The notes below the pieces were generated by a model. It saw nothing but the letters and a program-made list of their open reading frames with translations, did no database searches and was not told the origin of the DNA. Of a stretch of DNA of 64,000 bases, positions 1 through 64,000 are shown one piece after another (position 1 is the stretch's first letter; the number at the start of each line of letters is the position of its first letter). The translations under genes and the position numbers were made by a program. Source of the DNA: Actinomycetota bacterium. Lineage in GTDB: Bacteria; Actinomycetota; JAHEXW01. The stretch lies in the NCBI GenBank assembly GCA_041658625.1, contig JBAZZW010000002.1, positions 538,851-602,850 on the forward strand. The letters run 5' to 3'.

Positions 1-510
1 GCCGGCGCGCGTTTTTACGTCTCCTATGGCGACAACGGCGCTCGCTATCTCGATGCCGAATTCGCTCAAAAGTCTTTTAGCCACGGCTCCGACGGCTACC
101 CTGGCCGCTGTTTCACGCGCCGACGCCCTTTCCAGAACGTTTCTGATATCCCCGAAACCGTATTTGATCGCGCCCGCCAAATCGGCGTGACCCGGCCGTG
201 GTTGGGTAAGTATGTCTTCGCTGAGTGGTTTAACCTCGACGTTCATCAGGTCCTGCCAGTTTACCCAGTCCTTGTTTCTAATGATGAGAGAAATCGGGCT
301 GCCTAAAGTCGTTCCGCCGCGGATACCGCTTAAGATATCCACTTCATCGCGCTCGATCTTCATCCGACCGCCGCGACCGTAGCCAAGCTGCCGGCGAGCC
401 AGATCCTTGTTAATGTCGTCCGACGTGACCGGCAGGTTCGCGGGAACGCCGTCAATAACTGTTACCAGCGCCAAACCGTGAGATTCGCCGCCCGTCAAAA
501 ACCTCAACAT
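1..510 (-). CDS. aroC: chorismate synthase, N-terminal part (gene runs off the window start)
   Basis: Reverse-complement of 1..510 translates [26 protein letters not shown]..., the classic chorismate synthase N-terminus; ATG at 510..508 with GGAG upstream. Not in the ORF track because it is edge-truncated. Confidence 0.85.
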
Positions 511-543
511 CTTAAACTCCAGGGGGATAATTTACTTGTTTTG

Positions 544-1065
544 TCAGCCTACATTAATTGTTTCGCCAAGGTAAATCGTATATTGGTTGTCGCCGTACTG
601 AATGACGACGCTACCAGTGCCTATCGACAGCAGCTTAAAGTATTCCGCGAAGGTGTCGCCGACTCTCAAGCCCTCGTATAAAGTCCCGTTGACTTCGATC
701 GCCGCGGACGCCCCAAGCGGAATCGTTACCAGTTTTACCGTCGCGGACCCGGTTGGGGCAGCCCCGGTTGTGCTGGTTGTCCCGTCTTTATTTCTCCCTA
801 CATTGCTGGGACTACTGGACGATCCGCCAACCAACGGAGAAAAGGGGTCCTTGTTCTCATAAATCTCGTAGCCCTCGATCTTCCCGGCGGGCGTGGGCGT
901 TGTCTGTTGGGTTTCAGCTTTGGTTTTCGACGACGGTGTGGTTTCTTTTTGAAACTCGCTTCCGGTCGGCGTGGCGGCCAGGCACCCGCCCAGCGTAAAC
1001 GATATTCCCAGCAGGGCGCAAATCAACCATATCGAGACAGTTCGCTTTCCGTTAACCCTGATCAT
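544..1065 (-). CDS. PilP-like lipoprotein (type IV pilus assembly)
   Basis: 173 aa; signal peptide with lipobox LGGC, Thr/Pro/Ser-rich linker, C-terminal beta-domain; lies directly after pilM/N/O-like genes. Confidence 0.5.
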   Translation of the reverse strand: MIRVNGKRTVSIWLICALLGISFTLGGCLAATPTGSEFQKETTPSSKTKAETQQTTPTPAGKIEGYEIYENKDPFSPLVGGSSSSPSNVGRNKDGTTSTTGAAPTGSATVKLVTIPLGASAAIEVNGTLYEGLRVGDTFAEYFKLLSIGTGSVVIQYGDNQYTIYLGETINVG

Positions 1066-1715
1066 TGGGCGGCTCCTGTCGATGAACCGCCTGCGCTAGT
1101 CGCGGCGCCTTGAGCCGATCCTGTCTCCCCTGTAGTTCCGCTGGGGGCGGCGGTTTTCGCGCCGGTAACGCCGGGGGAAATTATATATGCGTTGGCTTTT
1201 ACCGTTACCTCGATGTTCGGCAACTTAGCCTTGCCTTCCTTGACGTCGATACCGGTTACGTTGATAATCCGCTGTAGCTTCTCCAGTCTGTAGATGAAGT
1301 CAAGGAGCGAGAAGAAGTATCCGTCTATCTGCATTTCCATCGTCACTTCTTTAAAGTCCGTCTTCTGGACCGGATTCGAAGGTTTAATCGATAACAGCGC
1401 GATACCGGATTTTACTGAGACATCTTCAATCTGGACGAGCAAGGCCGGTAGTTCCGCGCCGCTTTCCGGTGCCTTCTTGTCCAAGCGCAAGAGTTCGTTG
1501 TCGGTTTTGCGGCTGGCTTTCTTGAGCTCTTCCAGTTGGCTGTATGTAGCCTTTGAGCTGTTTAGCTCGGTCATCGCCGACTGTTCCTCGACTCCCAGCG
1601 TTCCCAGCCGTAGTATCTGCGGAACAACAAAGAAACCGATAAACAAGAGCAGTATCGCCGCTAAGATTACACCGATCAATGCTATTTGTTGTTTTGGAGT
1701 CAGCTTAAAACTCAT
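1062..1715 (-). CDS. pilO: type IV pilus assembly protein PilO-like
   Basis: 217 aa; N-terminal TM helix, coiled-coil, periplasmic domain; 4-nt overlap with pilN-like gene. Confidence 0.65.
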   Translation of the reverse strand: MSFKLTPKQQIALIGVILAAILLLFIGFFVVPQILRLGTLGVEEQSAMTELNSSKATYSQLEELKKASRKTDNELLRLDKKAPESGAELPALLVQIEDVSVKSGIALLSIKPSNPVQKTDFKEVTMEMQIDGYFFSLLDFIYRLEKLQRIINVTGIDVKEGKAKLPNIEVTVKANAYIISPGVTGAKTAAPSGTTGETGSAQGAATSAGGSSTGAAQ

Positions 1716-2380
1716 GGCGTCGCCTTGTTTGTGGTCGAGGTTTCTTTGAACTTGGTCAAATAAACCGTCGTCTGAAACTCAATGACCTTTACCGGCTGCG
1801 CGGCCACGGCCGTAGGCGCGGACGTGGTTTCAGCAGCCAGCGTCTGTTCCGTCGCATAATCCAGCCATACGCCCCGGAACTGGTTAATTTCGTTCAAATG
1901 AACCAGCCATCTCGCGACCGCCGCGTGGTTAAACGCGTAACCGATGATCGTAATCGGAGGCTTGGGCGCGGTTTTCGCCGCGGCGCCGGAAGCTTCCTTA
2001 GCTGTCAGAATCTCGCCCAGGTCCACCTTGACGCTCTTTAACCAGATGTCGTTTGGCACGACCATGCTGATATCGTTCAGGATGCTCGACCATTGAACCT
2101 GGTTCTCGGTCATCTTTACGATAATCGCCTGGCGTTCGTCCAAGGCCTTCTTTCTATCCTGGTACGGCTTTAACTTCTCTGTATATTGCTGAACTTTAAC
2201 GTTTTCGCTTTTGATTATATCGACGCGCTCGCTGGCCATCATGGCCTGGGCTAACGTGATTAAATATACCGCTAGGGCAACCCCGAAGACCGCGGCGAAG
2301 ACGATTCCCATGAGCGCGATAATCCGCCGCGATTTATGTTTCTCAACTACTTCAGGTGGGATTAGGTCTATGCGGGTCAT
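1712..2380 (-). CDS. pilN: type IV pilus assembly protein PilN-like
   Basis: 222 aa; N-terminus MTRIDLIPPE then single TM helix, typical PilN architecture; overlaps pilM stop. Confidence 0.7.
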   Translation of the reverse strand: MTRIDLIPPEVVEKHKSRRIIALMGIVFAAVFGVALAVYLITLAQAMMASERVDIIKSENVKVQQYTEKLKPYQDRKKALDERQAIIVKMTENQVQWSSILNDISMVVPNDIWLKSVKVDLGEILTAKEASGAAAKTAPKPPITIIGYAFNHAAVARWLVHLNEINQFRGVWLDYATEQTLAAETTSAPTAVAAQPVKVIEFQTTVYLTKFKETSTTNKATP

Positions 2381-3498
2381 TTCTCGGTCTCCCGTAACGC
2401 CAATCCTATCGGCACGGCCAACGCCGGCTCGATTTCCTGGAACTCGGTTTCAGTCAGCTGCATTTTCCCGACTTTCACGTTCTGTAGGGGCATGCCGTAC
2501 CTGACATTGATCTGCAAGGCTTTTTCCAGTTCGTCTCGTAGCCCGCCGATCTTCGCCCCACGCCCGCTAAGGACGATTGATTCCGGCGGCTTGCACCCTG
2601 TCTGGTCCAAACAGTAGTCTATGGACCGGCGGATTTCCCTGACAAACGATGCGATCCGGTTGCGCAGAATCTCCTGGGCCGCTTCTTTCTTCTCCAGCGA
2701 AGGCTTGGGAATCGCGGGGTTTTCGCTTTCCGCTAGCGAAATCTTCAACTCCTCCGCTTCTTCCTCGGTGATATTCATGTTATCGGCCAGGGCTCTCGTA
2801 AAGTCGTTCCCGCCGAACAGAAGAATTCTGACGAAGTATGGCAGACCTTCCTCGACGATAATCATGTTGCTGACGCCTGCGCCGATGTTCAACAAGCAAG
2901 ACGTTTCCAGAGCTTCCTTGGCTTGTTCGTCGGATGGAAAAGCCGGCAGACGCGGAATCAACGAGCGCATAAGCGCGAATGATTTGACATCTATGGAGGC
3001 CGGGTACAGACCGGCGCCCGACAATGCTTCCACAAACGATTGGATCATTTCCCTCTGCGCTGCGACCAAGAGCACTTTGATGTTTTTCTCGTCCTCTTTG
3101 ACTTGATATTCCTTAAGGATCTCGAAATCGATAATGGTTTCTTCCACCGGCATCGGGATGTAGTCGGCTGCCTGGAATTTGATCGCGCCCTTGAGCTCTT
3201 CATCGCTCATTTGCGGCATATCGATAACGCGCACGATTACTTTTTGGTTGGCCACGCCGAGGACGATGTTCTGTTTCGGGAACTTGTTCTTAGCCCAAAG
3301 GTCTTTGAGGATGGCCGAAACCGCTTTGGCGTCGGCTATTTCGCCGTCGACAACCAGGTTTTCGGGAATGCGGACGATTCCGACCTTGTCTAATACCGGC
3401 GGTTGCTTGCCTGTTTGAATCTCCACCACGCGAATCGACCTGGTCCCTATGTCAAGACCTATGGCCTGCGTCGGTTTGCCTAATGAGAAAAGCGCCAC
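2377..3498 (-). CDS. pilM: type IV pilus assembly ATPase-like protein PilM (actin-like fold)
   Basis: 373 aa; N-terminal IGLDIGTRSIRVVE sugar-kinase/actin-like motif, PilM-like length. Confidence 0.85.
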   Translation of the reverse strand: MALFSLGKPTQAIGLDIGTRSIRVVEIQTGKQPPVLDKVGIVRIPENLVVDGEIADAKAVSAILKDLWAKNKFPKQNIVLGVANQKVIVRVIDMPQMSDEELKGAIKFQAADYIPMPVEETIIDFEILKEYQVKEDEKNIKVLLVAAQREMIQSFVEALSGAGLYPASIDVKSFALMRSLIPRLPAFPSDEQAKEALETSCLLNIGAGVSNMIIVEEGLPYFVRILLFGGNDFTRALADNMNITEEEAEELKISLAESENPAIPKPSLEKKEAAQEILRNRIASFVREIRRSIDYCLDQTGCKPPESIVLSGRGAKIGGLRDELEKALQINVRYGMPLQNVKVGKMQLTETEFQEIEPALAVPIGLALRETEK

Positions 3499-3499
3499 G

Positions 3500-3682
3500 T
3501 TAACCTCCGCGGGCTGCGTTTGATTCTTTGGAGAGATACTTGTTGACGGCTAGGGATTTAATACGGTAGCCGCGACCGACGCGAACTGCCGGAAGCTGCC
3601 CCACTTTGATTAGCCGGTAGACCGTCATCTTTGAAACACGAAGATGTGTCGCGACCTCAGATACCGTCATCAGCGTCTTCAT
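3500..3682 (-). CDS. excisionase-family helix-turn-helix DNA-binding protein
   Basis: 60 aa; LMTVSEVATHLRVSKMTVYRLIKVGQLPAVRVGRGYRI matches HTH_17/excisionase-type domain; 2 nt upstream of pilM. Confidence 0.6.
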   Translation of the reverse strand: MKTLMTVSEVATHLRVSKMTVYRLIKVGQLPAVRVGRGYRIKSLAVNKYLSKESNAARGG

Positions 3683-3736
3683 TAAGCCACCTCATGTGTA
3701 TTGCCTGCTCAAGCTACACTTAGGAATATTATCACT

Positions 3737-3817
3737 AGTTAACATTAGTTGTCAATCGTTACCAGTTCTTAACAACTGTATTACCTCGTTAACACGAGTT
3801 AACATCAGTAACATCGG
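3737..3817. promoter_or_regulatory. cluster of GTTAACA direct repeats (three copies at 10-bp spacing) upstream of HTH-pilMNOP operon
   Basis: GTTAAC at 3738, 3788 and 3798, GTAACA at 3809, plus GTTACC/TTAACA variants; sits 55-135 bp upstream of the 3682 start codon. Confidence 0.35.
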
Positions 3818-4126
3818 GCAATGCAAGTGAACACTTTAGTGTTTTCTTGGTTTTTTTATGAGCATTGCGGGGACGCCATATTAGATAGTAAGAGCTAAAT
3901 TCTTTCCAGCGGCCGGTTACCGCTGACCGTTGTCTGATTATTCTTCTCTTAGAATATTCGACAGGGCTTCCGTTGGCTGCATGGTGGTTCTTGAATTGGT
4001 CTATAAAGCTTTCATTCGCACCTGGTAACCTTTGCATCCTTCGTCTTCGAGTTTAGGTTCGAGCATCCCTTTCAGTTTTCAGATGCGGAGGGCTCACAGT
4101 CTCTTCAAACTTGGCATATTGCCTGG

Positions 4127-4591
4127 TTAGCTGCCTGTTGGATAAACCTTTATCCGGCCGATGCTTGTGGTTCTGATTACCATAGAGCGCTTGTTGACGA
4201 GCGCAGAGAACAAAAGCGGCACCCGTGCCCGACTCTCCACCTCAACATATACTTCAGTGTTAACAACTTTGACGTCTAACAGCTCCGCACCGCACAAACC
4301 ATCCAGGTTCTTCTCTACCCATTCCATGGCATCTTCATCGGAGGCATAGTTGTTTCGCGACCCGGATTCCGCCGCCTCACGTAGATCGATTTCCTCAGCA
4401 ACCTCACGCGCCGCGACGTCACTTGCCTTATATAGTTCCGCCTTAGCCGCCATCACCCGCCCGGCATCAATGCTCCACCCCATAAACAACAAAACCACCG
4501 GCATTATCGCCACAATCAAAACCGTAATTGACCCTTCTTGTGGCTTATGTTCTAAGTTCGTTCTCTTTTTACATGCATCAATTATTTTCAT
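4127..4591 (-). CDS. TadE/TadG-like pilus assembly (pseudopilin-like) protein
   Basis: 154 aa; N-terminal GSITVLIVAIMPVVLLFMGWSIDAGR...AAREVA resembles the TadE-like N-terminal domain. Confidence 0.45.
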   Translation of the reverse strand: MKIIDACKKRTNLEHKPQEGSITVLIVAIMPVVLLFMGWSIDAGRVMAAKAELYKASDVAAREVAEEIDLREAAESGSRNNYASDEDAMEWVEKNLDGLCGAELLDVKVVNTEVYVEVESRARVPLLFSALVNKRSMVIRTTSIGRIKVYPTGS

Positions 4592-4610
4592 TTTACGTCC
4601 ATGATTTTAC

Positions 4611-4634
4611 GGACACATTCCCGGGAATGTGTCC
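4611..4634. promoter_or_regulatory. 24-bp perfect palindrome GGACACATTCCCGGGAATGTGTCC (copy 1), between arsR-like gene and TadE-like gene
   Basis: Read directly; identical to copy 2 at 5041..5064; candidate operator or RNA hairpin. Confidence 0.5.
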
Positions 4635-4639
4635 GTCGA

Positions 4640-5038
4640 CTAATGGAGATATTTCCTAAAGAGACTGCTAAGGTTGCCTAGCATCACGTCCGTGACCACC
4701 CGACTGTCTTTGTCTTCTATTTCTCTGTTAAAGGAGTGTATTACAAGAAATAGCAGCATTTCATTCCTTAACGACAATCTGACCTTGCGAACTCTATAAT
4801 AGATAAACGATCCCCTGTTTCTATAGGTAACAAATCCGGCTTTGTTCAGGTCGCTTAGATTCCGCGAAACTGTTTTAACAGGCCACCCGCCCCGAATGCT
4901 GATTTCACCAACAGTTAGCGGTCCTGTATTGTTGAGCATTTCAAGTATCTCCAAACGTTTTCTGAAGCCAAGGACTTTGAAAATATTCGCCAAATCATCA
5001 AGTTCGTTCTTCTTTGTCATTTTCTCCTTTGCAAACAT
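4640..5038 (-). CDS. ArsR/SmtB-family transcriptional regulator
   Basis: 132 aa; winged-HTH LEILEMLNNTGPLTVGEISIRGGWPVKTVSRNLSDLNKAGFV; alternative start at ATG 5020 with AGGAG RBS. Confidence 0.8.
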   Translation of the reverse strand: MFAKEKMTKKNELDDLANIFKVLGFRKRLEILEMLNNTGPLTVGEISIRGGWPVKTVSRNLSDLNKAGFVTYRNRGSFIYYRVRKVRLSLRNEMLLFLVIHSFNREIEDKDSRVVTDVMLGNLSSLFRKYLH

Positions 5039-5040
5039 CA

Positions 5041-5064
5041 GGACACATTCCCGGGAATGTGTCC
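5041..5064. promoter_or_regulatory. 24-bp perfect palindrome GGACACATTCCCGGGAATGTGTCC (copy 2), immediately upstream of arsR-like gene
   Basis: Read directly; exact duplicate of 4611..4634. Confidence 0.5.
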
Positions 5065-5070
5065 TTACTT

Positions 5071-5835
5071 TTAAAAACTTACACTTCCGGTGTCTTGGAG
5101 AGAACGTGCAAAAGGCAGTTCGGGGGCCTTCTGCCCGGTTTCATTTATGTTTACGCCACGGAATGAGTTAATCGGGATTTCAAAATAAACAGTTGCCGTT
5201 GAGCCGTCTATCGCGGTGATTTGGACATAGTGCGTGCCTTGACCGCCGAAATCATATTCGCCCCTGGCTGTTATGTTGTTTGATAGTTGCGGATCCGTGA
5301 ATTGTCCAGTCGCCAGCGTAACCGTGTAATGCGATCCGTTTCGATCCTGCCGCCCGACAACAGCGTACACTCGATAAGACTGGATTGGTTTGTTTGCGGA
5401 GAACGCGATATTTAGGTCTAGGTGGGCCGGTTCGTCATTTTGACTCTGCCGGCGCCCGTCTTCTGTTAAATAATGCCAGCGGGTAAAAACATACGGTGGC
5501 GACTTTGCCACAGAAACCGTCACCTGCAACGGTTCTGCCCAATACCCGCTGGCCGCCCACTCTTGATAGGTCTGCCAATATCCGCTTGCAACCCAGGTTG
5601 AATATGGCGCCCAAGCCCAGTAGCTTGTGTCCACCCACGTCCAGTAGCTCTTATCGTGCCATTGCCACCAAGCCCCGACCCAGCCGGCACCAGGGCAATA
5701 CACGTCGCTTCGATGCTTATGATACCCCCATGCATAAGCGAAATACATCGGCCCCCAATTCATGCCAATTAGGGAGTCATCCTGAGGAGCAGAAGAGATG
5801 ACTGGCGACGAGGGAACTCTCACGATTCTACTCAT
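5071..5835 (-). CDS. hypothetical protein with Trp/Tyr-rich repeats (SYW/GYW every ~8 residues) and a C-terminal beta-rich domain
   Basis: 254-aa longest ORF in the region; unusual composition; no family recognised. Confidence 0.4.
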   Translation of the reverse strand: MSRIVRVPSSPVISSAPQDDSLIGMNWGPMYFAYAWGYHKHRSDVYCPGAGWVGAWWQWHDKSYWTWVDTSYWAWAPYSTWVASGYWQTYQEWAASGYWAEPLQVTVSVAKSPPYVFTRWHYLTEDGRRQSQNDEPAHLDLNIAFSANKPIQSYRVYAVVGRQDRNGSHYTVTLATGQFTDPQLSNNITARGEYDFGGQGTHYVQITAIDGSTATVYFEIPINSFRGVNINETGQKAPELPFARSLQDTGSVSF

Positions 5836-6200
5836 TCAGCCACAATCGTGCCTTGAGAATCGCTGGACAGTGAGGCAATCGCTTATAGAATCATCCGAAT
5901 GCTTGCCGACAAGTTTAATCCGATGTTGGCTCCCCGGGTTGTATGTTTTTCGCACATTCCGAGCTTGCATAAGACAAACCGAGGTCGTCTTCGACGCATC
6001 TACGAAAAAGCATATCCTTAAAAATGCCAATTGCTGCTTCGTCAAAATACACGTTTTCACACCTTCTGCCCGATGCTGGGCAAGGAGGCAATAAAGAACT
6101 TGGACGCATTGATAAAAGAGAATAGCGAGAAATGCCTGGACGTTGCCTCATAGTAATTGGCTGCAAAATCGACAAACAGAACTTACATAATAATGCGAGG

Positions 6201-8945
6201 CTACTTGGGCGGTTTAGCTGCTTTCAGTCGTTGTACGGCCCACTCGTTTGAAAGATCAAGCGATTGGTTTAGCTCGAACGAGGTGTCAGCTCGTTTCTTC
6301 TCAGCATTTCGAACTTCTTTGACGGAATCGTAGAACTGTTTGCCAATCAGACGTTGTTTCTCAATTGGAATTACCGGTACTGGTATTGCTCCAAGATCAT
6401 CCCATTCAACGCGGTGTCTACTAATACCTGTGGATTGAGATAAAAGGCGGGCTCGGACTTCGGGGCTTCGAAGAAATCCCCATAAAAACCAAACATCGAA
6501 TCTTGCGTCCTTAAGTCGCATAATAGTAAACTCCGACGAGGCAATTACACCCGAGAGGTCAGCAGGAATCACGGCAATGGAACCGAGGGCAGCAGCAATG
6601 TTGCTTGCTACAATATCATTTTCTTTTGGGTTTTGAACTTTACTATATGTAAGTTCTTCTCCGAGCGCCTTATCGCCTTCCTCGGGGATTCCGTCATATC
6701 GAACACGCAGTAATGTGTTTAGTTTGCTAGGCTCGTTTTTCGGATTGAAGCCCTCATTTTCAATCTTGTCGACTATTGTGTGTAGGGGAACAACATTAAG
6801 GCCATCGGCACGCCATTTGTCAGAAATGTCATTTGGGCGGGGGAGACACGACTTAACATCAAGACGATCTCCAATAAGGCCGCTCCTGACCCGCCAAGGG
6901 CCCTTTATCCCCTGCATAAAAAGATTAAAAGCCTCAAAAAGGTCCCTAGTTTCGTCTTCAGCTGCGGTACGAGCTTCAGCTGCTTTACTAGGCCGTGTCT
7001 TCATGGGCACATCATCAAGGCCTACGTAGCGACATTCATACATAAAGGCATCCGGCTGACTTTGCTTTTTCGCGTCCCGCCGAATGAGGTATAGGACCGA
7101 TGTCTTTGCACGAGCTCCAACACGTTGAAATGCGTCCCCAGGGATACTGATTACGGCACGAACTATAAAGCGATCCCTTATAAAATCTCGTGCGAAACGA
7201 TTATTTGAGGAACTCAAGATTGAGTCGTCAATTACAGTTACGAGTTTACCGCCTGGCTTAAGAATGTCTGCATATCGTTCTAAGAACATAATGCTCGACT
7301 TTAATGATGGGCGTTGTCTATTTGTTTTCCCAAAGCCAAAGGTCCTTAGAGCGTACTGGTTGAGAATTAAAGCCTCGTCTGGCAGCGTCTCTGAGTAATC
7401 CATCGAGAATGGTGGATTTGTTAGAACGATATCGAAACCTCGTCTGCTTCCATTTGATATTTCGAAAATAAGTTTCTGAAGCTCTTCGAGCTCAAAACGC
7501 GATTGCTGATCATCTCCGACACCATGAGACACTGTCTTATCAAGGCTGTCCGCCGCATATATCCGGCTACCGCCGTCTCCATGGAGATACATGTTGATTC
7601 GTGAAATCTTTGCTAATGGTGGTTCTTTACCTGCATCAATGCCAAATATGGAATCGTTGGCGACCCTTTCTAACAAGGCGTTTTGTTCGCTGTCGCTCAG
7701 AGAAGTGTTAGATCGAATTTGATTCCGCATGTCGGTGAGGGCTTCAATAAGGAAGCCTCCTGAACCACAACAGGCATCAATTACATGGTCAATATGGTCT
7801 TTTGATGCAATTGGGGCAGCGAGTTGTTCCATCATTTTTACAATAGACCTGGGTGTAAAGTATTGCCCCAAGGCTTGTCCCCGCATGGTGGCACTTAAGA
7901 ACGTCTCAAACAAACGACCGTTAAGGTCCTCATCAATGCTGTACAAATCAAGTGATTCTAGTTTCGAGACAACTTGTCTGATTGTTCCTATCTGGAGTTC
8001 AATATGGTCATTTGGCCCAAATATCGGTTTCTTCTTTCCTCGGGCAACGTCCTCTCTAAGAACTTCATTAAGCCTGGCAAAAAGGGTCTCATCAACTGGA
8101 TTCTTTACCCCCTGTGACTGCAGAGCATCAATCCAATGCGTTGAGAAGATAACATTGTCCCGTGGTATTGGTTTCTCGTCTCGTAGTAAAGGCCCCATTA
8201 TGGGGTCATCGTGTAGTTTTCGATCCTCCCAAAGCTTTACGAACATTATTTTTACGAACTCAAAGAAAGCAGGTTGAGGATTCATCTTCTCAGCTTTCCA
8301 TATAAGTCTATGACAGCTGTTAAAAACCCTTTTGATCTCCTCAACAGAAGGCTTTTTCATTAGAAAGCGTGGCTTTTGTATCGAAGGCTTCAGGCCTTGC
8401 CTAATAGTAGTAGCCTGAAGTAACGAGCGTACCGAAAAGAAGCTTATGTTGTCATCAGCAAAGTCGGAAAATTCCAGGCTGATTATAGGCTTGCTCTCAT
8501 CCCATTTATAAAGGTCAAATGCGAGACCATTAGTTATTACGTAGTATGAACAGGGGTTTTGATTGCTAAACTCTTGATTAAGCCCTAACGCATATCCAGC
8601 ACCTTGAAAAGCCCACTTGTCGATATCTTCCCCTGGTGATTTTGCATCGATTAGCCACATAGGCTTCTCGTTACAGTAGATGACGTAATCTGGCCTATAG
8701 CCTTCTTTTTTTCTGCCTCTGGCTACAACAATCTCTTTAAGAGATACCTTTGGCCGGATTTCAGAGTCTTTGTAGCCGAGATCCTTTAGCAAACGATTTA
8801 TAAAGAATGTCTCGACTGAAGACTCATCAACTAAAACCGCTTTATCACAGTATTTGTTTGACTTCGCGTCCTTGCCAGCGCGACTCAAAGAGTCTAGGAG
8901 CGTAGGGCGAAGTAGGTCACTTTGCGGGGTTTTTGACTGTTTCAT
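6201..8945 (-). CDS. single-chain restriction-modification enzyme: PD-(D/E)xK nuclease + gamma-class N6-adenine methyltransferase + HsdS-like target-recognition domain (Type IIG-like)
   Basis: 914 aa; N-terminal RPDYVIYCNE...WLIDAKSPGE nuclease core; MTase motif I VIDACCGSGGFL then motif IV NPPF; C-terminal IPVPVIPIEKQRLI typical of HsdS TRD ends. Confidence 0.75.
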   Translation of the reverse strand: MKQSKTPQSDLLRPTLLDSLSRAGKDAKSNKYCDKAVLVDESSVETFFINRLLKDLGYKDSEIRPKVSLKEIVVARGRKKEGYRPDYVIYCNEKPMWLIDAKSPGEDIDKWAFQGAGYALGLNQEFSNQNPCSYYVITNGLAFDLYKWDESKPIISLEFSDFADDNISFFSVRSLLQATTIRQGLKPSIQKPRFLMKKPSVEEIKRVFNSCHRLIWKAEKMNPQPAFFEFVKIMFVKLWEDRKLHDDPIMGPLLRDEKPIPRDNVIFSTHWIDALQSQGVKNPVDETLFARLNEVLREDVARGKKKPIFGPNDHIELQIGTIRQVVSKLESLDLYSIDEDLNGRLFETFLSATMRGQALGQYFTPRSIVKMMEQLAAPIASKDHIDHVIDACCGSGGFLIEALTDMRNQIRSNTSLSDSEQNALLERVANDSIFGIDAGKEPPLAKISRINMYLHGDGGSRIYAADSLDKTVSHGVGDDQQSRFELEELQKLIFEISNGSRRGFDIVLTNPPFSMDYSETLPDEALILNQYALRTFGFGKTNRQRPSLKSSIMFLERYADILKPGGKLVTVIDDSILSSSNNRFARDFIRDRFIVRAVISIPGDAFQRVGARAKTSVLYLIRRDAKKQSQPDAFMYECRYVGLDDVPMKTRPSKAAEARTAAEDETRDLFEAFNLFMQGIKGPWRVRSGLIGDRLDVKSCLPRPNDISDKWRADGLNVVPLHTIVDKIENEGFNPKNEPSKLNTLLRVRYDGIPEEGDKALGEELTYSKVQNPKENDIVASNIAAALGSIAVIPADLSGVIASSEFTIMRLKDARFDVWFLWGFLRSPEVRARLLSQSTGISRHRVEWDDLGAIPVPVIPIEKQRLIGKQFYDSVKEVRNAEKKRADTSFELNQSLDLSNEWAVQRLKAAKPPK

Positions 8946-9354
8946 GTGTTCATTATCATTTGACGGAAGAACTGCGTCAAGGTTCGGCCAAACACTGTCC
9001 TATATAGCGGTCAAGTGACAGACAACTAGACAACCCATTGCTAGGCGCATTGTTCATAGAAAAGGTCAGCCAAGTAAGTTATTTAATTTCTATCTAATAA
9101 GCCATGGCAAAACCTCATCACTCTTCGGTAATCATAGAGAATGTTCGAAGACGCTCCGGCGGCCGCTGTCGCGTCACTGTAAAGTGTCAACAGAAACGGG
9201 GGAACTCCAACTCCAGTTTGTTGTTTATTGTAGCCGAGTGGGCTACGAGTCTTCTTCAAAAGAATATTCCATATACATAGCGTTTCCTCAGCTCTTGAGG
9301 TTTAGCACTTGAAAGTACATAATGAACCTAATCTTGTCTACTGGGGAGTTAATT

Positions 9355-11817
9355 ATGCCTTTGAAGATTAAGCTTAAGAATCAGTTTCGTGAGCCCCTCA
9401 ATACGGATGCGGGTTTCGTCGGTCGTGAAGACGAATTGGCGCGACTCATTACGATATTTCAGCAGAGGCAAGCCGCAACAGTCCTAGTCGCTGGACATCG
9501 AGGGGTAGGCAAGAGCGCACTGGTTGACGAGGCCTTAAAACGCTCGCAAGCCGACAAGAAAAAGCGCGTAGTTGCTCGATTGACGTTGCCCCATCTATCG
9601 CCCGGTAGTTCGGATATTCGAGATCAAATACTTCAATCGCTGGCGCGCTCGCTATATTTCTCTATCAAAGACGACAATAGCGTTCCAAAACCTCTTCGCG
9701 AAGTCAGCAAGGTTCTATATGATAAGACCTATTTGAAGGAACTACACGAGCAGACTGGGGTCGAGTCATTATTCGAAACCGAAGCTAAAGCCCGATCAGC
9801 GACAAAGACAAAGACTTCAATCGCTTTTGGCAAGATAGTTTCACTTATTGTCGGAACGTCGCTCTCTGGTGTGGTTGCTATCGGAGGAATCGCGGTTATT
9901 TCGAGAATCGTTACGGATCATGGCCTGAGTTGGGGAATAGTGGCTAGCGCTGTCGTGTTGGTTACGGTTGTGCTTTCAGCTTATCAACTTAATCTCGAAA
10001 AAGAGGATGAGAATACGACTATTGACAAGGCAACGGCTTCTAACAAGATAAACCGAATCGGTCTTTACGACGTATCTCCCGAGACCCTTGAATTTGAGCT
10101 TCGCGATCTTATAAAGGAGCTTGCAGCTAAAGGTCATCCTTGTGTCTTCGTGATTGACGAACTTGATAAGCTAGAGGCTTTTCCCAAAGGCGTTCAGCAG
10201 GACCCTGAAAGCGCTGGGCAGGATTTTAAAAAACACATCATATTCAGGATTTTGTCCAGTTTGAAAAACTTCTTTACATTGGGTTCTGGAATATTTGTGT
10301 TTATTTCAGGGGAAGATTTCTACGCCCAACTAAATGGACCCATTGAAACAGACATCTATTCGTTAGCTCATACCTTGTTCACTGATCAGGTTTTTGTTCA
10401 GGTTCTCTACTATCAGGACGTGGAGCGCTTGATTGAGCAGATTATTGCCGAAACGCCTGCGGACGAGGAGGAGTACCATCGCTTCAGGAACTATTTGTGT
10501 TGGCGCTCTCGAAATCATGTGTTTGATCTCTTATCACTCATCGGGGAATTTGTCAGATTTGATAATCGAGGCCAGCCATTTCTTTGGGGAGAGAAATCAG
10601 GAGCTCAGGACGGGCATTGGCATGAAGGCAATCTACCGACGAACTGGGAAGTTGCTGCTGCTCTGCAGAAAATAGTGGGGGCCGCTTATGATGAATCGGC
10701 GAGGCCGTCTGCTGGAGAGCAGCGTTTCAATCAAGCATTGTGGCTTACCCAACTGCGAACGGCCTATGATCTGTTCGCTGATATGCCCGTGAAGGTGCCA
10801 GAGGCTGGTTTTGAGTTGCCTGCTGCTTATGCCTGGGTAAAGAATCTAACGCCAAACGATCTTGATGACCTTGCTGGCGCAGTCGAGCGTCTGCTGGCTA
10901 AACTTGAGAGGTATGGTGCGGTAAGAGTAGTCTCGGAGACACTCACTCCCGAGACAGAAGGCCAGCCCGATGTCTCTGTGACTAGCTATACACTAGTTGA
11001 AAACCCACCTTATCCGCCCACGTCAGTCAACTCTGAAGTACAAAGAATCCCACTTGAGGATTATTATCTCGATATCGGGGCGAAAGCGGAGCACCTCGCA
11101 AAGAATCTATCCGTCTTGGGCATTGAGACACCGCAGTTATCCGATGAAATCAACGCTGTCGTCGATCTAATACTCGCAGTCAAGAACATTTCGCCACGAA
11201 ACACAGTACCGAGAAGCAGGGTCAAAGAAGGAATTAAACGAGCAGACGTTCTTGCCGAACAGATGGTCGAGACCGGCGTTAATGCAGTTATTACAAAATG
11301 GGCGGCGGATCACGGGATGCAGCTTAGTCAGGCACTTTCAGAAATTGAAAACAAAACTGGCACGCCCTGGCAAGACTCGCTTACCAGTGAGTTCCCAGAG
11401 TTTGTTGAGGCTTTGGACATAAGCGAGGTTGAATACTTCATCATCGGAGGTTCAACTTCCGAGAACCAGGTTTTAGTGCTGAATAATCGACGAGATCGTG
11501 ATTTGACGGCAGTAAGCGAGGCTTATTCAAAATCCTTGCCTGGTGAAAAGGGTCGCGATAGACGGAAACAACGTCTTCCGATAGTTGTAGTGAGCCAGTT
11601 GTCTCCCGGCAAAAATCCTCAGATTCCACGCGAAGTCGTTGAGGTTATCCAAGAAACCGAAGGTTGGTCTTTCTTCTCTGCCGTACTTGGACTTTTACCG
11701 AAAACGAAGAGAGTCAAAACGAATCTGGCAGGATGGACTGTCTTTTCTCTCGATCCTAGCTTGGATAATTTGGAAGACCTACCAGCTGAACTAGAAACGG
11801 TCTCATACATTACATAG
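9355..11817 (+). CDS. KAP-family-like P-loop NTPase with two TM helices inserted between Walker A and Walker B; ~550-aa uncharacterised C-terminal region
   Basis: Walker A VLVAGHRGVGKSAL (about 9484-9510), two hydrophobic helices (about 9814-9997), Walker B CVFVIDELDKLE (about 10135-10170). Start taken at ATG 9355 (GGGGAG RBS) rather than track start 9322. Confidence 0.65.
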   Translation: MPLKIKLKNQFREPLNTDAGFVGREDELARLITIFQQRQAATVLVAGHRGVGKSALVDEALKRSQADKKKRVVARLTLPHLSPGSSDIRDQILQSLARSLYFSIKDDNSVPKPLREVSKVLYDKTYLKELHEQTGVESLFETEAKARSATKTKTSIAFGKIVSLIVGTSLSGVVAIGGIAVISRIVTDHGLSWGIVASAVVLVTVVLSAYQLNLEKEDENTTIDKATASNKINRIGLYDVSPETLEFELRDLIKELAAKGHPCVFVIDELDKLEAFPKGVQQDPESAGQDFKKHIIFRILSSLKNFFTLGSGIFVFISGEDFYAQLNGPIETDIYSLAHTLFTDQVFVQVLYYQDVERLIEQIIAETPADEEEYHRFRNYLCWRSRNHVFDLLSLIGEFVRFDNRGQPFLWGEKSGAQDGHWHEGNLPTNWEVAAALQKIVGAAYDESARPSAGEQRFNQALWLTQLRTAYDLFADMPVKVPEAGFELPAAYAWVKNLTPNDLDDLAGAVERLLAKLERYGAVRVVSETLTPETEGQPDVSVTSYTLVENPPYPPTSVNSEVQRIPLEDYYLDIGAKAEHLAKNLSVLGIETPQLSDEINAVVDLILAVKNISPRNTVPRSRVKEGIKRADVLAEQMVETGVNAVITKWAADHGMQLSQALSEIENKTGTPWQDSLTSEFPEFVEALDISEVEYFIIGGSTSENQVLVLNNRRDRDLTAVSEAYSKSLPGEKGRDRRKQRLPIVVVSQLSPGKNPQIPREVVEVIQETEGWSFFSAVLGLLPKTKRVKTNLAGWTVFSLDPSLDNLEDLPAELETVSYIT

Positions 11818-11994
11818 CTATGTTGCCTAGCATTCTTACAACAGATTTCGAAACAGCAATGAAAACTATCGAGTGCATCTAATGTTCATCGAATAAGTCA
11901 CCGCAAAACTCCGCTACTCCTCGTTAATCACAGAGTACTCTCTTTAAAGACAATCCGCAGACAAGGACAGCCATCGGGTGATATAGTAATACAT

Positions 11995-12059
11995 TGTTGG
12001 TTGCGCTGGAGGGACTACGAATCCGTAGGTTGGAGGTTCGGCTCCTCTCGGGCGCGCCA
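11995..12059 (+). other. tRNA-like 3' fragment (T-arm-like GGAGG-TTCGGCT-CCTCT, acceptor-like CGGGCGC, G, CCA); no matching 5' acceptor strand
   Basis: Read directly; antisense ORF 11924..12130 translates to the RSRTSNLRIRSP-type peptide typical of tRNA-derived DNA. Possible degenerate tRNA or integration-site remnant. Confidence 0.25.
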
Positions 12060-12161
12060 CATCTCACCTGGGCAACAGATGATGATTTCTTTAATTGACA
12101 AGGTATTATCTGGGGCAATCTAATACTCATCTAATATTGATTGTCGCCGACAAGGAAGGCA

Positions 12162-13028
12162 ATGATATACAAAGGCTTGTACTCTCAGCGCAAGAAAATA
12201 AACCCTGATGAAGATGTTTTTTCATATTCGCTCCCTGCCCCAGTAAGAGCTGCAATATTTAATATTATTAAAAACACCAATCCGAATTGGTCATCTCACG
12301 GCAAAACCCGAAGGCCTTTAAAGGCCATTGTTAAGGATTTTTGTGAAAATCATTTATTTCACGGGATTACACCAAGAGCAGAAGACGCTTTTGCATCTGG
12401 GTACCAATACGCCGACCACCAACTTACCGATGACCTTAAGGCATGGATCCAAACGACTCCACAAGAATCTTTGTTTGATTTTATTGAAGTAGCAATTATT
12501 AATATGAGCGAGTCTAATTTAACGACGCTTGTTAAAGATATTAATGATTTGTTTCAAAGGGAAATGATTGGATTTGAGATTGTAAACGGAAACATTATTG
12601 ACAAGTCTGATGAATTCCTTCATCAAGAAGTTGTTCTGCAGCCAATTCTTGGGCTAAAAGCAGGAGGATTTGAAAAAGCCGAACAAGACTTCATGAAGGC
12701 ATTGCAGGAATATGCCCACAAAGATTATGCGGGAGCCCTTACAAGTGCTAATACTGCGCAGGAAAGCGTTATGAAGAGGATTCTTGGAGTCGAAAAAGGT
12801 GTGTCAAGTGATTTGGTTAAGACATTAGTTGAAAGGGGCATAATCCCTTCATATATGCAGAATAAAATGTTACTGCCCGTTTCGATAAGAAACAAAGATA
12901 GCGACGCACACGGCAGGCTTGATCCAATTGACGTCACGCCGGAACTAGCTCAATACGCGATTCATTGTGTCGGGGCTAATGTTGTGTTCTTGCTCAAAGT
13001 TACGAATATGGACGGCACCCAACAATAG
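12162..13028 (+). CDS. hypothetical protein with C-terminal HEPN-like Rx6H motif (candidate abortive-infection/RNase-type effector)
   Basis: ATG 12162 preceded by AAGGAAGG RBS (track start 12141 is TTG); C-terminal SIRNKDSDAHGRLD fits the HEPN Rx4-6H motif; AT-rich gene. Confidence 0.45.
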   Translation: MIYKGLYSQRKKINPDEDVFSYSLPAPVRAAIFNIIKNTNPNWSSHGKTRRPLKAIVKDFCENHLFHGITPRAEDAFASGYQYADHQLTDDLKAWIQTTPQESLFDFIEVAIINMSESNLTTLVKDINDLFQREMIGFEIVNGNIIDKSDEFLHQEVVLQPILGLKAGGFEKAEQDFMKALQEYAHKDYAGALTSANTAQESVMKRILGVEKGVSSDLVKTLVERGIIPSYMQNKMLLPVSIRNKDSDAHGRLDPIDVTPELAQYAIHCVGANVVFLLKVTNMDGTQQ

Positions 13029-13070
13029 CTGTTTATCGGTTTTGGGTTTCTCGTTTTTAGGAATAATTGC

Positions 13071-13118
13071 AACCAGACTCATAATCCGCGGCAAGTTCGA
13101 GTCCTGCTGTGTTCCCCA
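13071..13118 (+). other. second tRNA-like 3' fragment (CTCATAA loop-like segment, T-loop TTCGAGT, terminal CCCA); no 5' acceptor strand
   Basis: Read directly; GGCAAGTTCGAGTCCTGC resembles a T-arm; lies just downstream of the HEPN-motif gene. Confidence 0.25.
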
Positions 13119-13192
13119 AACAGGAGCTAATAAAAAGGCCGACTCCAATAAACAGACGTCTCTTCTCCTATTAGTTCATGTTTATCGCCTTG

Positions 13193-13591
13193 CTATTTCA
13201 AAGATCGCGCCCTTTGCGAGGCGACATATTCTTCTAGGTCGCTTTTCTGTACTCTCCACGACCCCGCTCCAGCGCCAATCCTGAAGCCTAGCAAGAGCTT
13301 CTTGTTTAGCATGTCGTAGACCTGCGCCTCAGAGAACCGCAACAGCTTGGCGACCTCGCTGACTGTCAGCAAACGATTAGGGTCAGCCATCTTGGCGGCT
13401 TCTTTTTCCGCCGCCTTTTCGTGATACTTTCTGGCGTCCTCGGCGTTAATGAACTTACGCCGGCCGAAGCGAGTGGTCCGGAATTCCCCGCGGCGCATCA
13501 TCTTGCGAACCGTGTTCGGCTCCATTTGTAAAATCTCCGCAACTTCCTCAACACTTATATATCCCGTTTTGTTAGACATATTCATGACCAC
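13193..13591 (-). CDS. DNA-binding protein with two tandem excisionase-type HTH domains
   Basis: 132 aa; YISVEEVAEILQMEPNTVRKMMRRGEF and LLTVSEVAKLLRFSEAQVYDMLNKK are both HTH_17-like. Confidence 0.6.
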   Translation of the reverse strand: MVMNMSNKTGYISVEEVAEILQMEPNTVRKMMRRGEFRTTRFGRRKFINAEDARKYHEKAAEKEAAKMADPNRLLTVSEVAKLLRFSEAQVYDMLNKKLLLGFRIGAGAGSWRVQKSDLEEYVASQRARSLK

Positions 13592-13650
13592 TTTCGTTTG
13601 CTTCAGTCTTCCGTTATCTTCATATATATCAACAATATATCATATTTCAT

Positions 13651-14472
13651 TTAACTTGTTACTAATCCGCCGTAGCCAACGACACTCGCCGTATCCATGC
13701 TGAAGTCGGCGCTGGTCGCGTACTTAATTAGCTCCGCCTTGGTGGCGCCCAGTTCTTTGGCCGCGTATAGCATGATCGCCACAGGTCCTACTCCGCACAT
13801 AGTGATGTCGTTTTCATAGACGGTCTGAAGCAGAAATTCCGGATCCAAGGCCAGAATCGCGTCTATCGCCAGCTTGTCCAATGATTCGGCAACCGATAAA
13901 GGCTCATAATGGGTGAAATCAGTCGATGCGACGATTAAGACGTCTTCTTTTTCCTGACGGATCGCCTCCGCGATGGCGTGCCCAACCTCCCGGTAGACGG
14001 TTATGTCAGGGAGTCCCTTAATAGCAACCGGCACGAAGGTAAAGTCATTACCGGTTATCACCTGCAGGAAGGGCAACTGAACTTCAACGGAATGCTCCAG
14101 CCGATGAGCGTCATAGCTGACTTTGATGTTCTTGCTGTTGGCCATCATACGCGCGGCCAGCGCTTCGTCTATGTCTGCGTTTCCCAGTGGGGTCTTCCAG
14201 GTCCCCGTGTCTTCGATTGAAATCGGGAAGCCGAACCCTGAGTGATTAGGCCCGATAACAATAAACCGTTTTGGAGGCTCGATCGCTCCATATACGCTGC
14301 CGGCAACCGGGCCGGAATATTCGTAACCCGCGTGAGGAACGACGATCCCTTTGGCTTTTACTTTCGACTCTCGCTCGGCTTGTGCCTTTAGAAGCTTCTT
14401 GACGTCCCTTGTCAGCCCTTCTTCGTAACCCAAGTAGAACAGTCCGGCCGCGTAAGGTGTCCGCTTATTCAT
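13651..14472 (-). CDS. AmmeMemoRadiSam system protein B (MEMO1-family)
   Basis: 273 aa; motifs VVPHAGYEYSG, HSVEVQLPFLQ, STDFTHY, CGVGP. Confidence 0.85.
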   Translation of the reverse strand: MNKRTPYAAGLFYLGYEEGLTRDVKKLLKAQAERESKVKAKGIVVPHAGYEYSGPVAGSVYGAIEPPKRFIVIGPNHSGFGFPISIEDTGTWKTPLGNADIDEALAARMMANSKNIKVSYDAHRLEHSVEVQLPFLQVITGNDFTFVPVAIKGLPDITVYREVGHAIAEAIRQEKEDVLIVASTDFTHYEPLSVAESLDKLAIDAILALDPEFLLQTVYENDITMCGVGPVAIMLYAAKELGATKAELIKYATSADFSMDTASVVGYGGLVTS

Positions 14473-15382
14473 TGGTTGGGTTCCCCCTCCCTACGTTCAT
14501 CATGGCAATATAGTCTCCGTCAATCGATTTGCTGACGAGTTTCGCCATTTCAAGTACCACCAAAATACTACTTACTTTTCCACATTGCAAGCCCGTTTCA
14601 TAAATAATTTTTGTTATCGCTTTTGGAGTTCCTTCTATCGCAGATAACACGGCATTTTCTTCTGCTGTTAGAGTTCCTCTAAAATGACTAATATCTACTT
14701 TGCCTTGTCCTTTTTCTGATTTGCTTGTAGGTATTTCAAGTTCTTCCAGGATGTCCTCGGCGGATTCAACTAAACAGGCTCCTGCTTTTAGAAGCTTGTT
14801 TGGAGTTGCGCTGTTCCGACTGGTAACTGATCCGGGTAGCGCGTAAACGTCTCGACCCTGCGACAAGGCCATATCAGCTGTAATTAGCGTCCCGCTTCTG
14901 GCCGCGCCCTCAACGACCAAAACGCCTATGGACAATCCGCTGATAATCCGGTTTCGCGAGGGAAAATGGTCGCCGCGAGGTTGGGTACCCGGGGGATGCT
15001 CACTTACAAGAGATCCGGCCGAAGCGATCGCTCTTTGCAGTTTCCGGTTGACTGCCGGGTAGTAAACGTCTGCTCCGCAGCCAAGGACGGCCACGGTTCC
15101 GCCTCCGCCGTCCAAGGCGCCCCGATGAGCGGCGGCGTCAACACCTTCTGCCAGACCACTAATTATCAACATTCCATTTTCGCTTAACTCTCGAGAGATT
15201 GAGTAGGCCATATCAAGCCCGTACTTAGTCGCCCTTCTGGAGCCCACAACAGCAAAACCGGCCCGATTGTCCCTGTTAACTGTGTTGATAAGATTCCCGA
15301 CAACATAGAGTTTCTCCGGCGGATCAGGAATCAGTCTCAGCATTTCCGGGTACCGCGTATCGGTTTTTCTAAGAATCATCAA
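14465..15382 (-). CDS. dprA: DNA-processing protein DprA (Smf family)
   Basis: 305 aa; Rossmann-like core VVGSRRATKYG...SGLAEGVDAAAHRGAL...VAVLGCG. Confidence 0.85.
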   Translation of the reverse strand: MMILRKTDTRYPEMLRLIPDPPEKLYVVGNLINTVNRDNRAGFAVVGSRRATKYGLDMAYSISRELSENGMLIISGLAEGVDAAAHRGALDGGGGTVAVLGCGADVYYPAVNRKLQRAIASAGSLVSEHPPGTQPRGDHFPSRNRIISGLSIGVLVVEGAARSGTLITADMALSQGRDVYALPGSVTSRNSATPNKLLKAGACLVESAEDILEELEIPTSKSEKGQGKVDISHFRGTLTAEENAVLSAIEGTPKAITKIIYETGLQCGKVSSILVVLEMAKLVSKSIDGDYIAMMNVGRGNPTNE

Positions 15383-16921
15383 CTAAATAATCCTTACCTC
15401 TCTATCAAGCGCCCGATATTGAACAGCCTCCGCGATATGTTCTATGCGTATGTCGTTTTCGCCAGCCAGATCCGCGATTGTCCGCGCGAGGCGCTTAACC
15501 TTTGAATAAGCCCGCGCAGTCATGCCGAACCGATCAATCGCTTGACCCAAGAACTCTTGTGCCTGAGAATCAAGACGGCAGAATTCACGCATCATTCTCG
15601 GTTTAAGGCGCGCGTTAACCCTAACGCCCGTTCCTTTCATTCTTTCAATCTGCCGCCGTCTGGCTTCGACCACCCGCGCCCTTATGCACCCAGAGGCTTC
15701 TCCATCCTGCTCAGACAACATTTGTTCCTTGCTGACCCTTCCGATCTGAACATGCATGTCAATCCGGTCTCTTAGCGGCCCGCTCATTTTTGAGCGGTAG
15801 TGTCTTATCTCTTGCGGCGTACAATCACAATCCCTAACGGTATCGCCAAGAAATCCGCACGGGCAAGGATTCATAGCGGCTATTAACATGAATTCGGTCG
15901 GGTAATCCACGATGCCTGCCGCGCGTGATACTGTTACCCGGCCGCTTTCAATCGGCTGCCTCATGACCTCTAGTACATGCCTTTTAAACTCGTTCACCTC
16001 GTCCAAGAAGAGAACTCCGTTATGACTTAAACTGACCTCGCCCGGCTTTGGCACTGTTCCGCCGCCGATTAATCCGATATCCGAAATCGTGTGGTGCGGG
16101 CTGCGGAACGGCCGTTCCGTAATTAGCGGACAATCCGCTGTAAGCATTCGCGCCGTACTGTAGACTTTTGTCGTCTCGATAGCCTCTTCGATGTCAAGTT
16201 CCGGCAGAATTCCTGGAAACGCTTCTGCCAGCATAGTTTTTCCAGATCCTGGCGGACCGAACATAAGAAGGTTATGTCCGCCGGCCGCGGCTATTTCCAT
16301 CGCCCGTTTGGCCTGGTCTTGACCGCGGATCTCGCACATATCTTGAGATTCCGTCGACATATCTTTCAACAGCCGTTCTACGTCAATCTTCACCGGCTTT
16401 ATGCTCGACTCGGCAGATAAAAACGTTGCGGCTTCTAAAAGATTGTTCACGGGGATAACATCGACTCCCCTGACAAGCGCGGCTTCCGGCGCGTTTTCTG
16501 CCGGGACGATAATCCCTGCGCGTCCGGACCCCCTGGCATATAGAGAAAAAGGCAAAGCTCCGGCAACTCGTCGTACAGATCCATCCAGAGCGAGTTCTCC
16601 GACAACAACATAGCTGTCAGGCTTTTTTTGCTTAATTTGCTTTGTGGCTATTAAGATTGACAAGGCGATCGGCAAATCGAAAGATGGTCCTTCCTTACGA
16701 AGATCAGCGGGTGCCAGGTTTACCGTTATTCGTCGCTTGGGAAATATAAACTCCGAATTTGTGATACCCGCCTTAACGCGCTCCCTTGATTCCCTAATTG
16801 CCGTGTCGGGTAGGCCGACAACGATAAATCCGGGAAGCCCGCCAACGACATGCGCCTCAACCTCTACCCCGCAAGCGTCTATCCCAATGACAGATGATGA
16901 TGTGATTCTAGCGATCATCAA
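15383..16921 (-). CDS. comM: YifB/ComM-family Mg-chelatase-like AAA+ ATPase
   Basis: 512 aa; N-terminal Lon-like domain, Walker A GPPGSGKT, Walker B VLFLDE, C-terminal ChlI-like region. Confidence 0.9.
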   Translation of the reverse strand: MMIARITSSSVIGIDACGVEVEAHVVGGLPGFIVVGLPDTAIRESRERVKAGITNSEFIFPKRRITVNLAPADLRKEGPSFDLPIALSILIATKQIKQKKPDSYVVVGELALDGSVRRVAGALPFSLYARGSGRAGIIVPAENAPEAALVRGVDVIPVNNLLEAATFLSAESSIKPVKIDVERLLKDMSTESQDMCEIRGQDQAKRAMEIAAAGGHNLLMFGPPGSGKTMLAEAFPGILPELDIEEAIETTKVYSTARMLTADCPLITERPFRSPHHTISDIGLIGGGTVPKPGEVSLSHNGVLFLDEVNEFKRHVLEVMRQPIESGRVTVSRAAGIVDYPTEFMLIAAMNPCPCGFLGDTVRDCDCTPQEIRHYRSKMSGPLRDRIDMHVQIGRVSKEQMLSEQDGEASGCIRARVVEARRRQIERMKGTGVRVNARLKPRMMREFCRLDSQAQEFLGQAIDRFGMTARAYSKVKRLARTIADLAGENDIRIEHIAEAVQYRALDREVRII

Positions 16922-17300
16922 TTACCGCGTTCCGGACGTGTTCGAGGTTTCTAATGCGGCCGTCATGTGACATCAAGATTGAGATAACGTCAATGCGCGT
17001 GTCTTCAAACATCGATCGAAGATTGTTTATCCCACCGTAAGTCAGATATCCATCCGCCAGCTTCAACAACTTTTTACGCTTCTTTTTATCTACGGCCTCG
17101 AATGGCTCGCCGACCGTGTTCCCGGATCTTGTTTTTACTTCAACGAAAACTAGAGTCTTGTCTTTGGCTGCGATTAAGTCGAGCTCGCCGACCTTAGTCC
17201 TATAATTACGTCCAAGAATTCGATAGCCTTTACGACGGAGATAGTCTGCGGCAAGAGATTCCCCTAGTCGTCCGAGGGCGTGGTCGTTTCTTTCATTCAT
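16908..17300 (-). CDS. yraN: YraN-family (UPF0102) endonuclease-like protein
   Basis: 130 aa; GESLAADYLRRKGYRILGRNYRTKVGELDLIA...VFVEVKTR motif. Confidence 0.8.
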   Translation of the reverse strand: MNERNDHALGRLGESLAADYLRRKGYRILGRNYRTKVGELDLIAAKDKTLVFVEVKTRSGNTVGEPFEAVDKKKRKKLLKLADGYLTYGGINNLRSMFEDTRIDVISILMSHDGRIRNLEHVRNAVIDDR

Positions 17301-17368
17301 ATTGATAATGTGTCAAATATTCTCTAATCTGTCAAGTTATATTTGACATTATTTGAGATATTGGAAAG

Positions 17369-17815
17369 TTAATTAAGTCTAGCGGCGTATTCCTCGAGGG
17401 TCATTATGTCGGTGAGACCGCGGACGACCCTGGCGAGCTTTTTATCCGCTGTTATAAGTCGGAGTCCTTCAAGGTCGGCTTGGGCGACGAAGTAGGCGTC
17501 ATAGACTGTTATGCCCGCCTGCATCGCTAACTCGATCGCTACGTGCAAAACATTTGAGTCAAATGCTATAGTTGGCAGGCCTTCGTCTTGAAGAGCTTGA
17601 ATCGCGCGATTAATCTCTCTTGGCTTGTCAATACTCGACCATCGCAAACCATTCGCGATTTCATAGAAAGAGAGCTCGGTAATAGCCGTTAGGATTCGGC
17701 CTTTGTTGATGGCCGCTTTAAGCCATAGGGCCTGATAAGAGTCTTCTTCCTCAAGGAACCATTTTATTAGTATGCTTGAATCCAAGAGAATAGGTGTGCT
17801 GCTTTTATTTGCCAA
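17369..17815 (-). CDS. vapC: PIN-domain toxin VapC-like
   Basis: 148 aa; N-terminal ILLDSSILI strand with conserved Asp, later acidic residues (DAYF, ITAD); overlaps upstream antitoxin by 11 nt. Confidence 0.7.
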   Translation of the reverse strand: MANKSSTPILLDSSILIKWFLEEEDSYQALWLKAAINKGRILTAITELSFYEIANGLRWSSIDKPREINRAIQALQDEGLPTIAFDSNVLHVAIELAMQAGITVYDAYFVAQADLEGLRLITADKKLARVVRGLTDIMTLEEYAARLN

Positions 17816-18068
17816 TAGGACCTCTCATCGCGCGGATAATCTCTGTGGAATCACCATGCCAATGGCCTTTTGTCGACTCTCGTATTTCATCCATTATCTT
17901 GCCTGCCTGTTTTCGGCGGGCTTTCAGTTCCTTTTCGTTCTTCCTCTCTTCTATCCCGGCGCGAATATACTCACGGATAATCTCGCTCCGCGATCTGGAT
18001 TCTTCTTTTGCCGTTTGATCGAGCTCATTAATATATGCGTCGGGCATGGTCAGAATAATCCTGGACAT
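17805..18068 (-). CDS. vapB: ribbon-helix-helix (CopG-like) antitoxin VapB-like
   Basis: 87 aa; N-terminal RIILTMPDAYINELDQTAKEESRSRSEIIREYI is a classic RHH fold signature. Confidence 0.65.
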   Translation of the reverse strand: MSRIILTMPDAYINELDQTAKEESRSRSEIIREYIRAGIEERKNEKELKARRKQAGKIMDEIRESTKGHWHGDSTEIIRAMRGPIGK

Positions 18069-18124
18069 TGTTACCTCCTCTTGAATGATATCTTTCTGGT
18101 ATCAATTGTATATCTCTTGTTTGT

Positions 18125-18146
18125 ATCAGGCAATACATTGCCTGAT
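18125..18146. promoter_or_regulatory. 10-2-10 inverted repeat ATCAGGCAAT-AC-ATTGCCTGAT about 57 nt upstream of vapB-like start; candidate TA operator
   Basis: Read directly; a second palindrome CCTCTCCCC-GGA-GGGGAGAGG lies at 18183..18203. Confidence 0.3.
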
Positions 18147-18471
18147 TATGATCAGCAAATATATTTGGCCCCTCACCTCAATCCTCTCCCCGGAGGGGAG
18201 AGGCAGTAACAAAACTCGAGCACCTATTCTGCGAGTCAAGACTGAGGGTGGGCGGGAGCCTCGAACATGGGTTTCCTTGAAGTTTTTCGCGCCGCCAGCC
18301 GCCGATTAATATAAAGGATCGAGCATGCGGACATTCCACGACTCGAGCGGAGAGCATTGTTTGCTCGCCGTGGCGACCTGAAACACGGGGTCAGGCCCTA
18401 TCTCATAAGAAGAAAGGGCCTGACCCCATAGCACTAACGATGGTAGGCCGCGAGCGGCATGCTCGTCTATT

Positions 18472-18933
18472 TTACCGGCGGGTTGTGCTTAGTGTTTTGT
18501 ATTCTTTTTGCGAGATGAGGCGGCGGGAGTGGGCTTCTTTGAGAATCCAGCGGGAGTCGTTGACTTCCAGGTCGGCGGACATTAGGTCTTCCCTCGCCCG
18601 CCGGTCGTCTGTGATAAGCGTGTATAGGTGGGTTAAGGCAAGAGCGGCGGAGTCGCGCTCGCCGGCGTGCATGAAATCGGTTTTGTATTCGGCAATCACG
18701 CGATCCTCGGCGGGGCTTACGTCAATTGTGCGGATCCTTCCGGCGGCGAGGTCGCGAGTGAAATCTTCTTTCCCGGGACCGAAGCCGTGGTACTCAAACT
18801 CTCGTTTGACCCGCTCGGCAACTGTTATGCCGCCTAATACGCGGTGGAGAATGTCAGGCCGGCCCAGATGGCAGTAGAACTTCATTAAGACGTCGGTATC
18901 GACGATATATCCGTTCTGAGTCATTTTACTCAA
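18472..18933 (-). CDS. PIN-like domain protein (putative nuclease/toxin)
   Basis: 153 aa; YIVDTDVLM N-terminal strand and GERDSAALALTH...LITDD acidic motifs. Confidence 0.45.
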   Translation of the reverse strand: MSKMTQNGYIVDTDVLMKFYCHLGRPDILHRVLGGITVAERVKREFEYHGFGPGKEDFTRDLAAGRIRTIDVSPAEDRVIAEYKTDFMHAGERDSAALALTHLYTLITDDRRAREDLMSADLEVNDSRWILKEAHSRRLISQKEYKTLSTTRR

Positions 18934-19495
18934 AAGGGCGTGCTTCTTTTTGCACTTCAGCCCACTCTTTATCTAGTTCCAATTCTGTAATCCAATGAGA
19001 AATATATTCTTCGTCCAAGTCACCGTACTGAACTTCGTAAACGCGTATTGCATCGACGATTTGTTTTCGGCTACCTGCGGATAGCTTTGACCATTGAAGC
19101 TTGACTAGAATCGTATCCTCCGGGCTGGCTACGCTAATGCCAACTCCCGCGAACTCTTCGAGCCGCCGACGCTTGAAACGTGAAAGATCAAAGGGTTTGT
19201 CGGTCAAGAGCCAGAAGTCGGCTTTGTCACCTGTTTCGGTATCTATCAGGTTGAACATCGTCGTTGCTTCGATGGCTTGGCTGATGGCTTCCGGATCAAG
19301 ATAAAACCGAGGTCCGGGAAAAGCTGTAACAAGCGAATCTATGTCGTTTTTCTTAATATTGACTACTACGTCCACGTCGTGGGTGGCCCTAGGCTCTCCG
19401 TAAAGGCTTGACGCAATCGATCCTGATACGAAATAGTTGATGCCTGCTTTATAAAGAGCGCTGCATATCTCTACTAGTAGTTGTTGTTGCGACAT
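18926..19495 (-). CDS. nucleotidyltransferase-fold protein (Pol-beta-type GS...DxD motif)
   Basis: 189 aa; GSIASSLYGEPRATHDVDVVV minimal NTase motif; 8-nt overlap with downstream PIN-like gene. Confidence 0.45.
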   Translation of the reverse strand: MSQQQLLVEICSALYKAGINYFVSGSIASSLYGEPRATHDVDVVVNIKKNDIDSLVTAFPGPRFYLDPEAISQAIEATTMFNLIDTETGDKADFWLLTDKPFDLSRFKRRRLEEFAGVGISVASPEDTILVKLQWSKLSAGSRKQIVDAIRVYEVQYGDLDEEYISHWITELELDKEWAEVQKEARPFE

Positions 19496-19691
19496 CGTTC
19501 GATAATCTCCCTCGAGCGGTTTGTCAGTTCTTCGTCAGAATACTGAGGATAGCGCCTTCTTAGCCCCTGCATGAGAAGCCTATCTGACAAATCTGTCAAC
19601 TCAAAAGCCTTGTCTAGTCTTTCTTGTGGAGTCATACGGCGAAGTGTTTTTATGTAAATTGCGTGATTGGGGCGCGGTTTTAATTCCATTT

Positions 19692-20030
19692 CTACCGGAC
19701 TTTTGTGAGTTCGCGGGCGGTGGTGCGCTGGCCGCAGTTGGGGCACTTAAGGTACTTCCAGCTTCCCGACTTGTTAACGCCTTGAAAACTAAAGAGGTCT
19801 TTGAGCATCGATATTTCAAAGTCTTCGTCGCAGTTGGCGCAGCGATAGCCGAAGGTTCTGGCATGCCAGCGGACCAGAAGTAACAAGCAGCCGGCGACGA
19901 GGATGCCTCCGGTCAGCATGTTTTCCGGCCAGGACATAGCCAAGATGGCGATGATACCGACGAGGAAAATGCCGACGAGGATGAAGGTTTGGATGGCGTC
20001 TGATTTGTTGGGTTCCCTTAGTTTAACCAT
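19692..20030 (-). CDS. small membrane protein with C-terminal zinc-ribbon (CxxC...CxxC)
   Basis: 112 aa; two TM helices then CANCDEDF...CPNCGQ. Confidence 0.45.
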   Translation of the reverse strand: MVKLREPNKSDAIQTFILVGIFLVGIIAILAMSWPENMLTGGILVAGCLLLLVRWHARTFGYRCANCDEDFEISMLKDLFSFQGVNKSGSWKYLKCPNCGQRTTARELTKVR

Positions 20031-20033
20031 AAC

Positions 20034-21074
20034 TTAGATTCTAAGGGTCAGGCCGCGCCGATTCAAGAAGTGCACGACAGTCCAGGTGATAACGATCAAA
20101 CCGCCGGCCACAATCGTGCCGTATTCCCAGGGTAGTCTGGCGCCATGCCGGTATAGGTCGTAGATAATGGGAGCAGCCAGGATATACTGCAGAATCCAGA
20201 CAGTCAACGCCGCGATACCGAAATCGCGCAGCGGTTTCATGATGCGTATCAACCACTTCCAGTGCAGCACTTCAATCAGACCGTATAGAAACATGAAGAC
20301 AAGCACCGACACGCCGGATGACAGCAGCGCGTAGCTGATTGACACCTCGTTCTTACTAAACGGCTCGAACGTATTGACGATGACTCCCAGCAACACGAGA
20401 GAGCAACCTACCTTGTACAGCCACCACTCGTAATCGACCGCCCCCACAACAAGGTGCTCGCCCGCTATCATGCCGAAGATTGAAATAACGGCCCAACCTA
20501 GAACCCCGAACGGGCTTCCGTGGGCAAAGGTGTTAAGGATATGAACATATGAATCCAGCTGGGACAACAGGAAATGCGTTGTCAGGAGGCCGGTGATCGC
20601 GGCAATGCGCCAGAATATGTTCAGCCTTAGCGCGAGATAGGTAATCAGATAGCTGACGCCGAGGGTTTCCAGAACACCCCAGCGCAATCCGAAATTCATC
20701 CCCACCAACATCGCTTTGGTCTCGTCCACCAGCAGCCCTATGACAATCAGCATGACAGCGCGATACAGAACCTGCTTTAATATTTCCCGCTCGGGGACGC
20801 CCTTACTGCGCCTGTTCGTCCAGGTAAACGCCAGCGACATGCCCATCGTAAAGAGGAAGAACGGGGCCACGAAGTCGCCGGGGAGAAGAAAATCGGTGCG
20901 GCCGTGCTGCAGAATCCGCGGCTCGTTGTAGGAAAAGAAAGGAACATAATCATAAATCAGCATGCCGAGAACGGCCAGGCCCCGGAATAAATCGACTACG
21001 AGCAGGCGCGGAATCTTGAGTGGCGCGAAGTTGTCTGCGAGCTGGGAGTTGTCTACACTCTGGATTTTAGCCAC
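20034..21074 (-). CDS. polytopic membrane protein, DUF1624/HGSNAT-like acyltransferase family (tentative)
   Basis: 346 aa; about 10 TM helices; family assignment from memory only. Confidence 0.45.
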   Translation of the reverse strand: MAKIQSVDNSQLADNFAPLKIPRLLVVDLFRGLAVLGMLIYDYVPFFSYNEPRILQHGRTDFLLPGDFVAPFFLFTMGMSLAFTWTNRRSKGVPEREILKQVLYRAVMLIVIGLLVDETKAMLVGMNFGLRWGVLETLGVSYLITYLALRLNIFWRIAAITGLLTTHFLLSQLDSYVHILNTFAHGSPFGVLGWAVISIFGMIAGEHLVVGAVDYEWWLYKVGCSLVLLGVIVNTFEPFSKNEVSISYALLSSGVSVLVFMFLYGLIEVLHWKWLIRIMKPLRDFGIAALTVWILQYILAAPIIYDLYRHGARLPWEYGTIVAGGLIVITWTVVHFLNRRGLTLRI

Positions 21075-22261
21075 ATCAACAGTATAGCAATCAGACTGGT
21101 TGACGTAACCAACAAATAGACCGAGGTGTAGCCGAAGGCGTCAATAATAGCGCCTCCCAACAAAGAGGCCGGCACTTGCGAGAGGGTGATCGAGATTGTG
21201 TCCAGGCCGTAGAACTCCCCTTCCCGGCCTTTGGGAACGAGCTCGGCGAGCAGCGCGAACGGTTCGTTGAAAAGAGGCGCGGCTCCGACGACGACAAAGA
21301 GCGCGGCCACGTAAAACATGGTCAGGTCGCGGAAGAAAAAGGCGATGACGCTGCCGATGGTAAGCGAGACCAAGCCGACCGTGACGATCTGGCGATGCCC
21401 CCACCTGTCGCCCAGCGCCCCAGCCGCGACGATGGCCCCGATTAAGAGAACGGCTCCGATAATGACGCCCGGGCCGAGCCGAAACAGTTCGGATACCTCG
21501 ACGCCGTATAGTTCTTTCAACATGATGGTCGCGAACGGCATCAGCGAGCCCAGGCCCAACCACCAGAAGAACTGCGCCGCGAAGAACAGAAGGATCTTCT
21601 TTTGCGATACCAGATCACGCATATACCGGCGAAAGTTTTTGAAGATTGAAATCTTGTCCTGGTCGGGAAGCTCCCCGCCCCTGTCTTCCCTAACCGATAT
21701 GAATGTGATGGCGGCCGTGAAGACGATAACGAAAGCCGTCAGGTAAAACAGCCAGGCCGGATTCTTAGCCCAGAACCAGCCGCCGAAACCAAGCACCAAG
21801 GCGGCTCCGAGCAGGCGCAGAAGTCCGGTGAACGTCGAATAAGCGCCGCGCCGGCCTTCCCCCGACATCTCCGGAATAAGGGCGTAGAATGGTATCTGGT
21901 AGGCGACCGAGAAGGTGAAAAACAGGCTTACCAGGAGCAGAAACACCCAGTAGTTAAGGGTGTGCGGCATGGCCGCGACGCATAGCGCCGCCAGAATAGA
22001 ACCTGCCAGTATATACGGCCGGCGCCGGCCCCACGGCGTCCAGGTGTTATCGGACAGCGTGCCCGCCAGCGGGGATAGGATGACGGAGATAACGTGCGAC
22101 AGGCTGGCCGCCACCCCGACCATAAAGTTGGACACGTTGATAAAGTCGTGCAGGTATAAGGTCGCGAAACCGAAGATAAGCGTTGTCGACATGGTGATAC
22201 CGACAACAGCGGAATTATGCCAGAGAAAACTAATAAGACGCGATGACTGTTTTTCCGCCAT
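21053..22261 (-). CDS. MFS transporter
   Basis: 402 aa; 12-TM topology with MFS-like loop motifs. Confidence 0.8.
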   Translation of the reverse strand: MAEKQSSRLISFLWHNSAVVGITMSTTLIFGFATLYLHDFINVSNFMVGVAASLSHVISVILSPLAGTLSDNTWTPWGRRRPYILAGSILAALCVAAMPHTLNYWVFLLLVSLFFTFSVAYQIPFYALIPEMSGEGRRGAYSTFTGLLRLLGAALVLGFGGWFWAKNPAWLFYLTAFVIVFTAAITFISVREDRGGELPDQDKISIFKNFRRYMRDLVSQKKILLFFAAQFFWWLGLGSLMPFATIMLKELYGVEVSELFRLGPGVIIGAVLLIGAIVAAGALGDRWGHRQIVTVGLVSLTIGSVIAFFFRDLTMFYVAALFVVVGAAPLFNEPFALLAELVPKGREGEFYGLDTISITLSQVPASLLGGAIIDAFGYTSVYLLVTSTSLIAILLMWLKSRV

Positions 22262-22934
22262 ACACTTGTTGGCCTTCCGTAATCTTGATTTCGATGTCGG
22301 TTTTGTAAATGATCAGGTCGACCTGGCTGCCGCGGTCTATAAATCCGACTTTGTCGCCGGTTTTAAGGTTCTGCCCCTCTTCCACGTAGCAGGTGATCTT
22401 GTTGACGAATTTGTCCGCTATCTCGATGACGGCGTAGTCGAAACCCGGGCCTTCGACCAGCAGACTGTTCCGCTCGTTCACCAGATGAAACTTGGCGCTG
22501 AAGTTGTCTATGGCCTGCCTTAGGTACGTAAACTTGATGTATTCCCACAAGTCGACCATGGGCACATTGGCCTTGGCTTTGGTGTAAGCGATTCGTTTTA
22601 TCTTGCCCGGCGCCGGCGCGTAGTTAAAGTGCACGTCGAAAGGCGACATGTAGATCCCGACGATCCAGCCGTCCGCGTGCTCCGGAAGATCAAGGTCGGT
22701 CAATTCGGTCAGCTTGATGTCTCGGCCAAGCTTGCTAGAAACAACCTTGCCGCCGGTGAACTTCTTGACATAGACGACCTGTCCGTCGGCGGGAGAGATG
22801 AAGACGTCGCCGGTGGCGTCGGCCGTCCGCGGCGGGTCGCGGTAGAACCAGACGAAGCGGTTCAGGAGGTATAGCGTCGTCAAAACGACTATAACCAGTA
22901 ATAAGACTATGAGGACAATATACAGTGGTTTCAT
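22230..22934 (-). CDS. psd: phosphatidylserine decarboxylase-family protein
   Basis: 234 aa; N-terminal TM anchor, PSD-like core, C-terminal region ending ...GGKTVIASY. Confidence 0.75.
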   Translation of the reverse strand: MKPLYIVLIVLLLVIVVLTTLYLLNRFVWFYRDPPRTADATGDVFISPADGQVVYVKKFTGGKVVSSKLGRDIKLTELTDLDLPEHADGWIVGIYMSPFDVHFNYAPAPGKIKRIAYTKAKANVPMVDLWEYIKFTYLRQAIDNFSAKFHLVNERNSLLVEGPGFDYAVIEIADKFVNKITCYVEEGQNLKTGDKVGFIDRGSQVDLIIYKTDIEIKITEGQQVYGGKTVIASY

Positions 22935-22941
22935 CTGCTAA

Positions 22942-22984
22942 CTTCTCGATTCCCTCGCTGCCACTCGCTCACTCGAAGAATATT
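22942..22984 (-). repeat. 43-bp conserved intergenic element (copy 1), 8 nt upstream of psd start
   Basis: CTTCTCGATTCCCTCGCTGCCACTCGCTCACTCGAAGAATATT; 41/43 identical to 24670..24712; shares AATATTCTTCGAG(T/C)GAGCG with 59915..59933. Confidence 0.5.
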
Positions 22985-23000
22985 CTTCCCTTATTCCCTG

Positions 23001-23981
23001 TTACTTTTCTTTAAGATACTTCCAGATAACGTACGGAAGTTTCGGAACGTAATACCCCGCCAACCCTGCCATCGATTTTAGCGCGGCGGCTTTGTTCTCC
23101 GGGATCGGACCTTGCTCGAAAACGCCGGTCCGGTAGCCGCTGTCCAGCGCCGTATAGGTCGCTTGGTACCCGAACTTTTCGTTAAAAGCTTTGACCTCGT
23201 CAGACGCCGTCCGTTTTATCAAATCTTCCGGGACATCGGCGATTGAGGATAACTCATTATACAGGGGAATAAGTTCTTCGACATAGCCTTTCGCGGCGAC
23301 GCCGGCGCGCACCTTGTTGTACCATTGCCGATCGAACGGCAAGCGCCTGTCCAGCTTGGCGATTGCCTCGACAGCGCGGGCCAGGACGGCGACGCGGTTT
23401 AAGTCCCAGACAGGATCTAGCACCCTTAGCTCGACCGTGCCGAGACGTTTGGCGATGATAATGTCCTGGAAGCGGTCCCGCGGATCTTCGCGCAGCTTGC
23501 CGATGGCGTAACTGTGGGCCATTCTGAAGGACTGCCCCATATATGTGCCACCCGCGTAAGGCGCGTTAATTGTCAGCAAGGTTAAAACGGGTAAGAAATA
23601 AGCCAGGTTGGCATAGGTAAGCTCTATGTCGGGGACCCCTCCGACGTGCAGCTGCAGCGCGCAGACGTTCGTCGGCGTACTTAGGTTGATCAAATGTCCG
23701 ATCGGCGCGATCAAGCCTTCCGAAACGCCGGCCAGTTCCCGCCGGCGCGCGGCCAGATCGTCCAGCAAAGAGGCGGCGTCGCCATGAACTTGCGTCGCTA
23801 CCTCCACCCCGCTCATCAACCCGTATTTTACGTCGGGACCCCGGCTGAAATTAGAGGCCGTCAGGCGGTAGTGCCGCCCCGGGTCACTCCACATAAGTTT
23901 GGACAGGTAATACAGGGATTTGAGAGAGGGCCTCTCCGGCTCGACAACGAAGACCTCTTCTTCCAGGCCGAAGGTAGCCAT
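23001..23981 (-). CDS. GCS2-family carboxylate-amine ligase-like protein (tentative)
   Basis: Start taken at ATG 23981 (MATFGLEEEVFVVEP), 1 nt after scpB stop; the track's 389-aa TTG-initiated form adds a Pro/Arg-rich extension overlapping scpB. LEEEVF and LQLHVGG motifs. Confidence 0.5.
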   Translation of the reverse strand: MATFGLEEEVFVVEPERPSLKSLYYLSKLMWSDPGRHYRLTASNFSRGPDVKYGLMSGVEVATQVHGDAASLLDDLAARRRELAGVSEGLIAPIGHLINLSTPTNVCALQLHVGGVPDIELTYANLAYFLPVLTLLTINAPYAGGTYMGQSFRMAHSYAIGKLREDPRDRFQDIIIAKRLGTVELRVLDPVWDLNRVAVLARAVEAIAKLDRRLPFDRQWYNKVRAGVAAKGYVEELIPLYNELSSIADVPEDLIKRTASDEVKAFNEKFGYQATYTALDSGYRTGVFEQGPIPENKAAALKSMAGLAGYYVPKLPYVIWKYLKEK

Positions 23982-23982
23982 C

Positions 23983-24654
23983 TTATTCCGCAGGCTTGTC
24001 CGCCGGAGCTTCAGCGGCGGCGGGCGTTTCGGCGGGCCTGCCCTCCGAAGCTTCAGCGGCGGAGGGTTCTTCCGTAGCGGCTTCCGCGGTTTCGCCGGCG
24101 AGCTTGAACCTGATCTTGCGCTGCGTCTCCTCGTCCGGTTCAAAACCTTCCAGTTCCGGCAGTTCGTCAAGGTTCTCCAACCCGAAGCTTTCTAAGAAAC
24201 GCTCGGTTGTGCCGTAGAGTGTCGGCCGGCCGATGACGTCGTCCTTGCCGATCTCTTTAACCAAGCCTTTGGCCAGCAGATTGGCCAGAACCGAATCGAC
24301 GCTGACGCCACGAATCGCCGCGATTTCAGCGCGGGTGATCGGTTGCCTATAGGCGATAATGGCCAGGGTTTCCAGACCGGCTTGGGTAAGCCTCCTGAAA
24401 TCTGATGAGAGAACCAGCTTCTCCACGTAGACGCGGTTCTTGGGATCGGTATAGAGCCGGTATCCGCCGGCGATCGCTTTCAATCTTATGCCCCGGCCGC
24501 CTTTGGCCATGTCTTCCTTAAGGTCGGCCAGCGCCTGCTTAACCTCATCTTCGTTTCTGCCGGTAAAGTCGGCCAGCTTCTTTAGAGGCAAAGGTTCATC
24601 GGTAACAAATAGTAGCGACTCTATAATTGATTTCAATTGTTGGTCATTGCCCAT
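23983..24654 (-). CDS. scpB: segregation and condensation protein B
   Basis: 223 aa; winged-helix ScpB core with Ala/Glu/Pro-rich acidic C-terminal tail. Confidence 0.85.
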   Translation of the reverse strand: MGNDQQLKSIIESLLFVTDEPLPLKKLADFTGRNEDEVKQALADLKEDMAKGGRGIRLKAIAGGYRLYTDPKNRVYVEKLVLSSDFRRLTQAGLETLAIIAYRQPITRAEIAAIRGVSVDSVLANLLAKGLVKEIGKDDVIGRPTLYGTTERFLESFGLENLDELPELEGFEPDEETQRKIRFKLAGETAEAATEEPSAAEASEGRPAETPAAAEAPADKPAE

Positions 24655-24669
24655 TTCTGATATCCTCAG

Positions 24670-24712
24670 CTTCTCGATTCCCTCGCTGACGCTCGCTCAC
24701 TCGAAGAATATT
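24670..24712 (-). repeat. 43-bp conserved intergenic element (copy 2), 16 nt upstream of scpB start
   Basis: CTTCTCGATTCCCTCGCTGACGCTCGCTCACTCGAAGAATATT; near-identical to 22942..22984. Confidence 0.5.
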
Positions 24713-24742
24713 TACTAACTACTAACCACTAACTGCTAACAG

Positions 24743-24784
24743 CTCTTGGCTCTTGGCTCTTGGCTCTTGGCTCTTGGCTCTTGG
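24743..24784. repeat. heptanucleotide tandem repeat (CTCTTGG)x6, preceded by TAAC-rich reiterations (24712..24740)
   Basis: Read directly in the 135-bp scpA-scpB spacer. Confidence 0.7.
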
Positions 24785-24789
24785 CTATT

Positions 24790-25569
24790 CTAGTCCTCAC
24801 TCCAGTGGTTTGAGTTAATCGCGGCCTCATCAACAAGCTTAACTTCGATGTCGCCGAACGTCTTGGCCTGACTGACGCCGATGACCCCGCGTTTGAAAAG
24901 CTCGAGGATGGTCAGAAAGACTACGATCTTCTCGATCCTGGACTCGGCTTTCCGGCAAAGGTAGCGGAAAGAACACGTTGGCTTCTTCTTAAGCTCTTTT
25001 AATAGGTCGACAGCCTTCTCGCCGACCGACAAGCTGTACAAAGCGATGTGGGAGGTATCAATCTCGAACGTCGGCTTAATCTGCAGAAGCTCCTGCGCCA
25101 TGATGGACAAATCGGTCAACCTTATGCCCTGCAGAAAATCGGGCGCCAGGTCGGCGAAATCCTCTTCCGGCGCCGCCACCCTCATGAAGTGATAGCTCTG
25201 CTCTTCGGCCCGCCCTGACAGTTCCGCCGACATCGCCTGGAAAGTCATGTATTCGATCAAGTGGTCTATCAGGCTTTCCCGCGACTCCATTTCCCCGCGG
25301 ATCTGTTCGATCTGGGCGGCTTCGTCGACCGGCAGCAGCGCGAAAGACTTAAGCTCCAGGAGCGTCGCCGCGATGACCAGGAACTCGCTGGTCAAATCCA
25401 GGTTAAGCTCCTTCATTTTGGTGACGTATTTCAGATAGTCGTCGGTGATCTTGGCGATGGGGACTTCGTAGATATCGACCTCTTGTTTGAGAATCAGGTC
25501 GAGCAGAAGGTCAAAAGGACCCGCGAAAACATCAAGTTTGATTTCGTAGGCCAGGGTGTCCGTGCTCAC
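24790..25569 (-). CDS. scpA: segregation and condensation protein A
   Basis: 259 aa; ScpA-like sequence; start overlaps trpS stop by 4 nt. Confidence 0.85.
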   Translation of the reverse strand: MSTDTLAYEIKLDVFAGPFDLLLDLILKQEVDIYEVPIAKITDDYLKYVTKMKELNLDLTSEFLVIAATLLELKSFALLPVDEAAQIEQIRGEMESRESLIDHLIEYMTFQAMSAELSGRAEEQSYHFMRVAAPEEDFADLAPDFLQGIRLTDLSIMAQELLQIKPTFEIDTSHIALYSLSVGEKAVDLLKELKKKPTCSFRYLCRKAESRIEKIVVFLTILELFKRGVIGVSQAKTFGDIEVKLVDEAAINSNHWSED

Positions 25570-26552
25570 TCTACATTCATCCGCCCGCGAACGTCGTGCA
25601 GTGTTTTCTGGGCTTCCGGCCGGGCTTTCGCCAAACCGGCCGCCAGGACTTCATCGATGAATCCTTTCTTGGCGAGGAGCTCCCGGCGTTTCTCGCGGAA
25701 GCTTGCCAGCTGATTGATGATGTTTTCCGCCAGCTTGTCTTTGCAGACGGTGCAGCCGATACTGCCCGCCCGGCACTGTTTGGCGACTTCCTTGACGTCT
25801 CCGGGCGAGAACACGCCATGGCCGGCGAACACGCTGCACACTTCGGGATGGCCCGGATCGGTCGCCCTGACGCGCGCCGGGTCGGTAATCATCGAGCGGA
25901 CCTTTTTGGTGATGACCTCCGGTTCGTCGCTTAAGTAGATGGCGTTGTCGTAGCTCTTGCTCATCTTCCTTCCGTCGAGGCCGATAACCTTGGGCGTCGC
26001 GGACAGAACGGCTTGCGGTTCGGTCAGGTTGGCTTTATACAGATGGTTGAAACGTCGGGCAATCTCCCTGGCCAGCTCGAGGTGCGGCAGTTGATCCTCG
26101 CCGACCGGAACCACGTTCGCGTGCATGATCAGAATGTCGGCCGCCTGCAAAACCGGATAGCCGAGGAAACCATAGGTAGCCACCAGCCTCTCGCCCAACT
26201 CCCTTAACTGATCTTTATAGGTGGTGTTGCGTTCCAGCCACCCCAGCGGGGTGATCATGGACAGATACAGATGGAACTCGGCGATTTCCGGGACGTCGGA
26301 TTGCCGGTAAATTAAGCATTTATTGGGGTCGAGACCCATGGCAACCCAGTCGATGACCATCTCTTTGGTGTCATCCTGGAGCCTGCTCGTGTCTTTATAC
26401 TTGGTCGTCAGGGCGTGCCAGTCGGCGATGAAGAAAAAGCAGTCGTACTTGTCCTGGGCGTCCAGCATGTTCTTAAGGTTGCCCTCGTAATGGCCGAGAT
26501 GCATCCGTCCTGTCGGACGGTAGCCCGTTAACAGCCGCTTCCTTGTCGTCAT
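25566..26552 (-). CDS. trpS: tryptophan--tRNA ligase
   Basis: 328 aa; class I HIGH-type TGYRPTGRMHLGHY and KMSKS motifs. Confidence 0.9.
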   Translation of the reverse strand: MTTRKRLLTGYRPTGRMHLGHYEGNLKNMLDAQDKYDCFFFIADWHALTTKYKDTSRLQDDTKEMVIDWVAMGLDPNKCLIYRQSDVPEIAEFHLYLSMITPLGWLERNTTYKDQLRELGERLVATYGFLGYPVLQAADILIMHANVVPVGEDQLPHLELAREIARRFNHLYKANLTEPQAVLSATPKVIGLDGRKMSKSYDNAIYLSDEPEVITKKVRSMITDPARVRATDPGHPEVCSVFAGHGVFSPGDVKEVAKQCRAGSIGCTVCKDKLAENIINQLASFREKRRELLAKKGFIDEVLAAGLAKARPEAQKTLHDVRGRMNVE

Positions 26553-26567
26553 GTTTGTCCTCTTTCG

Positions 26568-27068
26568 CTAGAAACGGTCGTCCGCGTCGCGCAAGACTCC
26601 GAGGTCGCGTTGCACGTCGGTCGGCGCTTCGCCGTTCTGGTGGAACCTGACCAAGCCGATAATATACGGATCCGCGGCCAACTCCTCGAGAATAGCCGCG
26701 CCAAGTTCCGGATGGTTCTTATGTACGTTGATCGCCCTGGCCAGCTTTCCTTTTCCCTTTTTGGCCAGCACGTCAGCCTCTTCGGGCTTATAGGCCTCGA
26801 TCGCTACGCAGACGCTTCGTCGGATCAGCGTCAGCTCCGGACAATTGGCCTTGCCGATATCGTGCAGCAAACCGGCCCTGATGAGCGGCAGACCGGCTCC
26901 GTGTCCGGCCAGATACCGGCCGACGTCCAGGGCGTGCTTGCGGTCGTATCTGGACATGGTTTTGAACAGGTCAAGCTCGTCTTTGGTCAGGTAATCCGCT
27001 ATGAAAGTATAGTCATTTTCGGTAAGCCTCGCAAACAGGCCCCGGATGAATTGTTTAACTCTTTTCAC
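26568..27068 (-). CDS. HD-domain phosphohydrolase
   Basis: 166 aa; H...HD motif LLHDIGK. Confidence 0.7.
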   Translation of the reverse strand: MKRVKQFIRGLFARLTENDYTFIADYLTKDELDLFKTMSRYDRKHALDVGRYLAGHGAGLPLIRAGLLHDIGKANCPELTLIRRSVCVAIEAYKPEEADVLAKKGKGKLARAINVHKNHPELGAAILEELAADPYIIGLVRFHQNGEAPTDVQRDLGVLRDADDRF

Positions 27069-27072
27069 GGCG

Positions 27073-27735
27073 TCACAGTCCGAAAAGCGACAGCAATCTC
27101 AGCGGCCAGGTCATAAAGAAAGTGGCCAAACCGTCCACAATCGGCAGAATAATCAAGTTGAAAAAGCCAGGTACCAAGAAGAACAGGCCGAAGATGATAA
27201 AGATGCCGAAAGGCTCGATGGACATGTAGCCCTTCAACCATTTGTCGGGCATATAAGCCTCGACCAGGCGACTGCCGTCCAAGGGCGGCAGCGGGATAAG
27301 GTTAAAAACGGCCAGCACGCAATTCACTATGACCATCCGCCCCATTATCATAACGATCGCTCCCGGCGCCCATGAGTATACGGCAGCCAGAATAATTCCG
27401 GAAACGAACGCGATGGCCAGGTTGGAAATCGGCCCGGCAATTCCGACCCAGAAGAAATCCCGCCGGCCCCGTTTGAAGAACATCGGATTGACCGGCACCG
27501 GCTTAGCGGCCGCGAATAAAATCGGGGACCCGGTCAGGATCAGTAAGATCGGCAAAAGGATTGAGCCGAAGGGATCCAAGTGCGGCAAGGGATTGAATGT
27601 CAACCGTCCGGCGTTGCGGGCCGTCGGATCGCCCATAAGCTCGGCGACGCGGCCGTGCGCGTATTCGTGGACTACCACGCCGACCAGAAGCGCCGGCAGA
27701 CTGTATAGCATGGCGGAAAGGCGCGTTAAATCCAC
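27073..27735 (-). CDS. site-2 protease family (M50) zinc metalloprotease
   Basis: 220 aa; HEYAH zinc-binding motif in a TM helix, polytopic. Confidence 0.8.
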   Translation of the reverse strand: MDLTRLSAMLYSLPALLVGVVVHEYAHGRVAELMGDPTARNAGRLTFNPLPHLDPFGSILLPILLILTGSPILFAAAKPVPVNPMFFKRGRRDFFWVGIAGPISNLAIAFVSGIILAAVYSWAPGAIVMIMGRMVIVNCVLAVFNLIPLPPLDGSRLVEAYMPDKWLKGYMSIEPFGIFIIFGLFFLVPGFFNLIILPIVDGLATFFMTWPLRLLSLFGL

Positions 27736-27736
27736 T

Positions 27737-29014
27737 CTACGCGTCCTTAAGAAGACTCGAGGCCATCTCCCGCTCAGCTTCGCGGGTGCTGACCTTGCCG
27801 TCCAACTGCGCTTTTAGAACCTCTTTCAGAACACCGGCGAACAAAGCAGAGGGCTGGTAGCCCATAGCCACCAGATCGTTCCCATTGATAAGCGGTTTAG
27901 TTTTTCGAATCTCCATGAACCGCTTGACGTTCCGCCTGACCTCCGCGCCATACATAGCGTAGACATAAACAAGCGTCTCATTGGTTTTTCCGTGCAGTTC
28001 TTCCCAGACGGCGCTGGCCGACAGGTCGGCGTTTTCTAGACGCCGGCACGCTTCCGGCGCCCAGGCCATAGCGGCCAGAATCTCTTTTTGGCGGGTTTGG
28101 CTTAAGTTGATAAGGCAACCGAAAGCCTCTGCTACATCTTTATCGGCCGGCGACAATAACGCTTTCAAAAAAGCGGCGCTCCTTTTGTAGACATGCGTAA
28201 GACCGGGTTTCAGTTCATTCTCAGCCTTAACGATCTCGCGGAACAGTTTCATCGTTCCCGTATCTGCGTGCAAGCCGGGCGCGAGCGCGTTCCAGACGCC
28301 GAATTCCTCGAGGCGTTCAACCGCGGCCGCGGCGTCCTTTTCGTCGAAAATAGCCATAATCTCGTTCCGGATGCGAGCCCCCGAGATCGTTCGTAGAAGG
28401 TCGTCCTCTACACCGGCTTTGACCAGCTTCTCCGTTTCCTTCGTCATCCGGAAACCGAACCTTTGCTCAAAGCGGACGGCGCGGAATATCCTGGTGGGAT
28501 CGTCAATGAAACTGCCGTGGTGAAGAACCCTGACGCGTTTCTTCTTGATGTCCTCGATACCTTCAAAATAGTCGAGCAACTCGCCGAAATTCCCTTTGTT
28601 TAAGGAAACGGCCATCGCGTTGATGCTGAAATCCCGGCGGTCCAAGTCGGCCTCGATGGGCCCGAACTCCACCTTCGGTAAAGCGCCGCCGGTCTCGTAA
28701 GTCTCGGTTCTGGCCGTGGCTACGTCGACGCGCCGCTTGCCCGGCAGCATCACCACAGACGTGCCGAAGCGATCGTGCATAACGACGTTGCCGTTTTTCC
28801 TGTCCGCCAGAAGGGCGGCGTAGGCCGGTCCATCGCCGTCGATGACCAAGTCGATATCCAGGTTCGGCCGGTCCATTAATAGGTCTCTGACGATTCCGCC
28901 GACCAGATAGACACGCACGCCGGCCTCTTCGGCCAGCGAACCAGATTCTTCAAGCAGTTCAAGGATTTCACGGGGCAACATGCCGCGGATGCGGTCGATT
29001 ATTTCCATAGACAA
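27737..29014 (-). CDS. cca: CCA tRNA nucleotidyltransferase / poly(A) polymerase-family protein
   Basis: 425 aa; RVYLVGGIVRDLLMDRPNLDIDLVIDGDG head-domain motif. Confidence 0.8.
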   Translation of the reverse strand: MSMEIIDRIRGMLPREILELLEESGSLAEEAGVRVYLVGGIVRDLLMDRPNLDIDLVIDGDGPAYAALLADRKNGNVVMHDRFGTSVVMLPGKRRVDVATARTETYETGGALPKVEFGPIEADLDRRDFSINAMAVSLNKGNFGELLDYFEGIEDIKKKRVRVLHHGSFIDDPTRIFRAVRFEQRFGFRMTKETEKLVKAGVEDDLLRTISGARIRNEIMAIFDEKDAAAAVERLEEFGVWNALAPGLHADTGTMKLFREIVKAENELKPGLTHVYKRSAAFLKALLSPADKDVAEAFGCLINLSQTRQKEILAAMAWAPEACRRLENADLSASAVWEELHGKTNETLVYVYAMYGAEVRRNVKRFMEIRKTKPLINGNDLVAMGYQPSALFAGVLKEVLKAQLDGKVSTREAEREMASSLLKDA

Positions 29015-29033
29015 CAGTTTAGCATTTAAGGGA

Positions 29034-30305
29034 TTAGGCGGGGGCGTTGACGGTTTCCAGGATGAGCGACCTGGGCTCCAAACGTTCCGGCCCGATCTCT
29101 ATAAAGAGGCTCAAGCCCTGGGCCGTCGCCTCCGCGCCGACCTGGGAATCGCTGAACGCGTAGGCGATTTGCTCGCCTTTCTTGACCTCGTCGCCAATTT
29201 TCTTTTCCAGCATCAGACCTTGGCTTCTCTTCGCCAGCCAGCCGATATGCTCGGTGTCCATGGAACGCACAAAGCCGTTCTCTCTGGCTGCTACGCCTTC
29301 GAATATAACCGGTGACGGCAGTCTGGCCGGTTCTTTTATCATTGCCGGATCGCCGCCTTGCGCTTGTACCATCTCCGCCAGCTTGGCCGTCGCTTTCCCG
29401 CTGGCAATCGCCTCATCTATTTGCGCAGACGCTTCTTCCTTGTTGTCGGCGTAGCCGGCTTTTATCAGCATCATCGAAACGATCTCGTGTGACAGTTTTG
29501 ACAAGTCGGCCGGTCCCCGACCGTTCAATGTCTGAATCGCCTCTCTGACTTCCAGAATACCCGTAACCGCGCGTCCGAGCGGCTGGCTCATATCGGTGAT
29601 CAGCGCCGATACGCCGCGGCCGGCCGCCGCGCCCAGTTTCACGCACAGCTCCGCCAACGCTCTTGCGTCTTCAGTCGACTTCATGAAAGCGCCGCTGCCG
29701 GCTTTGACGTCCAGAACTATGTAGTCCGCGCCGGCGGCGATTTTCTTACTCATCACGCTGGAGGCGATCAGGGGTAGGCTGGCAACGGTCTTTGTTTTGT
29801 CTCTCAAGGCGTAAATCTTCTTATCCGCCGGCGCCAGCGTTTCGCTCTGTCCCGTGATGGCGACCCCGATCTCGTTAATCTGGTCGATAAATCGCTCTCT
29901 GGTCAGCTCCACGGACAATCCCGGAATCGCCTCGAGTCTGTCCAATGTCCCTCCGGTATGTCCTAATGACCGGCCGCTCATTTTGGCCACTTTCAAACCG
30001 CACGCGGCCGCCAGCGGGGCCACAACAAGCGTTGTCTTGTCTCCGACGCCGCCCGTCGAATGCTTATCCACTTTGAACCCATCTATCCCGGACAGGTCGA
30101 CGGTCTCTCCCGACGCGACAAACGCGTGAGTCATCGCCAACGTTTCGTTGAAATCCATGCCTTTGGCAAAAACCGCTTTAAGCCAAGCTGTCATTTTCTC
30201 TTCGGAAATGATGTCCTTGGTGTATCCCAATACCACCCAGGCAATCTCTTTTGCCGTTAGCGCTTCCCCATTTATTTTCTTGTCGGTTATGTCGTCGATA
30301 TTCAC
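29034..30305 (-). CDS. pdp: pyrimidine-nucleoside (thymidine) phosphorylase
   Basis: 423 aa; HSTGGVGDKTTLVVAPL motif and length typical of the family. Confidence 0.85.
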   Translation of the reverse strand: MNIDDITDKKINGEALTAKEIAWVVLGYTKDIISEEKMTAWLKAVFAKGMDFNETLAMTHAFVASGETVDLSGIDGFKVDKHSTGGVGDKTTLVVAPLAAACGLKVAKMSGRSLGHTGGTLDRLEAIPGLSVELTRERFIDQINEIGVAITGQSETLAPADKKIYALRDKTKTVASLPLIASSVMSKKIAAGADYIVLDVKAGSGAFMKSTEDARALAELCVKLGAAAGRGVSALITDMSQPLGRAVTGILEVREAIQTLNGRGPADLSKLSHEIVSMMLIKAGYADNKEEASAQIDEAIASGKATAKLAEMVQAQGGDPAMIKEPARLPSPVIFEGVAARENGFVRSMDTEHIGWLAKRSQGLMLEKKIGDEVKKGEQIAYAFSDSQVGAEATAQGLSLFIEIGPERLEPRSLILETVNAPA

Positions 30306-30306
30306 T

Positions 30307-31512
30307 TTACGCCTCTTGTTCTATATATCTAATATCATTGTAGAAACTATTTCCCGCTACGGGCACCTTGAACCCCATCAGGTCTGAAATCGTCTTGCCG
30401 ACATCTGAGAAACTCGACCTTTCTCCCAAGGATACGCCCCTTCTTATGCCTTTTCCATAGACCATCAAAGGTACATATTCACGCGTATGATCTGTGCCAG
30501 GCATTGTCGGGTCGCAGCCGTGATCTGCGGTTATTATTAAGACGTCTGTTTGTCTCATCTCGCCCAGCAGTGTTTCCAGCATACTATCCGCCTCAAGTAA
30601 ACCTTTAGCATACCCCTCTACGTCGTTGCGGTGGCCCCAGACCGTGTCGAATTCTCCGAGTATGGTGAACACTATCCCCGGCTCCCCCTCCTTCAACAAT
30701 AAACCGGTTTGAGTAAACGCGTCGGCGTTGTTCTTGGTCTTAACCGCCTCAGTGATCCCGCGTCCGCTAAAAACGTCCCAGACCTTGCCGACCGACCACA
30801 CCTTGACGCCTGCTTCCTTGGCATAGTCCAAAACCATTTTCTCCGTCGGGGCCAAACCAAAATCCTTGCGCCTTTCCGTCCTGACGAAATGCCCTTGCTT
30901 GCCCTTAAACGGCCTCGCGATGACCCGGTCGACGCCCAACGATCCTGTTAGAATGTTCCGTGCCGTAAGGCACATCTCATATAACCGCGGCACAGGAACG
31001 ACGTCTTCGTGAGCCGCAATCTGCCAGACGCTGTCGGCCGATGTATAGACGATCGGAGAGCCGGTCGCCATATGCTCCGCGCCCAGTTCTTCGATGATTT
31101 CGGTGCCGCTGGCCGCTTTGTTTCCCAAAACGGGACAACCGATGCGGCGTTCGAACTCGGCCACGACTTCAGCTGGGAATCCGGCCGGAAAAACTGGAAA
31201 CGGATTCTCCGTAACCAAGCCCATCATCTCCCAAAGGCCGACCGTCGTGTCCTTGCCGTGAGACCGTTCGGCCATTTTCCCGAAACAACCCAAAGGTGCC
31301 TTGACCGGCGGGACTCCTTTGATATCGGTGATTAAGCCGAAACCAAGCTTTGTCAGCGCCGGCAGCCTTAAGCCCCCGACGGCCGCGGCTATGTTGGCGA
31401 TCGTATTGGCGCCGACGTCTCCGTATGCCGCCGCGTCGGGCAAAGCGCCGACGCCGAGACTATCGAAAACCAGGATTATTACTCGTGAAATAGGAGTCTT
31501 TTCTTCCCCCAT
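30307..31512 (-). CDS. deoB: phosphopentomutase
   Basis: 401 aa; alkaline-phosphatase-superfamily motifs (VLIITADHGCDPT). Confidence 0.85.
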   Translation of the reverse strand: MGEEKTPISRVIILVFDSLGVGALPDAAAYGDVGANTIANIAAAVGGLRLPALTKLGFGLITDIKGVPPVKAPLGCFGKMAERSHGKDTTVGLWEMMGLVTENPFPVFPAGFPAEVVAEFERRIGCPVLGNKAASGTEIIEELGAEHMATGSPIVYTSADSVWQIAAHEDVVPVPRLYEMCLTARNILTGSLGVDRVIARPFKGKQGHFVRTERRKDFGLAPTEKMVLDYAKEAGVKVWSVGKVWDVFSGRGITEAVKTKNNADAFTQTGLLLKEGEPGIVFTILGEFDTVWGHRNDVEGYAKGLLEADSMLETLLGEMRQTDVLIITADHGCDPTMPGTDHTREYVPLMVYGKGIRRGVSLGERSSFSDVGKTISDLMGFKVPVAGNSFYNDIRYIEQEA

Positions 31513-31516
31513 TCCC

Positions 31517-32482
31517 CTATTCCCTTCTTCCCTTGATGTTTGCTCTTGGATGCGTGCTCATGTATTCCTCTTTCAGGTGATCCTTGGCCACGTGCGTATA
31601 GACCTGCGTCGTCGAGATCGAGGCGTGGCCTAACATCTCCTGAACCGCGCGCAGGTCGGCGCCTCCTTTAAGCAGATGCGTAGCGAAACTGTGTCGCAGC
31701 GTATGTGGCGTCAACTCCGGAAACCCGGCTTTGCCTCCCTGATTCTTTATCGTCTTCCACATTGTCTGGCGGCTCAAGCCGCGCCCTTGTCTGTTCAGAA
31801 ACAGATGATCGTCGCGAGTCTTTCCGACGAGTTTTGGACGGCCGCTCATCAGGTATTTCTGCACCGCTCTGACCGCCGTTCCGCCGACCGGAACCAGACG
31901 TTCTTTTGAACCTTTGCCGAATACCCTCACGAACCCCTCTTCCGAGTCCAGGTCGCCCATTGTCAAGCCCGCCGCCTCGGAAACGCGTAAGCCGCTCGCG
32001 TACATAAGCTCCAGGATGGCCTTATCTCGCCAGCCCCGTGGCGTTTCCGGAAAGTCTCCGTCAAGCAGCTTGGCCACGTCCTCTATTGATAAAACCCTTG
32101 GCAGACGTTGGCTTTTTTTAACGTTAGCCACCGTTGCCATCGGATCGTTTGTTTGATAACCCTCTCTGACCAGGAACTTGAATAAGCCTCGGATAGCCGC
32201 GTGAGCCCTTCCGACCGACGCGGCGTTTAACGGAGTCCCTTCGGCCGTAAACGCTCCGTCGGCTAGTTCCCGGGAGTAGTCCAGGATATGCGTCTTAGTC
32301 ACGTCCGAGAAATCGGTTATGCCCGCGCGCCCCAACCAGCGCATGAAGTTATTCAAATCAAGGGCATACGCTGAGGCCGTATTCTTGGCCAGACCTTTCT
32401 CCACCGAAAGAAAATTAAGGTACTCTCCGGCTTGGGCGGCCAGCTCCGGCGGGACCGGCAATTCTTTATTTCTCCCGTCCAC
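31517..32482 (-). CDS. xerD: site-specific tyrosine recombinase XerD
   Basis: 321 aa; C-terminal HTLRHSFATHLL...LGHASISTTQVYTHV with catalytic Tyr; downstream of NUDIX gene as in Actinobacteria. Confidence 0.85.
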   Translation of the reverse strand: MDGRNKELPVPPELAAQAGEYLNFLSVEKGLAKNTASAYALDLNNFMRWLGRAGITDFSDVTKTHILDYSRELADGAFTAEGTPLNAASVGRAHAAIRGLFKFLVREGYQTNDPMATVANVKKSQRLPRVLSIEDVAKLLDGDFPETPRGWRDKAILELMYASGLRVSEAAGLTMGDLDSEEGFVRVFGKGSKERLVPVGGTAVRAVQKYLMSGRPKLVGKTRDDHLFLNRQGRGLSRQTMWKTIKNQGGKAGFPELTPHTLRHSFATHLLKGGADLRAVQEMLGHASISTTQVYTHVAKDHLKEEYMSTHPRANIKGRRE

Positions 32483-33020
32483 TTCCGCCGGCCTCCAGAT
32501 AAATCTTGATCATCCCGATGGCGGCTATTGTCTTGCCGTCCTCTATTCTGCCATCGTCGATCATTTTAATCGCTTCGGCCACGGTGACATCTACCGTACC
32601 GACGATTTCTTCCTCCGGTTCGTCCGCTACTTCAACAGACAGATCCTCGGCGGCATAGAGATGGAAAATCTCGTTGCTGTAGCCCGGAGAGGTGAAAAAC
32701 GACGATATCGGGATCAGGCGGCCAGGGGCTTGACCGGTTTCTTCGATAAGCTCGCGCCGGGCGCAATCCTCAGGAGTTTCACCCGGGTCGAGTTTGCCGG
32801 CCGGTATCTCCAACAGCATCTTGTCGACGGCGTGACGGTACTGCTCGACCAGGATAATCTTATTGTCATCTGTCACGGGGATGATTCCGACCGCGCCGCC
32901 GTGCGTAATCACCTCGCGCTCGACGATTTTGCCTGACGGCATCCTTACCTCGTCGACCCTTACTTTAAGAACTTCCCCGTTGAATACCGATTTAGACCCA
33001 ATAACCTCATAATCGTTCAA
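32466..33020 (-). CDS. NUDIX hydrolase (ADP-ribose pyrophosphatase-like)
   Basis: 184 aa; Nudix box GKLDPGETPEDCARRELIEETG. Confidence 0.8.
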   Translation of the reverse strand: MNDYEVIGSKSVFNGEVLKVRVDEVRMPSGKIVEREVITHGGAVGIIPVTDDNKIILVEQYRHAVDKMLLEIPAGKLDPGETPEDCARRELIEETGQAPGRLIPISSFFTSPGYSNEIFHLYAAEDLSVEVADEPEEEIVGTVDVTVAEAIKMIDDGRIEDGKTIAAIGMIKIYLEAGGSGREK

Positions 33021-33043
33021 AGTATACTCTCCGCTCTCTGGTC

Positions 33044-34132
33044 TTAGCTCTTAGCTCTTTTGATCATCTTCGCAGCGACATATCCCGCGGCGCCGGCCGC
33101 CCGGAAAAATTCAGGCTCTTCTTTAAACCCTCGCTTCATGGTCGATGGCTTCAGGTCGAACATGTCCAACGCTTCCTCGGTATTGTCGCCCGCAATTATG
33201 GCAATCCTGTGTTTAGCGGCCAGCCCCGACATATTCATTTTCATCATGACCGCTTCGTGTTTGGAAGTGTCCATCCTGGGAATCGGGACATCGCAGGTTA
33301 CCAGCGCCGCCAGCCCTAACGCGGCCACCGTTTGATCGCTAAGCCCTTGATGGCGGGCTCTTTTATCGGCAAAGTTGAGGCGCGGAATAGCGATCGGCCG
33401 GCCGCGCATCGCGGCCACCGCATTGACTATCTCGCCCTGTTCTATCCCTGAAAAACCCAAAAAGGTCTCTGTGCCCGCCACGCCGACGCCCATCGTCACA
33501 ATGGCCGCCTCCGCTCCGCCTATCGCCTTGGCGGCCGCCAGGCCGCTGAAGACGTTTACGGCCTCCAGGTCGCCGCCGAAGGCTTGTCCCGTTGTGACCG
33601 TAATATCGATCAGTTCTTTCCGTTTCAGATGCCGAACCTGTTCGCTCAAAGCCATCGGCAGAGCCGCGCGGTCAGTCATTATATAGGCGAGTTTTTTATT
33701 CATGCCCGCCTGTTTCTTGAAAACCGCGGCTGCCGGGCCGAGCTGGCTGTGGAGCGTACCGACTATTACCGGCATACCAAAAAGGTCTTTGAAATCGCGC
33801 AGCTTATCCATGTTGCCGGCGGTTTGTTCCTCAGCCGCCAGGACGTTTAACTGAAGGGGCGAGTAACGGAGCTTCATGATATGCCCGTCGGCAGGCAGGT
33901 CCAGGTCGCCATGCTTTAGGTTCCACACTACGAAATGCCAACCGCCGCTCCCCAGGGCAAGTTCGCCGGCGGTTGTATTTATGATAACCTCGTCGCCGGC
34001 GGCGACCGGTCCGGTAAGATCGGGATAGGCGATAGCTTTAGCCTCCTCGCCTGACGTCTCCACGACAAGTCTGATTATGCCTTTTTCGTCCGCGAGGATA
34101 TTCTTCACTGTCGCTTTGCGGTAAGAGGCCAT
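33044..34132 (-). CDS. conserved hypothetical protein (possibly DUF3866-like)
   Basis: 362 aa; continuous ORF, no motif I can name confidently. Confidence 0.5.
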   Translation of the reverse strand: MASYRKATVKNILADEKGIIRLVVETSGEEAKAIAYPDLTGPVAAGDEVIINTTAGELALGSGGWHFVVWNLKHGDLDLPADGHIMKLRYSPLQLNVLAAEEQTAGNMDKLRDFKDLFGMPVIVGTLHSQLGPAAAVFKKQAGMNKKLAYIMTDRAALPMALSEQVRHLKRKELIDITVTTGQAFGGDLEAVNVFSGLAAAKAIGGAEAAIVTMGVGVAGTETFLGFSGIEQGEIVNAVAAMRGRPIAIPRLNFADKRARHQGLSDQTVAALGLAALVTCDVPIPRMDTSKHEAVMMKMNMSGLAAKHRIAIIAGDNTEEALDMFDLKPSTMKRGFKEEPEFFRAAGAAGYVAAKMIKRAKS

Positions 34133-35091
34133 TATCTCAACTCCAGGTTGGCGCTCCGGATTGACAGCTTGGGCGCGTTCGCTCCCTTGCCCGTCAACAA
34201 GCCCTTATCCAGCTGAGTATAGTACATCCGCATCTTGCCCAGGCTGACCAGGACCACGTCCGGATCCAACACCATGATGGCTCCTTTGTCCGCGGATACC
34301 CGAGCGCCCTTTTCCACTTCCCAATCATATCCGTTGGTGCTGCGCGCGCTTATGATGACCGCGCCGGTCAGCTTCTCTTCCGATTCCGATTTTACAAAAT
34401 ACATCCTGAACACGCCATCAGACATGACGATGACGCTGGGGTCCAGGCAGGCGTTTGGAAGACCGCTTAGCGTCCGTTTGCGCCAACTCTCGCCTTCGTC
34501 ATCGGAAACCGCCAGTTTGATCGTGTCACCGTCCGAGTAATACATGTACCAGCTGCTGCCTCGCGGCTTTACGACGTCGGGCGTCGCGGCGATCTTCTGG
34601 TCAAAACGGTTGGTATCCTGCAGCCGGACGCCCTTTTCCTTCTTCCAGGTCGATCCGTCCGTGCTCACGGCGCTGAAGATGGCAAAGTTTTTCTGGGTGG
34701 CGTCGCTGCCTTCGTAAAGCATTCTGTAGCCGCCTTCTTTCAGTTTAATTATCGCGGGATTGTCGACCAACCTTTGGTCCTTGCTTTTCTTATTGGGATT
34801 TATCCTGACGCCCTCTTCTTTGCTCCACTTCAATCCATCCTGAGAAATGGCGCTTACTATCCCTTCCTCGACGGCGTAATACATTCGCCAACTGGCGTCT
34901 GGCAACCTGACGACGTCCGGAGAGATACCGACGTCTATACGGGCGCTTTCTTCCTTAGCCCAAACCTCTTCAGGCTCAGGGAAGGTTGTCTCGGCTTGCT
35001 TTAAGCCGAACTGGTAACCCGTATAGAAGAAAACGGAGAAGAGGACAACAGCCGAGGCTGCGACGGTCAGTTTAACCTTGTTGATTTTCAT
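34132..35091 (-). CDS. signal-anchored protein with BNR/Asp-box repeats (beta-propeller, sialidase/glycosidase-like)
   Basis: 319 aa; N-terminal TM/signal; repeated S-x-D-x-G-x-x-W motifs (SQDGLKWS, STDGSTWK, SDDEGESWR, STNGYDWE). Confidence 0.55.
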   Translation of the reverse strand: MKINKVKLTVAASAVVLFSVFFYTGYQFGLKQAETTFPEPEEVWAKEESARIDVGISPDVVRLPDASWRMYYAVEEGIVSAISQDGLKWSKEEGVRINPNKKSKDQRLVDNPAIIKLKEGGYRMLYEGSDATQKNFAIFSAVSTDGSTWKKEKGVRLQDTNRFDQKIAATPDVVKPRGSSWYMYYSDGDTIKLAVSDDEGESWRKRTLSGLPNACLDPSVIVMSDGVFRMYFVKSESEEKLTGAVIISARSTNGYDWEVEKGARVSADKGAIMVLDPDVVLVSLGKMRMYYTQLDKGLLTGKGANAPKLSIRSANLELR

Positions 35092-36717
<1,626 letters not shown>

Positions 36718-36964
36718 TCACCCTTCTGACCCCATTAAGGCCACAAACGGTTTTTTACATTATAGCCATAATTAGCTCTTAAATGTAGACATTTATTGCG
36801 TCATCCTGGGCTCGCGTCATGCGAACAGTCATCTTGGGGCTGCGGTTTGCAGCCGCAAGAACTAAGACGCTACTTACTTTACCAACTAAACTCGTGCCCT
36901 GTAGGACAGAAACATAATTCAGCTAAAATCGTGCATGGTGGATCGCTTTAACAAGAGATGCGTC

Positions 36965-37750
36965 TTATATTCGGCGGCCGGCTTCGTCGAGGCGTTTCAG
37001 AAAAGGCGTCGCCTCGATCACTTTGGAGAAAGACCAGCGTTCGCTAGCTAGGTTTAGGGCGACCAGAAGAACCGCCAGCGCGATCTTGAGCAAAGGCCCA
37101 GCCATCACCATCAGAATGAAACCTATAGAGGCGCCAAGTACGTTCGATCCGGCGTCGCCAAGCATATACCTTTCACGCAGGTCTCCGGCGAACAACCCGG
37201 CAGCTATGGCGACGAGCGGCATAGAAAACGGCCAGATAACAGTCTTTGACGCGTAAATGCCCCAGCCCGCCAAGGGCAATAAAGAGGTGAAGTACCCTTT
37301 AAAAGCACGTCCAGGACGCAGGTCCAACAAGTTGAAAACGTTTATTGCCAAGGCGACGACAAGGCCGTTCAATATAACCTCGGGCAGAGTTGGCTGGGTT
37401 GGCACCCACCAGCCGACCGCCAGACCGGCCAAGCCGCCGCCCACGGCTTTTATCAAACCGGTCGTGACGCGTCCTTTAAACAGTGCTGCTATATGGCCCT
37501 TGAAGCCCCTAGCCTGGCCGCCTCCGATTACGTCGTCAAGCAGCCCCAACAGACAGACGAAGACCACCAATCCGTAATAAGCCACCCACATCCGGTTATC
37601 TATGTTCTCGAAGTTTGTTATTCCGGACCATCCAAGGTCTGACAGGTTTATCAATAATGGTATGAATAAAAGAATCCCCGGAATGAAGACCACGCCTAGA
37701 CTTGTCGGAATAAGGCGGCCTTTGTAGTTCTCTTTTGTCGGCCAAAACAT
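36965..37750 (-). CDS. polytopic membrane protein (MraY/WecA-like fragment or related; tentative)
   Basis: 261 aa; many TM helices; NVFNLLDL resembles a glycosyl-phosphate transferase motif. Confidence 0.4.
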   Translation of the reverse strand: MFWPTKENYKGRLIPTSLGVVFIPGILLFIPLLINLSDLGWSGITNFENIDNRMWVAYYGLVVFVCLLGLLDDVIGGGQARGFKGHIAALFKGRVTTGLIKAVGGGLAGLAVGWWVPTQPTLPEVILNGLVVALAINVFNLLDLRPGRAFKGYFTSLLPLAGWGIYASKTVIWPFSMPLVAIAAGLFAGDLRERYMLGDAGSNVLGASIGFILMVMAGPLLKIALAVLLVALNLASERWSFSKVIEATPFLKRLDEAGRRI

Positions 37751-38416
37751 CTATTTTCTCCCCCTCAGGGCGACCTTGAGGATGGCAAGAAACTGCCGGC
37801 CGCGATGTATGAAGCCCCGGACGTTGCGATAAGTATAGCTATGCGCGAAGGCCGCCGGCACTTCCTTTACTTTTAAGCCCGACCGTAAAACATCGACGGT
37901 CATAGCCGTCTCCAGGCCGTAACCCTGGGCGAATGGATACGCCGCCTTGAAAGCCTTTTCATTCAAAGCCCGCTGTCCGCTAAGAGGCGCTTCCGCCTCG
38001 GATCCCGTCTTGCTCTTTATGACCCGCCTGGCCAACCCGAGCGCCAGTCCGAAGCCGCCGGTGCCCTCTTTCTTAGGCAGCACGGCCACGGTCATGTCCG
38101 TCTGTCCGCTGAGAATGGGGTCAAGCAGTTTGCCGGCCTCGGACGCGGTTTTTCCGGTATCACCGTCTATCAACAAGATCACGTCGAAGGGTACGCCGCC
38201 GCTTAGCGCTTTGTTGACGGCGCCGCCTTTTCCCAGATTGCGGCTCAACCGGACGACGTCGGCCCCGGCCGTTTCGGCAGCGTTCGCGGTGTCGTCCGTT
38301 GAAGCGTCGTCGACCACGATAACATTATTTATGCCGGGGACGGCGCGCAGAGCTTGAACCGTGGCGCCGATCCGGTCCGCCTCATTGTAAGCGGGTACGA
38401 GGGCAACGGTTTTCAC
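37751..38416 (-). CDS. family 2 glycosyltransferase (dolichyl/polyprenyl-phosphate sugar transferase-like)
   Basis: 221 aa; VALVPAYNEADRIGATV...VIVVDDASTDDT GT-A motifs. Confidence 0.8.
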   Translation of the reverse strand: MKTVALVPAYNEADRIGATVQALRAVPGINNVIVVDDASTDDTANAAETAGADVVRLSRNLGKGGAVNKALSGGVPFDVILLIDGDTGKTASEAGKLLDPILSGQTDMTVAVLPKKEGTGGFGLALGLARRVIKSKTGSEAEAPLSGQRALNEKAFKAAYPFAQGYGLETAMTVDVLRSGLKVKEVPAAFAHSYTYRNVRGFIHRGRQFLAILKVALRGRK

Positions 38417-39285
38417 TACTGGTTTTTGGTCGGTTCCGGCATCAGCGTGTCGGCGGTCGCCTTCTCGCCGAAATCGCCTGCTTGTCCGGCCAGGATGTAA
38501 ACGACAGCTATCTGGCCTGACGCTTTATCTATATTGTCAACCGTGTTTATGTTTAACCCCTGATACGTCTTCATATATGAGGTTTTGACATTCGACGTCT
38601 CGACGCCGGCCAGGGTAACCGGCAATTGCTTTAACGTTTTGATAATTTGCTCGTCCAGTTGTTCCGGAGGCAGATTCTTGCCGCCGTTTTGCGAGCCGCC
38701 GATGACGATAACCGCTTGCACGGTCTTATCGAAGGTGCCGCTGGTCTGCATAAAGCCCGCATCGACAAGATCGTTAATCCCCTTCGGGTTCAGTCCGTCG
38801 GCAATCCAGCGGGCTGTTTCCTCCAGCGCCTTATTCCGCGTCGCGGCCTGGCCTTGGGGGTTACCGCCGACGATGGCGGCAACCTTCTCCGCCGTGTTCT
38901 TGTTGTCCAAACCAAGCTTGCCGGAGAAAGTGGTCACCGATTGCTGCGTCGCGCCGGCCTGTTCCAAAGAAGCCTTTAGGTTCTTCAACGTCGTAGCGTC
39001 GACATCACCCGTTACGATGACTGCAACATTTTGTTGAGCCAGTTTGCCTTCGGTAAGAAGCGCGATGGCCCCTTCCTGAAATCTCGTCGCTACCGCCAGC
39101 TGACTGTTTAATTCGGCATTCGACGAGCGGAGTTTCTCGAAATCCTTTTCCATGGTGGCGATCAAAGCACGCTCCTGCTCGCTGACGACGCCGCGCTCGG
39201 CGCTCATTGAGCCCATGACGACGCCTATGCCCAGGGCCAGAAAAACGGCCACCAGCGATACGATATGGTATTTGAAATCGAACAT
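38416..39285 (-). CDS. SteB/MctB-like protein (actinobacterial copper-transporter/DUF3186 family)
   Basis: 289 aa; N-terminus MFDFKYHIVSLVAVFLALGIGVVMGS typical of this family; directly downstream of steA-like gene. Confidence 0.55.
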   Translation of the reverse strand: MFDFKYHIVSLVAVFLALGIGVVMGSMSAERGVVSEQERALIATMEKDFEKLRSSNAELNSQLAVATRFQEGAIALLTEGKLAQQNVAVIVTGDVDATTLKNLKASLEQAGATQQSVTTFSGKLGLDNKNTAEKVAAIVGGNPQGQAATRNKALEETARWIADGLNPKGINDLVDAGFMQTSGTFDKTVQAVIVIGGSQNGGKNLPPEQLDEQIIKTLKQLPVTLAGVETSNVKTSYMKTYQGLNINTVDNIDKASGQIAVVYILAGQAGDFGEKATADTLMPEPTKNQ

Positions 39286-39294
39286 TATGTCCTC

Positions 39295-40413
39295 CTAGAT
39301 CCCCAAAAGCAATCTTATTTTCAATATTATGAGCCTTGTGAAATCACGCAGCGGCGGCGAACTCTGAACTATCAACAATAGCGTGAAGACAGCCGCCAGG
39401 ATAACCACCAACAGATAGGACGGCTTTACCGTCGCCCGATACAACTTGTTGACGCCCTTGGCGTCGACCAGCGCCGGCCCGATCCGCAACCGGACCAGGA
39501 ACGTACTGGCCATCCCCTTTCGACCTTTGTCCAGGAACTCAACCATATTGGCGTGGCTGCCGACCGCCACGATCAGTTCGGCCCCCTGCTCGTAGGCCAA
39601 CAGCATAGCTATGTCTTCGCTGGTGCCCGGACTCTTAAAAACCAGGTGAGTCAAACCCAGCGTCTCAAGACGCTTGACGCCCGGCGCTCTTCCGTCCGGA
39701 TATGCGTGCACGACAAGTTCTTTGGCGCTCCGCAGCGCTTTCTCGGTGACGCTGTCCATGTCGCCGATTACGACATCCGGGGTATAATTCGCGTCCAGCA
39801 GCGCGTCGGCTCCGCCGTCTACGCCGATAAGCACCGGTTTGAATTCACCTATATACGCCTTAAGCGTTTTTAAGTCCTCTTTGTAATCATAGCCGCGGGC
39901 GACGACCAAAGCGTGGCGGCCCCGAAAACCAACCTTTGTCTCGGGCACCAAAACGCCTTCGAAAAAATGTTTTTCCTTCTCGATGAATTCCAAAGTGTTT
40001 TGGGCAAACTTCTCAAGCTCGTTGCCCATATTGGCCTGGGCTGCCTCCATCGCTTCCTCGACTTTGGCTCTGGTCAGGATAACGCCCCGGCAGACCGCTT
40101 TATGGTTCAGGACGACCGTGTCCTTGCTTATTTGGACTATGTCGCCCTCCTTGATTTGCGACATAGCTTCCTTGCCGACGTTGTCCAGAAGGTATATCCC
40201 GGCGTCGGTCAGGATTAACGGGCCCAGGTTCGGATAACGGCCGCTGATACTCTTGGCCGCGTTCACAACGACGTCGACACGGCTGTCGACCAGACTTTCG
40301 GCTGTGACGCGATCGATGTCCTCATGATCGATAAAAGCGATATCCCCCGGCTTGAGACGCTTCACCAGGTTCTTGGTTTTCTTATCTAATTTCGCCGTCC
40401 CCTTGTACTTCAT
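39295..40413 (-). CDS. steA: putative cytokinetic ring protein SteA-like
   Basis: 372 aa; GDIAFIDHEDIDRVTAESLV...SISGRYPNLGP matches the SteA N-terminal region as I recall it; C-terminal TM helix. Confidence 0.6.
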   Translation of the reverse strand: MKYKGTAKLDKKTKNLVKRLKPGDIAFIDHEDIDRVTAESLVDSRVDVVVNAAKSISGRYPNLGPLILTDAGIYLLDNVGKEAMSQIKEGDIVQISKDTVVLNHKAVCRGVILTRAKVEEAMEAAQANMGNELEKFAQNTLEFIEKEKHFFEGVLVPETKVGFRGRHALVVARGYDYKEDLKTLKAYIGEFKPVLIGVDGGADALLDANYTPDVVIGDMDSVTEKALRSAKELVVHAYPDGRAPGVKRLETLGLTHLVFKSPGTSEDIAMLLAYEQGAELIVAVGSHANMVEFLDKGRKGMASTFLVRLRIGPALVDAKGVNKLYRATVKPSYLLVVILAAVFTLLLIVQSSPPLRDFTRLIILKIRLLLGI

Positions 40414-40443
40414 TACTCTCTGCTCTCCGCTCTTTGCTCTCGG

Positions 40444-41229
40444 CTATTGCCCCGGTTCCGGCGTGTTCACTTGTACGTGAACGTGCGGCGTCGGAGGTTT
40501 CACGTAATCGTCAAGCTCCGAGGCAAAATACGGGCGCCAGTCACGAGGAATCCCCATAACGGTTTTCCCCTGCTTCACCTTATCGCCCGGTTTGACCTTG
40601 ATTTGATCTATATGCAAGAACGCCACCCGGACGTTTGGCAATCCGTCCGGCACCACTTCCACTTGCAGGTCCTCGAATTCTTCGTAGATGACTTTCGATT
40701 CGATTTTTATGACCGTCCCGCTGACCGGGGCCAAAACCGGTGTGCCCGGGTCCATGGCGATGTCGGCCACGGTCGTGCCGTACGCATATTCGCCGCGAGT
40801 CTCCATTATATAATACGTCGGAAGTTGAGCCTTACTATCGAGCGACACGTCTACGTCCGAGCCGTTGTCGTTTATAAGACACTGCCCGATCGGCGTCAGG
40901 GAATAAGCCCGCAAATGGCTTGATTCATGGTACCCGATGCCCCGAATGTTCTTATACGGGGCATATAGGTATAACGTCAGCCCGAGTTCCGGCACGGTCG
41001 CGAACGGTAGAATCAGTTTTGATGTCCGCTTTTTAGCGGTGTCGGTGGCCGTTTCTATGGTGTCTGAGGCCGGCTTGATCGTCATGGCCGATTTGACCGC
41101 TTTGGCGGCCCAGGCGGAACGGGCGACTCTGGTCACCGTCCAGGCTCCGGCAACCAGCGCAAGCACGACGACCGCGCCTAGTGCCCAATACAACGACCAG
41201 ATCCGGAAGTGTTCTCTGACGGGGTTCAT
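40444..41229 (-). CDS. hypothetical membrane-anchored protein (possibly metallopeptidase-like)
   Basis: 261 aa; N-terminal TM helix, extracytoplasmic domain; no confident family. Confidence 0.45.
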   Translation of the reverse strand: MNPVREHFRIWSLYWALGAVVVLALVAGAWTVTRVARSAWAAKAVKSAMTIKPASDTIETATDTAKKRTSKLILPFATVPELGLTLYLYAPYKNIRGIGYHESSHLRAYSLTPIGQCLINDNGSDVDVSLDSKAQLPTYYIMETRGEYAYGTTVADIAMDPGTPVLAPVSGTVIKIESKVIYEEFEDLQVEVVPDGLPNVRVAFLHIDQIKVKPGDKVKQGKTVMGIPRDWRPYFASELDDYVKPPTPHVHVQVNTPEPGQ

Positions 41230-42881
41230 TCGCTTTCTTGGCGCGCGGTTTTCGCGCGCGCGGCGGTTAAGAGTTCTCGCGCATGCTGTTTTGACGTCTC
41301 TGCTGTAGCTTCTCCTCCGGTCAGCATCCTGGCCAGCTCGTTTACCCGGCCTTCCTCGCTAAGAACCTTGACTGAAGTATAGGTCGCGCCGTCCCTCACG
41401 GATTTTGAGACAAATAAATGCGTCCCCCCGTAGGCGGCGATTTGCGGTAGATGGGTAATACAGATTACTTGGTGATTCGCGGAAAGCTGTTTTAATTTGG
41501 CGCCGACCGCCGCGGCGGTTTCCCCGCCGATGCCTGAGTCGATCTCGTCAAAAATCAGAATCGGCACAGGGTCCGCTTGGATGAAAGCGATCTTGAGCGC
41601 CAGCATGATACGTGAGACCTCGCCGCCGGAGGCCACCTTGGCGAGCGGTTTCAGACCTTGCCCCACGTTCGGGCTTAACAGAAACTCGATTCTGTCTTTG
41701 CCGGCTGGGGTCAAATCCAAAGTCTCCCCGAAGCCCACCTTGAACCTGCACCCTTTGAGGTTTAATTCGGCCAGCTCCGCCTCTACCCGTTTTTCCAGGA
41801 CGCCAGCCGCTTGCCGCCTTTTGGCGGTCATGTCCTCGGATAGAGCGTACAGGGACGCTTCCAGCTCGCGCCGGCGCGCGTTTAGCTCGTCCATCCGGGC
41901 GCTGCTATCTTCTATTTTCTCAAGCTCTGCTTTAGCCTTATCTTTGTATTTAAGTACTGCCTCTATCGTGTCGCCGTATTTCTTCTTTAGTATTTTGATG
42001 TACTCGAGCCGGGCCTCCGCTTCGTTTAACCTGGCCGCGTCGTACTGGATGCCGGCGCGATAACCGTATAAATCCCGCGCGATCTCGTCGGCCTCAATGG
42101 CCAGGCTTTCCAGCTTCTCGGCTTGGTTTTTTAGGTTCTCCTCGATCTGGGCGACCGGTTGGATTTCCCTGGCCGCCGTGTTTAAAGCGTCGACTCCTCC
42201 CGCCGTTTCATCCTCGCCCCTTAAGGCTTCAATGGCTCCGGAGACTGCTTTAGCCAGTGTCCCGGCGCTTCTTTGAATCAGCAACTCCTTCTCCAGCGTC
42301 TCGTCCTCGCCCAGTTCAGGCGCTGTCCGCTCGATCTCTTCCACCTGGAAACGCATCAGGTCCAGCTGGCTCAAACGACTGCGCTCGGCCGCCGATATCG
42401 CGTTCAGCTCGTCTTCAATCCCGGAGAACTCCGCGTAAGCCTCTTCGTAATTGGCTCTCACGCCTAACAGCTCTTCCCCGCCAAAACCGTCTAAATAGTT
42501 CAGGTGCGTGGAGACCTTCAAAAGCGCCTGGTGTTCGTGTTGCCCATGAAAATCGACCAGTCCGTCGGCTATTTCGGCGAGCATGCCGACGTTGGCCAAC
42601 TGCCTGTTTATAAAGCACTTGTTCTTGCCGGCGGCGGTCACGGACCGCGCCAGGACCGTCTCCTTGCCGTTTACGTTAATCAACGCCTCTACTTCAGCCT
42701 CGTCACCCGCAGCCCCGATCAAAACGGGGTCGGCCCTTTTTCCCAGAAGCAGATTCATCGCCTCAAGGACGATGGTCTTGCCCGCGCCGGTCTCTCCGGT
42801 CATTATGTTCAGGCCGGCCTCGAACTTTATATGCGCTTCGTCAATCAACGCGAAGTTTTTTATGCGCAGGTCTGTTAGCAT
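41226..42881 (-). CDS. recN: DNA repair protein RecN
   Basis: 551 aa; N-terminal Walker A GETGAGKT, long coiled coil, C-terminal SMC-like signature/Walker B. Confidence 0.9.
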   Translation of the reverse strand: MLTDLRIKNFALIDEAHIKFEAGLNIMTGETGAGKTIVLEAMNLLLGKRADPVLIGAAGDEAEVEALINVNGKETVLARSVTAAGKNKCFINRQLANVGMLAEIADGLVDFHGQHEHQALLKVSTHLNYLDGFGGEELLGVRANYEEAYAEFSGIEDELNAISAAERSRLSQLDLMRFQVEEIERTAPELGEDETLEKELLIQRSAGTLAKAVSGAIEALRGEDETAGGVDALNTAAREIQPVAQIEENLKNQAEKLESLAIEADEIARDLYGYRAGIQYDAARLNEAEARLEYIKILKKKYGDTIEAVLKYKDKAKAELEKIEDSSARMDELNARRRELEASLYALSEDMTAKRRQAAGVLEKRVEAELAELNLKGCRFKVGFGETLDLTPAGKDRIEFLLSPNVGQGLKPLAKVASGGEVSRIMLALKIAFIQADPVPILIFDEIDSGIGGETAAAVGAKLKQLSANHQVICITHLPQIAAYGGTHLFVSKSVRDGATYTSVKVLSEEGRVNELARMLTGGEATAETSKQHARELLTAARAKTARQESE

Positions 42882-43706
42882 TTACTTCTTCTCCAGCGCC
42901 TCATGCGCCTCATCAACAACCTTTTTGATACGAGTCTCGATTTCCAGCTCTTTGCTCTCCGCTCTCCGCTCTCCGCTACTTTGCTTCATCCAGGCCAAGA
43001 ATTCTATGTTCCCCTCGGCCCCGGTCACGGGCGAATAGGTCAATCCCATAAGCCTTAATCCGCGGCCGTTCAAACGCGAAATCACGTCCGCGAGTATCTC
43101 TTCGTGCCGGGAAGCCTCCCTTATTATACCGCCTTTGCCGACCTTGCCTTTACCGGCTTCGAACTGGGGTTTTATTAGAAAAATAAAATCCGCGTCTGGC
43201 TCGCTTAGACTAACCAAAGCCTCCGCGACCGTAACCAAAGATATGAACGACAGATCGGCCGTTATAACCTCGGCTTTGGCGGGCAGGTCTTCGGATGTAA
43301 GGTGACGGACGTTGGTCCTTTCCAGAACCAGCACGCGCGGGTCTTGCCTGAGCTTCCAGGCCAGCTGGCCGTAACCGACGTCTACGGCCATGACGCTGGC
43401 AGCCCCGCGCTCAAGCAGGACTTCGGTGAAGCCTCCCGTTGAGGCGCCGGCGTCCAGAGCGACGCGTCCCTTAACCTCAAGGTCGAAAACATCCAGCGCC
43501 CTGTTTAGTTTGTCCGCGCCTCGCGACACATACGCGTTATCAGGCTCGACATAAACAGAAGCCCGGTTATCCGTAGCGGCTCCGGGCTTATCGGCGATAT
43601 TGTTTTCGATTCTAACCCGCCCGGCCATGATGGCCCGGCGCGCTTTCTCCCTGCTCTCAAAGATGCCCCGCTCGACCAGCAGGGCATCCAGCCTCATCTT
43701 AGTCAT
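42882..43706 (-). CDS. tlyA: TlyA-family rRNA (cytidine-2'-O)-methyltransferase
   Basis: 274 aa; N-terminal S4 domain (RLDALLVERG) and FtsJ-like MTase domain (LDAGASTGGFT). Confidence 0.85.
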   Translation of the reverse strand: MTKMRLDALLVERGIFESREKARRAIMAGRVRIENNIADKPGAATDNRASVYVEPDNAYVSRGADKLNRALDVFDLEVKGRVALDAGASTGGFTEVLLERGAASVMAVDVGYGQLAWKLRQDPRVLVLERTNVRHLTSEDLPAKAEVITADLSFISLVTVAEALVSLSEPDADFIFLIKPQFEAGKGKVGKGGIIREASRHEEILADVISRLNGRGLRLMGLTYSPVTGAEGNIEFLAWMKQSSGERRAESKELEIETRIKKVVDEAHEALEKK

Positions 43707-45678
43707 TCACTCCGTTTATCCTGGACAAAAAGACTTTGCGGATACCTTTCATGAGCCGGCCGTTGCCGCCTGAAGCAACCGCGGCGCGGGGCGTCTGCGC
43801 GTGGATAAAACGCTCCTCGATGGCGTCGGCTATTTTCTTCGGGCTTAAGCCCAGTTTATCCAGGAGTTTGTCGATCGCGCCGTGTTCGATAAAACCATCG
43901 GGCAGGCCCAGCGTCAACGCGTCGACTTCAATACCGCGCTTAGCCAGCGCGCCTAGAACGCTTTCTCCGAAACCCCCGCTTAAAGCGTTTTCCTCGATAG
44001 TTACCAGCAACTTATGGCGGGTGGCGGTCGCGGCGATCAAGTCTTCGTCAATAGGTTTGGCGAATCTGGCGTTGATAATGCTCGCCGAAATACCGCGTTT
44101 GTCTAACAACTCCGCGGCGCGTTTCGCCGCTTCGACCATAGTGCCTATGGCGACTATGGAGACATCATCGCCTTCTTTTTCGATTTGAGCCCTTCCCGGC
44201 TCCAACGGCACGATCGGCCCGGAAATATCGACGCCGATACCGTTGCGCCTCGGATAGCGGATGGCCACCGGGCCGGACAGCTCGAAAGCCGTTTTGAGCA
44301 TCCGCCTTAGTTCGTTTTCATCCTTTGGCGCCATAACGGTCATGCCCGGCACGACTGCCAGATAAGTTAAGTCGAACACGCCGTGATGCGTCGGCCCGTC
44401 CTCGCCGACCACGCCCGCGCGGTCTACAGCCAAGACAACGGGTTGGCCTTGAAGACAGACATCGTGAATCACTTGATCATAAGCGCGCTGTAAGAAGGTG
44501 GAATAGATGGCGGCCACCGGTTTCAGCCCGCCCAGCGCCAGCGCCGAGGCGAAAGCGACCGCATGCTGTTCGGCAATACCTACATCATAGAATCGGTCAG
44601 GAAACTCGTCAGCAAATTTGTCCAAGCCGGTACCACTCTTCATAGCCGCCGTTATGGCGACTATGCTGTCGTCCTCGCGCGCCAGCTCGACTAAGGCCTC
44701 GCCGAAAACCTTGGTGTATGACGGCGGAGTCGACTTGCCCTTGATGGGCTCTCCGGTGGCGATATCGAAAGGAGTAGTCCCGTGAAACTTGTCGGGAAAA
44801 TTCTCGGCCGGTGGGTAGCCCTTGCCTTTCTTGGTGACTACGTGCAGCAAGACCGGCGTATTTAATTCCTTGGCCAGCCTAAGGTTCTTAGCCAGGAGTT
44901 CGATATTGTGTCCGTCGATGGGGCCGACATAGGTGAACCCGAGTTCTTCAAAAATCATACTAGGCACAACCATCTGCTTAATGCTGCTCTTAACATGCTT
45001 CCCGAACTCGTAGACTTTCTCGCCGACACGCGGGATCTTCTTCAAATCGTCCTCAAAACCCTCTTCAGCGCGACGATAGCGGCGATCCAGCCGTATCCTG
45101 CCCAAATAGCTGGCGAAAGCGCCGACGCTCGGGGATATAGACATCTCGTTGTCGTTCAAGACTACCAGGACGTTGCTTTTGATATGGCCGGCGTGATTCA
45201 GCGCCTCGTAAGCCAAGCCCGCTTGAATCGAACCATCGCCGATAACCGCGATGGCCTTCCCTTCCACGCCGCGTTGGCGCATCGCTTCGGCCAAGCCGAC
45301 GGCGAAACTGATGGACGTCGAACTATGCCCGGTGTCGACGATATCGTGCTCGCTTTCGGCCCGTTTCGGAAATCCGCTTATCCCCCCGAACTGGCGGAGG
45401 TTGTCGAACGCGTCATTCCGTCCAGTGATCATTTTATGGACGTAACACTGGTGTCCCACGTCCCAGATGATCTTGTCTTTCGGACTGTCGAAAACGTAGT
45501 GGAGGGCTAAGGTAAGTTCGACGACGCCTAAACTCGGCGCGAGATGCCCGCCGGTCTTGGATACGTCCTCGATCATCTTGGTTCGAATCTCACCGGCCAG
45601 GACATCCAGCTCTTCAGCTGATAGGTCCTTAATGTCGGCGGGGGATTTTACCTTATCCAAAAGTTGTGTGTCGGCCAT
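43699..45678 (-). CDS. dxs: 1-deoxy-D-xylulose-5-phosphate synthase
   Basis: 659 aa; TPP-binding GDG motif region and transketolase-like domains. Confidence 0.9.
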   Translation of the reverse strand: MADTQLLDKVKSPADIKDLSAEELDVLAGEIRTKMIEDVSKTGGHLAPSLGVVELTLALHYVFDSPKDKIIWDVGHQCYVHKMITGRNDAFDNLRQFGGISGFPKRAESEHDIVDTGHSSTSISFAVGLAEAMRQRGVEGKAIAVIGDGSIQAGLAYEALNHAGHIKSNVLVVLNDNEMSISPSVGAFASYLGRIRLDRRYRRAEEGFEDDLKKIPRVGEKVYEFGKHVKSSIKQMVVPSMIFEELGFTYVGPIDGHNIELLAKNLRLAKELNTPVLLHVVTKKGKGYPPAENFPDKFHGTTPFDIATGEPIKGKSTPPSYTKVFGEALVELAREDDSIVAITAAMKSGTGLDKFADEFPDRFYDVGIAEQHAVAFASALALGGLKPVAAIYSTFLQRAYDQVIHDVCLQGQPVVLAVDRAGVVGEDGPTHHGVFDLTYLAVVPGMTVMAPKDENELRRMLKTAFELSGPVAIRYPRRNGIGVDISGPIVPLEPGRAQIEKEGDDVSIVAIGTMVEAAKRAAELLDKRGISASIINARFAKPIDEDLIAATATRHKLLVTIEENALSGGFGESVLGALAKRGIEVDALTLGLPDGFIEHGAIDKLLDKLGLSPKKIADAIEERFIHAQTPRAAVASGGNGRLMKGIRKVFLSRINGVND

Positions 45679-45685
45679 CTTAAGA

Positions 45686-46564
45686 TCAACCTGTTCTTTC
45701 TACCACAAAAGCGGCTAGATTTCTGAGCGGCCCTGTTTCCAAGTCAATATCTTCCACGGCGGCCACGGCGGCTTTAGCCTCCTCGGCGGCCTTTTGCCTG
45801 GCCGCGTCAAGACCCGCTACGGCCGGATACGTCGCCTTATGTTTGGCTCGATCCTGACCCGGCCTTTTTCCTAATTCCTCAACGCTCCCGGTCTCGTCTA
45901 AAATATCGTCTGTAATCTGAAAAGCCAGACCTAAGTGGTTCCCGTATTCGGTCAGCGCATTGAGGTCTTTGTCTCCAGCTCCGGCCAGTATGGCTCCCGC
46001 CCTAACCGAGGCCCGGATCAGCCGGCCGGTTTTGTGGGTGTGGATATATAGAACGGTATCCAGATCTACGTGCCGCCCGGTCGACTCCATGTCGACAAAC
46101 TGTCCGCCGACCATGCCTCCCGGTCCGGCCGCTTCGGCCAGCTCGTTGATTGTCTTTATAATACTACGCTGTTCAGATGCCTTCTGCAACCTGCTTACAA
46201 GGGCAAACGCCTCGGCGAACAGGGCATCTCCGGCCAGAATCGCGATGTCCTCGCTGAATTTCCGATGGCATGTAGGCAGACCCCTTCTTAAGTCATCGTT
46301 ATCGATAGCCGGTAGGTCGTCATGAATGAGCGAGTATGTGTGGATATACTCGATCGCGCAAGCGGTTGGCATGACCGACTCGCCCTCGGCGCCGCAGGCT
46401 TCGGCTGCCAGGATGGTGAGTATGGGCCGGAATCTTTTGCCTCCGGCAAAAAGGCTGTAGCGCATAGCGCGATAGATTATCTCAGGGTAGGTATCGGCCG
46501 GCGGAAAGAAGGTTTCCAGCGCTTCCTCAACCAGCTCGCGTATATCATCCGGGTATCGGGGCAT
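45686..46564 (-). CDS. ispA: polyprenyl (farnesyl/geranyl) diphosphate synthase
   Basis: 292 aa; first Asp-rich motif LIHDDLPAIDNDDLRRG and second FQITDDILD. Confidence 0.85.
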   Translation of the reverse strand: MPRYPDDIRELVEEALETFFPPADTYPEIIYRAMRYSLFAGGKRFRPILTILAAEACGAEGESVMPTACAIEYIHTYSLIHDDLPAIDNDDLRRGLPTCHRKFSEDIAILAGDALFAEAFALVSRLQKASEQRSIIKTINELAEAAGPGGMVGGQFVDMESTGRHVDLDTVLYIHTHKTGRLIRASVRAGAILAGAGDKDLNALTEYGNHLGLAFQITDDILDETGSVEELGKRPGQDRAKHKATYPAVAGLDAARQKAAEEAKAAVAAVEDIDLETGPLRNLAAFVVERTG

Positions 46565-46570
46565 TAAAAT

Positions 46571-46711
46571 TTAAGCGCACTCCCCGGCAAGTCTGATGCA
46601 CTCGTCGATCAGTTCGAGCGCTTCGTCGTCGCCGATTTCGCCGGCCTCCAATATGGCCAACTTCTGTCGCAGTTCTTGCATGATGTCTTCGCGCTCGTCC
46701 TTGGCTTTCAT
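46571..46711 (-). CDS. small ORF (46 aa) translationally coupled to nusB; possibly a short XseB-like protein (uncertain)
   Basis: ATGA overlap with nusB stop; translates MKAKDEREDIMQELRQKLAILEAGEIGDDEALELIDECIRLAGECA; below the ORF-track length cutoff. Confidence 0.3.
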   Translation of the reverse strand: MKAKDEREDIMQELRQKLAILEAGEIGDDEALELIDECIRLAGECA

Positions 46712-47121
46712 TTCGCGCCGACCTCCGTATCCTTTACGATATGGCCTAAAATGCCGTTGACGAAACGGCCGGAATCGTCCGTGCTGTACGCGTTCGCCAG
46801 CTCAACCGCCTCGTTAATGGTTACGCTCGCCGGCACGTCGTCTTCGTTCTCCAATTCGTATATGCTCATCCTCAAGATGTTCCGGTCGAGGATAGGCATT
46901 CTGTTCAAAGACCATCTATCCGCGTATTTGTCTATGGTCGCGTCGAGTTTCGGTTTCTCCCTCATAACGCCGTTGATTATCCGTTCGACAAAAGGGCGGA
47001 TGTCCTTGCCCGCCAAAACATCGTTATAACGTTCCAGCGCCACCGCCGGTTCACAGCCTTCGATTTCCAGCCGGTATAAGACTTCGATGATTATCTCGCG
47101 CGCCCGATGCCGGCGGTTCAA
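46708..47121 (-). CDS. nusB: transcription antitermination factor NusB
   Basis: 137 aa; NusB-like helical protein beginning MNRRHRAREIIIEVLY. Confidence 0.85.
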   Translation of the reverse strand: MNRRHRAREIIIEVLYRLEIEGCEPAVALERYNDVLAGKDIRPFVERIINGVMREKPKLDATIDKYADRWSLNRMPILDRNILRMSIYELENEDDVPASVTINEAVELANAYSTDDSGRFVNGILGHIVKDTEVGAK

Positions 47122-47124
47122 AAT

Positions 47125-47427
47125 CTATTCCCCGCTAAAGTCGAGGCGTTCGATCATGATATTGACTTCCTCGACTTTTGCCCCGGTCATGCAGTTTACA
47201 TCGTTTGAGACAGCTTTTTGGGCCACCTCGGCAACTTCGGGGTAGACCGTATTATGGTGGACGACTAAGTTGATATCGAATGTCAGCGCGTCGTTCTTGG
47301 GGGTGATTGTTATGGATTTAATCTGGGAGACGCCGCTAACGCGCCCAATGCTCTCCCTGACCATTCTCTCCAGCGCGCTGCCGGCGATCTGTATCTCGCC
47401 GATCGTAATCTCGTCGGTATCGGCCAT
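47125..47427 (-). CDS. Asp23/Gls24-family envelope stress response protein
   Basis: 100 aa; typical position between accC and nusB. Confidence 0.8.
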   Translation of the reverse strand: MADTDEITIGEIQIAGSALERMVRESIGRVSGVSQIKSITITPKNDALTFDINLVVHHNTVYPEVAEVAQKAVSNDVNCMTGAKVEEVNIMIERLDFSGE

Positions 47428-47429
47428 CT

Positions 47430-48776
47430 TTACGCCCCCTTATAATTCTCTTCCACAAAATTAGTGTACGCTTTCCCAGTCAGGAATTCACGGTTCGTTA
47501 GGATCCATTTGTGAAACGGGATGGTTGTTTTAAGCCCGTCGATGCGCAGCTCGTCAAGCGCCCGCAAACCCCGGGCGACCGCTTCGTCCCGGTCTCGGCC
47601 CCAGACGATGAGCTTCGCCAGCATCGAGTCGTACTGCGCGGGCACTTTATATCCCGAGTACAGGTGGGTGTCGACGCGAACGCCCGGTCCACCCGGCGGG
47701 CTGTAAAAGTCTACCGTGCCTCCGGCGGGCTTAAACCCGTTCTCGGCGTCTTCGGCGTTAATCCTGAACTCTATGGCGTGGCCCTTTAGCTCTATATCCC
47801 GCTGCGACACCGACAATGTCTGCCCGGCCGCTATGCGCAATTGTTCTTTGATTATATCCACGCCTGACACCATTTCGGTCACGGAGTGCTCAACCTGCAC
47901 GCGCGTATTGGCCTCTATGAAATAGAAATCTCCGTGCGGATCTACCAGGAACTCGATCGTTCCCGCCCCGACATAGTCGGCCACCCTGGCGGCCTTTATG
48001 GCGATCTTTCCCATCGTGTTCCTCAACCTGTCTTCAATATACGGACAAGGCGCTTCCTCCAGAAGTTTCTGATGACGCCTTTGAATGCTGCAGTCGCGGT
48101 CCCCGACGTGAACGATATTGCCGTGCTCGTCGGCGAGTATCTGAAATTCAATATGACGGGGTTCCAGGATATATTTCTCGATATATACGTCCGGGTTGCT
48201 GAAATACGCGCCGGCCTCGGCCTGGGCTGTCTGGAGCGCCTGCCTGAGTTCTTTGTCCGTATAACAGATGCGCATGCCGCGCCCGCCGCCGCCGCCCGCC
48301 GCTTTAACGATAACCGGGTAGCCGGCTCCAGCGGCGAACGAGAGCGCGTGTCGTTCTTTCTCGACAGCCTCGCCCGTTCCGGGGATTACGGGTATCCCGG
48401 CCTTCGCCATTATGGAGCGCGCCGATACCTTGTCACCCAAGGTATCTATGACCTTATGGGACGGACCGATAAAGGTGATGCCGCAGGTCGCGCAGACGTC
48501 GCTGAACTTCGCGTTTTCCGACAGGAAGCCGTAGCCCGGGTGGATAGCGTCTACGCCGGTGACTTCGGCGGCGCTAATAATATTCGGGATGTTCAAATAA
48601 CTCTTGTCGGCCGGAGGAGGCCCGATACAAACCGCGACGTCAGCCTCGGTTACGTGCAGAGAATACTTGTCGGCTTCCGAGTAGACGGCGACGGATTCGA
48701 TACCCATCTCGCGGCAAGCCCTTATTATTCTGACGGCGATTTCGCCCCGGTTGGCGATAAGGATACGTTTAAACAC
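47430..48776 (-). CDS. accC: acetyl-CoA carboxylase, biotin carboxylase subunit
   Basis: 448 aa; MFKRILIANRGEIAVRIIRACREMGI N-terminus and ATP-grasp motifs. Confidence 0.9.
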   Translation of the reverse strand: MFKRILIANRGEIAVRIIRACREMGIESVAVYSEADKYSLHVTEADVAVCIGPPPADKSYLNIPNIISAAEVTGVDAIHPGYGFLSENAKFSDVCATCGITFIGPSHKVIDTLGDKVSARSIMAKAGIPVIPGTGEAVEKERHALSFAAGAGYPVIVKAAGGGGGRGMRICYTDKELRQALQTAQAEAGAYFSNPDVYIEKYILEPRHIEFQILADEHGNIVHVGDRDCSIQRRHQKLLEEAPCPYIEDRLRNTMGKIAIKAARVADYVGAGTIEFLVDPHGDFYFIEANTRVQVEHSVTEMVSGVDIIKEQLRIAAGQTLSVSQRDIELKGHAIEFRINAEDAENGFKPAGGTVDFYSPPGGPGVRVDTHLYSGYKVPAQYDSMLAKLIVWGRDRDEAVARGLRALDELRIDGLKTTIPFHKWILTNREFLTGKAYTNFVEENYKGA

Positions 48777-48798
48777 GCTTTTTGTTTCTCCCGGTCTG

Positions 48799-49263
48799 CT
48801 AGGTGACCGGCTCGTAGAAAAACAAAGGCTGGCCGAATTCTACGGCTTCCCCGTTCTCGGCGGAGATCTTGACGATTCTTCCCTTTTCCTCGGCTTGGAT
48901 TTCGTTCATGAGTTTCATCGCCTCGATAACGCAAAGGGTTTGTCCCTTGTCGAAGACGTCTCCTTCCTCGACAAAAAAGTCCGCGTCCGGCGAGGGCGAG
49001 CGATAGAACGTTCCCACCATCGGGCTGTCGATCTTGCAGTAAGAAGCCTCAAGCTTCTGCAGTTCTTTATCTTCCGCGTGGCCGGGGATGTCCATCGCGG
49101 GTGGCGAACTTAACCCGACGGCAGGCGCCGTCCCACCCTCGACAATGGTGATATCGCCCCGGCGGACCGTTATCTTAACGCCCTTCTCCTCCACCGTGAC
49201 TTCGCTTAAATCATTGTTTTTTAGTATTTTTATTAGTTCATCAATCTTCTTTTTGTCCATCAA
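48799..49263 (-). CDS. accB: acetyl-CoA carboxylase, biotin carboxyl carrier protein
   Basis: 154 aa; biotinylation motif EAMKLMN. Confidence 0.85.
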
Positions 49264-49271
49264 GCCCCTCG

Positions 49272-50993
49272 CTAAAGAACTTTGTCCTTAACCGCCGACT
49301 GGACTTCGCTTATAAAATCGGCCAGTTTAACGCCGCGGTGATCCTTGCCTTCTTTGTCGCGCACGGCGACGGTGCCATCCTTTTCTTCGTTATCGCCGAC
49401 GACCAGCGCAAATGGAATCTTCTTCATTCTGGAGTCGCGAATTTTCGCGGAAACCGTCTCGTTCCTGTCATCCAGCTCGACTCGTAAGCCGGCGTTTTTC
49501 ATAATCCGCGTGGTCGAAGCGGCATAGTCGGCGTGTTTCTCCGATATCGGCAGGACGGCCGCCTGGACCGGCGCCAGCCATAACGGAAATTCGCCGCCGT
49601 AGTGCTCGATCAAGGCCCCGATGAACCTTTCCATACTGCCCAGAACTACGCGGTGTATCATAACCGGCCTGTGCTGGGCATTGTCCGCCCCGTAGTAGAC
49701 CGCGTCGAAGCTTTCCGGCAGATTGAAGTCTACCTGCACAGTCGGGCCTTGCCAGAGACGGCCCAGCGCGTCCTTCAATTTGATATCGATCTTCGGGCCA
49801 TAGAATACACCTTCGCCCGGGTCGACCTGATAGTTTATCTTGTGATGCTCCAGGGCTTTGATCAAAGCGTTTGTCGCCTTCTCCCAGTTCTCGTCGGAGC
49901 CGACCGACTTTTCGGGACGCGTCGAGAGCATAACCTCGTAATCCTCAAACCCGAATGTTTTTAAGCAGAAAAAGGCGAAATCCAGGACACCCAGTATTTC
50001 TTCCTCCGCCTGTTCGGGCAGGCAGAATATGTGAGCGTCGTCCTGGGTGAAACCGCGCACCCTGAGCAGGCCGTGCAGCACGCCGCTTCTTTCGTGCCGG
50101 TAGACGGTTCCCAGTTCAAAATACCTGATCGGTAAGGTCCGGTAGCTCCGAGGCTCCGACTTATAGACCATTATGTGGGCCGGGCAATTCATCGGTTTTA
50201 TGCCGTATTCCTGGCCTTCGATCTCAAAGAAATACATCGGGTACCGCATCTCGAGATGTCCGCTCGTCTTCCAGACGCTCGTCTTCATGATGTGCGGCCC
50301 GACGACAAAATCGTAGCCCCGCTTGCGATGCTCCTCTTTTAAAAAGTCCTCGATCAACCCGCGAAGGATCGCGCCTTTGGGGTGATAGACGACCAAACCC
50401 GGGCCTAATTCTTCCGGCAGGTCGAACAGACCGAGTTCTCGCCCGAGTTTACGGTGATCGCGCTTGGCGATCTCCTCCAGCTTGATCATGTACTCGGCCA
50501 GTTCGTCGGCCTTGCCCCAGGCTGTTCCGTAAATCCTCTGCAGCATCGGTCTGTGTTCGTCTCCCCGCCAGTAGGCCCCGGCAAGACTTAGCAGTTTGAA
50601 GTGCTTAACCTTCTTGGTATACGAACAATGAGGACCGCGGCAAAGGTCGATGAAGTCTCCCTGGCGGAAAACGGTGACGGTTTCGTCGGCCATGGCGTTT
50701 AGCAGCTCGACTTTATACGGCTGATGAAGCTCTTCAAAAAGGGCGACGGCGTCGGCTTTGGCCAGCTCCGCCCGGGTAATCGGCAAGTTTCGCTTGGCGA
50801 TCTCCCGCATCTTAACCTCGATCTTCTCAAGGTCGTCGGGCGCGAAGGTGTGCGGAAGTTCAAAATCGTAGTAGAAGCCGTCTTCAATGGTCGGGCCGAT
50901 ACCCAGCTTGACGTCTCCGAACAACTCGGTGACCGCTTGAGCCATGACATGCGCCGTAGAATGCCGGAGAATATCCAGTTCTGTCGCGTCCAC
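49272..50993 (-). CDS. thrS: threonine--tRNA ligase
   Basis: 573 aa; class II synthetase core and C-terminal anticodon-binding domain; GTG start at 50993. Confidence 0.9.
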
Positions 50994-51110
50994 GTTATTT
51001 ACGGTGATAGTAGATTTGCAGGCAATTTAGCACGATCGGCGGGATCATCAGGCCGACCAGCAACACAATATATATCGGTTTCATTTGTAGAATTATACTA
51101 TACTTTCCCT

Positions 51111-51914
51111 ATGTTCATAGACACACACGTGCATCTAGATTTTGCTGATTTCCAGCGCGACCGGTCGGAGACCGTAGCGCGGGCCGAGGCGGCCGGCGTA
51201 AGCAAGATGATCAACGTCGGTTCCAGCCTGCAGGGTTCCCGGGATTCCATTAAATTGTCTAAAGAATTTCCAGGCGTTTACGCGACCGTCGGCATCCATC
51301 CCCATGACGCCGGAGAGGCTACTCAGCGGAATCTGGCCGAACTGTTACTCCTGGCATCTAAGCCCAAGGTCGTCGCCATCGGAGAGATCGGTCTGGATTA
51401 CTTCAAATCCAAGACCAGCCCTCAGCTGCAAAAGGAAGCCTTTCTTCGTCAGCTGGATATGGCCATAAGGTTAAATAAGCCGGTCATCATACACTCGCGA
51501 GACGCCGAGGAAGACATGTTAGATGTCTTCTGGCAATTCCAAGGCGTGCGCGGCGTCCTGCACTTTTTCTCCGGCTCTCCGGATTTTGCCAAAGCCGCGG
51601 TTTCATACGGTTTATACGTGTCGTTTACGGGTGTTATCACTTACAAACCCCGCCAGCCCGGCCGCGGCAGCGGAGCCGAATACGACGCTCTCCGCGAGGA
51701 GATTATTAACAGCATTCCTGCCGACCGGCTGATGATTGAGACGGATTGTCCCTTCGCCGCGCCCGAACCTTACCGCGGGAAAAGATGCGAACCGGCCTAC
51801 GTCGTCGAGGTTGCCAGGAGGCTGGCCGAAGTCCGCGGTATTTCCCTGGATGAGATCGAACGTGTGACCACCGAGAACGCCGAAAGGTTTTTCGGACTCT
51901 CCGACCAGCCTTAG
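51111..51914 (+). CDS. tatD: TatD-family metal-dependent hydrolase
   Basis: Start at ATG 51111 (MFIDTHVHLDF); the track's 50724 start is an antisense-overlap extension into thrS. Confidence 0.85.
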   Translation: MFIDTHVHLDFADFQRDRSETVARAEAAGVSKMINVGSSLQGSRDSIKLSKEFPGVYATVGIHPHDAGEATQRNLAELLLLASKPKVVAIGEIGLDYFKSKTSPQLQKEAFLRQLDMAIRLNKPVIIHSRDAEEDMLDVFWQFQGVRGVLHFFSGSPDFAKAAVSYGLYVSFTGVITYKPRQPGRGSGAEYDALREEIINSIPADRLMIETDCPFAAPEPYRGKRCEPAYVVEVARRLAEVRGISLDEIERVTTENAERFFGLSDQP

Positions 51915-51915
51915 A

Positions 51916-52737
51916 CTAACGGCCGACCTCGGCGTAAACGTCTTCGTCGCTCGTTAACCTCAAAAACGCTCCCAAGAATACGAACACATAACAGCCCATC
52001 CAGAATACGTCAATTACGTTTGAAACCAGCGTGCCGGGCTGGTAAGCGTCAGCTACGGAAAAGAACGTAAAAGCCATGTCTCCGACCGCATATAACGCGA
52101 TCCCCGTAATGACAGCCGTGACCCACGACGGCCACTTGGAGACGTTTGAAAAGATTGCGGTCGATATGAACCCGACCAGCAGGGCTACGTCAAAGACCGG
52201 GTATAAGGCGTTGATCAGCTCGTCATACATCTGTTGCTGGATATAGGTCGAATAGATTGCCAGGTACTGGAAGAACCAAACCGCGGCCGCCGTCGTTATC
52301 ATTAAGGCTATTATTACGATTACACCGAACAGATGTTGGTTCTTTTTGCGCGAAATCCGCCAGAAGGCGAATTAGAGACAGAAACATAAACGCATAACCG
52401 GTTAGAAACGCGTACGTCCCGAATGAGGACGAAGCGGGCTGGCTTAAGCCCTTGAATATCTGAAGATAAACCCAGTATAATTCCGCGGCCGTCAGCGCAA
52501 TCATTGACAAAGCCAAGGACCCCCAAAAGAATCCTTCGTAGGCGCGCTTCTTAATGAACGCGGCGGTCGTTCCGATTACAGCGATAACCGGCGGAAACAC
52601 ATACGCGACGCCGAGGACTTTGTTTTTCGCATCTAAAGAGACCGGCCAAAAGGCCGCGCCCACATACATAAGAATATAAAATATGTGAAACACTAAAATT
52701 GCACTGATTCTTTTCGGGTCTATCCATTTATGCATAA
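51916..52737 (-). pseudogene. polytopic membrane protein gene interrupted by a frameshift at a homopolymer run (two ORFs 52223..52870 and 51916..52302)
   Basis: Both ORF halves are TM-helix-rich in different frames; frames cross between about 52302 and 52374, with a T5/A5 run at 52343..52347; sequence after the shift in the upstream frame is non-membrane-like. Confidence 0.4.
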
Positions 52738-52806
52738 TGTATTTATAATAGGATGTTATTATCGGCAAGCCAATAAGAATTTGGCAATCGAACGGAAGGA
52801 GAGAAA

Positions 52807-53745
52807 TTGGAAGCGACAGTCGAAGCCGGTCAGAGACCGCCTCTGGCCAAAGTGTTGTTCCTGGAGACAAGGCCGCAGTTCTTAACTCTTATCCCCTGCG
52901 TGCTAACCCCGGGCGTCGCGCTGGCTTATGCCGGCGGGCATTTTAACTGGGCGCATTTAATTCTTGCGCTGATCGGTTCGTTGTTGGTACACATATCGGT
53001 TAACGTACTGAATGACTATACCGACTGGGTGCGCGGTACTGACAAACTGGTCCAAAGGACGCCTTTCTCGGGCGGCAGCGGATTAATCAAGGCCGGCATG
53101 ATTTCCCCGCGAATGGTGCTTATTGAAGGCGTTGCTGCTTTATGTTTGTCCCTTGTAATCGGCATCTATTTTGTGTATCTGTATCCGGTCCTCTTATGGT
53201 TCGTGGTAGGCGGTGCATTGCTGACCGTGTTCTACACGCCGGTGTTGACCAAGACTGTCATCACGGAGATCTTCCCGGGCTTAGGTTTCGGCGTCATCCC
53301 CGTTATCGGCGCTTACATCGTAATGCAGCCGGTCGGCAAGGTCGCGATTACCCCGGAAGTCATCTGGCTTAGCATCCCCGCCACCATCCTCGTGTCGGGA
53401 CTCCTTTGGATAAACGAGATTCCCGACATCCAGGCGGACAAGGCCACCGGTCGGCGTCACGCGGTCCTGTTGATGGGCACACAGAAAGCCGCTTGGGGTT
53501 ACGTCGCTTTGTTGGTCATGACCTACGTCTCGATAGTAACGCCGATCGCCCTGGGCATCCTGCCTGTCTGGTGTCTGGCAGGCTTATTGACCATACCCCT
53601 GGCCGTAAAAGCCGGAACCGGCGCGGTCAAGAACCACGACAGCATCGAGGGCATAACCCCGGCGCTCGGCCAGAACATTTTAACCGTTCTCGCCACTCCG
53701 GTGCTATTGGCCATCGGCTTGGTTGTCTCCAAACTGGTCGGATAA
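52807..53745 (+). CDS. UbiA-family prenyltransferase (MenA-like)
   Basis: 312 aa; NVLNDYTDWVRGTD Asp-rich motif, about 8 TM helices. Confidence 0.8.
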   Translation: MEATVEAGQRPPLAKVLFLETRPQFLTLIPCVLTPGVALAYAGGHFNWAHLILALIGSLLVHISVNVLNDYTDWVRGTDKLVQRTPFSGGSGLIKAGMISPRMVLIEGVAALCLSLVIGIYFVYLYPVLLWFVVGGALLTVFYTPVLTKTVITEIFPGLGFGVIPVIGAYIVMQPVGKVAITPEVIWLSIPATILVSGLLWINEIPDIQADKATGRRHAVLLMGTQKAAWGYVALLVMTYVSIVTPIALGILPVWCLAGLLTIPLAVKAGTGAVKNHDSIEGITPALGQNILTVLATPVLLAIGLVVSKLVG

Positions 53746-53845
53746 GTTTCACAGTATATTCACAAACGGTTCACGGGATATTCTTGTGAGCCCTTGATAA
53801 TGGGCATTAGAGGTAGCCAAGGCTACCCCGCCCATCAGACAAAAG

Positions 53846-53886
53846 AAAAAGAGCAGGATAACAGACCACCTGCTCTTTTTCTTTTA
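53846..53886 (+). terminator. rho-independent terminator candidate after UbiA-family gene
   Basis: AAAAAGAGCAGG / CCTGCTCTTTTT inverted repeat with 12-nt loop, followed by CTTTT. Confidence 0.5.
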
Positions 53887-53955
53887 GCTGAAACTCCTAC
53901 TATGATACAATCATTACAAACATTTCGACCTTACCCGAATATCGAGAGACGGCAA

Positions 53956-56172
53956 ATGCCAAAAGTCAGTATAGTCATAACGTGTCATAACCATGGACGG
54001 TTTTTACCATTTGCGATAAAGAGCGCGATCTCGCAGACATATAAGGACTTTGAAGTTATTGCCGTGGATGATGGGTCCACCGACAATACAGCCGCTGTTT
54101 TAGTGAAATATGAAAACGACCCGCGATTCACAATAATACACCAGGAAAGAAAAGGACCTGCGTCGGCTCGTAACCTCGCCATTGAGCAGGCAAACGGCGA
54201 TTTCATCCTGCCCCTGGACGCAGACGATATTATAGAAAAGAACATGCTCGAAGAAACCGTGCCGGTTCTGGAGAAGAATCCAGATCTTGGTGTTGCATAC
54301 ACCCAATGGAAGACTTTTGGCGATGTCATCAAATTGGTTTTGCCAATCGAGTACAACTTTTTGGTCCTCGCCTATCATGCCAACTTCATTCCCGGGTGCT
54401 CGCTTTATCGTAAACAAGCCTGGAAAGAAGCTGGCGGATACAACACTGATATGGAATATGGAGGTGAGGCCTGGGATCTATTTGTCAGAATGGGCGAAAA
54501 AGGTTGGTGTGGTGGGTTAGTGTCTAAGACACTATTAATGACTAGAATCCATTCAGAATCAATGCAGGGTTTATCTGACAAGCATAAACAAGACATAATC
54601 AACCAGGTTGTCGCGAATAACAAAGACGTATACTCAAAGAATGTCGAAGCGAAAGACTGGTTTGAGGCAAAGCAACTAGCCCGTGAAAACAGATATCCAT
54701 TTTCTGATGTACCAATACCCGAGCTTAACGATGTATTAATAAAAAACTTGGCTTGGCCGAAACCTGCGAGTGCTCCAAAGGTCAGCATTATTATCCCCTG
54801 TTATAACCAGGCCGACCTGCTTGATGAGGCAGTTAATAGCGCTCTATGCCAAACCTATCAGTCGTTTGAGATCGTGATCGTCAATGACGGCTCAACGGAT
54901 AACATTGGTGAAGCGCTAAAGAAACATGCAAATAATCCAAAAATACATATCATCAACCAGGAGAATCAAGGAGTGGCAAGTGCAAGAAACAATGCAATTC
55001 TGACAGCTGGGGGCGAGTATATTTTGCCTCTTGATGCCGACGATATGATTGAACCTACATACCTCGAAAAGACAGTTGCCTCCCTCGACGCAGAAGAAAA
55101 AGCTGGAATTGCGTATACATACATTAAGTTCTTTGGCAACGCAGAAAGAGAAATACAACAAATTGACTTTGATTTCATGGTTCTGGCCTATCATGGTAAT
55201 TTTATGACATGCACATCTTTGTTTAGAAAGACAGCCTGGGAAGATGCGGGTGGCTATAACCCAAACATGAGGTATGGATATGAAGATTGGGATCTATGGC
55301 TTGGAATTTCCGAACGGGGTTGGGGTGTTACATTTGTGAAGGAACCACTGATCCACTATCGCCAGACTGAAACATCCAGGTCTGATGAAGCACACAGACA
55401 TCTCCCTGAGCTATACCGCCAGCTGATTGCGAATCACCCTATCACGTACGCTCAACCTCTTGCCGAGAAGAAATGGCTACGCTTTGTGAAACAGGTTAGT
55501 GATGAGACGCGTTTTCCTATCGGAAATGCGACATCTCCATGTTTTCAGACCTATATAGATAACATCATTTTTGAACCAGTCGACAAGCCGGATGTAAGCG
55601 TCATCATCACTTGCGATCACCGTGCCAATACAATTATGGAGAGTGTCAGGAGCATCCTTTTCCAGGATTACCGCAGCTTCGAGATAATAATCGTTGATCT
55701 AGGAATAGCTGGAGACGCTAAGGGTGAGCTTGAAAAGCTAAAAGCAAATCCACGTGTTGCGATCATTGATGCGACTTTTTCGAGAGACTTGATATCATCT
55801 ACCAGCAAAGCAGTTTCAGGAGCGCGAGGTAAGTATATATTGATGCTGAGTAATGGTGATGTAGTACACAAAACATTGCTTAGTAAAGCAACGCGAGAGT
55901 TCAATAAAAGAACCAAACTAGGCATTGTCTATGCGAATGAACAAGAACGCAATGGAGAAGAGGCTGCAAGAAAAATCCAGTATAGCTACGCTGCCCTAAA
56001 GCGCCAAAATTATATTGGGCGACACGCAGTTTTTAGCAAGCATGCCTGGCTGGAAGCGGGCGGCTTTAAGAAGGAGACTCTGAATCCTGACATTCTATGG
56101 GGCCTATGGCTAAGAATGGGCGACCTTGGCTGGGCGGGGAAATTGATTGATGAACCCCTGGTGCTTCAATAA
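53956..56172 (+). CDS. multi-domain family 2 glycosyltransferase (three tandem GT-A domains)
   Basis: Start at ATG 53956 (MPKVSIVITCHNHGRFL), downstream of the terminator; GT2 signatures at SIVITCHN...VIAVDDGSTD, SIIIPCYN...IVIVNDGSTD and SVIITCDH...IIIVDLG. Confidence 0.8.
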   Translation: MPKVSIVITCHNHGRFLPFAIKSAISQTYKDFEVIAVDDGSTDNTAAVLVKYENDPRFTIIHQERKGPASARNLAIEQANGDFILPLDADDIIEKNMLEETVPVLEKNPDLGVAYTQWKTFGDVIKLVLPIEYNFLVLAYHANFIPGCSLYRKQAWKEAGGYNTDMEYGGEAWDLFVRMGEKGWCGGLVSKTLLMTRIHSESMQGLSDKHKQDIINQVVANNKDVYSKNVEAKDWFEAKQLARENRYPFSDVPIPELNDVLIKNLAWPKPASAPKVSIIIPCYNQADLLDEAVNSALCQTYQSFEIVIVNDGSTDNIGEALKKHANNPKIHIINQENQGVASARNNAILTAGGEYILPLDADDMIEPTYLEKTVASLDAEEKAGIAYTYIKFFGNAEREIQQIDFDFMVLAYHGNFMTCTSLFRKTAWEDAGGYNPNMRYGYEDWDLWLGISERGWGVTFVKEPLIHYRQTETSRSDEAHRHLPELYRQLIANHPITYAQPLAEKKWLRFVKQVSDETRFPIGNATSPCFQTYIDNIIFEPVDKPDVSVIITCDHRANTIMESVRSILFQDYRSFEIIIVDLGIAGDAKGELEKLKANPRVAIIDATFSRDLISSTSKAVSGARGKYILMLSNGDVVHKTLLSKATREFNKRTKLGIVYANEQERNGEEAARKIQYSYAALKRQNYIGRHAVFSKHAWLEAGGFKKETLNPDILWGLWLRMGDLGWAGKLIDEPLVLQ

Positions 56173-56175
56173 CTA

Positions 56176-56838
56176 TTACTTTCGTACTTTTCGTGCAACA
56201 ATGCAGGCTACAGCTTGGACATAGCCATTTGAAACAGAATCAATATCGAGCAAGTCTGTTTTTGTTGCCGGAATCCAGTGGAGCCTTTCTAGGCCTTTAA
56301 AATACTTTTCTTTTTCTATTGTGAATCCATCAAGCAACGATACCAGCGCTTCATCGTCATATACTCTATACCAACTTGATTGCATCCTTCTCCCAAACGG
56401 GATAGTCAGAATGAACATACCATCGTTTGTTAAAACTCGGCTTATCTCTTGAACTACCTTAAAGTCACCATTGCTAAGAGGCTCTTCTCCATAGGCGCCA
56501 AGTCCGCAGTGCTCAATTGCTGAAACTGCACTTACAACGTCGAAAGAACCGCTTTGAAAGGAGTCTTTCAGAAAATCGCCTTTTACGAATTCGAAGTTTG
56601 GATGCTTAAGATCGTAATCTGTTAAGTCAACTCCTACTACTCTATGCCCCAGACTTGCTAGTTCAATAGGAAGTCGGCTTCTAGCGCAACCAAAGTCAAG
56701 AATCCGCAATTCCTGATTGCTCGGAATATTTTGAAAAACGAATGGAATCTCGACAATTCTTTCATTTGTAAGAAGTTGATCTGAAGGACCATCGTAATAT
56801 ATTGACTCTTCAAAAAGGGATTTTAGGTCTTTATCCAT
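56176..56838 (-). CDS. class I SAM-dependent methyltransferase
   Basis: 220 aa; motif I ILDFGCARSRLPIELASLGHRVVGVD. Confidence 0.75.
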   Translation of the reverse strand: MDKDLKSLFEESIYYDGPSDQLLTNERIVEIPFVFQNIPSNQELRILDFGCARSRLPIELASLGHRVVGVDLTDYDLKHPNFEFVKGDFLKDSFQSGSFDVVSAVSAIEHCGLGAYGEEPLSNGDFKVVQEISRVLTNDGMFILTIPFGRRMQSSWYRVYDDEALVSLLDGFTIEKEKYFKGLERLHWIPATKTDLLDIDSVSNGYVQAVACIVARKVRK

Positions 56839-56958
56839 GCTCCAAACTTAATATAGCAAACAGTGGCTGTCAACATAGCTTGTAAGAAATGTTACTTTTA
56901 TGGATAATTGAAAGTAATTTCATGTCAGCGCGTTGATCTCTTTATTTGGGTATGTTCA

Positions 56959-59355
56959 ATGACGAGAAAAGGAAAAAAGAGGCTAAATCTTGGGTGTGGG
57001 CCGGATATCAGAGAGGGCTTTATAAATGTTGACGCACGGTCACTTCCCGGCGTCGATCTAGTTTCTGATGTAAGGAAGCTGCCTTTCCCTAAATCAAGTA
57101 TTTCGGAAATTGTCGCTATCGATGTACTTGAACATTTGTCTAGACTTGAAGCGCCTGAGGCGCTTAGATATTGGGTTTCACTTCTAACCAAAGAAGGATC
57201 GATCTTTGTTCAATCACCAGATATCCGATTGCTAGCAGAGGTTATTGAAGATGACGATGAGCTTTCGCGAAGACTATACGGGGATCAGGATTATCCCGAG
57301 AATCTCCATAAAAGTGGGTTCACTTTATCGCGTCTTAGGGAATTATTAGAAGCTGAAGGCTTGAAGATCGTAAAAGGAACTTATATTAATGGGAATTTTA
57401 GAATTTGGGCTACCTATCCACGCTCAAGAATAAAAAAATGTCTTTGTCTCGGCAAAACCGATCCATACCCATCAGGTCAGATTCCAGATGAAACGCTAAT
57501 AGTTGAAGGACTAAAAGATAATGGGATCGATGTTGATTTCTATGATTATAAAGATTTCGACCCAGAATTAACTGATATCTACGATTTTGCACTACTAATT
57601 TATCATTACGACATTCCTCTTCAAGGGTATCGTTATCTTCTGGATCAAGTCGTTGCTGACAAGACCGCACTAATGACATTTGACTGGGTTCTATCTGAGG
57701 CGAGAAGAACTGGGTTTCTAGAGGTGGCGAGACTCTTCGACATTGTTTTTACAACAGACGATGTTGTTGACTGGCGTTCCTTGGGAGTGAACCAGGCAAC
57801 AATTCGACAAGGAGTTAGTTCACCTCATAAGCGCGGTCACAAGAGAAACGATCTCGATTTTGATATAGCGTTCATCGGCGGCCTAAATGACTCAAGCAGG
57901 GTTGAAAACCTTAGAACGATTATGAAGAAATATAAGGTCGCTCATTTTGATAATCAGGTAAATCAAGAATTTAGTTCCATCTATATGGGGCCTGCTCACA
58001 ATGAAAGGTTCTGTGATATATGCAGTTCAGCAAAAATCATTCTGGGCGGCGGTTTCCCTGAAACTACGAAGGGTTACTGGTCAAATCGTGTTTACATGGT
58101 CCTTGGATGTGGGGGATTCTTCCTTTCGCCATATGTTGAAGGTATGGAGAGCGAATTTGAAGATAAAAAGCACCTGGTTTTTTTTCGCTCAGAATCTGAA
58201 CTAGAAAAGAATGTTCAGTACTATCTAAAGAATGATGCCGAAAGGGAAAACATAGCTAGAAACGGAAGAGCGCTTGTGCATCAAGAGTATTCATACAAAA
58301 AGCGAACTAGAAGTTTGGTTAAAGAGATAAACGAAATGCGGCGCAAAATCGGTCTTGTGTCATACACTGAACGACAAAGCGGATTAGGCATTATGGCAAA
58401 TGAGCTAGTTGACAGCTTGAATATAACAAACATCCTATCGATAGACTCTGCCAAGGGGAAACGAGAAACTTGGAGAGAAAACCAAGTTAATGCCAACAAT
58501 CCACCGGATCAAGAATCCATATTTGAGTTTTTGTCACAGAATTTTAAGGTCCTACTCTTGCTGGAGACGCCGTTTAATCAACATATTCCGTATGTGGCAA
58601 AAAAAGCAGGCAAAAAGGTAGTCTGCTATGTTCACCATGAGTGGTTGCCACTAGATGCACCGTGGCTGCAATACGTTGATCTATTCTTGTGTCCAAATAG
58701 TATTGCCGAAGAGAAAATGAATAGTTATGTAAGAAAACAAGTCAATTGGCCAATCAATCTTTCCCAATATGAGTTTAAAAAAAGAGAGGGTCATGTCTTT
58801 ATACATAATGCTGGATATATTGGACCCTTTAATAGAAAAGGAACAGCTGATGTAATACAAGCTTTCTGTGCATCAAAGGCAGGAAAGCTGATTCTAAGAA
58901 GCCAAATCCCTCTAGAACAAGAGATTGATTTGGATCTTGTAAAAATGGCAAGAGATGATAGTCGTATAGATATCAGAATTGGCGCGCTTGATAACTATCA
59001 GGACTTGTTTAGCGAAGGTGACATTGCGTTACAGCCTAGCCGTTTTGAAGGATATGGGAGAGCAATAGCTGAGGCTATGGCTTCAGGCTTGGTAGTTGTA
59101 ACAACAGATGCTCCACCCATGAAGGACTTTGTCGGAGATTCTAAGCTTCTAGTCAAAGTGTCTTCAGAACAACCATTAAGATCCGGCCCATTTGACGCTA
59201 TATCATATGTACCAGACATAGATTCGATGACAGAGATAATTGATTCTTTGTCAAGATCAAGTGATATTGGAAAGTTTAGTCTCGAGGCCAGAGAGAGAAT
59301 TGAGTCAGGATATAGCCGGTGGGACAAAATAATTGAAATACTACAAAATGTCTAG
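56959..59355 (+). CDS. fusion protein: N-terminal SAM-dependent methyltransferase + central and C-terminal glycosyltransferase (GT1/GT4-like) domains
   Basis: Start at ATG 56959 (MTRKGKKRLNLGCGPD); MTase motif LNLGCGPD...AIDVLEHL; C-terminal EGYGRAIAEAMASGLVVVTTD typical of GT4. Confidence 0.7.
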   Translation: MTRKGKKRLNLGCGPDIREGFINVDARSLPGVDLVSDVRKLPFPKSSISEIVAIDVLEHLSRLEAPEALRYWVSLLTKEGSIFVQSPDIRLLAEVIEDDDELSRRLYGDQDYPENLHKSGFTLSRLRELLEAEGLKIVKGTYINGNFRIWATYPRSRIKKCLCLGKTDPYPSGQIPDETLIVEGLKDNGIDVDFYDYKDFDPELTDIYDFALLIYHYDIPLQGYRYLLDQVVADKTALMTFDWVLSEARRTGFLEVARLFDIVFTTDDVVDWRSLGVNQATIRQGVSSPHKRGHKRNDLDFDIAFIGGLNDSSRVENLRTIMKKYKVAHFDNQVNQEFSSIYMGPAHNERFCDICSSAKIILGGGFPETTKGYWSNRVYMVLGCGGFFLSPYVEGMESEFEDKKHLVFFRSESELEKNVQYYLKNDAERENIARNGRALVHQEYSYKKRTRSLVKEINEMRRKIGLVSYTERQSGLGIMANELVDSLNITNILSIDSAKGKRETWRENQVNANNPPDQESIFEFLSQNFKVLLLLETPFNQHIPYVAKKAGKKVVCYVHHEWLPLDAPWLQYVDLFLCPNSIAEEKMNSYVRKQVNWPINLSQYEFKKREGHVFIHNAGYIGPFNRKGTADVIQAFCASKAGKLILRSQIPLEQEIDLDLVKMARDDSRIDIRIGALDNYQDLFSEGDIALQPSRFEGYGRAIAEAMASGLVVVTTDAPPMKDFVGDSKLLVKVSSEQPLRSGPFDAISYVPDIDSMTEIIDSLSRSSDIGKFSLEARERIESGYSRWDKIIEILQNV

Positions 59356-59392
59356 AAACTCACCGGTATTTAAAAGCCAAGTTCTCTTGTTG

Positions 59393-59402
59393 CCCCCCCC
59401 CC
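59393..59402. repeat. homopolymeric C10 tract about 40 bp upstream of the hicB -10 box (TATAAT at 59441..59446)
   Basis: Read directly; a second tract C8T8 at 59889..59904 follows hicA. Confidence 0.6.
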
Positions 59403-59453
59403 GTTCTCTGATTTTGGTGTTCTTATCTGCTGTCTTCTGATATAATAACGACT

Positions 59454-59675
59454 ATGAAGAGCACATTTACTGCTGTTTTCGAGAAAACGGACGATTGGTA
59501 TATCGGCTATGTCGAAGAACTTCCTGGTGCCAACTCACAGGGAAAAACTCTTAACGAGGCGCGCGAAAACCTAAAGGAAGCTATAGAGCTTACCCTCAAA
59601 TCTAACCGCGAGATTGCCGAACGCGGCCTAACGGGCAAAAAGGTAATCAGGGAATCCATTCAGATAGCCGTCTAA
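59454..59675 (+). CDS. hicB: HicB-family antitoxin
   Basis: 73 aa; FEKTDDWYIGYVEELPGANSQGKTLNEARENLKEAIEL resembles HicB/UPF0150; -10 box only 7 nt upstream of ATG (leaderless-like). Confidence 0.65.
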   Translation: MKSTFTAVFEKTDDWYIGYVEELPGANSQGKTLNEARENLKEAIELTLKSNREIAERGLTGKKVIRESIQIAV

Positions 59676-59864
59676 ATGAAAAGGCGCGCTCTGCTAGCCC
59701 ATCTTAAGAAGCACAACTGCGTCCTGTTAAGACAAGGCGCACGTCATTCTGTGTTCATCAACACCGCGAACAATAAAGTCTCGACCGTCCCCCGACATTC
59801 TGAGATTGTCGATCTTCTTGCTAAGAAGATTTGTCGCGACCTCGAAATCCCCGCCCCTCTATAA
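59676..59864 (+). CDS. hicA: HicA-family toxin (mRNA interferase)
   Basis: 62 aa; LKKHNCVLLRQGARHSVFIN...HSEIVDLLAKKICRDL fits HicA/YcfA-like fold; start abuts hicB stop. Confidence 0.7.
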   Translation: MKRRALLAHLKKHNCVLLRQGARHSVFINTANNKVSTVPRHSEIVDLLAKKICRDLEIPAPL

Positions 59865-59988
59865 AAACATACCCTCTCCACTCAAGAACCCCCCCCTTTT
59901 TTTTGAGCTCGCAAAATATTCTTCGAGCGAGCGCTAATTACGAGCTTGCCCTGAGCTAGTCGAAGGGTCGAGAAGGGAGGGCGCCGCT

Positions 59989-60159
59989 CGCTGGACAAAC
60001 CCGGCTATGCTCTTTAATATTGTTTAAGTGCGAATACGGGTGATTAGCTCAGGGGGGAGAGCGCTTCCCCTGACACGAAACTCGTGTACCATGCCCAAGC
60101 CCCATCTCATCTGCAGGTATAACACTCTTTTGGAATCCGCCGTCGCTATGTAAGTGCAC
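59989..60159 (+). repeat. ~170-bp direct repeat, copy 1 (contains tRNA D-arm-like TAGCTCAGGGGGGAGAGCGC)
   Basis: Aligned by eye with copy 2 at 62542..62710; high identity over most of its length with a few indels. Confidence 0.6.
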
Positions 60160-60333
60160 AAAAAGCGAGCAATTGGAAGTTTGTCAATTGGAAGATTCCG
60201 AATCAGGCTTCTTTTTCGTTGCCGCTTCTTCTTCCTCGCGTTCCCATTTGGGCTTGATTCAATTCGGGACCTTGAACATCGTGAAGATTGCTAGGAAGAC
60301 GACAACTTGCCAATCTTAGTCTTGGATATTGCC

Positions 60334-60657
60334 TTAGACTACACGCTTGTAATATTTGAAACTCCCTCCAGTTGAAAGTATTGACCCCATCCAAGTACGT
60401 CGGTCGATTCCTGCTAATTCTTCATCACTTCTTGATGCCAAGTCGTCATACATCGCATAACCGAACAAAAATAGATACGATAACCCAAAACCGGCTGTAA
60501 ACGCAAACAAAGTAAAGAAAAGTGTTTCTATTGCGTCAGTTTTGTTCATCGCCATGAGAATTAAGACCACAGCAGCAATAATTGATGCTACGATGAGCGA
60601 GATTGTTCTCACGCGCTTTTGGAGTTTGCTGATTTTCATATTCGTATCATATTTCAT
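60334..60657 (-). CDS. small two-TM membrane protein, immunity-like (downstream of RHS remnant)
   Basis: 107 aa; start overlaps the RHS-fragment stop by 4 nt; two hydrophobic helices. Confidence 0.45.
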   Translation of the reverse strand: MKYDTNMKISKLQKRVRTISLIVASIIAAVVLILMAMNKTDAIETLFFTLFAFTAGFGLSYLFLFGYAMYDDLASRSDEELAGIDRRTWMGSILSTGGSFKYYKRVV

Positions 60658-61023
60658 ATTGCCCTAGTCTTCCCTTTATAATCCACACCTCGGCCGTTAC
60701 CGTGAATTGCAGAGGAGTTATTCCCGCAATAGAGATAAGGATTGAGCGCCAACCTGTCCGTCGCCTGCTGCGGCATAGCGTCCCGGGAGATGAACCTGCC
60801 GGTCGCAGGATTGTAATACCTGGCGTTTAAGTAATACATCCCGGTCTTGTTACCTGGGGTCAGGCCCTGTCGCTTAAGAGGAGAGGGCCTGACCCCAAAG
60901 CCGACCCAATGGATTCCCGAAGGTGCCTGTCGCAACGATATTCTTGGCTGTCAAGTTGCTTCCGTCCCAGACCCAGGCATATTCCGTCGGGTTCCCCCGG
61001 GCGTCATAAGCCCAGCTCCGTCA
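60654..61023 (-). pseudogene. RHS/YD-repeat protein C-terminal remnant (frameshifted), ending in a short C-terminal tip
   Basis: ORF 60654..60935 encodes MYYLNARYYNPATGRFISRD...NPYLYCGNN (RHS core end); upstream a different frame encodes YDARGNPTEYAWVWDGSNLTAKNIVATG; no intact N-terminal RHS body. Confidence 0.55.
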
Positions 61024-61202
61024 TGGCGTCATCCTGGGCTCCGTGTCTTCTAGGAGCGCAGGAACTCAGACGCTGCTATTCATTCAAGTATAATCGTGCC
61101 CTGAGAGTCAAGACCTTGCCGCCAAGACATCCCCATGATTATTCAAAACACAATAATGAGTGATCCAGTACTTGACTTTTCACATGCAATATTGCATTAT
61201 GA

Positions 61203-62453
61203 ATGCAATGCTGTAAAAAGGAGACGCGCGTGCCTAAGCATTATATAGAACGAACAATTGAGCCTTTACTGTTGCGATCGTCGCAAGAGTCACCCGCCAT
61301 CGTTCTGACCGGCCCCAGACAGTCAGGCAAAACGACGCTCCTTAAGCATGTCTTCTCCAAAACTCATCGATATATTTCCCTTGATCTGCCGGACGTCGCA
61401 GCGTCGGCGACCGCCGACCCGCGAGGTTTCCTCGATATAAATCGTCCGCCGGTAATCTTCGACGAGATCCAGTATGTACCCGGACTCCTTCCTTATATAA
61501 AAGAGCTTGTCGACGCAGACAGGCAGAGTATGGGCCGGTTCATTCTTACGGGTTCACAGAACTTGATGTTGCTCAACAGCGTGACCGAGACTCTAGCCGG
61601 GCGAGCCGCACTCTTGCGTCTCCTGCCTCTCTCATATAACGAGGCGCTCGGTCGTCCGTTGACTTCTCTGCCGTGGGAGTCGAAAAAGAGCCATGAGATC
61701 TTGCCTGAGCTTACGCATTCCAACCTCTACCAGAAGCTCATCATCGGGTCTTTTCCGGAACTCGTTGCCACTCCTAAATCCGATCCGACAATCTGGCAAG
61801 GCAGCTATATCCAAACATATCTTGAACGCGACGTGAGAAGCTTAAGACATATCGGCGATTTGTCGACCTTCCAGAACTTCTTGCGGGTCATCGCAGCGCG
61901 CTCGGGTCAGCTGTTCCAGCTTGCTGATGTATCTCGCGACCTGGGTGTCGCTTTCAACACGGCTAAGCAATGGCTCTCCATTCTGGAAGCCACCTACCAG
62001 GTCGTGGTCGTACGACCGTATTTCGAGAACGTAGGTAAACGGCTTGTCAAAACGCCGAAGGTTTACTACCTCGATACAGGGCTCTTGGCATATCTAGCGC
62101 AGATACGCGACGCGGATCAAGCATCTACAGGCCCTTTCAGCGGTGCGTTCTTTGAGACTGCGGTCTTGGCCGAGCTTACCAAGAGCTATGTTCACAGAGG
62201 GAAAGAGGCCCGGATCTTCTTCTGGCGCACAGCGGCCGGCAAAGAAGTCGATTTCGTGATAGAGGTCGGCGGGACATTGATTCCGATTGAGGTCAAAGCA
62301 TCAGCAACCCCGCGCCCAGAGATGACGACTGGCTTGCGTTCATTTATGGAAGACTACAGCCCTAGGGCAAACAAAGGTTATGTCGTACACCCGGGCAATA
62401 TCCGACTACCGCTCGCGCCGGACATCGAAGCCTTACCGTTCGCCCTTCTGTGA
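61203..62453 (+). CDS. AAA+ ATPase with C-terminal DUF4143-like domain
   Basis: 416 aa; Walker A LTGPRQSGKTTLL, Walker B VIFDEIQ, C-terminal region typical of this ATPase family. Confidence 0.7.
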   Translation: MQCCKKETRVPKHYIERTIEPLLLRSSQESPAIVLTGPRQSGKTTLLKHVFSKTHRYISLDLPDVAASATADPRGFLDINRPPVIFDEIQYVPGLLPYIKELVDADRQSMGRFILTGSQNLMLLNSVTETLAGRAALLRLLPLSYNEALGRPLTSLPWESKKSHEILPELTHSNLYQKLIIGSFPELVATPKSDPTIWQGSYIQTYLERDVRSLRHIGDLSTFQNFLRVIAARSGQLFQLADVSRDLGVAFNTAKQWLSILEATYQVVVVRPYFENVGKRLVKTPKVYYLDTGLLAYLAQIRDADQASTGPFSGAFFETAVLAELTKSYVHRGKEARIFFWRTAAGKEVDFVIEVGGTLIPIEVKASATPRPEMTTGLRSFMEDYSPRANKGYVVHPGNIRLPLAPDIEALPFALL

Positions 62454-62541
62454 CGACTCTTTGGCTTATCTTAAAAGTTCACTTCGATTTGGGGAATATC
62501 TTATAGATTTCTGACACCGCTATGTTCGCGAAGGATTTGCC

Positions 62542-62710
62542 CGCTGGACAAACAAGCCTATGCTCTTTAATATTGTTTAAGTGCGATTACGGGTGATTAG
62601 CTCAGGGGGAGAGCGCTTCCCTGACACGGAATTCGTACACTGACTTCATTCCCCTTCCCATCTGCAGGTATAACACTCTCTGGGAATATATAGCGCGTCC
62701 GTAAGTGCAC
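62542..62710 (+). repeat. ~170-bp direct repeat, copy 2
   Basis: Aligned by eye with 59989..60159; followed at 62738..62793 by a tail element that also occurs at about 5925..5980. Confidence 0.6.
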
Positions 62711-62909
62711 CGTAAGTGCTATTGAGGTAACAAAAAAGCTGGCTTCCCGGGTTATACGTTTTTCGCACACTTAGGATTTTGCATAAAGCCAGCTGAGAGT
62801 GGCTTCTTGTTGCATACGGGGGCGTAGATCACGCAAATCCGGGCGCCGACGCCGTAAAAACCTTACGCTTCACAACCTGGCCTTATAGGCAAGAAAGGGC
62901 ATTTAAACG

Positions 62910-63887
62910 TTACTGTGACTTCTTGATAAATTCTCGAATTGGCTCAAACTGTTGATAGTCAAAAGCCGCAATATGATAAGGCAATGCGCTCAAGGAGCTA
63001 CATGAATCGTCTAAATGGTTCTCCACATAAGAATTTATTAACATATCTAAAGTGTCATCCATGTTGACGACATCCATGTAGTACGGATCAAGTTCCTTAC
63101 CCGTTTCATAGATATTCAAAAACCGCCCCTTCGAGTCAACGTGATTAGCGTAGAAAGCACCTATACCTATTTTGGCAGCTGAAATCTTCTCGTAACGGTC
63201 CTTGAATCCTCCGAACACCCGTGGCTCCAGATGCCGAAACTTCCATATTCGAAATTCCCCGGTTTTCATTGTTAAATCTCTCAATTCTGCAACTATTTTG
63301 AGGAATCCTTCGCGAGTCCTTTCTGAAAAAGCCTTAATAATAGTTCCCGATTCTTCTCTTTTGACAATATCATCCGGAGCAATAACGTTCGTCCTTGAAA
63401 AGACAGATTGTGTAATATCATCTATCAATAGACAACACGTTTTCAGGTATTCCGGATTGTCAGTCGAGTGTCGAAAAACATCTGAGATTCCTGGGATCAA
63501 ATCATATATATATCCAAGCTCCTCACTTTTCTCAACACAAGCATCGATCAATTCAAGCATATTTGTGTCGCTTAGGTTTGAATGAATGACTAGCTTCATA
63601 GCGTCCCAATGACCTTCGTAGTCTGAAAAAAGACAGAGTCCACGTAAGAACCAAGACTCCTTGATGTTTGGATTTTCATCAATGATTTCTTCCAAGATCG
63701 CATTGGCCTTTTTGAAGTCTCCGAACGACATATAGGTTCTGGCTATATCAATATTCCTGCCACCCTTTTTTGTGGCCGAGTCAAACTCAAGTGCTGAATC
63801 ACAATAGGGGCATCTTGTTATACTGGCATTCGATGCTGGATCGAGTTGACCACCACAGCTGGGGCAGGAAAGCTTTCGTACCTCCAT
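62910..63887 (-). CDS. hypothetical protein with N-terminal zinc-ribbon (CPSCGG...CPYC) and helical (TPR-like) region
   Basis: 325 aa; AT-rich gene; no family recognised. Confidence 0.5.
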   Translation of the reverse strand: MEVRKLSCPSCGGQLDPASNASITRCPYCDSALEFDSATKKGGRNIDIARTYMSFGDFKKANAILEEIIDENPNIKESWFLRGLCLFSDYEGHWDAMKLVIHSNLSDTNMLELIDACVEKSEELGYIYDLIPGISDVFRHSTDNPEYLKTCCLLIDDITQSVFSRTNVIAPDDIVKREESGTIIKAFSERTREGFLKIVAELRDLTMKTGEFRIWKFRHLEPRVFGGFKDRYEKISAAKIGIGAFYANHVDSKGRFLNIYETGKELDPYYMDVVNMDDTLDMLINSYVENHLDDSCSSLSALPYHIAAFDYQQFEPIREFIKKSQ

Positions 63888-64000
63888 TGTCGTCTCCTAT
63901 CACAACCCACTTCACGGGAATCCGGACTTCTGGCTTATCCCCTTTTGGGGAATCTCACCTTAAGAGCCGATTAAGCTGGCTCCGCAATCATTGCAGAACT

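Follow-up and report, generated by a model that had tools for sequence, protein, structure and literature searches.

The locus considered here raises the question of whether a run of short direct repeats in front of a pilMNOP operon is a regulatory site and, if so, which protein reads it and to what effect. It lies in a window of 64 kb (the whole stretch of DNA analysed, 64,000 nucleotides), which derives from the metagenome-assembled genome of an uncultured member of the Actinomycetota and is chromosomal in character, with housekeeping genes such as those for aroC, DprA, ScpA/B and tRNA synthetases. The operon occupies the minus strand and consists of a gene for a small helix-turn-helix (HTH) protein, pilM, pilN, pilO and a gene for a 173-aa protein, an order that is identical in all orthologous loci (Table 1). 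Little has been explored of how Actinomycetota regulate type IV pili: we found a single published layer, control by WhiG and c-di-GMP in Rubrobacter and Actinoplanes (PMC8325347, PMC13595943), in papers whose text lacks terms for the HTH gene, pilM or BldC, and searches of the literature for the HTH-pilM pairing or for repeat arrays (excisionase family with pilM, BldC with pili, pilM with regulators of Actinomycetota) found no description of either. An HTH protein acting through the array would add a second conserved regulatory layer to pilMNOP, besides WhiG.

Nine repeat units in a 10-bp register

The original prediction had drawn attention to three hexamers with 10-bp periodicity, and to two further copies, upstream of the operon. 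These are present on the plus strand (GTTAACA exactly at 3738, 3788 and 3798, GTAACA at 3808, and GTTACCA at 3758), the array to which they belong does lie 5' of the operon on the minus strand, and the periodicity extends farther than had been proposed. Read in the direction of the genes, nine TGTTAAC-like units, which we number U1 to U9, follow one another in a 10-bp register whose sole exception is the U1-U2 step (Table 1). A two-unit pattern, GTTAACANNNGTTAACA, with no more than 3 mismatches, is matched 12 times in the window against 2.7 matches expected, a number that none of 100 shuffles attained; 9 of the 12 matches fall within 3727-3804. The dinucleotide TG recurs in the array at lags of 10, 20 and 30 (5, 5 and 4 occurrences vs ~0.4 expected; 0 of 2000 shuffles). 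Among 12,776 sliding windows of 120 bp, taken on both strands of the 64 kb, the array ranks first (score 14; mean 0.88, sd 1.15), and with a position weight matrix (PWM) derived from the orthologous units the sum over three consecutive units reaches 30 at the array, as compared to a null maximum of 18.4. No other array rises above the null by this matrix, either elsewhere in the window or in the orthologous loci of 3-6 kb: isolated matches at 451-467 and 4258-4265 are inside coding sequence and below the null. Periodicity was measured by autocorrelation and PWM in place of Tandem Repeats Finder, which called no repeat because the units are short and the 3-bp spacers between them are unrelated or variable.

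The units are spaced at 10.0 bp, vs the 10.5 bp of B-DNA, so that a phase difference of about 0.4 turn builds up from the first unit to the last. Thus, of the helical phasing originally attributed to the repeats, the strict 10-bp register stands, but the phasing itself is approximate. Two open reading frames of the region, one of 82 aa (3789-4037, minus strand; no family match) and one of 44 aa (3696-3830, plus strand), are not called in the orthologous contigs and were treated as spurious.

Table 1. Features of the HTH-pilMNOP locus and of its upstream region; positions are those of the window.
Feature	Sequence or form	Position	Strand	Remarks
Array, putative operator	nine TGTTAAC-like direct repeat units, U1-U9	3728-3813	-	sequence, periodicity, ortholog register, PWM
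Distal block, U1-U3	ATGTTACtgaTGTTAACtcgTGTTAAC	3788-3813	-	abuts the sigma28-type −10; best-conserved consensus units; alignment consensus CCGATGTTACAGATGTTAACTTATGTTAAC
U1	TGTTACT	3813-3807	-	9 bp to U2
U2	TGTTAAC	3804-3798	-	
U3	TGTTAAC	3794-3788	-	
U4	GTAATAC	3784-3778	-	weak unit
U5	TGTTAAG	3774-3768	-	
U6	TGGTAAC	3764-3758	-	
U7	TGACAAC	3754-3748	-	overlaps −35
U8	TGTTAAC	3744-3738	-	within sigma70-type promoter spacer
U9	TGATAAT	3734-3728	-	overlaps −10
Predicted −35, sigma70-type	TTGACA	3750-3755	-	overlaps U7; promoter scan, 10-11/12 matches
Predicted −10, sigma70-type	TAATAT	3726-3731	-	with upstream TG, extended −10 TGATAATAT (3734-3726); overlaps U9
Sigma28/WhiG-type promoter match	−35 CTAAA (3839-3835), 16-nt spacer, −10 CCCGA(T) (3818-3814)	3814-3839	-	directly 5' of U1
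Leader block	TTGAGCAGGCAA	3701-3712	-	between sigma70-type −10 and Shine-Dalgarno; conserved in near-clade orthologs
Shine-Dalgarno of HTH gene	GAGGTGG	3687-3693	-	sequence; kept in orthologs
HTH gene, proposed binder		3500-3682	-	60 aa; HTH_17/excisionase-family winged helix
pilM		2377-3498	-	starts 2 bp past the HTH stop codon; Pfam PilM_2, E 1.1e-56
pilN		1712-2380	-	Pfam PilN match
pilO		1062-1715	-	Pfam PilO match
PilP-position gene		544-1065	-	173 aa; position in operon
Distant-clade 9-bp array	unit form TGTGGCAGA			

Relation of the array to two predicted promoters

The array sits downstream of one predicted promoter-like element and atop another; both relationships, like the number of units, go beyond the original prediction. 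The second element is a predicted strong sigma70-type promoter with an 18-bp spacer and the TG of an extended −10 in the promoter scan. The last three units, U7 to U9, overlap respectively its −35, spacer and −10, and the other six units fall between about −40 and −100 relative to it. Its −35 hexamer is invariant in all orthologs, 12 of which have it 70-73 bp away from the ATG, and the extended −10 is kept as TGATAACAT, TGATAATAT or TGATACTAT in most, with TGTTAACAT in L098. Since TTGACA and the extended −10 TGATAAT themselves resemble the repeat unit, it may be that U7 and U9 belong to the promoter and do not serve as binding sites. U8 is kept as (A/T)GTTAA(C/T) in most near-clade orthologs and is degenerate in three; it is thus conserved although promoter spacers normally vary freely. 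An operator of the MerR type, located in the spacer, was considered and rejected: the spacers, of 18 bp in this locus and of 17 bp in the distant clade described below, are shorter than the 19-20 bp of MerR-type activation, and the unit is an asymmetric direct repeat, not a palindrome. The conserved leader block downstream of this promoter is out of register with the array.

The first element, CTAAA-N16-CCCGAT, agrees with the pattern of sigma28/WhiG-dependent promoters, taken here as a −35 of xT(C/A)Ax (TAAA), a spacer of 15-16 nt and a −10 of GCCGA(TAA), less than 200 bp from the start codon. Because this pattern is weak when considered alone, it is the conservation of position that constitutes real evidence: the element is found at −146 to −157 in 10 of the 13 near-clade loci, and reads GCCGATAA in L097. 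WhiG promoters have been mapped inside the type IV pilus clusters of Rubrobacter, and the element fits the published sigma28/WhiG consensus used for Actinomycetota (PMC8325347, PMC13595943); its presence 5' of the array suggests that pilMNOP is under the control of WhiG, and so linked to c-di-GMP, as has been published for Rubrobacter. No WhiG gene was seen in the 64-kb window. The transcription starts predicted for the two elements are near 3719 and near 3803.

Conservation of the array in near-clade orthologs

Twelve orthologous HTH-pilMNOP loci, in which the HTH protein is 70-98% identical and the upstream neighbours differ, were aligned by anchoring them on the −35. The repeats might have been absent from orthologous promoters; they are conserved in all 12, in the same 10-bp register, while the 3-bp spacers drift. 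The information content is 0.36-1.2 bits at each of positions 1 to 7 of the unit, as compared to 0.16-0.24 bits at the three spacer positions, and the autocorrelation of TG at lags of 10, 20 and 30 has z-scores of 17, 15 and 13. Two loci (L090 and L091) are shorter by exactly one 10-bp unit, and phase is therefore preserved across the indel. The units are also asymmetric: T1 is conserved but its palindromic partner, position 8, is not, and A6 is much stronger than T3. This asymmetry, together with the non-palindromic units of the distant clade, argues for a directional reading of the array as direct repeats.

In the window, a TadE/Tad-like pilin-type gene (4127-4591, minus strand) and an ArsR-type HTH gene (4640-5038, minus strand) are the nearest genes upstream of the intergenic region, which measures 444 bp. 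This pair is found in L084 and is absent from the other orthologs, and the ArsR-type protein is therefore not a conserved partner of the array.

The product of the first gene resembles BldC

The original prediction had named the small excisionase-type protein encoded downstream of the repeats as their candidate binder, and on indirect comparative evidence it is still the best one. With 60 aa and an HTH_17/MerR N-terminal-type domain as its only domain, it belongs with the stand-alone MerR-like winged helices of ~60-70 aa. The matches to Pfam HTH_17 (PF12728; E 1.2e-14, 54.7 bits, cutoff 27) and to TIGR01764 (64.7 bits, cutoff 28.8) are above cutoff, while that to the NCBIfam family HTH_BldC (NF033787; 21.7 bits, cutoff 77) is below. 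An AlphaFold2 model (pLDDT 86) displays the succession strand, helix, helix, two-strand wing, helix. Profile search and Foldseek both give as best PDB matches the BldC-DNA complexes 6AMA and 6AMK (rmsd 0.9-1.5 Å, 36-38% identity); with the AlphaFold2 model the top seven Foldseek hits are BldC chains, and RacA, Pukovnik Xis and RdfS come next in these searches. Since the protein scores below the NCBIfam cutoff for BldC, we claim for it a BldC-like way of working but do not count it as a BldC; such behaviour is an extrapolation from the modelled fold and an identity of ~37%.

The likeness to Streptomyces BldC consists in a small stand-alone MerR-like winged helix devoid of dimerisation or effector domain. 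Arg30 of BldC, which contacts a guanine, aligns with the invariant R23 of the HTH protein, and His46 of the BldC wing corresponds to Tyr39. BldC binds 9-bp direct repeats, variable in number, as head-to-tail multimers, tolerates degenerate units and distorts the DNA (Schumacher et al. 2018, PMC5859096). There are differences too: the BldC unit is AATTxxxx(C) at 9 bp, vs TGTTAAC at 10 bp here; footprinted BldC sites comprise 2-4 units, vs nine contiguous ones here; and BldC acts globally in the regulation of development, in contrast to the one array found here, which is adjacent to the gene of its proposed regulator.

The excisionases lambda Xis, Pukovnik Xis (4J2N) and RdfS (8DGL) share with the HTH protein the domain family (TIGR01764/PF12728) and the fold. 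Lambda Xis oligomerises head-to-tail on tandem sites. The same has been described for RdfS (PMC11963761). These proteins act in recombination, whereas for the HTH protein we propose promoter control, in a setting with no integrase, att site or mobile-element context. A function as excisionase or recombination directionality factor was rejected: there is no integrase in ~13 orthologous loci, whose neighbours are pilMNOP and variable chromosomal genes. Comparable by its description is Gp36 of mycobacteriophage D29, which is small and MerR-like, associates weakly with itself, and recognises direct repeats as a repressor of the genes downstream; it is phage-encoded, with GC-rich repeats and no link to pili (PMC12266134).

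Distant loci carry arrays with a 9-bp period

With a profile of the HTH protein we retrieved 80 actinobacterial loci, in 46 of which pilM is immediately downstream of the HTH gene, in some cases after two tandem HTH genes; in more than 50 sampled loci a chromosomal pilMNOP operon begins with the HTH gene. The distant HTH-pilM loci are GC-rich and carry 3-11 tandem units of TGTGGCA type (consensus ATGTGGCAG) with a 9-bp period; the autocorrelation of TGT at lags of 9, 18, 27 and 36 has z-scores of 59, 35, 28 and 23. Their promoter is homologous, TTGAC-N14-TGTTACGNT with a 17-bp spacer, and this spacer holds a unit of the clade's own type, GATGTGGC, at the position that U8 has in ours. In 21 of 23 distant loci the array is 20-64 bp downstream of the sigma70-type promoter, vs upstream in the near clade. 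The frame of the units relative to the HTH start varies and stop codons are often found within them; since the reading frame varies, these are not coding repeats.

Arrays of at least 4 units are present in 38 of 53 pilM-linked HTH loci, vs 1 of 34 loci with paralogs not linked to pilM (Fisher p = 5e-11) and 1.1% of shuffles. The single exception, L010, keeps the HTH gene and the array but has an aminopeptidase gene in the place of pilM. As this is the only locus that retains both without pilM, the association of the array with the HTH gene is not fully separable from one with pilM. A metagenome scan with PilM for pilM operons devoid of the HTH gene returned one unrelated locus.

The clades also differ in the protein. 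The sequence is RVS(K/R/T)M, with wing RVGRGYRIK, in the clade with 10-bp TGTTAAC units, and RVSNM, with wing RVGKNYRIR, in that with 9-bp TGTGGCA units; in a subclade with GTGAC units the wing is RVGKGYRIR. Unit sequence and period track residue 18 and wing residues 37-38 between clades, a suggestive relationship which is, at the same time, confounded by phylogeny.

Two tandem paralogous HTH_17 genes precede pilM in many of the distant-clade loci (L006, L013, L014, L017, L020, L026, L028, L030, L037, L068, L070, L072, L075, L080 and L082). A GC-rich inverted repeat, for example CCCTGGGACTCCAGGG, is located between promoter and 9-bp array, just past the −10, in L013, L020, L037, L080 and L082. 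In the stretch 10-110 bp upstream of the HTH start (L006-L083, for example L020, L026, L068 and L082), the 9-bp period keeps all ATGs of the array in one frame, and there is often a short Met/Trp-rich ORF (for example MWQMCYMWKM followed by a stop) that ends within the last unit, shortly before the HTH gene begins. This ORF may encode a leader peptide, or may be no more than a Shine-Dalgarno-like end of the array; its frame relation is not constant across loci.

Proposed function of the array

On balance, we incline to the explanation that the array is the operator at which the BldC-like HTH protein, encoded by the first gene, acts on its own operon, and that it serves cooperative negative autoregulation. 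The sequence of events that we infer, as regards binding, stoichiometry, head-to-tail geometry and direction of regulation alike, would be as follows. Protomers of the HTH protein would bind one to each 10-bp unit, all in the same orientation and head-to-tail. Nucleation would take place on the consensus units, those of the distal block (U1-U3) and the one within the promoter spacer (U8); cooperative contacts would then extend the filament over the degenerate middle units U4-U7. By way of U7-U9 the filament would cover the sigma70-type promoter from its −35 through the spacer to the extended −10, and by way of U1-U3 the −10/start region and the early transcribed region of the sigma28/WhiG-type promoter. 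As the HTH protein rises, transcription of HTH-pilMNOP would be turned off from both promoters, with a cooperative threshold.

At the array the HTH protein probably represses rather than activates, because units occupy the spacer, −35 and −10 of a promoter that is near consensus as it stands, and because the array of the distant clade falls within the transcribed leader; the direction is nonetheless uncertain, since BldC both activates and represses (PMC6428758). That the protein is instead an activator or architectural factor, whose filament would bend the DNA and recruit or wrap RNA polymerase, with positive autoregulation and a bistable pilus switch as the outcome, seems to us unlikely. The six units at about −40 to −100 do occupy a typical activator position, and BldC, for its part, causes strong bending of DNA and is an activator at 91 direct targets (PMC5859096, PMC6428758). 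Such a role is, however, at variance with a unit placed in the promoter spacer and with U7 and U9 overlapping the −35 and −10; a promoter with 10-11 of 12 matches should need no activator, and an array located in the leader, 20-64 bp downstream of the −10, would suit a roadblock.

A different class of explanations takes the array away from the HTH protein, which would have another job, and assigns it to another trans-acting factor, for example a response regulator of the OmpR/PhoB type that reads one-turn direct repeats; we consider this improbable. Sites of the OmpR/PhoB family typically consist of tandem direct repeats at 10-11 bp, the near-clade spacing fits, and the unit contains TTAACA when read on the plus strand. 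On the other hand, the loci have no conserved response-regulator gene in their vicinity, and their upstream neighbours differ between orthologs; the 9-bp period and GC-rich units of the distant clade are unlike one-turn spacing; 9-11 contiguous units would be unusual for such regulators; and the arrays track the HTH subfamily. The analogy with response-regulator arrays made in the original prediction is therefore weak, and that with iterons did not hold: iterons are typically of 17-22 bp and are found at replication origins, whereas here 10-bp units stand in a chromosomal context and no rep gene is conserved nearby. What the array shares with both kinds of site is tandem direct repeats about one helical turn apart.

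It is also conceivable, but very improbable in our view, that the repeats act in RNA, the UGUUAAC or AUGUGGCAG units binding an RNA-binding protein or encoding a leader peptide that tunes translation of HTH-pilM. The transcript would start from the sigma28-type promoter here and from the sigma70-type promoter in the distant clade: an array downstream of a promoter is indeed common to both clades, and the one-frame AUGs and frequent short ORFs of the distant clade are in line with a leader peptide. The evidence against is of several kinds: the fold of the leader RNA is not significant (z = −0.99) and Rfam has no match at gathering score in the window (only noise with E>4 in 3450-4150); in the near clade a 10-nt period scrambles any reading frame; three units are upstream of the predicted start of the sigma70-type transcript; the frame relation to the HTH gene varies among distant loci; and the adjacent gene encodes a DNA-binding fold. 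The actinobacterial 'excisionase' motif of Weinberg 2007 (PMC1950547), a hairpin of 10-15 bp, is unlike the array. Finally, it would be far-fetched to dispense with a dedicated binder and ascribe the array to intrinsic curvature, to an UP-like element or to decayed duplicates of the extended −10/−35 at 10-bp spacing: TGTTAAC does resemble both TTGACA and TGnTAnnnT, and the likeness of the distal block CCGATGTTACAGTTGTTAAC to the spacer and −10 of distant-clade promoters suggests that it arose by duplication, but curvature needs phased A-tracts, absent here and in the GC-rich distant units, position-specific conservation with free spacers and loss of a unit with retention of phase point to sequence-specific recognition, and 9-bp arrays recur in a clade of different base composition.

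If the array is an operator of the HTH protein, the binding mode of BldC would extend to a new subfamily and to a new biological process, and the 9-bp and 10-bp periods would be two natural variants for the study of filament register. A broader proposal, which we put forward only tentatively, is that a BldC-like filament switch, conserved across much of the uncultured Actinomycetota, gates the pilus genes by means of an array of variable length, placed between or downstream of WhiG and housekeeping promoters, whose period and unit have coevolved with residues of the wing and of the recognition-helix entry. Were this so, the family would represent a natural series for understanding how head-to-tail winged-helix filaments set the spacing of their protomers.

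Other features of the window

Genes for DprA (14465-15382) and for a ComM-like ATPase of the Mg-chelatase family (15383-16921), both on the minus strand and ~11 kb from pilMNOP, hint, in the company of pilus genes, at natural competence. A defence-type cluster (5071-13028) is found upstream of the pilus region; it comprises a 914-aa enzyme of N6_Mtase/Eco57I type (6201-8945, minus strand), an 831-aa STAND/AAA_16 ATPase (9322-11817, plus strand) and a protein with an AbiJ domain (12141-13028, plus strand). A gene for a PIN-domain protein is located at 17369-17815. Toward the far end of the window, two direct copies of an element of ~150 bp (59986-60136 and 62539-62687, plus strand), 93% and 77% identical to each other in its two halves, flank a 2.5-kb segment in which an ATPase gene of AAA_14/DUF4143 type is found (61203-62453). 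The element is in part similar to the 5' end of a tRNA (GGGTGATTAGCTCAG), no tRNA being detected there, and the pair may be the scar of a small insertion.

Follow-up and report, generated by a model that had tools for sequence, protein, structure and literature searches.

A probable horizontally acquired defence island at the Tad pilus locus of an Actinomycetota bacterium, with a membrane-anchored NTPase beside a restriction enzyme

Defence by a single gene encoding a KAP-type NTPase is established for tmn, EF_KAP and PifA (PMC12632615 among the sources), and that of tmn and EF_KAP depends on Walker B. An earlier hypothesis, cited in PMC12632615, held that prokaryotic KAP NTPases regulate membrane complexes restricting foreign DNA. 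A second described family joins an AbiJ-NTD4 domain to an AbiJ HEPN domain (prototype CBY_0614; PMC3710099), and a sensor- or antitoxin-plus-RNase logic has been proposed for it (PMC3710099). In PrrC, a soluble ATPase of the ABC type is fused to a HEPN anticodon nuclease, and RM.BsaXI has its gamma-class N6-adenine methyltransferase after an N-terminal PD-(D/E)xK nuclease. Here we compare with these systems a short tract within a stretch of 64,000 nt from an Actinomycetota bacterium (contig JBAZZW010000002.1; hereafter the window, whose coordinates we use throughout).

A sequence-only reading had proposed a lower-GC accessory defence island at 4127-13591, and the genes that it named (ArsR regulator, single-chain R-M-S enzyme, divergent NTPase, HEPN-motif protein, HTH_17 gene) are all present at the positions in Table 1. 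Evaluating composition along the window, we found the lower-GC tract to be real (45.1% against 52.4% in the remaining window) but its limits to be narrower than proposed, at about 5836-13192 (about 7.4 kb). The shift is not uniform with the flanks, as 500-nt windows give a GC of 0.41-0.48 over about 6000-13000 versus 0.51-0.57 on either side, and GC3 is 0.42 in the R-M gene, 0.46 in the NTPase gene and 0.39 in the AbiJ gene versus 0.52-0.68 in most core neighbours (dprA has 0.47). The island is not alone in its low GC within the window, where glycosyltransferase genes clustered at about 54-60 kb lie lower still.

Table 1. Features of the locus, in window coordinates.
Feature	Coordinates	Strand	Remarks
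Tad/TadG-like pseudopilin gene, 154 aa	4127..4591	-	Pfam Tad 7e-9; GC 0.50
ArsR/SmtB-family regulator gene	4640-5038 within 4611..5064	-	Pfam HTH_5 6e-9
W/Y-rich tad-locus protein, 5'-truncated copy, 254 aa	5071..5835	-	Full length 376-381 aa in relatives
Left junction	5836..6200	.	Non-coding/decayed DNA between truncated tad-locus gene and R-M gene
Single-chain type IIG/IIB-like R-M-S enzyme, 914 aa	6201..8945	-	Pfam, PADLOC, motifs
Divergent intergenic region, R-M gene/NTPase gene	8946..9354	.	Promoter-like hexamers and hairpin
Membrane-anchored AAA_16/KAP-like NTPase, 820 aa	9355..11817	+	Met at 9355; ORF opens 9322
tRNA-Arg(ACG)-like 3' fragment, from anticodon arm through CCA	12010..12059	+	About 190 nt downstream of NTPase gene
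AbiJ-family abortive-infection protein, 288 aa	12162..13028	+	Met at 12162; ORF opens 12141
tRNA(CAU)-like 3' fragment, shortened variable region, ends CCA	13073..13118	+	Direct sequence reading
Double HTH_17 DNA-binding protein, 132 aa	13193..13591	-	Pfam HTH_17 x2, 1e-23

We compared the locus with its counterpart in two related Actinomycetota MAGs, the nearest relatives (L013 and L032), which share comM-dprA-MEMO with the window and carry a whole Tad/Flp pilus operon where the island lies. Gene order after MEMO in both is TadE, TadZ-like, 2xHTH_17, CpaB/RcpC, TadA (T2SSE), TadB and TadC (T2SSF), and the operon ends, after TadC, with a 381-aa protein and then a TadG-like one. What is left of this locus in the window is confined to the HTH gene, the TadG-like gene and, from the 381-aa protein, its C-terminal two-thirds, while the R-M, NTPase and AbiJ genes are missing from both relatives at the locus, with tad genes there instead. 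Judged by this comparison, the island appears to sit in place of the operon core (cpaB-tadA-tadB-tadC and neighbours). Because the relatives are distant (MEMO identity 63-64%), tad loss and island gain could be of different dates. All same-species contigs are 100% identical and so present no presence/absence polymorphism among themselves.

The same comparison shows that what had been claimed as the island's ends is native, as the Tad-like, 254-aa and double HTH_17 genes have near-host GC (0.50-0.52) and are kept in the relatives. The Tad-like protein shares 42% identity with the product of the Tad-family gene that ends the operon in both MAGs, and we read its gene as a remnant of the conserved Tad pilus locus, outside the island. 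The 254-aa protein, without a match in Pfam, NCBIfam or PADLOC, aligns with the C-terminal 225 aa of the relatives' proteins at 45-47% identity and lacks their N-terminal ~125 aa, including a hydrophobic leader; the island's left junction lies directly upstream of its gene, where GC drops to 0.47, ORFs are only short and overlapping, and tblastx against the relatives returned no match. On the other side, the double HTH_17 gene (GC 0.52, GC3 0.65) encodes a protein 78-80% identical to that encoded between tadZ and cpaB in the relatives, which exceeds the identity of MEMO, and this protein is a core, conserved tad-locus regulator. We also considered HTH_17 genes as island excisionases, as had been suggested, and rejected this on their tad-locus position and their identity to the relatives' genes.

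Nor does a repeat bracket the island, the only significant one being a perfect 24-nt palindrome, GGACACATTCCCGGGAATGTGTCC, whose identical copies at 4611-4634 and 5041-5064 (two in the window versus 0 expected from shuffles) flank the ArsR gene exactly and enclose it alone. This regulator (NCBIfam HTH_metalloreg 57.9 bits, cut-off 55) lies in a segment with a GC of 0.43 and has no counterpart in the two relatives, where its two flanking genes are 29 nt apart. It is probably a separate small insertion carrying its own predicted operators, and the genes adjoining it are tad remnants, so that the supposed ArsR-controlled module drops out of the island.

Both the glycosyltransferase tract and the native genes within the interval first proposed could favour reading the entire stretch as housekeeping DNA whose lower GC is ordinary local variation. 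That reading is contradicted by the locus comparison and by the GC and GC3 data; further, the three central genes match defence families in Pfam and PADLOC, and their homologues are scattered over unrelated taxa and mobile contexts, such that we give it practically no credence. We instead hold, with moderate confidence, that about 5836-13192 was acquired horizontally and forms a mosaic defence island that is not self-mobile, given its composition, its absence from the relatives at the locus and its defence-HMM matches, and that its three modules are most likely independent and layered. An accessory defence island thus stands as proposed, and a fairly ordinary one; the undescribed NTPase-HEPN module that it was thought to encode does not.

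The first module is indeed a single-chain R-M-S enzyme. From the N-terminus it has a PD-(D/E)xK nuclease, then an N6-adenine methyltransferase of the gamma class and lastly a single target-recognition domain, with intact motifs (PD85...D100-A-K102, DACCGSGG390, NPPF510) and matches in Pfam (HSDR_N_2 at residues 43-152, N6_Mtase 1e-28, Eco57I) and PADLOC (MTase_II 3e-49; REase_MTase_IIG 4e-22; Specificity_I at residues 717-896). The nearest solved chain is RM.BsaXI (8w0p, 2e-30, residues 24-625), which has the same nuclease and methyltransferase arrangement but a separate S subunit, whereas the island enzyme has its single recognition domain fused C-terminally (717-896). Among single-chain type IIB/IIG enzymes, which include the AloI/CjeI-like R-M-S fusions, those of the AloI type by contrast have two recognition domains. 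The methyltransferase and recognition domain would methylate host adenines at the target site, and the nuclease would cut unmodified incoming DNA. The region shared with the NTPase gene has promoter-like hexamers pointing both ways (minus strand, 8980-8952; plus strand, 9295-9323) and a hairpin at 9228-9248, all of them consensus matches only.

The NTPase gene is divergently transcribed, as described earlier, and its assignment to the KAP family holds in part: the protein barely passes the Pfam KAP_NTPase cut-off (22.3 vs 20 bits), but its core scores better as AAA_16/ATPase_2 than as KAP, and KAP_NTPase was detected in 14 of 34 members of its family. Its AAA+ core, which is ORC/Cdc6- and RdrA-like, contains a hydrophobic hairpin of two helices that separates Walker A from Walker B; throughout the family the Walker motifs are invariant and the transmembrane hairpin is conserved. 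The C-terminal region (~450 aa) is conserved and family-specific, and no fold or effector match was found for it. PADLOC system models gave no match except over a P-loop stretch of PDC-S27, one of the 34 family members weakly matched PifA, the tmn model had no sequence match, and tblastn against 72,556 plasmids returned one weak match only. The view that this NTPase falls outside named defence systems is borne out for the PADLOC models, but KAP-type NTPases as a group are established defences. It resembles tmn (Gao et al. 2020) and EF_KAP in being a single large gene with a long extra region without known domain, and in its defence or mobile contexts. With tmn it also shares a P-loop NTPase in which two transmembrane helices are inserted between Walker A and B, whereas the helices of EF_KAP are at the N-terminus (PMC12632615). 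The inserted hairpin would hold the protein at the inner membrane face, and, by analogy with tmn and EF_KAP, an NTP-driven switch would control the C-terminal region, which may act as sensor and/or effector against infection; as the C-terminal half has no recognisable effector fold, this mechanism is pure analogy.

The HEPN-motif protein, thought to lie outside any named system, belongs to the AbiJ-NTD4 plus HEPN family. An AbiJ-NTD4 domain, predicted to be sensor-like, precedes a HEPN RNase domain at the C-terminus (Pfam AbiJ_NTD4 4e-16, DUF7014 2e-7, Abi_C 6e-4; PADLOC PDC-S32 1e-15); these two domains and the R-x6-H motif are those of CBY_0614/PDC-S32. NCBIfam STM4504/CBY_0614 scores 85 bits, under its cut-off of 150, and PADLOC AbiJ matches the C-terminus only (E 0.002), so lactococcal AbiJ is just distantly related. 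A word-indexed search of a 5.8-billion-cluster protein set placed just three clusters in the close clade, and the HEPN motif (R243-x6-H250) is invariant across the three known homologues. The N-terminal domain would silence the RNase until infection, when RNA cleavage would abort it.

Lying adjacent on one strand and 320 nt apart, the NTPase and AbiJ genes could form a new two-gene anti-phage module in which the NTPase senses infection and activates the AbiJ-type RNase, and for which the tRNA-like fragments could act as RNA decoys or antitoxins. A distant NTPase homologue (L037) adjoins an unrelated HEPN_Apea gene, and tmn co-occurs with HEPN systems, e.g., PrrC. We nonetheless consider such a module very improbable. 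The pairing is not conserved, as an AbiJ-family gene occurs in none of 10 other NTPase neighbourhoods and the NTPase in neither of the two other AbiJ-clade ones, one homologue (49% identical) occupying the tRNA-Ala-proximal end of an element with integrase, HTH_17 and small terminase, and the other adjoining a MerR and SIR2-like pair. AbiJ-NTD4 proteins moreover have a presumed sensor domain of their own (PMC3710099), the tRNA-like fragments occur in the window's genome only (among 108 loci), and, since the tRNA beside the AbiJ homologue in L035 is an intact one running on the other strand, no RNA partner is conserved.

What recurs around the NTPase is restriction-modification. Across 11 NTPase neighbourhoods (the window and 10 others), an R-M system lies beside or encloses the NTPase gene, within one or two genes, in seven: type IIG in the window, type III with GmrSD (L005), type I (L006/L007 and L008), a locus with the NTPase gene between hsdM and hsdS-hsdR (L010/L108), one where the hsdS stop and NTPase start overlap by 4 nt (L037), and one with a C5 methylase (L038). 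The remaining four (L011, L012, L039, L107) have no R-M system. NTPase homologues are solo genes, in contexts that include type III R-M with GmrSD, type I R-M, integrase, and RT with NACHT. Among more distant relatives, the gene directly upstream on the same strand encodes an N6_N4 methylase (L049, L050), HsdS (L051/L052) or a type III Res (L043). This uncharacterised ATPase family recurring beside restriction systems is the island's most interesting part, and both the family, which is rare, and its recurrent R-M linkage are possibly undescribed.

Such linkage raises the possibility that the NTPase lacks autonomy and instead assists or guards the restriction enzyme next to it, after the pattern of PrrC with EcoprrI. 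Its task would be to watch over the R-M system, or over DNA entering at the membrane, and to fire or to enhance restriction once a phage blocks or evades restriction; the two genes would then form one functional unit divergently transcribed from a shared control region. Consistent with this are the seven neighbourhoods, the genes upstream of the distant relatives, the earlier hypothesis on membrane complexes restricting foreign DNA (as cited in PMC12632615) and the fact that tmn, of all KAP defences the one best studied, acts in synergy with PrrC and further sensory-ATPase systems. However, the partner R-M types vary (I, II, IIG, III), which makes a specific protein-protein guard of one enzyme unlikely; defence islands harbour R-M systems more often than anything else, which leaves adjacency by itself as weak evidence; and four neighbourhoods lack R-M, while in the window the two genes are divergent, without co-transcription. 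We therefore regard a guard role as unlikely, if worth entertaining, and keep to separate, layered modules. As with PrrC/RloC, whose genes lie within type I R-M loci, the NTPase gene is repeatedly inside or right after R-M operons (L010/L108, L037, L051), which by analogy suggests a second defence line behind restriction; unlike PrrC, the NTPase is AAA+/KAP-like, membrane-anchored and without a recognisable nuclease, HEPN being in a separate, non-conserved neighbour. The family's tight R-M linkage does speak against full independence of the R-M and NTPase modules.

The two tRNA-like 3' fragments reported earlier are the only two matches in 64 kb to a pattern of anticodon arm, T-arm and CCA (P about 0.01, in a test designed post hoc), but their match to tRNA models is weak. 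ARAGORN found no tRNA in the 64 kb, and an Rfam scan of the region yielded no hit, whether the limit was the gathering score or E<=5. With the fragment at 12010..12059 cut out, and only then, the Rfam tRNA model matched over positions 26-71, as a 5'-truncated hit of 17.8 bits with E 0.061 for a search of 53 nt. The fragment at 13073..13118, which follows the AbiJ gene after 45 nt and is separated from the core HTH gene by 75 nt, had no Rfam tRNA match and matched, at 14 bits and in antisense, only Plastid-ycf2 5'UTR, an element overlapping trnI-CAU. Both are probably att-site scars, the latter at the island's right edge: decayed tRNA 3' ends that may have been left behind the NTPase and AbiJ genes by tRNA-targeting integrative elements carrying these genes before assembly at this locus. 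In comparison with tRNA-integrated genomic islands, the window lacks an integrase, an intact tRNA (in 64 kb) and flanking direct repeats, and its locus is a pilus operon in relatives rather than a tRNA site. It is like them in its lower GC, its defence cargo, its tRNA 3'-end-like sequences at module ends and the presence elsewhere of homologous cargo beside intact tRNAs in integrase-bearing elements. In support of the att-scar reading, the AbiJ homologue by tRNA-Ala lies in an integrase element, and one NTPase homologue is flanked by an integrase and tRNA-Leu.

We find this locus to be a genuine mosaic defence island of a fairly ordinary sort, with its limits corrected. Its restriction-modification (R-M) enzyme and AbiJ protein belong to known kinds, and its NTPase is a variation on KAP/AAA+ defence by a single gene, the functions of all three modules being those we infer (defence models were those of the 2023 PADLOC set). 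All genes named in the sequence-only reading are present where it placed them (see table), and the lower-GC stretch it reported is borne out both by the sliding-window GC profile (0.41-0.48 over about 6000-13000 versus 0.51-0.57 on either side) and by GC3, at 0.42, 0.46 and 0.39 in the R-M, NTPase and AbiJ genes and 0.52-0.68 in pilM, MEMO, comM and the double HTH_17 gene (dprA, 0.47). This tract is nonetheless not the sole one of its kind in the window, since a glycosyltransferase cluster at about 54-60 kb is lower still. That second tract codes for a methyltransferase and for glycosyltransferases that are large and multi-domain (792 and 815 aa), and probably represents a variable cluster for cell-surface polysaccharide.

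Features of the island, its flanks and other parts of the window
Feature	Coordinates	Strand	Details
HTH_17 protein, 60 aa	3500-3682	-	abuts pilM by 2 nt
Spacer, 444 nt	3683-4126		AT-richer; from the pilM-linked HTH_17 gene to the Tad-like gene
Tad/TadE-like protein, 154 aa	4127-4591	-	
24-nt palindrome, copy 1	4611-4634		GGACACATTCCCGGGAATGTGTCC; between ArsR stop and Tad-like gene start
ArsR/SmtB protein, 132 aa	4640-5038	-	GC 0.41-0.43
24-nt palindrome, copy 2	5041-5064		identical to copy 1; 2 nt upstream of ArsR start
W/Y-rich protein, 254 aa	5071-5835	-	no family hit
R-M-S protein, 914 aa	6201-8945	-	HSDR_N_2 nuclease, N6_Mtase/Eco57I, single type-I-S-like recognition domain
NTPase, 831/820 aa	9322/9355-11817	+	AAA_16 1e-13; marginal KAP_NTPase, 22.3 bits versus gathering score 20
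tRNA-like fragment 1	12010-12059	+	CUACGAA anticodon loop, T arm, acceptor 3' strand, CCA end
AbiJ protein, 295/288 aa	12141/12162-13028	+	AbiJ_NTD4 4e-16, DUF7014, Abi_C HEPN; PADLOC PDC-S32 1e-15
tRNA-like fragment 2	13073-13118	+	CUCAUAA loop, GTTCGAGTC T arm, CCA, shortened variable region
Two-domain HTH_17 protein, 132 aa	13193-13591	-	
PIN gene of VapBC-type pair	17369-17815		RHH gene adjacent (in L001)
Homologue of L032 gene	18487-18831		gene downstream of the tad locus in L032
Second low-GC tract	~53800-60000		GC 0.40-0.46
AAA_14 + DUF4143 ATPase, 416 aa	61203-62453		near window end

Scanning with the MEMO protein, at one genome per species, identified two related Actinomycetota loci, L013 and L032 (MEMO identity to the window 64% and 63%), in which comM-dprA-MEMO are followed by a full Tad/Flp pilus operon ordered TadE, TadZ/CpaE-like ATPase, double HTH_17, CpaB/RcpC, TadA (T2SSE), TadB and TadC (T2SSF), and ending in two small or unknown genes, a 376-381-aa W-rich protein and a TadG-like protein. 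The tad remnants in the window are limited to the Tad-like gene (4127-4591; 42% identical to the TadG-like genes of L013 and L032), a truncated homologue of the 381-aa protein and the HTH gene; tblastx across the 64 kb found nothing matching tadA, tadB/tadC or cpaB, which both relatives possess. The truncated homologue is the 254-aa protein, which corresponds to the C-terminal 225 residues of its counterparts (45-47% identity) and lacks their N-terminal ~125 residues, hydrophobic leader included; the double HTH_17 protein (12507-12989 in L013, 12510-12992 in L032) is 78-80% identical, above the value for MEMO. Since the interval originally drawn (4127-13591) begins and ends with genes that match tad-operon members of these relatives, we read those genes as native remnants of a dismantled pilus operon and place the acquired DNA at about 5836-13192, where GC is 45.1% versus 52.4% elsewhere in the window. 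A defence island that overwrites a surface-appendage operon and leaves regulatory and terminal remnants behind is a tidy example of island placement, and one in which naive boundaries mislead.

The same comparison overturns the excisionase-type reading of the HTH_17 genes, as both relatives conserve the double-HTH gene, a regulator, within their tad operon and the 60-aa gene sits directly against pilM. That the double HTH_17 protein outlived the loss of the surrounding tad genes suggests that it does more than regulate the pilus. The 60-aa protein has a weak match to a BldC-family model. Beyond it, the spacer coincides with a break in synteny, the relatives carrying plsY after the TadG-like gene, and its 82-aa ORF has no family hit; a homologue of another gene from downstream of the L032 tad locus also lies in the window (see table).

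We found no repeat bracketing 5836-13192, at odds with the repeat-flanked island first described; the sole strong repeat is a perfect 24-nt palindrome present in two identical copies, one directly at either side of the ArsR gene, and nowhere else in the window. No ArsR counterpart is present between the two flanking genes in L013 or L032, and the gene appears to be a small insertion in its own right, complete with operator sites, the palindromes likely being ArsR operators or else the ends of a small inserted cassette. The three other public contigs that carry the locus are all 100% identical to the window and thus show no strain variation.

The two tRNA-like 3' fragments proved weak. A pattern of anticodon-arm-like hairpin, T arm and CCA occurs at exactly two sites on both strands of the 64 kb, which are the fragments themselves (first-order Markov shuffles averaged 0.16 hits, with P(>=2) at 0.01, for a pattern tuned after the fragments had been seen), and fragment 1, when cut out, aligns weakly with positions 26-71 of the Rfam tRNA model (17.8 bits; E 0.061 for a search of 53 nt). 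Against this, ARAGORN called 0 tRNAs in the 64 kb, Rfam returned nothing at gathering score, and fragment 2 had no tRNA match in the Rfam search and only a 14-bit antisense match to a plastid 5'UTR model, one that overlaps trnI-CAU. The fragments resemble different tRNAs (ACG for fragment 1, CAU for fragment 2), turned up in no other genome among 108 loci, and gave nothing in exact-match scans of viral contigs. Each follows a defence gene, and because homologues of these genes adjoin intact tRNAs in integrase-bearing elements elsewhere, the simplest reading is that the fragments are att-site scars that have decayed and travelled with the cargo. None of the ORFs of 3400-13800 has an integrase domain, ARAGORN found no intact tRNA in the 64 kb and no direct repeat flanks the island, which is therefore not itself a tRNA-integrated mobile element. 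We also considered the fragments as functional RNA partners of AbiJ and rejected this, as the homologues have no conserved arrangement of the kind.

Evaluating the 914-aa protein by domain, we found a PD-(D/E)xK nuclease motif (PD85...D100-A-K102) inside the HSDR_N_2 match at residues 43-152, N6-adenine methyltransferase motifs I (DACCGSGG390) and IV (NPPF510) with an N6_Mtase match of 1e-28, and one target recognition domain in the same chain at residues ~717-896 (PADLOC Specificity_I, 6e-14 at residues 717-881), of which residues 773-888 are matched by S-subunit structures in the PDB. It is a predicted type IIG single-chain R-M-S enzyme. Its closest solved relative is RM.BsaXI (2e-30, residues 24-625), from which it differs in that its specificity domain is fused in the same chain. 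Membership in MADS was rejected: the only matches were generic MAD1-like (HTH_17) and MAD2-like ones, far below the NCBIfam cut-offs (183 versus 720 bits and 44 versus 80), and MAD6, MAD7 and MAD8, mandatory in the published model (10.1101/2023.03.30.534895), matched no island protein.

The HEPN-motif protein had been placed outside any named system, and here the family matches say otherwise. Its N-terminal domain matches AbiJ_NTD4 at 60 bits against a cut-off of 34, in keeping with the PDC-S32 match, a C-terminal HEPN is matched by Abi_C (6e-4, residues 248-286), and R243-x6-H250 is invariant across three close homologues; it falls short of the NCBIfam STM4504/CBY_0614 cut-off (85.4 versus 150 bits), and the PADLOC AbiJ model gives E 0.0023 with no single stretch passing. 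The protein has the AbiJ-NTD4 plus AbiJ-HEPN architecture that was described in 2013 with CBY_0614 as prototype (PMC3710099). The close clade is tiny (three clusters in a word-indexed search). One homologue, 49% identical, closes an element (L035, 1274-9067) at the end nearest an intact tRNA-Ala, 150 nt away; the other adjoins a MerR and SIR2-like pair. The L035 element also holds an integrase, an HTH_17 gene, a small terminase (Terminase_4) and an 821-aa protein of unknown family, and looks like a phage-satellite-type element with AbiJ as cargo. The NTPase is absent from both of these neighbourhoods and AbiJ from all other neighbourhoods of the NTPase; since neither gene is elsewhere found with its partner, the earlier proposal that the two form an undescribed joint module is unsupported, and we regard it as highly improbable.

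In the defence-model scan the NTPase gave only weak P-loop matches to the PADLOC candidate PDC-S27 and matched no system. In an alignment of 34 homologues its Walker A (G47-x-R-G-x-G-K53) and Walker B (D268-E269) motifs are invariant, as are many residues of the C-terminal half, and two hydrophobic helices at ~156-215 (modelled as H160-189 and H191-209) lie between the motifs in the window protein, as they do in 10 of the 11 relatives examined. A hairpin inserted in this way is the KAP hallmark as described for tmn; the Pfam KAP_NTPase score is marginal. Published single-gene KAP-type defences, tmn and EF_KAP, are Walker B-dependent, and EF_KAP is fused to uncharacterised effector regions; the C-terminal half of the window protein, confidently folded in the model, matches nothing solved. 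Membership in tmn, RADAR (RdrA) or PifA was rejected, with no PADLOC match beyond the PDC-S27 P-loop stretch; the tmn model is absent among the matches of the window NTPase and its 34 relatives, and RdrA is a neighbour at the level of fold only. A phage origin was likewise rejected, no relative being found in IMG/VR viral contigs.

The family is rare. A word-indexed search of ~5.8 billion protein clusters returned 42 clusters, an exhaustive search of 1.84 billion representatives (clusters at 50% identity) returned 155 at E<=1e-30, about 20 of them full length and most of the others sharing only the N-terminal ~400 residues, and tblastn against 72,556 plasmids gave one weak match, in Priestia. 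A metagenome scan with the NTPase alignment also recovered mostly distant relatives sharing only the N-terminal NTPase; these include ~1,430-aa proteins (L058, L060, L061, L064, L082, L086, L091 and others) that recur as the middle member of a one-strand trio, between genes of ~216 aa and ~100-180 aa.

Across 11 neighbourhoods of the NTPase family, that of the window included, an R-M system lies within 1-2 genes in 7 of 11, a raw count. The partners are type IIG (the window), type III plus GmrSD (L005), type I (L006/L007), type I with an integrase (L008), hsdM on one side and hsdS-hsdR on the other (L010 and L108), hsdS with a 4-nt overlap and a HEPN_Apea neighbour (L037), and a C5 methylase (L038), while no R-M system was found in L011 (reverse transcriptase and NACHT), L039, L107 or L012, where the gene adjoins tRNA-Leu among an integrase, a relaxase and an Mrr_N-domain protein. 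No partner gene is conserved across the 11. In more distant relatives the next gene upstream, in the same orientation, again belongs to an R-M system (an N6_N4 methylase for L049 and L050, HsdS in L051/L052, type III Res in L043), and together these observations support a real affinity of the family for R-M loci. They would also favour a rival explanation in which the NTPase is an R-M-coupled guard, which we consider rather unlikely and rank behind the mosaic-island reading because the partner R-M types vary and the 7 of 11 stands without a background rate. On a further reading, the 820-aa protein would stand for a superfamily, hitherto undescribed, of ORC/Cdc6-like (KAP-type) NTPases anchored in the membrane. 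They would be dedicated partners of R-M systems of any type and form a generic second tier at the membrane, detecting restriction that has failed or been blocked, or DNA at the point where it enters, and using a novel C-terminal domain to act; this we hold to be a speculative and improbable account. The PrrC idea is that of a back-up watching restriction, and a functional R-M linkage would extend it to a membrane-bound, nuclease-less protein and offer an experimental handle on the role of KAP-type NTPases in immunity. For its rarity, its KAP-style membrane hairpin, its C-terminal half with no solved match and its R-M adjacency, the family is worth flagging within what we read as a mosaic island.

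In the type I R-M loci of L010 (4275-14833) and L108 (569-13620), whose HsdR is EcoEI-type, 3-7 kb of cargo separates hsdM from hsdS-hsdR. The cargo includes the NTPase homologue and a PhdYeFM antitoxin (L010) or VapBC (L108), and a uvrA paralogue adjoins both loci. In the window itself, a VapBC-type pair (RHH and PIN) adjoins yraN where GC falls briefly to 0.45-0.47 just past comM, and the AAA_14 and DUF4143 ATPase gene near the window end has an architecture often found in mobile or defence contexts.

Follow-up and report, generated by a model that had tools for sequence, protein, structure and literature searches.

The window (the whole 64-kb stretch of DNA that was analysed) carries a gene for a small ArsR/SmtB-family regulator that is bracketed by two copies of one perfect palindrome, the 24-mer GGACACATTCCCGGGAATGTGTCC. 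In the order of the minus strand, a truncated aromatic-rich gene is followed by 6 nt, the palindrome, 20 nt and the arsR-like gene, which is followed in turn by 5 nt, the second palindrome, 19 nt and a TadE/TadG-like gene. The likely arsR start at 5020 is preceded by an AAGGAG ribosome-binding site, located inside the 20-nt gap after the upstream palindrome. The locus comprises the following features:

4127..4591, minus strand: TadE/TadG-like pseudopilin-type gene (PF13400), downstream of the cassette; 81% identical to its ortholog in locus L024
4611..4634, no strand: downstream palindrome (c1), 5 nt past the arsR stop codon and 19 nt ahead of the Tad-like ATG
4640..5020, minus strand: ArsR/SmtB-family winged-helix regulator, 126 aa; the ORF spans 4640-5038, with an alternative start at 5038
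5041..5064, no strand: upstream palindrome (c2), 6 nt past the aromatic-rich stop codon and 20 nt ahead of the likely arsR ATG
5071..5835, minus strand: aromatic-rich tad-operon gene, upstream of the cassette; 5'-truncated, 254 aa vs 331-376 aa in homologs

A preliminary description of this DNA had reported two identical, perfect 24-bp palindromes around an arsR-family gene, and both were confirmed at 4611-4634 and 5041-5064. The gene identities that it gave were likewise confirmed: the regulator matches Pfam HTH_5, the downstream gene (4127-4591) is of the Tad/TadE type, and the upstream ORF is rich in aromatic residues. No Pfam family was matched by this last ORF (5071-5835, minus strand).

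The 24-mer occurs exactly twice in the 64-kb window, and no third site was found there when up to three mismatches were allowed. Among the inverted repeats of the window, these two copies rank as the longest, and no other perfect zero-spacer palindrome in it has arms of 10 nt or more; the number of 24-mer matches expected by chance is 0 (100 dinucleotide-preserving shuffles). Perfect symmetry continues beyond the 24-mer, over 28 bp at the downstream copy (4609-4636, ACGGACAC...GTGTCCGT) and over 26 bp at the upstream copy (5040-5065). Both sites can be written as 26-bp perfect dyads, (A/C)GGACACATTCC-CG-GGAATGTGTCC(T/G), at 5040-5065 and 4610-4635, and are readable as 12-2-12 repeats. A chance origin was rejected, since 0.1 long perfect palindromes are expected and 16 are seen in 112 kb. 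Both copies recur unchanged in L003-L006, four further independent assemblies of this population. A scan for one promoter type, the sigma70 consensus, found no promoter near either arsR palindrome; the same scan detected a near-consensus promoter at 3755-3728, for the pilM operon.

The regulator and its palindrome types

Sequence and predicted structure both place the regulator in the ArsR/SmtB family. Its Pfam HTH_5 match has a value of 5.8e-9 (36.1 bits vs a cutoff of 22), and its score of 58 bits against the NCBIfam model NF033788 HTH_metalloreg passes the family threshold of 55. The solved structures nearest to it by sequence are ArsR, Lmo1102, SmtB, SrnR, HlyU and CzrA. The AlphaFold2 (AF2) model, with a mean pLDDT of 81.6 and values of 92-98 over core residues 11-80, consists of helices at residues 3-17, 20-32, 37-44 and 48-60, strands at 64-69 and 72-77, and a helix at 84-96. 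This a1-a2-a3-aR-b1-b2-a5 topology is that of the ArsR/SmtB winged-helix fold, and the top Foldseek matches in the PDB are SmtB, NolR, CzrA, SqrR, BigR and HlyU (target-normalised TM-scores of 0.70-0.82). The model adds an extra C-terminal helix of low confidence. The translated protein has zero cysteines, and its a5 segment, RNEMLLFLVIHSF, is without the DxHx10Hx2E metal motif; therefore, the regulator is not a classical metal sensor. As judged from its residues, it is a non-classical ArsR/SmtB member, with no predicted metal or redox sensing site.

The subfamily is rare. An exhaustive profile search of 1.84 billion representatives returned ~20 full-length clusters, among which variation peaks in the first and central parts of the recognition helix (in the window, PVKTVSRNLSDLNKAG) and in the wing. 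The TVSRNL core of this helix is nearly constant, while the palindromes differ greatly. Searches for a phage or plasmid origin gave no phage matches and, on plasmids, only generic ArsR proteins of <40% identity. The protein P0008 (L012), an ArsR of 30% identity found in another context and without palindromes, was used as an outgroup.

The genomic contexts of regulator relatives and of homologs of the aromatic-rich protein were compared, yielding four bracketed cassette types and two partly seen loci. The palindromes match within a locus and differ between loci, and the downstream copy is often degenerate across the bracketed loci:

Type A, window and L001 (regulator 83% identical): in L001, the identical 24-mer upstream, within a 32-bp perfect dyad; 22/24 positions downstream
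Type B, L024/L025: 38-bp perfect palindrome upstream; 42-bp palindrome with one mismatch downstream; common 28-bp core ATTCGCGAGTACTCGAGTACTCGCGAAT
Type C, L026: ATGCGCAATCGCGCGATTGCGCAT upstream, abutting the stop codon that precedes it; degenerate copy downstream
Type D, L008: TATTTGCGCAAATA twice upstream; two imperfect copies downstream
Type E, L011: 30-bp perfect palindrome downstream; the upstream side is off the contig
Type F, L002: 28-bp perfect palindrome upstream; degenerate copy downstream

Across L002, L024 and L026, each 10-11 kb long, the perfect zero-spacer palindromes whose arms reach 10 nt or more are confined to arsR. The aromatic-rich and Tad genes are adjacent and without arsR in L028, L029/L030 and L031, and no palindrome was found between the two genes in these operons. 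Centre-to-centre spacing of the palindromes is 430-483 bp among cassettes. A constant helical phase between paired sites, which would suggest looping, was considered and rejected on this range of spacings. Palindrome variants on unrelated contigs from metagenomes (L017, L021), which have no ArsR-like gene close by, were also set aside.

The tad/Flp operon runs in the order HTH_17, RcpC/CpaB, TadA, TadB, TadC, Flp and a ~235-aa protein, and ends with the aromatic-rich protein (~350 aa) followed by the TadE/G-like one; HTH_17-pilMNO comes after it in L024 and L026. A low-GC defence island replaces the tad operon upstream of the aromatic-rich gene in the window, and a comparison of the three genes with defence systems returned only wHTH-domain similarity to Csa3/CasR. 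By comparison with L028, L029 and L031, arsR is an insertion in the tad operon. Protein identities between loci are as follows:

Window vs L024: aromatic-rich 79%, ArsR 33%, Tad 81%
Window vs L026: aromatic-rich 64%, ArsR 38%, Tad 71%
L024 vs L026: aromatic-rich 64%, ArsR 48%, Tad 76%
Window vs L001: aromatic-rich 74%, ArsR 83%; palindrome shared
Window vs L008: aromatic-rich 51%, ArsR 40%, Tad 51%

Identity of ArsR between types thus stays at 33-48%, however similar the operons are. The same break is visible in the nucleotide sequence of the window and L024, in which identity is 63-87% up to ~5081, falls to 30-60% from the upstream palindrome across arsR and the downstream palindrome, and is back to 80-93% from 4528, ~60 nt inside the Tad gene. 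Because ArsR is 33% identical between these loci and the flanking genes ~80%, the palindrome-arsR-palindrome unit can be described as a swappable specificity cassette, with a history that, from these alignments, is distinct from that of its flanks.

Dispersed copies and flank symmetry

In JGI metagenomes, a scan located five separate occurrences of the full 24-mer along a single contig of 968,577 bp; the 24-mer was also present, in a sister sample, on a contig of 5,967 bp (L018) and, with one mismatch, on a contig of 104,882 bp. The 968-kb contig, the 105-kb contig and the window appear to derive from one MAG, since their protein accessions are close (MFA5866716, MFA5867919 and MFA5867814, respectively, the last being the window ArsR); the three also have several other dispersed repeats in common. 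Apart from the bracketing pair, the apparently same genome holds at least five more perfect copies and one near-perfect copy with one mismatch. Their density is low, at ~8 copies in at least 1.1 Mb and 0 in the other 63 kb of the window.

These extra copies sit in intergenic regions of 270-650 nt that hold at least eight other kinds of long perfect palindrome, and they are found in both orientations relative to genes. Their gene neighbours are functionally unrelated: TauE, a thioredoxin-reductase-like protein, DUF4349, DUF3795, a HEPN/MNT pair, an ABC ATPase, an IS481 transposase, a PstS-like protein behind a Moco riboswitch, and PanD/NadB. In one case, the copy is flanked on both sides by the 3' ends of convergent genes, DUF3467 and UvrA. 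A coherent functional regulon was sought among these sites and not seen, and a consensus scan detected no promoters at them. Three copies lie within a ~300-nt composite repeat whose backbone is 78-88% identical and in which 24/24 palindrome positions are invariant; at backbone identity, the chance of 24 invariant positions would be 0.784^24 = 0.003. Solo copies lie near the IS481 transposase and an 11.5-kb insertion site with a tRNA-like core. At the tRNA-like 3' fragment found beside some copies, no tRNA or tmRNA was detected.

The preliminary description had proposed a genome-wide search for the 24-mer, and had held that a widespread repeat unrelated to the regulator would speak against its being an operator. 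A widespread bacterial repeat was rejected, as a 20-nt core pattern matches one contig among 185,579 species representatives and none in IMG/VR. Occurrence in another phylum was also rejected: the GTDB match JBBAAE010000024.1, labelled Paceibacterota, looks like an insertion variant that was probably mis-binned, because both its ends are 97-100% identical to the 968-kb contig from Actinomycetota. The 24-mer is therefore not widespread across bacteria, but it is a dispersed repeat within what appears to be its own genome, and the concern is borne out in part by the extra copies beside unrelated genes and by the one between convergent genes.

Symmetry extends past the conserved core through sequence that is specific to each copy (AC/GT, A/T, GCTT/AAGC, GGT/ACC and TCTT/AAGA). 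Nine copies contain 15 such extra flank pairs vs 3 expected (P=5e-5), and both type B copies add 5 flank pairs, of different sequence. As a pattern in the sequence, these pairs point to selection for a hairpin or cruciform, or to a mutational bias from template switching. Template switching at quasi-palindromes is a known bias that extends and perfects inverted repeats (PMC7202029, PMC3820800, PMC8794818).

Operator and alternative readings

What these comparisons support best is that protein and palindrome are linked in a sequence-specific way, and we consider it somewhat probable that the palindromes are cognate operators of the ArsR/SmtB-family repressor encoded between them. The link is favoured because the brackets are matched and type-specific, the palindromes are absent where arsR is absent, all 24 positions are strictly invariant in diverged contexts, and the site has the size expected of the family. 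ArsR/SmtB members bind 12-2-12 inverted repeats, which may lie upstream of or within the regulated genes, and their operator regions contain one or two repeats each, sites within genes included (PMC8790569). By analogy, the 26-bp dyad of the window reads as a site of 12-2-12 size.

Starting from the observed sequence, co-variation, cassette incongruence, fold and family, we infer binding, repression and a roadblock in the following form. The palindromes and arsR would together make a self-contained regulatory cassette, inserted between the last two genes of the tad/Flp pilus operon in a sub-lineage of uncultured Actinomycetota. Each dyad would be bound by one homodimer or by a pair of dimers. 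The upstream site would limit transcription entering or starting at arsR, which amounts to autoregulation, and the downstream site would gate the TadE/G-like gene. Because no consensus promoter adjoins either site, repression may act as a roadblock to operon read-through, and not by promoter occlusion. Protein and sites co-vary as one unit, whole units having been exchanged between otherwise similar operons, and the extra genomic copies of the site may be further targets or decoys.

Several features fit this operator reading poorly. The near-constant TVSRNL core, despite very different palindromes, and the dispersed copies beside unrelated genes count against it, as does the inconstant helical phase between paired sites. 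The perfect central symmetry, the 38-42 bp lengths of type B and the self-complementary, copy-specific flanks are, as sequence features, unexpected from dimer recognition alone. The suggestion in the preliminary description that the copies are autoregulatory and target operators of the regulator has fared unevenly. Its claim of cognate sites gains strong indirect support from the matched lineage-specific pairs of four types, the type-specific palindrome on the one visible flank of two more loci, the palindrome-free junctions of operons without arsR, the invariance and the 12-2-12 size, and is weakened by the dispersed copies. The operator interpretation as a whole has gained substantial comparative support; however, the sites lie in very short intercistronic gaps, and the sigma70 scan gave no sign of promoter overlap in the classical sense.

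It is unlikely, though not negligibly so, that the 24-mer is instead a dispersed palindromic repeat of the REP/BIME kind, spread through intergenic mosaics by transposition or duplication. Any action would then be exerted via DNA or RNA structure, and the bracketing of arsR would reflect an insertion preference or a REPtron-like relationship. Likeness to such elements is found in the 20-40-bp palindromes lying in intergenic mosaics with other palindromes, several families per genome, and in the further perfect and near-perfect copies on contigs of apparently the same MAG. The long intergenic regions that these copies share with other palindrome kinds, the composite repeat that holds three of them, the copy between convergent genes, the other dispersed repeats common to contigs and window, and the flank complementarity above chance all add to it. 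RAYT genes, moreover, are likewise bracketed by REPs, so that in a REPtron, as here, a single-copy gene is flanked by its associated palindrome family (PMC3733652). REPs and REPtrons are, however, defined by high copy number (tens to hundreds per genome), a GTAG/CGTC tag and a RAYT gene (PMC3733652). By contrast, the 24-mer is low in copy number over the at least 1.1 Mb covered, neither GTAG nor CGTC is common to the flanks of nine copies, the palindrome is perfect with no loop at its centre, and the gene it brackets encodes a wHTH protein with no HUH/tyrosine (Y1) transposase domain. Invariance at all 24 positions is also atypical of elements that act through structure only, and the matched palindromes of each cassette type argue for a specific protein-repeat link. 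A REP reading unrelated to the gene is thus contradicted by cassette co-variation and by the missing defining features.

A related and still more doubtful idea combines the two readings. Small ArsR-like proteins might each be encoded between copies of a private, genome-scattered perfect palindrome, as a 'wHTH-REPtron'. Protein and palindrome would have co-diversified into many types (~20 protein clusters are seen), and genomes would have swapped whole units. Instead of regulating an operon in the conventional way, the protein would be dedicated to binding an HUH-free repeat family, which it would help to maintain or to spread, or through which it would shape or silence the genome at large.

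The preliminary description had also mentioned an RNA alternative, in which the palindromes are intercistronic hairpins in the tad mRNA that attenuate read-through, mark processing or block 3' exonucleases, with the stem-loops setting the abundance of the aromatic-rich, ArsR and Tad transcripts relative to one another. Such hairpins are thermodynamically possible, as the predicted sense-strand folds have energies of -17.3 and -19.3 kcal/mol (z of about -4.2 to -4.4) and copy-specific compensated pairs lengthen the stems. Their placement would suit this role too, with copies 5-6 nt past a stop codon and ~20 nt ahead of the next start on one strand. Nevertheless, we judge this reading improbable. 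The sense strand has no U-tract (its tails are UGAUGUUUGC and GUAAAAUCAU), and the sole terminator-like call at arsR falls on the antisense strand, at 5040-5065(+). RNA structure would tolerate compensatory change, yet 24/24 positions stay fixed where the surrounding sequence has diverged, and the paired copies within a cassette have one common sequence; a hairpin fits both facts poorly. Mismatches in imperfect copies are G-U-compatible about equally on the antisense (4) and sense (3) strands, and the dispersed copies face both ways relative to genes. No Rfam family reaches its gathering score at any palindrome of the window or of seven related loci.

Equally far from likely is a role for the palindromes as boundary or recombination sites of the cassette, in which a recombinase encoded outside the locus would act on them in hairpin or cruciform form and solo copies would be scars of cassette deletion between bracketing copies. 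Insertion of arsR relative to L028, L029 and L031, the incongruence of cassette types with flanking genes and the homology break around the upstream palindrome would agree with it, as would two further facts: identical bracketing copies are direct and inverted repeats simultaneously, and solo copies occur near the IS481 transposase and the 11.5-kb insertion site. A shared recombinase, however, predicts conserved sites, and the palindrome differs by type. No linked recombinase and no phage or viral matches were found, the operon position and orientation of the cassette are always the same, homology on the right-hand side breaks ~60 nt into the Tad gene and away from the palindrome, and neither empty-site alleles with a solo palindrome nor inverted alleles were seen among the compared loci.

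Relation to known systems and significance

The operator reading has its closest precedent in ArsR/SmtB repressors such as SmtB, CzrA, ZiaR, AztR, NolR, HlyU and BigR, which are of the same fold and family as the present regulator. In this family, as here, a dyad-symmetric site of ~26 bp adjoins the regulator's own gene and a neighbouring target gene. Differences are found in both partners. Unlike classical members, the protein has neither cysteine nor the alpha5 metal motif, and an extra C-terminal helix is predicted. Its sites are perfect rather than imperfect, reaching 38-42 bp in other types, and they bracket the gene, lie between cistrons of a pilus operon with no recognisable promoter, and recur elsewhere in the genome.

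Temperate phages offer a second comparison. The cI gene of lambda is flanked by OL and OR, and heteroimmune lambdoid phages exchange repressor-operator modules. The arsR cassette may be likened to such immunity regions in that a repressor gene is bracketed by operator regions carrying a common dyad-symmetric site; in addition, a co-varying repressor/operator module would have been swapped between homologous genomes, giving incongruence. The analogy is limited by a wHTH ArsR protein in place of a lambda-type HTH, by the location of the cassette in a chromosomal pilus operon, and by the absence of phage genes, phage or viral matches and evident divergent promoters.

Literature searches turned up no arsR gene that lies within a tad operon and is bracketed by palindromes. 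On comparative grounds the operator reading is plausible, and the system would then belong with the ArsR/SmtB repressors that act at dyad operators; what is unusual is the perfection of the bracketing palindromes, the modularity of the cassette inside the tad operon and the REP-like dispersal of further copies. These copies raise the question of whether a transcription-factor site can behave like a REP-type repeat and, conversely, whether a REP-type repeat can acquire a dedicated binder that is not a transposase. If the protein binds the palindrome, the locus would represent a repressor-operator cassette that is compact and modular by nature and exists in several versions of orthogonal specificity. 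The last tad gene would, by implication, be under conditional control, and the cassette types would provide a natural experiment on the co-evolution and swapping of DNA-binding specificity and sites, as well as a source of orthogonal parts.

Similarity of the ArsR-like protein to Csa3/CasR regulators

The ArsR-like protein (window 4640-5020, minus strand) found its best PADLOC matches among Csa3/CasR, the CRISPR-associated regulators, in their wHTH domains (2.4e-12), and its match to the stand-alone Csa3_1 profile (118 positions) was near full-length. The window ORFs that were examined, which cover only part of the window, showed no evident cas genes.

Neighbouring promoter, palindrome and remodelled tad operon

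Other features of the window are as follows.

3728-3755, minus strand: near-consensus sigma70-type promoter (TTGACA-16-GATAAT, 11/12)
5071-13500: truncated aromatic-rich tad gene and operon replacement, with minus-strand genes at 5071-5835 and 6201-8945 and a plus-strand gene at 9322-11817
18125-18146: 10-2-10 palindrome ATCAGGCAATACATTGCCTGAT, ~50 nt upstream of a small minus-strand gene starting near 18073
5922-5973, 18166-18472, 60856-60901, 62740-62802: copies of short dispersed intergenic repeats

The promoter, which precedes an HTH_17 gene (3500-3682) and pilM-pilN-pilO, shows that the promoter scan is able to detect promoters in this genome. The small gene near 18073 appears, on inspection by eye, to be ribbon-helix-helix-like; the palindrome upstream has the look of an ordinary operator through which a gene pair of toxin-antitoxin type would regulate itself.

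The aromatic-rich tad gene of the window lacks its 5' end and encodes 254 aa, whereas its homologs have 331-376 aa. In place of the tadZ-to-flp segment that the related tad operons L024, L026, L028, L029 and L031 contain, the window has a low-GC defence island (GC 0.43-0.49) that carries a type IIG N6-methyltransferase/Eco57I-like enzyme, a STAND/AAA_16 ATPase and AbiJ.

Dispersed repeats and an insertion variant

The four repeat regions of the window show 84-98% identity to other contigs of the MAG (loci L014-L019); among the short repeats common to both is the hairpin CCTCTCCCCGGAGGGGAGAGG adjoining GGTGAGGGG. A longer composite repeat occurs at three loci.

L014 340-720: ~300-nt composite repeat
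L018 1150-1500, reverse: the same
L020 400-720, reverse: the same

It is composed of the GGGGAGAGG hairpin, the CCCGCGGACTAGTCCGCGGG palindrome and a variable palindrome module together with the 24-mer and a tRNA-like 3' end (GTTCGAGTCCTACCCGGGGAGCCA); ARAGORN found no full tRNA in it at these loci. The 968-kb contig, apparently from the window's MAG, also encodes Moco/tungsten and AdoCbl riboswitches and a selenocysteine tRNA (L019 1209-1347, L019 5130-5273, L014 3917-4007).

GenBank contig JBBAAE010000024.1 (Ga0265292_1002730; L007/L023) was deposited in a 'Candidatus Paceibacterota' MAG. Both of its ends, 1-146 and 11659-11784, match the Actinomycetota 968-kb contig, at L014 465-610 (97%) and 576-701 (100%), and these two L014 segments are adjacent and overlap. 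The contig appears to be an 11.5-kb insertion variant carrying a ~35-bp direct repeat that includes a tRNA-like 3' end, and its Paceibacterota label is probably the result of mis-binning.

Palindromes common to distant genomes

A 36-bp perfect palindrome lies downstream of the Tad gene in L028 (6726-6761; GCA_043725015.1), a tad operon without arsR, and stands nearly unchanged in the panD-nadB gap of the window's MAG (L022 6405-6438). The two copies differ by a compensated T/A swap. This recurrence indicates that palindrome families are common to distant genomes, at unrelated loci.

Follow-up and report, generated by a model that had tools for sequence, protein, structure and literature searches.

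A tryptophan-rich reading frame on an Actinomycetota contig as the 5'-truncated remnant of a conserved Tad pilus locus gene

PilY1 and PilC are non-pilin, pilus-associated adhesins of type IVa pili, while TcpF and CofJ, encoded in type IVb operons, depend functionally on a minor pilin. In Aggregatibacter, tadF is positioned between tadE-like and tadG-like genes. To our knowledge, no tip adhesin or wall-crossing component has been described for monoderm Tad pili. The gene family examined here is a concrete and testable candidate for either role. It is a conserved, unannotated Tad-locus gene of uncultured subsurface Actinomycetota and some Firmicutes-like genomes, and it carries an unusual Trp-ladder repeat for which we found no Pfam model, solved structure or paper. 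For the copy from which this work started, the result is mostly corrective, as its missing signal peptide is an artefact of the insertion of a defence island that erased the Tad locus.

That copy lies near one end of the window, by which we mean the whole 64-kb stretch of DNA that was analyzed. The ORF and its parts are as follows.

5071..5835, minus strand: Trp-rich ORF, 254 aa
5758..5835, minus strand: 26 codons without homology (MSRIVRVPSSPVISSAPQDDSLIGMN), lying beyond the breakpoint on the side of the island
5071..5757, minus strand: retained 3' part of the Trp-rich Tad-locus gene, 228 codons plus stop, equivalent to residues 122-349 of the full-length homologue P0002
5536..5757, minus strand: Trp/Tyr-rich repeat segment, residues 27-100, defined by composition and motif counts
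5071..5535, minus strand: conserved C-terminal beta-sandwich domain, residues 101-254

An earlier note on this DNA had drawn attention to the reiterated Trp/Tyr-rich composition of the ORF as very unusual, and this observation holds. Residues 27-100 include 14 Trp (18.9%) and 10 Tyr (13.5%), compared with means of 1.03% Trp and 3.02% Tyr across the window's 61 ORFs of 150 aa or more. The richest 74-aa stretch of the ORF has 24 Trp and Tyr residues, against 10 in the best other ORF of the window. Units of the form W-x-x-[ST]-[SG]-[HY]-W occur three times, at residues 67, 81 and 93, and the peptide KSYWTWVDTSYWAWAPYSTWVASGYWQTYQEWAASGYW corresponds to residues 62-99. The frame is coding, with 16 homologues at E<=1e-44 and a dN/dS of 0.12 relative to the orthologue in L001, the closest intact relative. 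Opposite-strand ORFs at 5496-5801 and 4842-5171 were rejected as coding in favor of this homologue-supported frame. The repeat segment is the second of two beta-meander blocks found in the family and comprises three WV(D/A)(T/S)(S/G)YW units. The domain that follows it contains the motifs K-x-P-x-YVFT-x-WH and IP(I/V)NG(F/Y) and the terminal Phe, and it retains all of the invariant columns of the family's C-terminal domain. A family profile search recovered the window protein (P0001) at E=1.1e-76.

The ORF had also been read as an intact protein, a view that does not survive comparison with its relatives, as it lacks the first ~121 codons of the family, which encode the signal peptide and the initial block of repeats. 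Complete homologues of 331-376 aa align to only the last 90% of the query, and in the alignment their N-termini extend ~100-120 residues beyond the window ORF. This extension consists of a signal peptide with basic, hydrophobic and AxA regions (in P0002, ..FLISNVGSASA/DDWVK, the slash marking cleavage), a first repeat block (WVDTSHWETRxRWIDTSHWETxWGWxWVSSGYW), and then a Cys/Trp-rich linker. When five full-length homologues were searched against the window by tblastn, residues 122-349 of P0002 matched 5757-5074 (E=5.6e-124) and residues 1-121 had no match anywhere in it. In the DNA alignment the breakpoint falls precisely at 5757/5758, with homology only below nucleotide 5757. Upstream of a WGPM motif the window ORF has no similarity to any homologue, and none of the three reading frames upstream of the ORF is related to the family N-terminus.

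The 26 foreign codons beyond the breakpoint happen to provide ATG (5835) and GTG (5823) starts, and gene callers place products of 254, 250 or 146 aa at the locus. No clear Shine-Dalgarno sequence precedes any candidate start, which is uninformative given that many real genes here lack one. An in-frame upstream ORF (5836-6060) ends with TGA immediately before the ATG; read-through of this TGA was considered and rejected, as the translation of that ORF is unlike the family N-terminus. A Sec-type N-terminal signal peptide is absent from the window ORF, in which the best 15-residue Kyte-Doolittle mean within the first 60 aa is 0.55, while 65 of the 77 family members reach at least 2.0 in a hydrophobic 15-mer at the N-terminus. 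The earlier statement that the protein has no signal peptide is literally true, but only through the 5' truncation of its gene. Of the meander only the second half is left, and the 'YCCWDW' segment is gone. Measured against its homologues, the window ORF is a 5'-truncated remnant of a Tad-locus gene, beheaded at this breakpoint.

The intact locus is represented by L001, an 849-kb contig of GCA_040960625.1 with ~80% DNA identity to the window. Its gene order is ComM, DprA, Memo, TadE, TadZ (CbiA/AAA_31), HTH_17, a 162-aa product, T2SSE (TadA), two T2SSF proteins, a 58-aa product, DUF5666, the 349-aa family member, ArsR, Tad (TadE/G-like), HTH_17, PilM, PilN and PilO. On the window contig the order is ComM, DprA, Memo, HTH_17, a 67-aa product, an AbiJ-like protein, a STAND ATPase, N6_Mtase/Eco57I, the truncated gene (called at 250 aa), ArsR, Tad, HTH_17 and PilMNO. 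Alignment of the window with L001 by blastn gave four collinear blocks.

Window 17195-13661, L001 14-3545: ComM, DprA and Memo
Window 13570-13203, L001 5256-5623: HTH_17
Window 5757-5071, L001 10364-11050: 3' part of the Trp-rich gene, 78% identity
Window 4525-11, L001 11638-16169: TadG-like gene onward

The features of the window that lie around and between these blocks are listed below.

4127..4591, minus strand: TadE/G-like pseudopilin gene (Pfam PF13400 Tad, 7e-9)
5758..13202: island of ~7.4 kb, inserted or replacing (synteny by blastn, Pfam and PADLOC)
6201-8945, minus strand: fused RM methylase with HSDR_N, N6_Mtase/Eco57I and specificity-like domains
9322-11817, plus strand: STAND/AAA_16 (nSTAND-like) ATPase, 831 aa (Pfam, with a weak match to PADLOC PDC-S27)
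12141-13028, plus strand: AbiJ-like protein (AbiJ_NTD4/DUF7014; PADLOC PDC-S32)
13193..13591, minus strand: HTH_17 regulator (Pfam; blastn to L001 5256-5623)
13651-14472: Memo

By synteny, the island occupies the place of the rcpC-like gene, tadA, tadB, tadC, flp, the DUF5666 gene and codons 1-121 of the Trp-rich gene. No integrase or transposase was matched by Pfam among the island proteins scanned. The HTH_17 gene at 13193..13591 is, on this alignment, the sole surviving gene of the upstream tad locus. L001 3546-5255, which holds tadE and tadZ, has no counterpart in the window, and the same comparison identifies the loss of these two genes as a second, independent deletion in the same locus. 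Memo and HTH_17 are separated by only ~90 bp in the window (13571-13660), at the place where tadE and tadZ are found in relatives. No other tad core genes were found in the 64-kb window.

Two flanking gene groups deserve mention. The Tad locus is always beside comM (ChlI/Mg_chelatase), dprA and Memo in L001, L009, L010 and L013, and the corresponding genes occupy 13651-16921 in the window; the title of one paper, 'Novel Flp pilus biogenesis-dependent natural transformation' (PMC4322843), suggests that such pili may have a role in DNA uptake. On the other side, a group encoding HTH_17, PilM, PilN, PilO and a 173-aa product (544-3682) is intact and highly conserved, PilM being 94.6% identical to its L001 counterpart with a dN/dS of 0.04. 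Because these genes and the tad locus are unlinked in L009 and L010, which are more distantly related, the PilMNO genes are probably a separate type IV filament system.

The association of the Trp-rich gene with Tad genes extends well beyond L001. The typical order is tadZ, tadA, tadB, tadC, flp, tadE, a gene for a product of ~220 aa, the Trp-rich gene and a tadG-like gene. The neighborhood is conserved at 44-79% protein identity in L009, L010/L011, L012 and L013, where Memo, TadE, TadZ, HTH_17, RcpC/SAF, T2SSE, two T2SSF proteins, a 57-59 aa product, a 218-242 aa product, the family member, ArsR (in some) and Tad follow one another, and five further Pfam-labelled loci agree with this linkage. 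The 58-aa product encoded upstream in L001 has a class-III-like G/SEITE motif followed by a hydrophobic helix, and its counterpart in L095 gave a weak match to PF04964 Flp_Fap.

A metagenome scan with the motif WVD[TK]SH[WYL]E identified 212 relatives, for which 80 loci were retrieved. Genes matching tadZ/A/B/C/E were found upstream on the same strand in 29 of the 38 loci with at least 2 kb of upstream sequence, and at least one tad match was found in 51 of 67 informative loci, even though the queries were from Actinomycetota only. A TadG-like gene lies directly downstream in 35 of the 53 loci with at least 700 bp on that side, so the link previously drawn between the ORF and the TadE-like gene downstream of it stands as conserved gene order. 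Distant members on Firmicutes-like contigs, recognized by SpoVG and a Peptidase_A24 prepilin peptidase, were again inside tad-type loci. Named sources of the family are Actinomycetota / Candidatus Humimicrobiaceae MAGs and one Caldanaerobacter MAG, and all members carry the annotation 'hypothetical protein' and no Pfam domain. When 1.84 billion representatives were searched exhaustively by HMM, only 47 clusters were recovered at E<=1e-3. These neighborhoods establish the family, at the level of gene order, as a conserved resident of Tad pilus loci in uncultured Actinomycetota and on some Firmicutes-like contigs. At the window locus the TadG-like gene is still present downstream (4127-4591), and the upstream tad genes are replaced by the island.

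Intact members are 330-450 aa long and combine a cleavable Sec-type signal peptide (..AxA/DDWVK..), Trp-ladder repeats and a C-terminal Ig-like beta-sandwich. The repeats are 12-14 residues long (WVDTSHWETRxR or VWVSSGYWxx) and number from 0 to ~25 per member, with 3 in the window ORF versus 4-7 in its full-length close relatives. The sandwich, of ~150 aa with an invariant terminal Phe, is the conserved core of the family; P0034, P0039, P0042 and P0110 have no repeats and keep this domain. Five proteins of 640-670 aa (P0024, P0031, P0070, P0132 and P0134) have 20-25 tandem WVDTSHWE or WVSSGYW units and 8-9% Trp, and in one of them, P0031, the repeats are followed by a different C-terminus.

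AlphaFold2 modeling of P0002 gave a pLDDT of 66 with 14 sequences and a mean pLDDT of 79, with a pTM of 0.58, with 77 sequences; in the latter model pLDDT exceeds 90 in the meander and the sandwich. The model has a signal helix at residues 4-24, antiparallel strands at 45-95 and 145-195 (pLDDT ~85-97), a Cys/Trp-rich tip of low confidence at 96-144, and a beta-sandwich at 200-349 (pLDDT ~90-98). Two-residue turns between strands fall on the 'TS' and 'SG' of each type of unit, and in the predicted structure the repeats form a beta-meander with Trp at alternating positions. As modeled, this Trp-ladder meander would be a repeat fold without a solved counterpart.

Remote-homology and fold searches agreed with the earlier view that the protein matches no characterized family; the C-terminal sandwich of the AlphaFold models is of a generic Ig-like kind. 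Neither the ORF nor full-length P0002 was assigned to a family by scans against Pfam, NCBIfam, PHROGs and PADLOC; hmmscan against Pfam at E<=0.1 gave zero families for the ORF and only a spurious SprA_N match (0.07) for P0002. A sequence profile search of the PDB returned only noise (E>=0.3), and Foldseek found no PDB match at E<=1e-3. Weak profile matches to giant cadherin/HYR/Big-domain proteins were set aside as generic similarity of Ig-like strands. A literature search for the repeat motifs found nothing, and one for tryptophan-rich proteins in tad loci found no paper using the term 'tryptophan-rich'.

The best explanation of these observations, and one that we regard as likely, is that the window copy is a recently orphaned, non-functional remnant of a Tad locus and that the intact family is a pilus-associated surface binder. 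The locus was dismantled by two deletions, one removing tadE and tadZ, the other replacing the pilus core and the 5' end of the gene with the island. The intact protein would be a Sec-exported, non-pilin accessory factor of the Flp (Tad, type IVc) pilus, its conserved C-terminal domain docking on the TadE/TadG-like minor-pilin complex and its length-variable aromatic repeat array being presented as a surface- or glycan-binding module. The outcome would be a tip- or pilus-associated adhesin following the logic of PilY1 and TcpF/CofJ. Gene neighborhood and architecture together indicate that the intact family is probably a pilus-associated surface-binding protein. Tentatively, and with more reservation, we propose that it is an unrecognized, widely conserved component of monoderm Tad/Flp systems, in which the Ig-like domain would plug into the minor pilins, the Trp-ladder meander would be the ligand-binding head and the number of repeats would tune reach or avidity; the window copy would then record a defence island overwriting an adhesion organelle.

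A different role for the intact family, which we think unlikely although it accounts for several of the same features, is that of a scaffold in the cell envelope. Its aromatic repeats would attach to peptidoglycan or wall glycopolymer of the same cell, in the manner of choline- and cell-wall-binding repeats. Where the Tad pilus crosses the thick monoderm wall, the protein would keep it in place or guide it, replacing the secretin/pilotin components missing from monoderm loci. The loci are indeed of monoderm type, in Actinomycetota and on Firmicutes-like contigs with SpoVG, and no secretin family appears among their gene calls. A variable number of short aromatic tandem repeats and the Sec signal peptide would also suit such a protein. 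However, CW_binding, SLH, LysM and other wall-binding Pfam models were unmatched at E<=0.1, the gene sits among pseudopilin genes and not with the platform genes, and the repeat-less members that keep the C-terminal domain are more in keeping with an exchangeable ligand-binding head than with a wall anchor that the protein cannot do without.

For the window copy itself, we infer that it is most likely a recently orphaned, non-exported, non-functional relic that has not yet decayed, because an export signal and a genuine start are lacking, the meander is reduced to half and the window has no cognate pilus machinery. The pilus genes are absent from the 64-kb window, and a second tad locus elsewhere in the genome is possible. 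The remnant has no stops in 228 codons, no private changes at 36 otherwise invariant sites, and a dN/dS close to that of its TadG-like neighbor (0.11, at 78% identity to the L001 orthologue). A remnant without decay implies that the truncation is recent or that the sequence is still constrained, and the absence of decay is equally expected if a functional truncated product has remained under selection. The methylase gene lies 365 bp upstream in the same orientation, with no terminator-like site between it and the ORF (minus strand, 6201-5835), and the ORF may be transcribed by read-through from that gene.

It is accordingly conceivable, if improbable in our estimate, that the truncated ORF still functions, its Ig-like domain and half repeat array having been retained for a new role, possibly cytoplasmic or island-related, and being translated from ATG 5835, GTG 5823 or an internal GTG at 5511 on the methylase read-through transcript. 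The uninterrupted frame, the low dN/dS with no invariant site lost and the strand arrangement just described would all be expected of such a gene, as would the identical sequence found in three assemblies. The pairwise dN/dS, however, is dominated by the long history shared before the truncation (dS ~1.1) and therefore tells little about the period after it. The signal peptide is missing from a member of an exported family, as are the partner Cys-rich segment and the first block of repeats; neither a consistent start nor a Shine-Dalgarno sequence is seen, and the cognate pilus genes are absent from the window. These points favor the relic over a repurposed protein.

The ORF had further been proposed to head a module controlled by ArsR, a proposal that depends on the following features.

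4640..5038, minus strand: ArsR/SmtB-family regulator (Pfam HTH_5, NCBIfam NF033788)
5040..5065: palindrome copy 1, perfect (AGGACACATTCCC and GGGAATGTGTCCT on either side of its center), immediately upstream of the arsR ATG; putative ArsR operator 1
4610..4635: palindrome copy 2, between arsR and the TadG-like gene; putative ArsR operator 2

The 24-nt palindrome core GGACACATTCCCGGGAATGTGTCC has two exact copies in the 64 kb (5041-5064 and 4611-4634) and none in 100 shuffles. Copy 1 is 3' of the stop codon of the Trp-rich ORF, and no palindrome was found upstream of 5835. Because both copies flank arsR, downstream of the ORF, they place arsR and the TadG-like gene, not the Trp-rich gene, under ArsR. 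The window ArsR shares only ~30% identity with its positional counterparts in L001 and L012, and a regulator at this position is confined to the sub-clade of the window, L001 and L012, being absent in L009, L010 and most metagenomic loci. Each arsR is flanked by two palindrome copies whose sequence differs among the three genomes; the pairs lie at 11057-11094 and 11511-11548 in L001 and at 5713-5736 and ~6155-6188 in L012. This co-variation of regulator and operator suggests that ArsR regulates both its own gene and the TadG-like gene. A gap of ~440 bp (3683-4126), with only a doubtful 82-aa ORF (3789-4037), separates the latter from the small HTH_17 gene; L001 has a comparable gap (12037-12475). 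Nothing in the window reached the gathering threshold of Rfam.

Rather than heading a module, the ORF is the last part to survive from the flp-side operon of the Tad locus. The minus-strand order of ORF, palindrome, arsR and TadG-like gene does invite the reading of an intact, signal-less aromatic-repeat protein encoded by the first gene of an ArsR-co-regulated unit, but that reading has very little to commend it when every other full-length homologue has the N-terminal extension, the palindrome is 3' of the ORF and duplicated around arsR, most relatives have no arsR between the two genes, and a foreign island lies upstream. A chimeric contig, hiding a genome with an intact gene and tad locus, might be feared of a metagenome assembly, but it is scarcely credible here, with an identical junction-spanning protein on contigs of 155,910, 611,753 and 16,572 bp from different sources and with both island flanks syntenic with L001.

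Several known systems resemble the intact family in part. Choline- and cell-wall-binding repeats (CW_binding_1) are likewise short tandem repeats around conserved aromatics, variable in copy number, forming beta-hairpins (predicted or known) in surface proteins of monoderm bacteria. Their period is ~20 residues, whereas that of the family is 12-14, and they build a beta-beta solenoid where a flat beta-meander is predicted here; Pfam models for CW_binding_1/2, ChW, SLH, GW and LysM did not match the ORF or P0002 at E<=0.1. The pseudopilins TadE, TadF and TadG share the neighborhood of the family gene, which lies between tadE-like and tadG-like genes. Unlike them, the family lacks a class III (G/xxxxE) prepilin signal and has a classical AxA/DDW Sec N-terminus, and Pfam gave no match to PF07811 or PF13400 in the window ORF or P0002.

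The closer parallels are with non-pilin proteins of other type IV pili. TcpF and CofJ are also small, soluble proteins with a Sec signal peptide that are encoded inside a pilus operon, although PDB sequence and fold searches detected no homology and neither has aromatic tandem repeats. PilY1 and PilC differ in being ~1000 aa long and type IVa-associated, in contrast to ~350 aa and a Tad/Flp association, and there is no similarity in sequence or fold: the C-terminal part of PilY1 is a beta-propeller, while that of the family is predicted to be an Ig-like sandwich of ~150 aa, and no Neisseria_PilC domain was matched by Pfam. Like the family, PilY1 and PilC are Sec-exported non-pilins encoded among minor-pilin genes, with a conserved C-terminal part, a variable N-terminal part and a proposed docking on minor pilins at the pilus tip.
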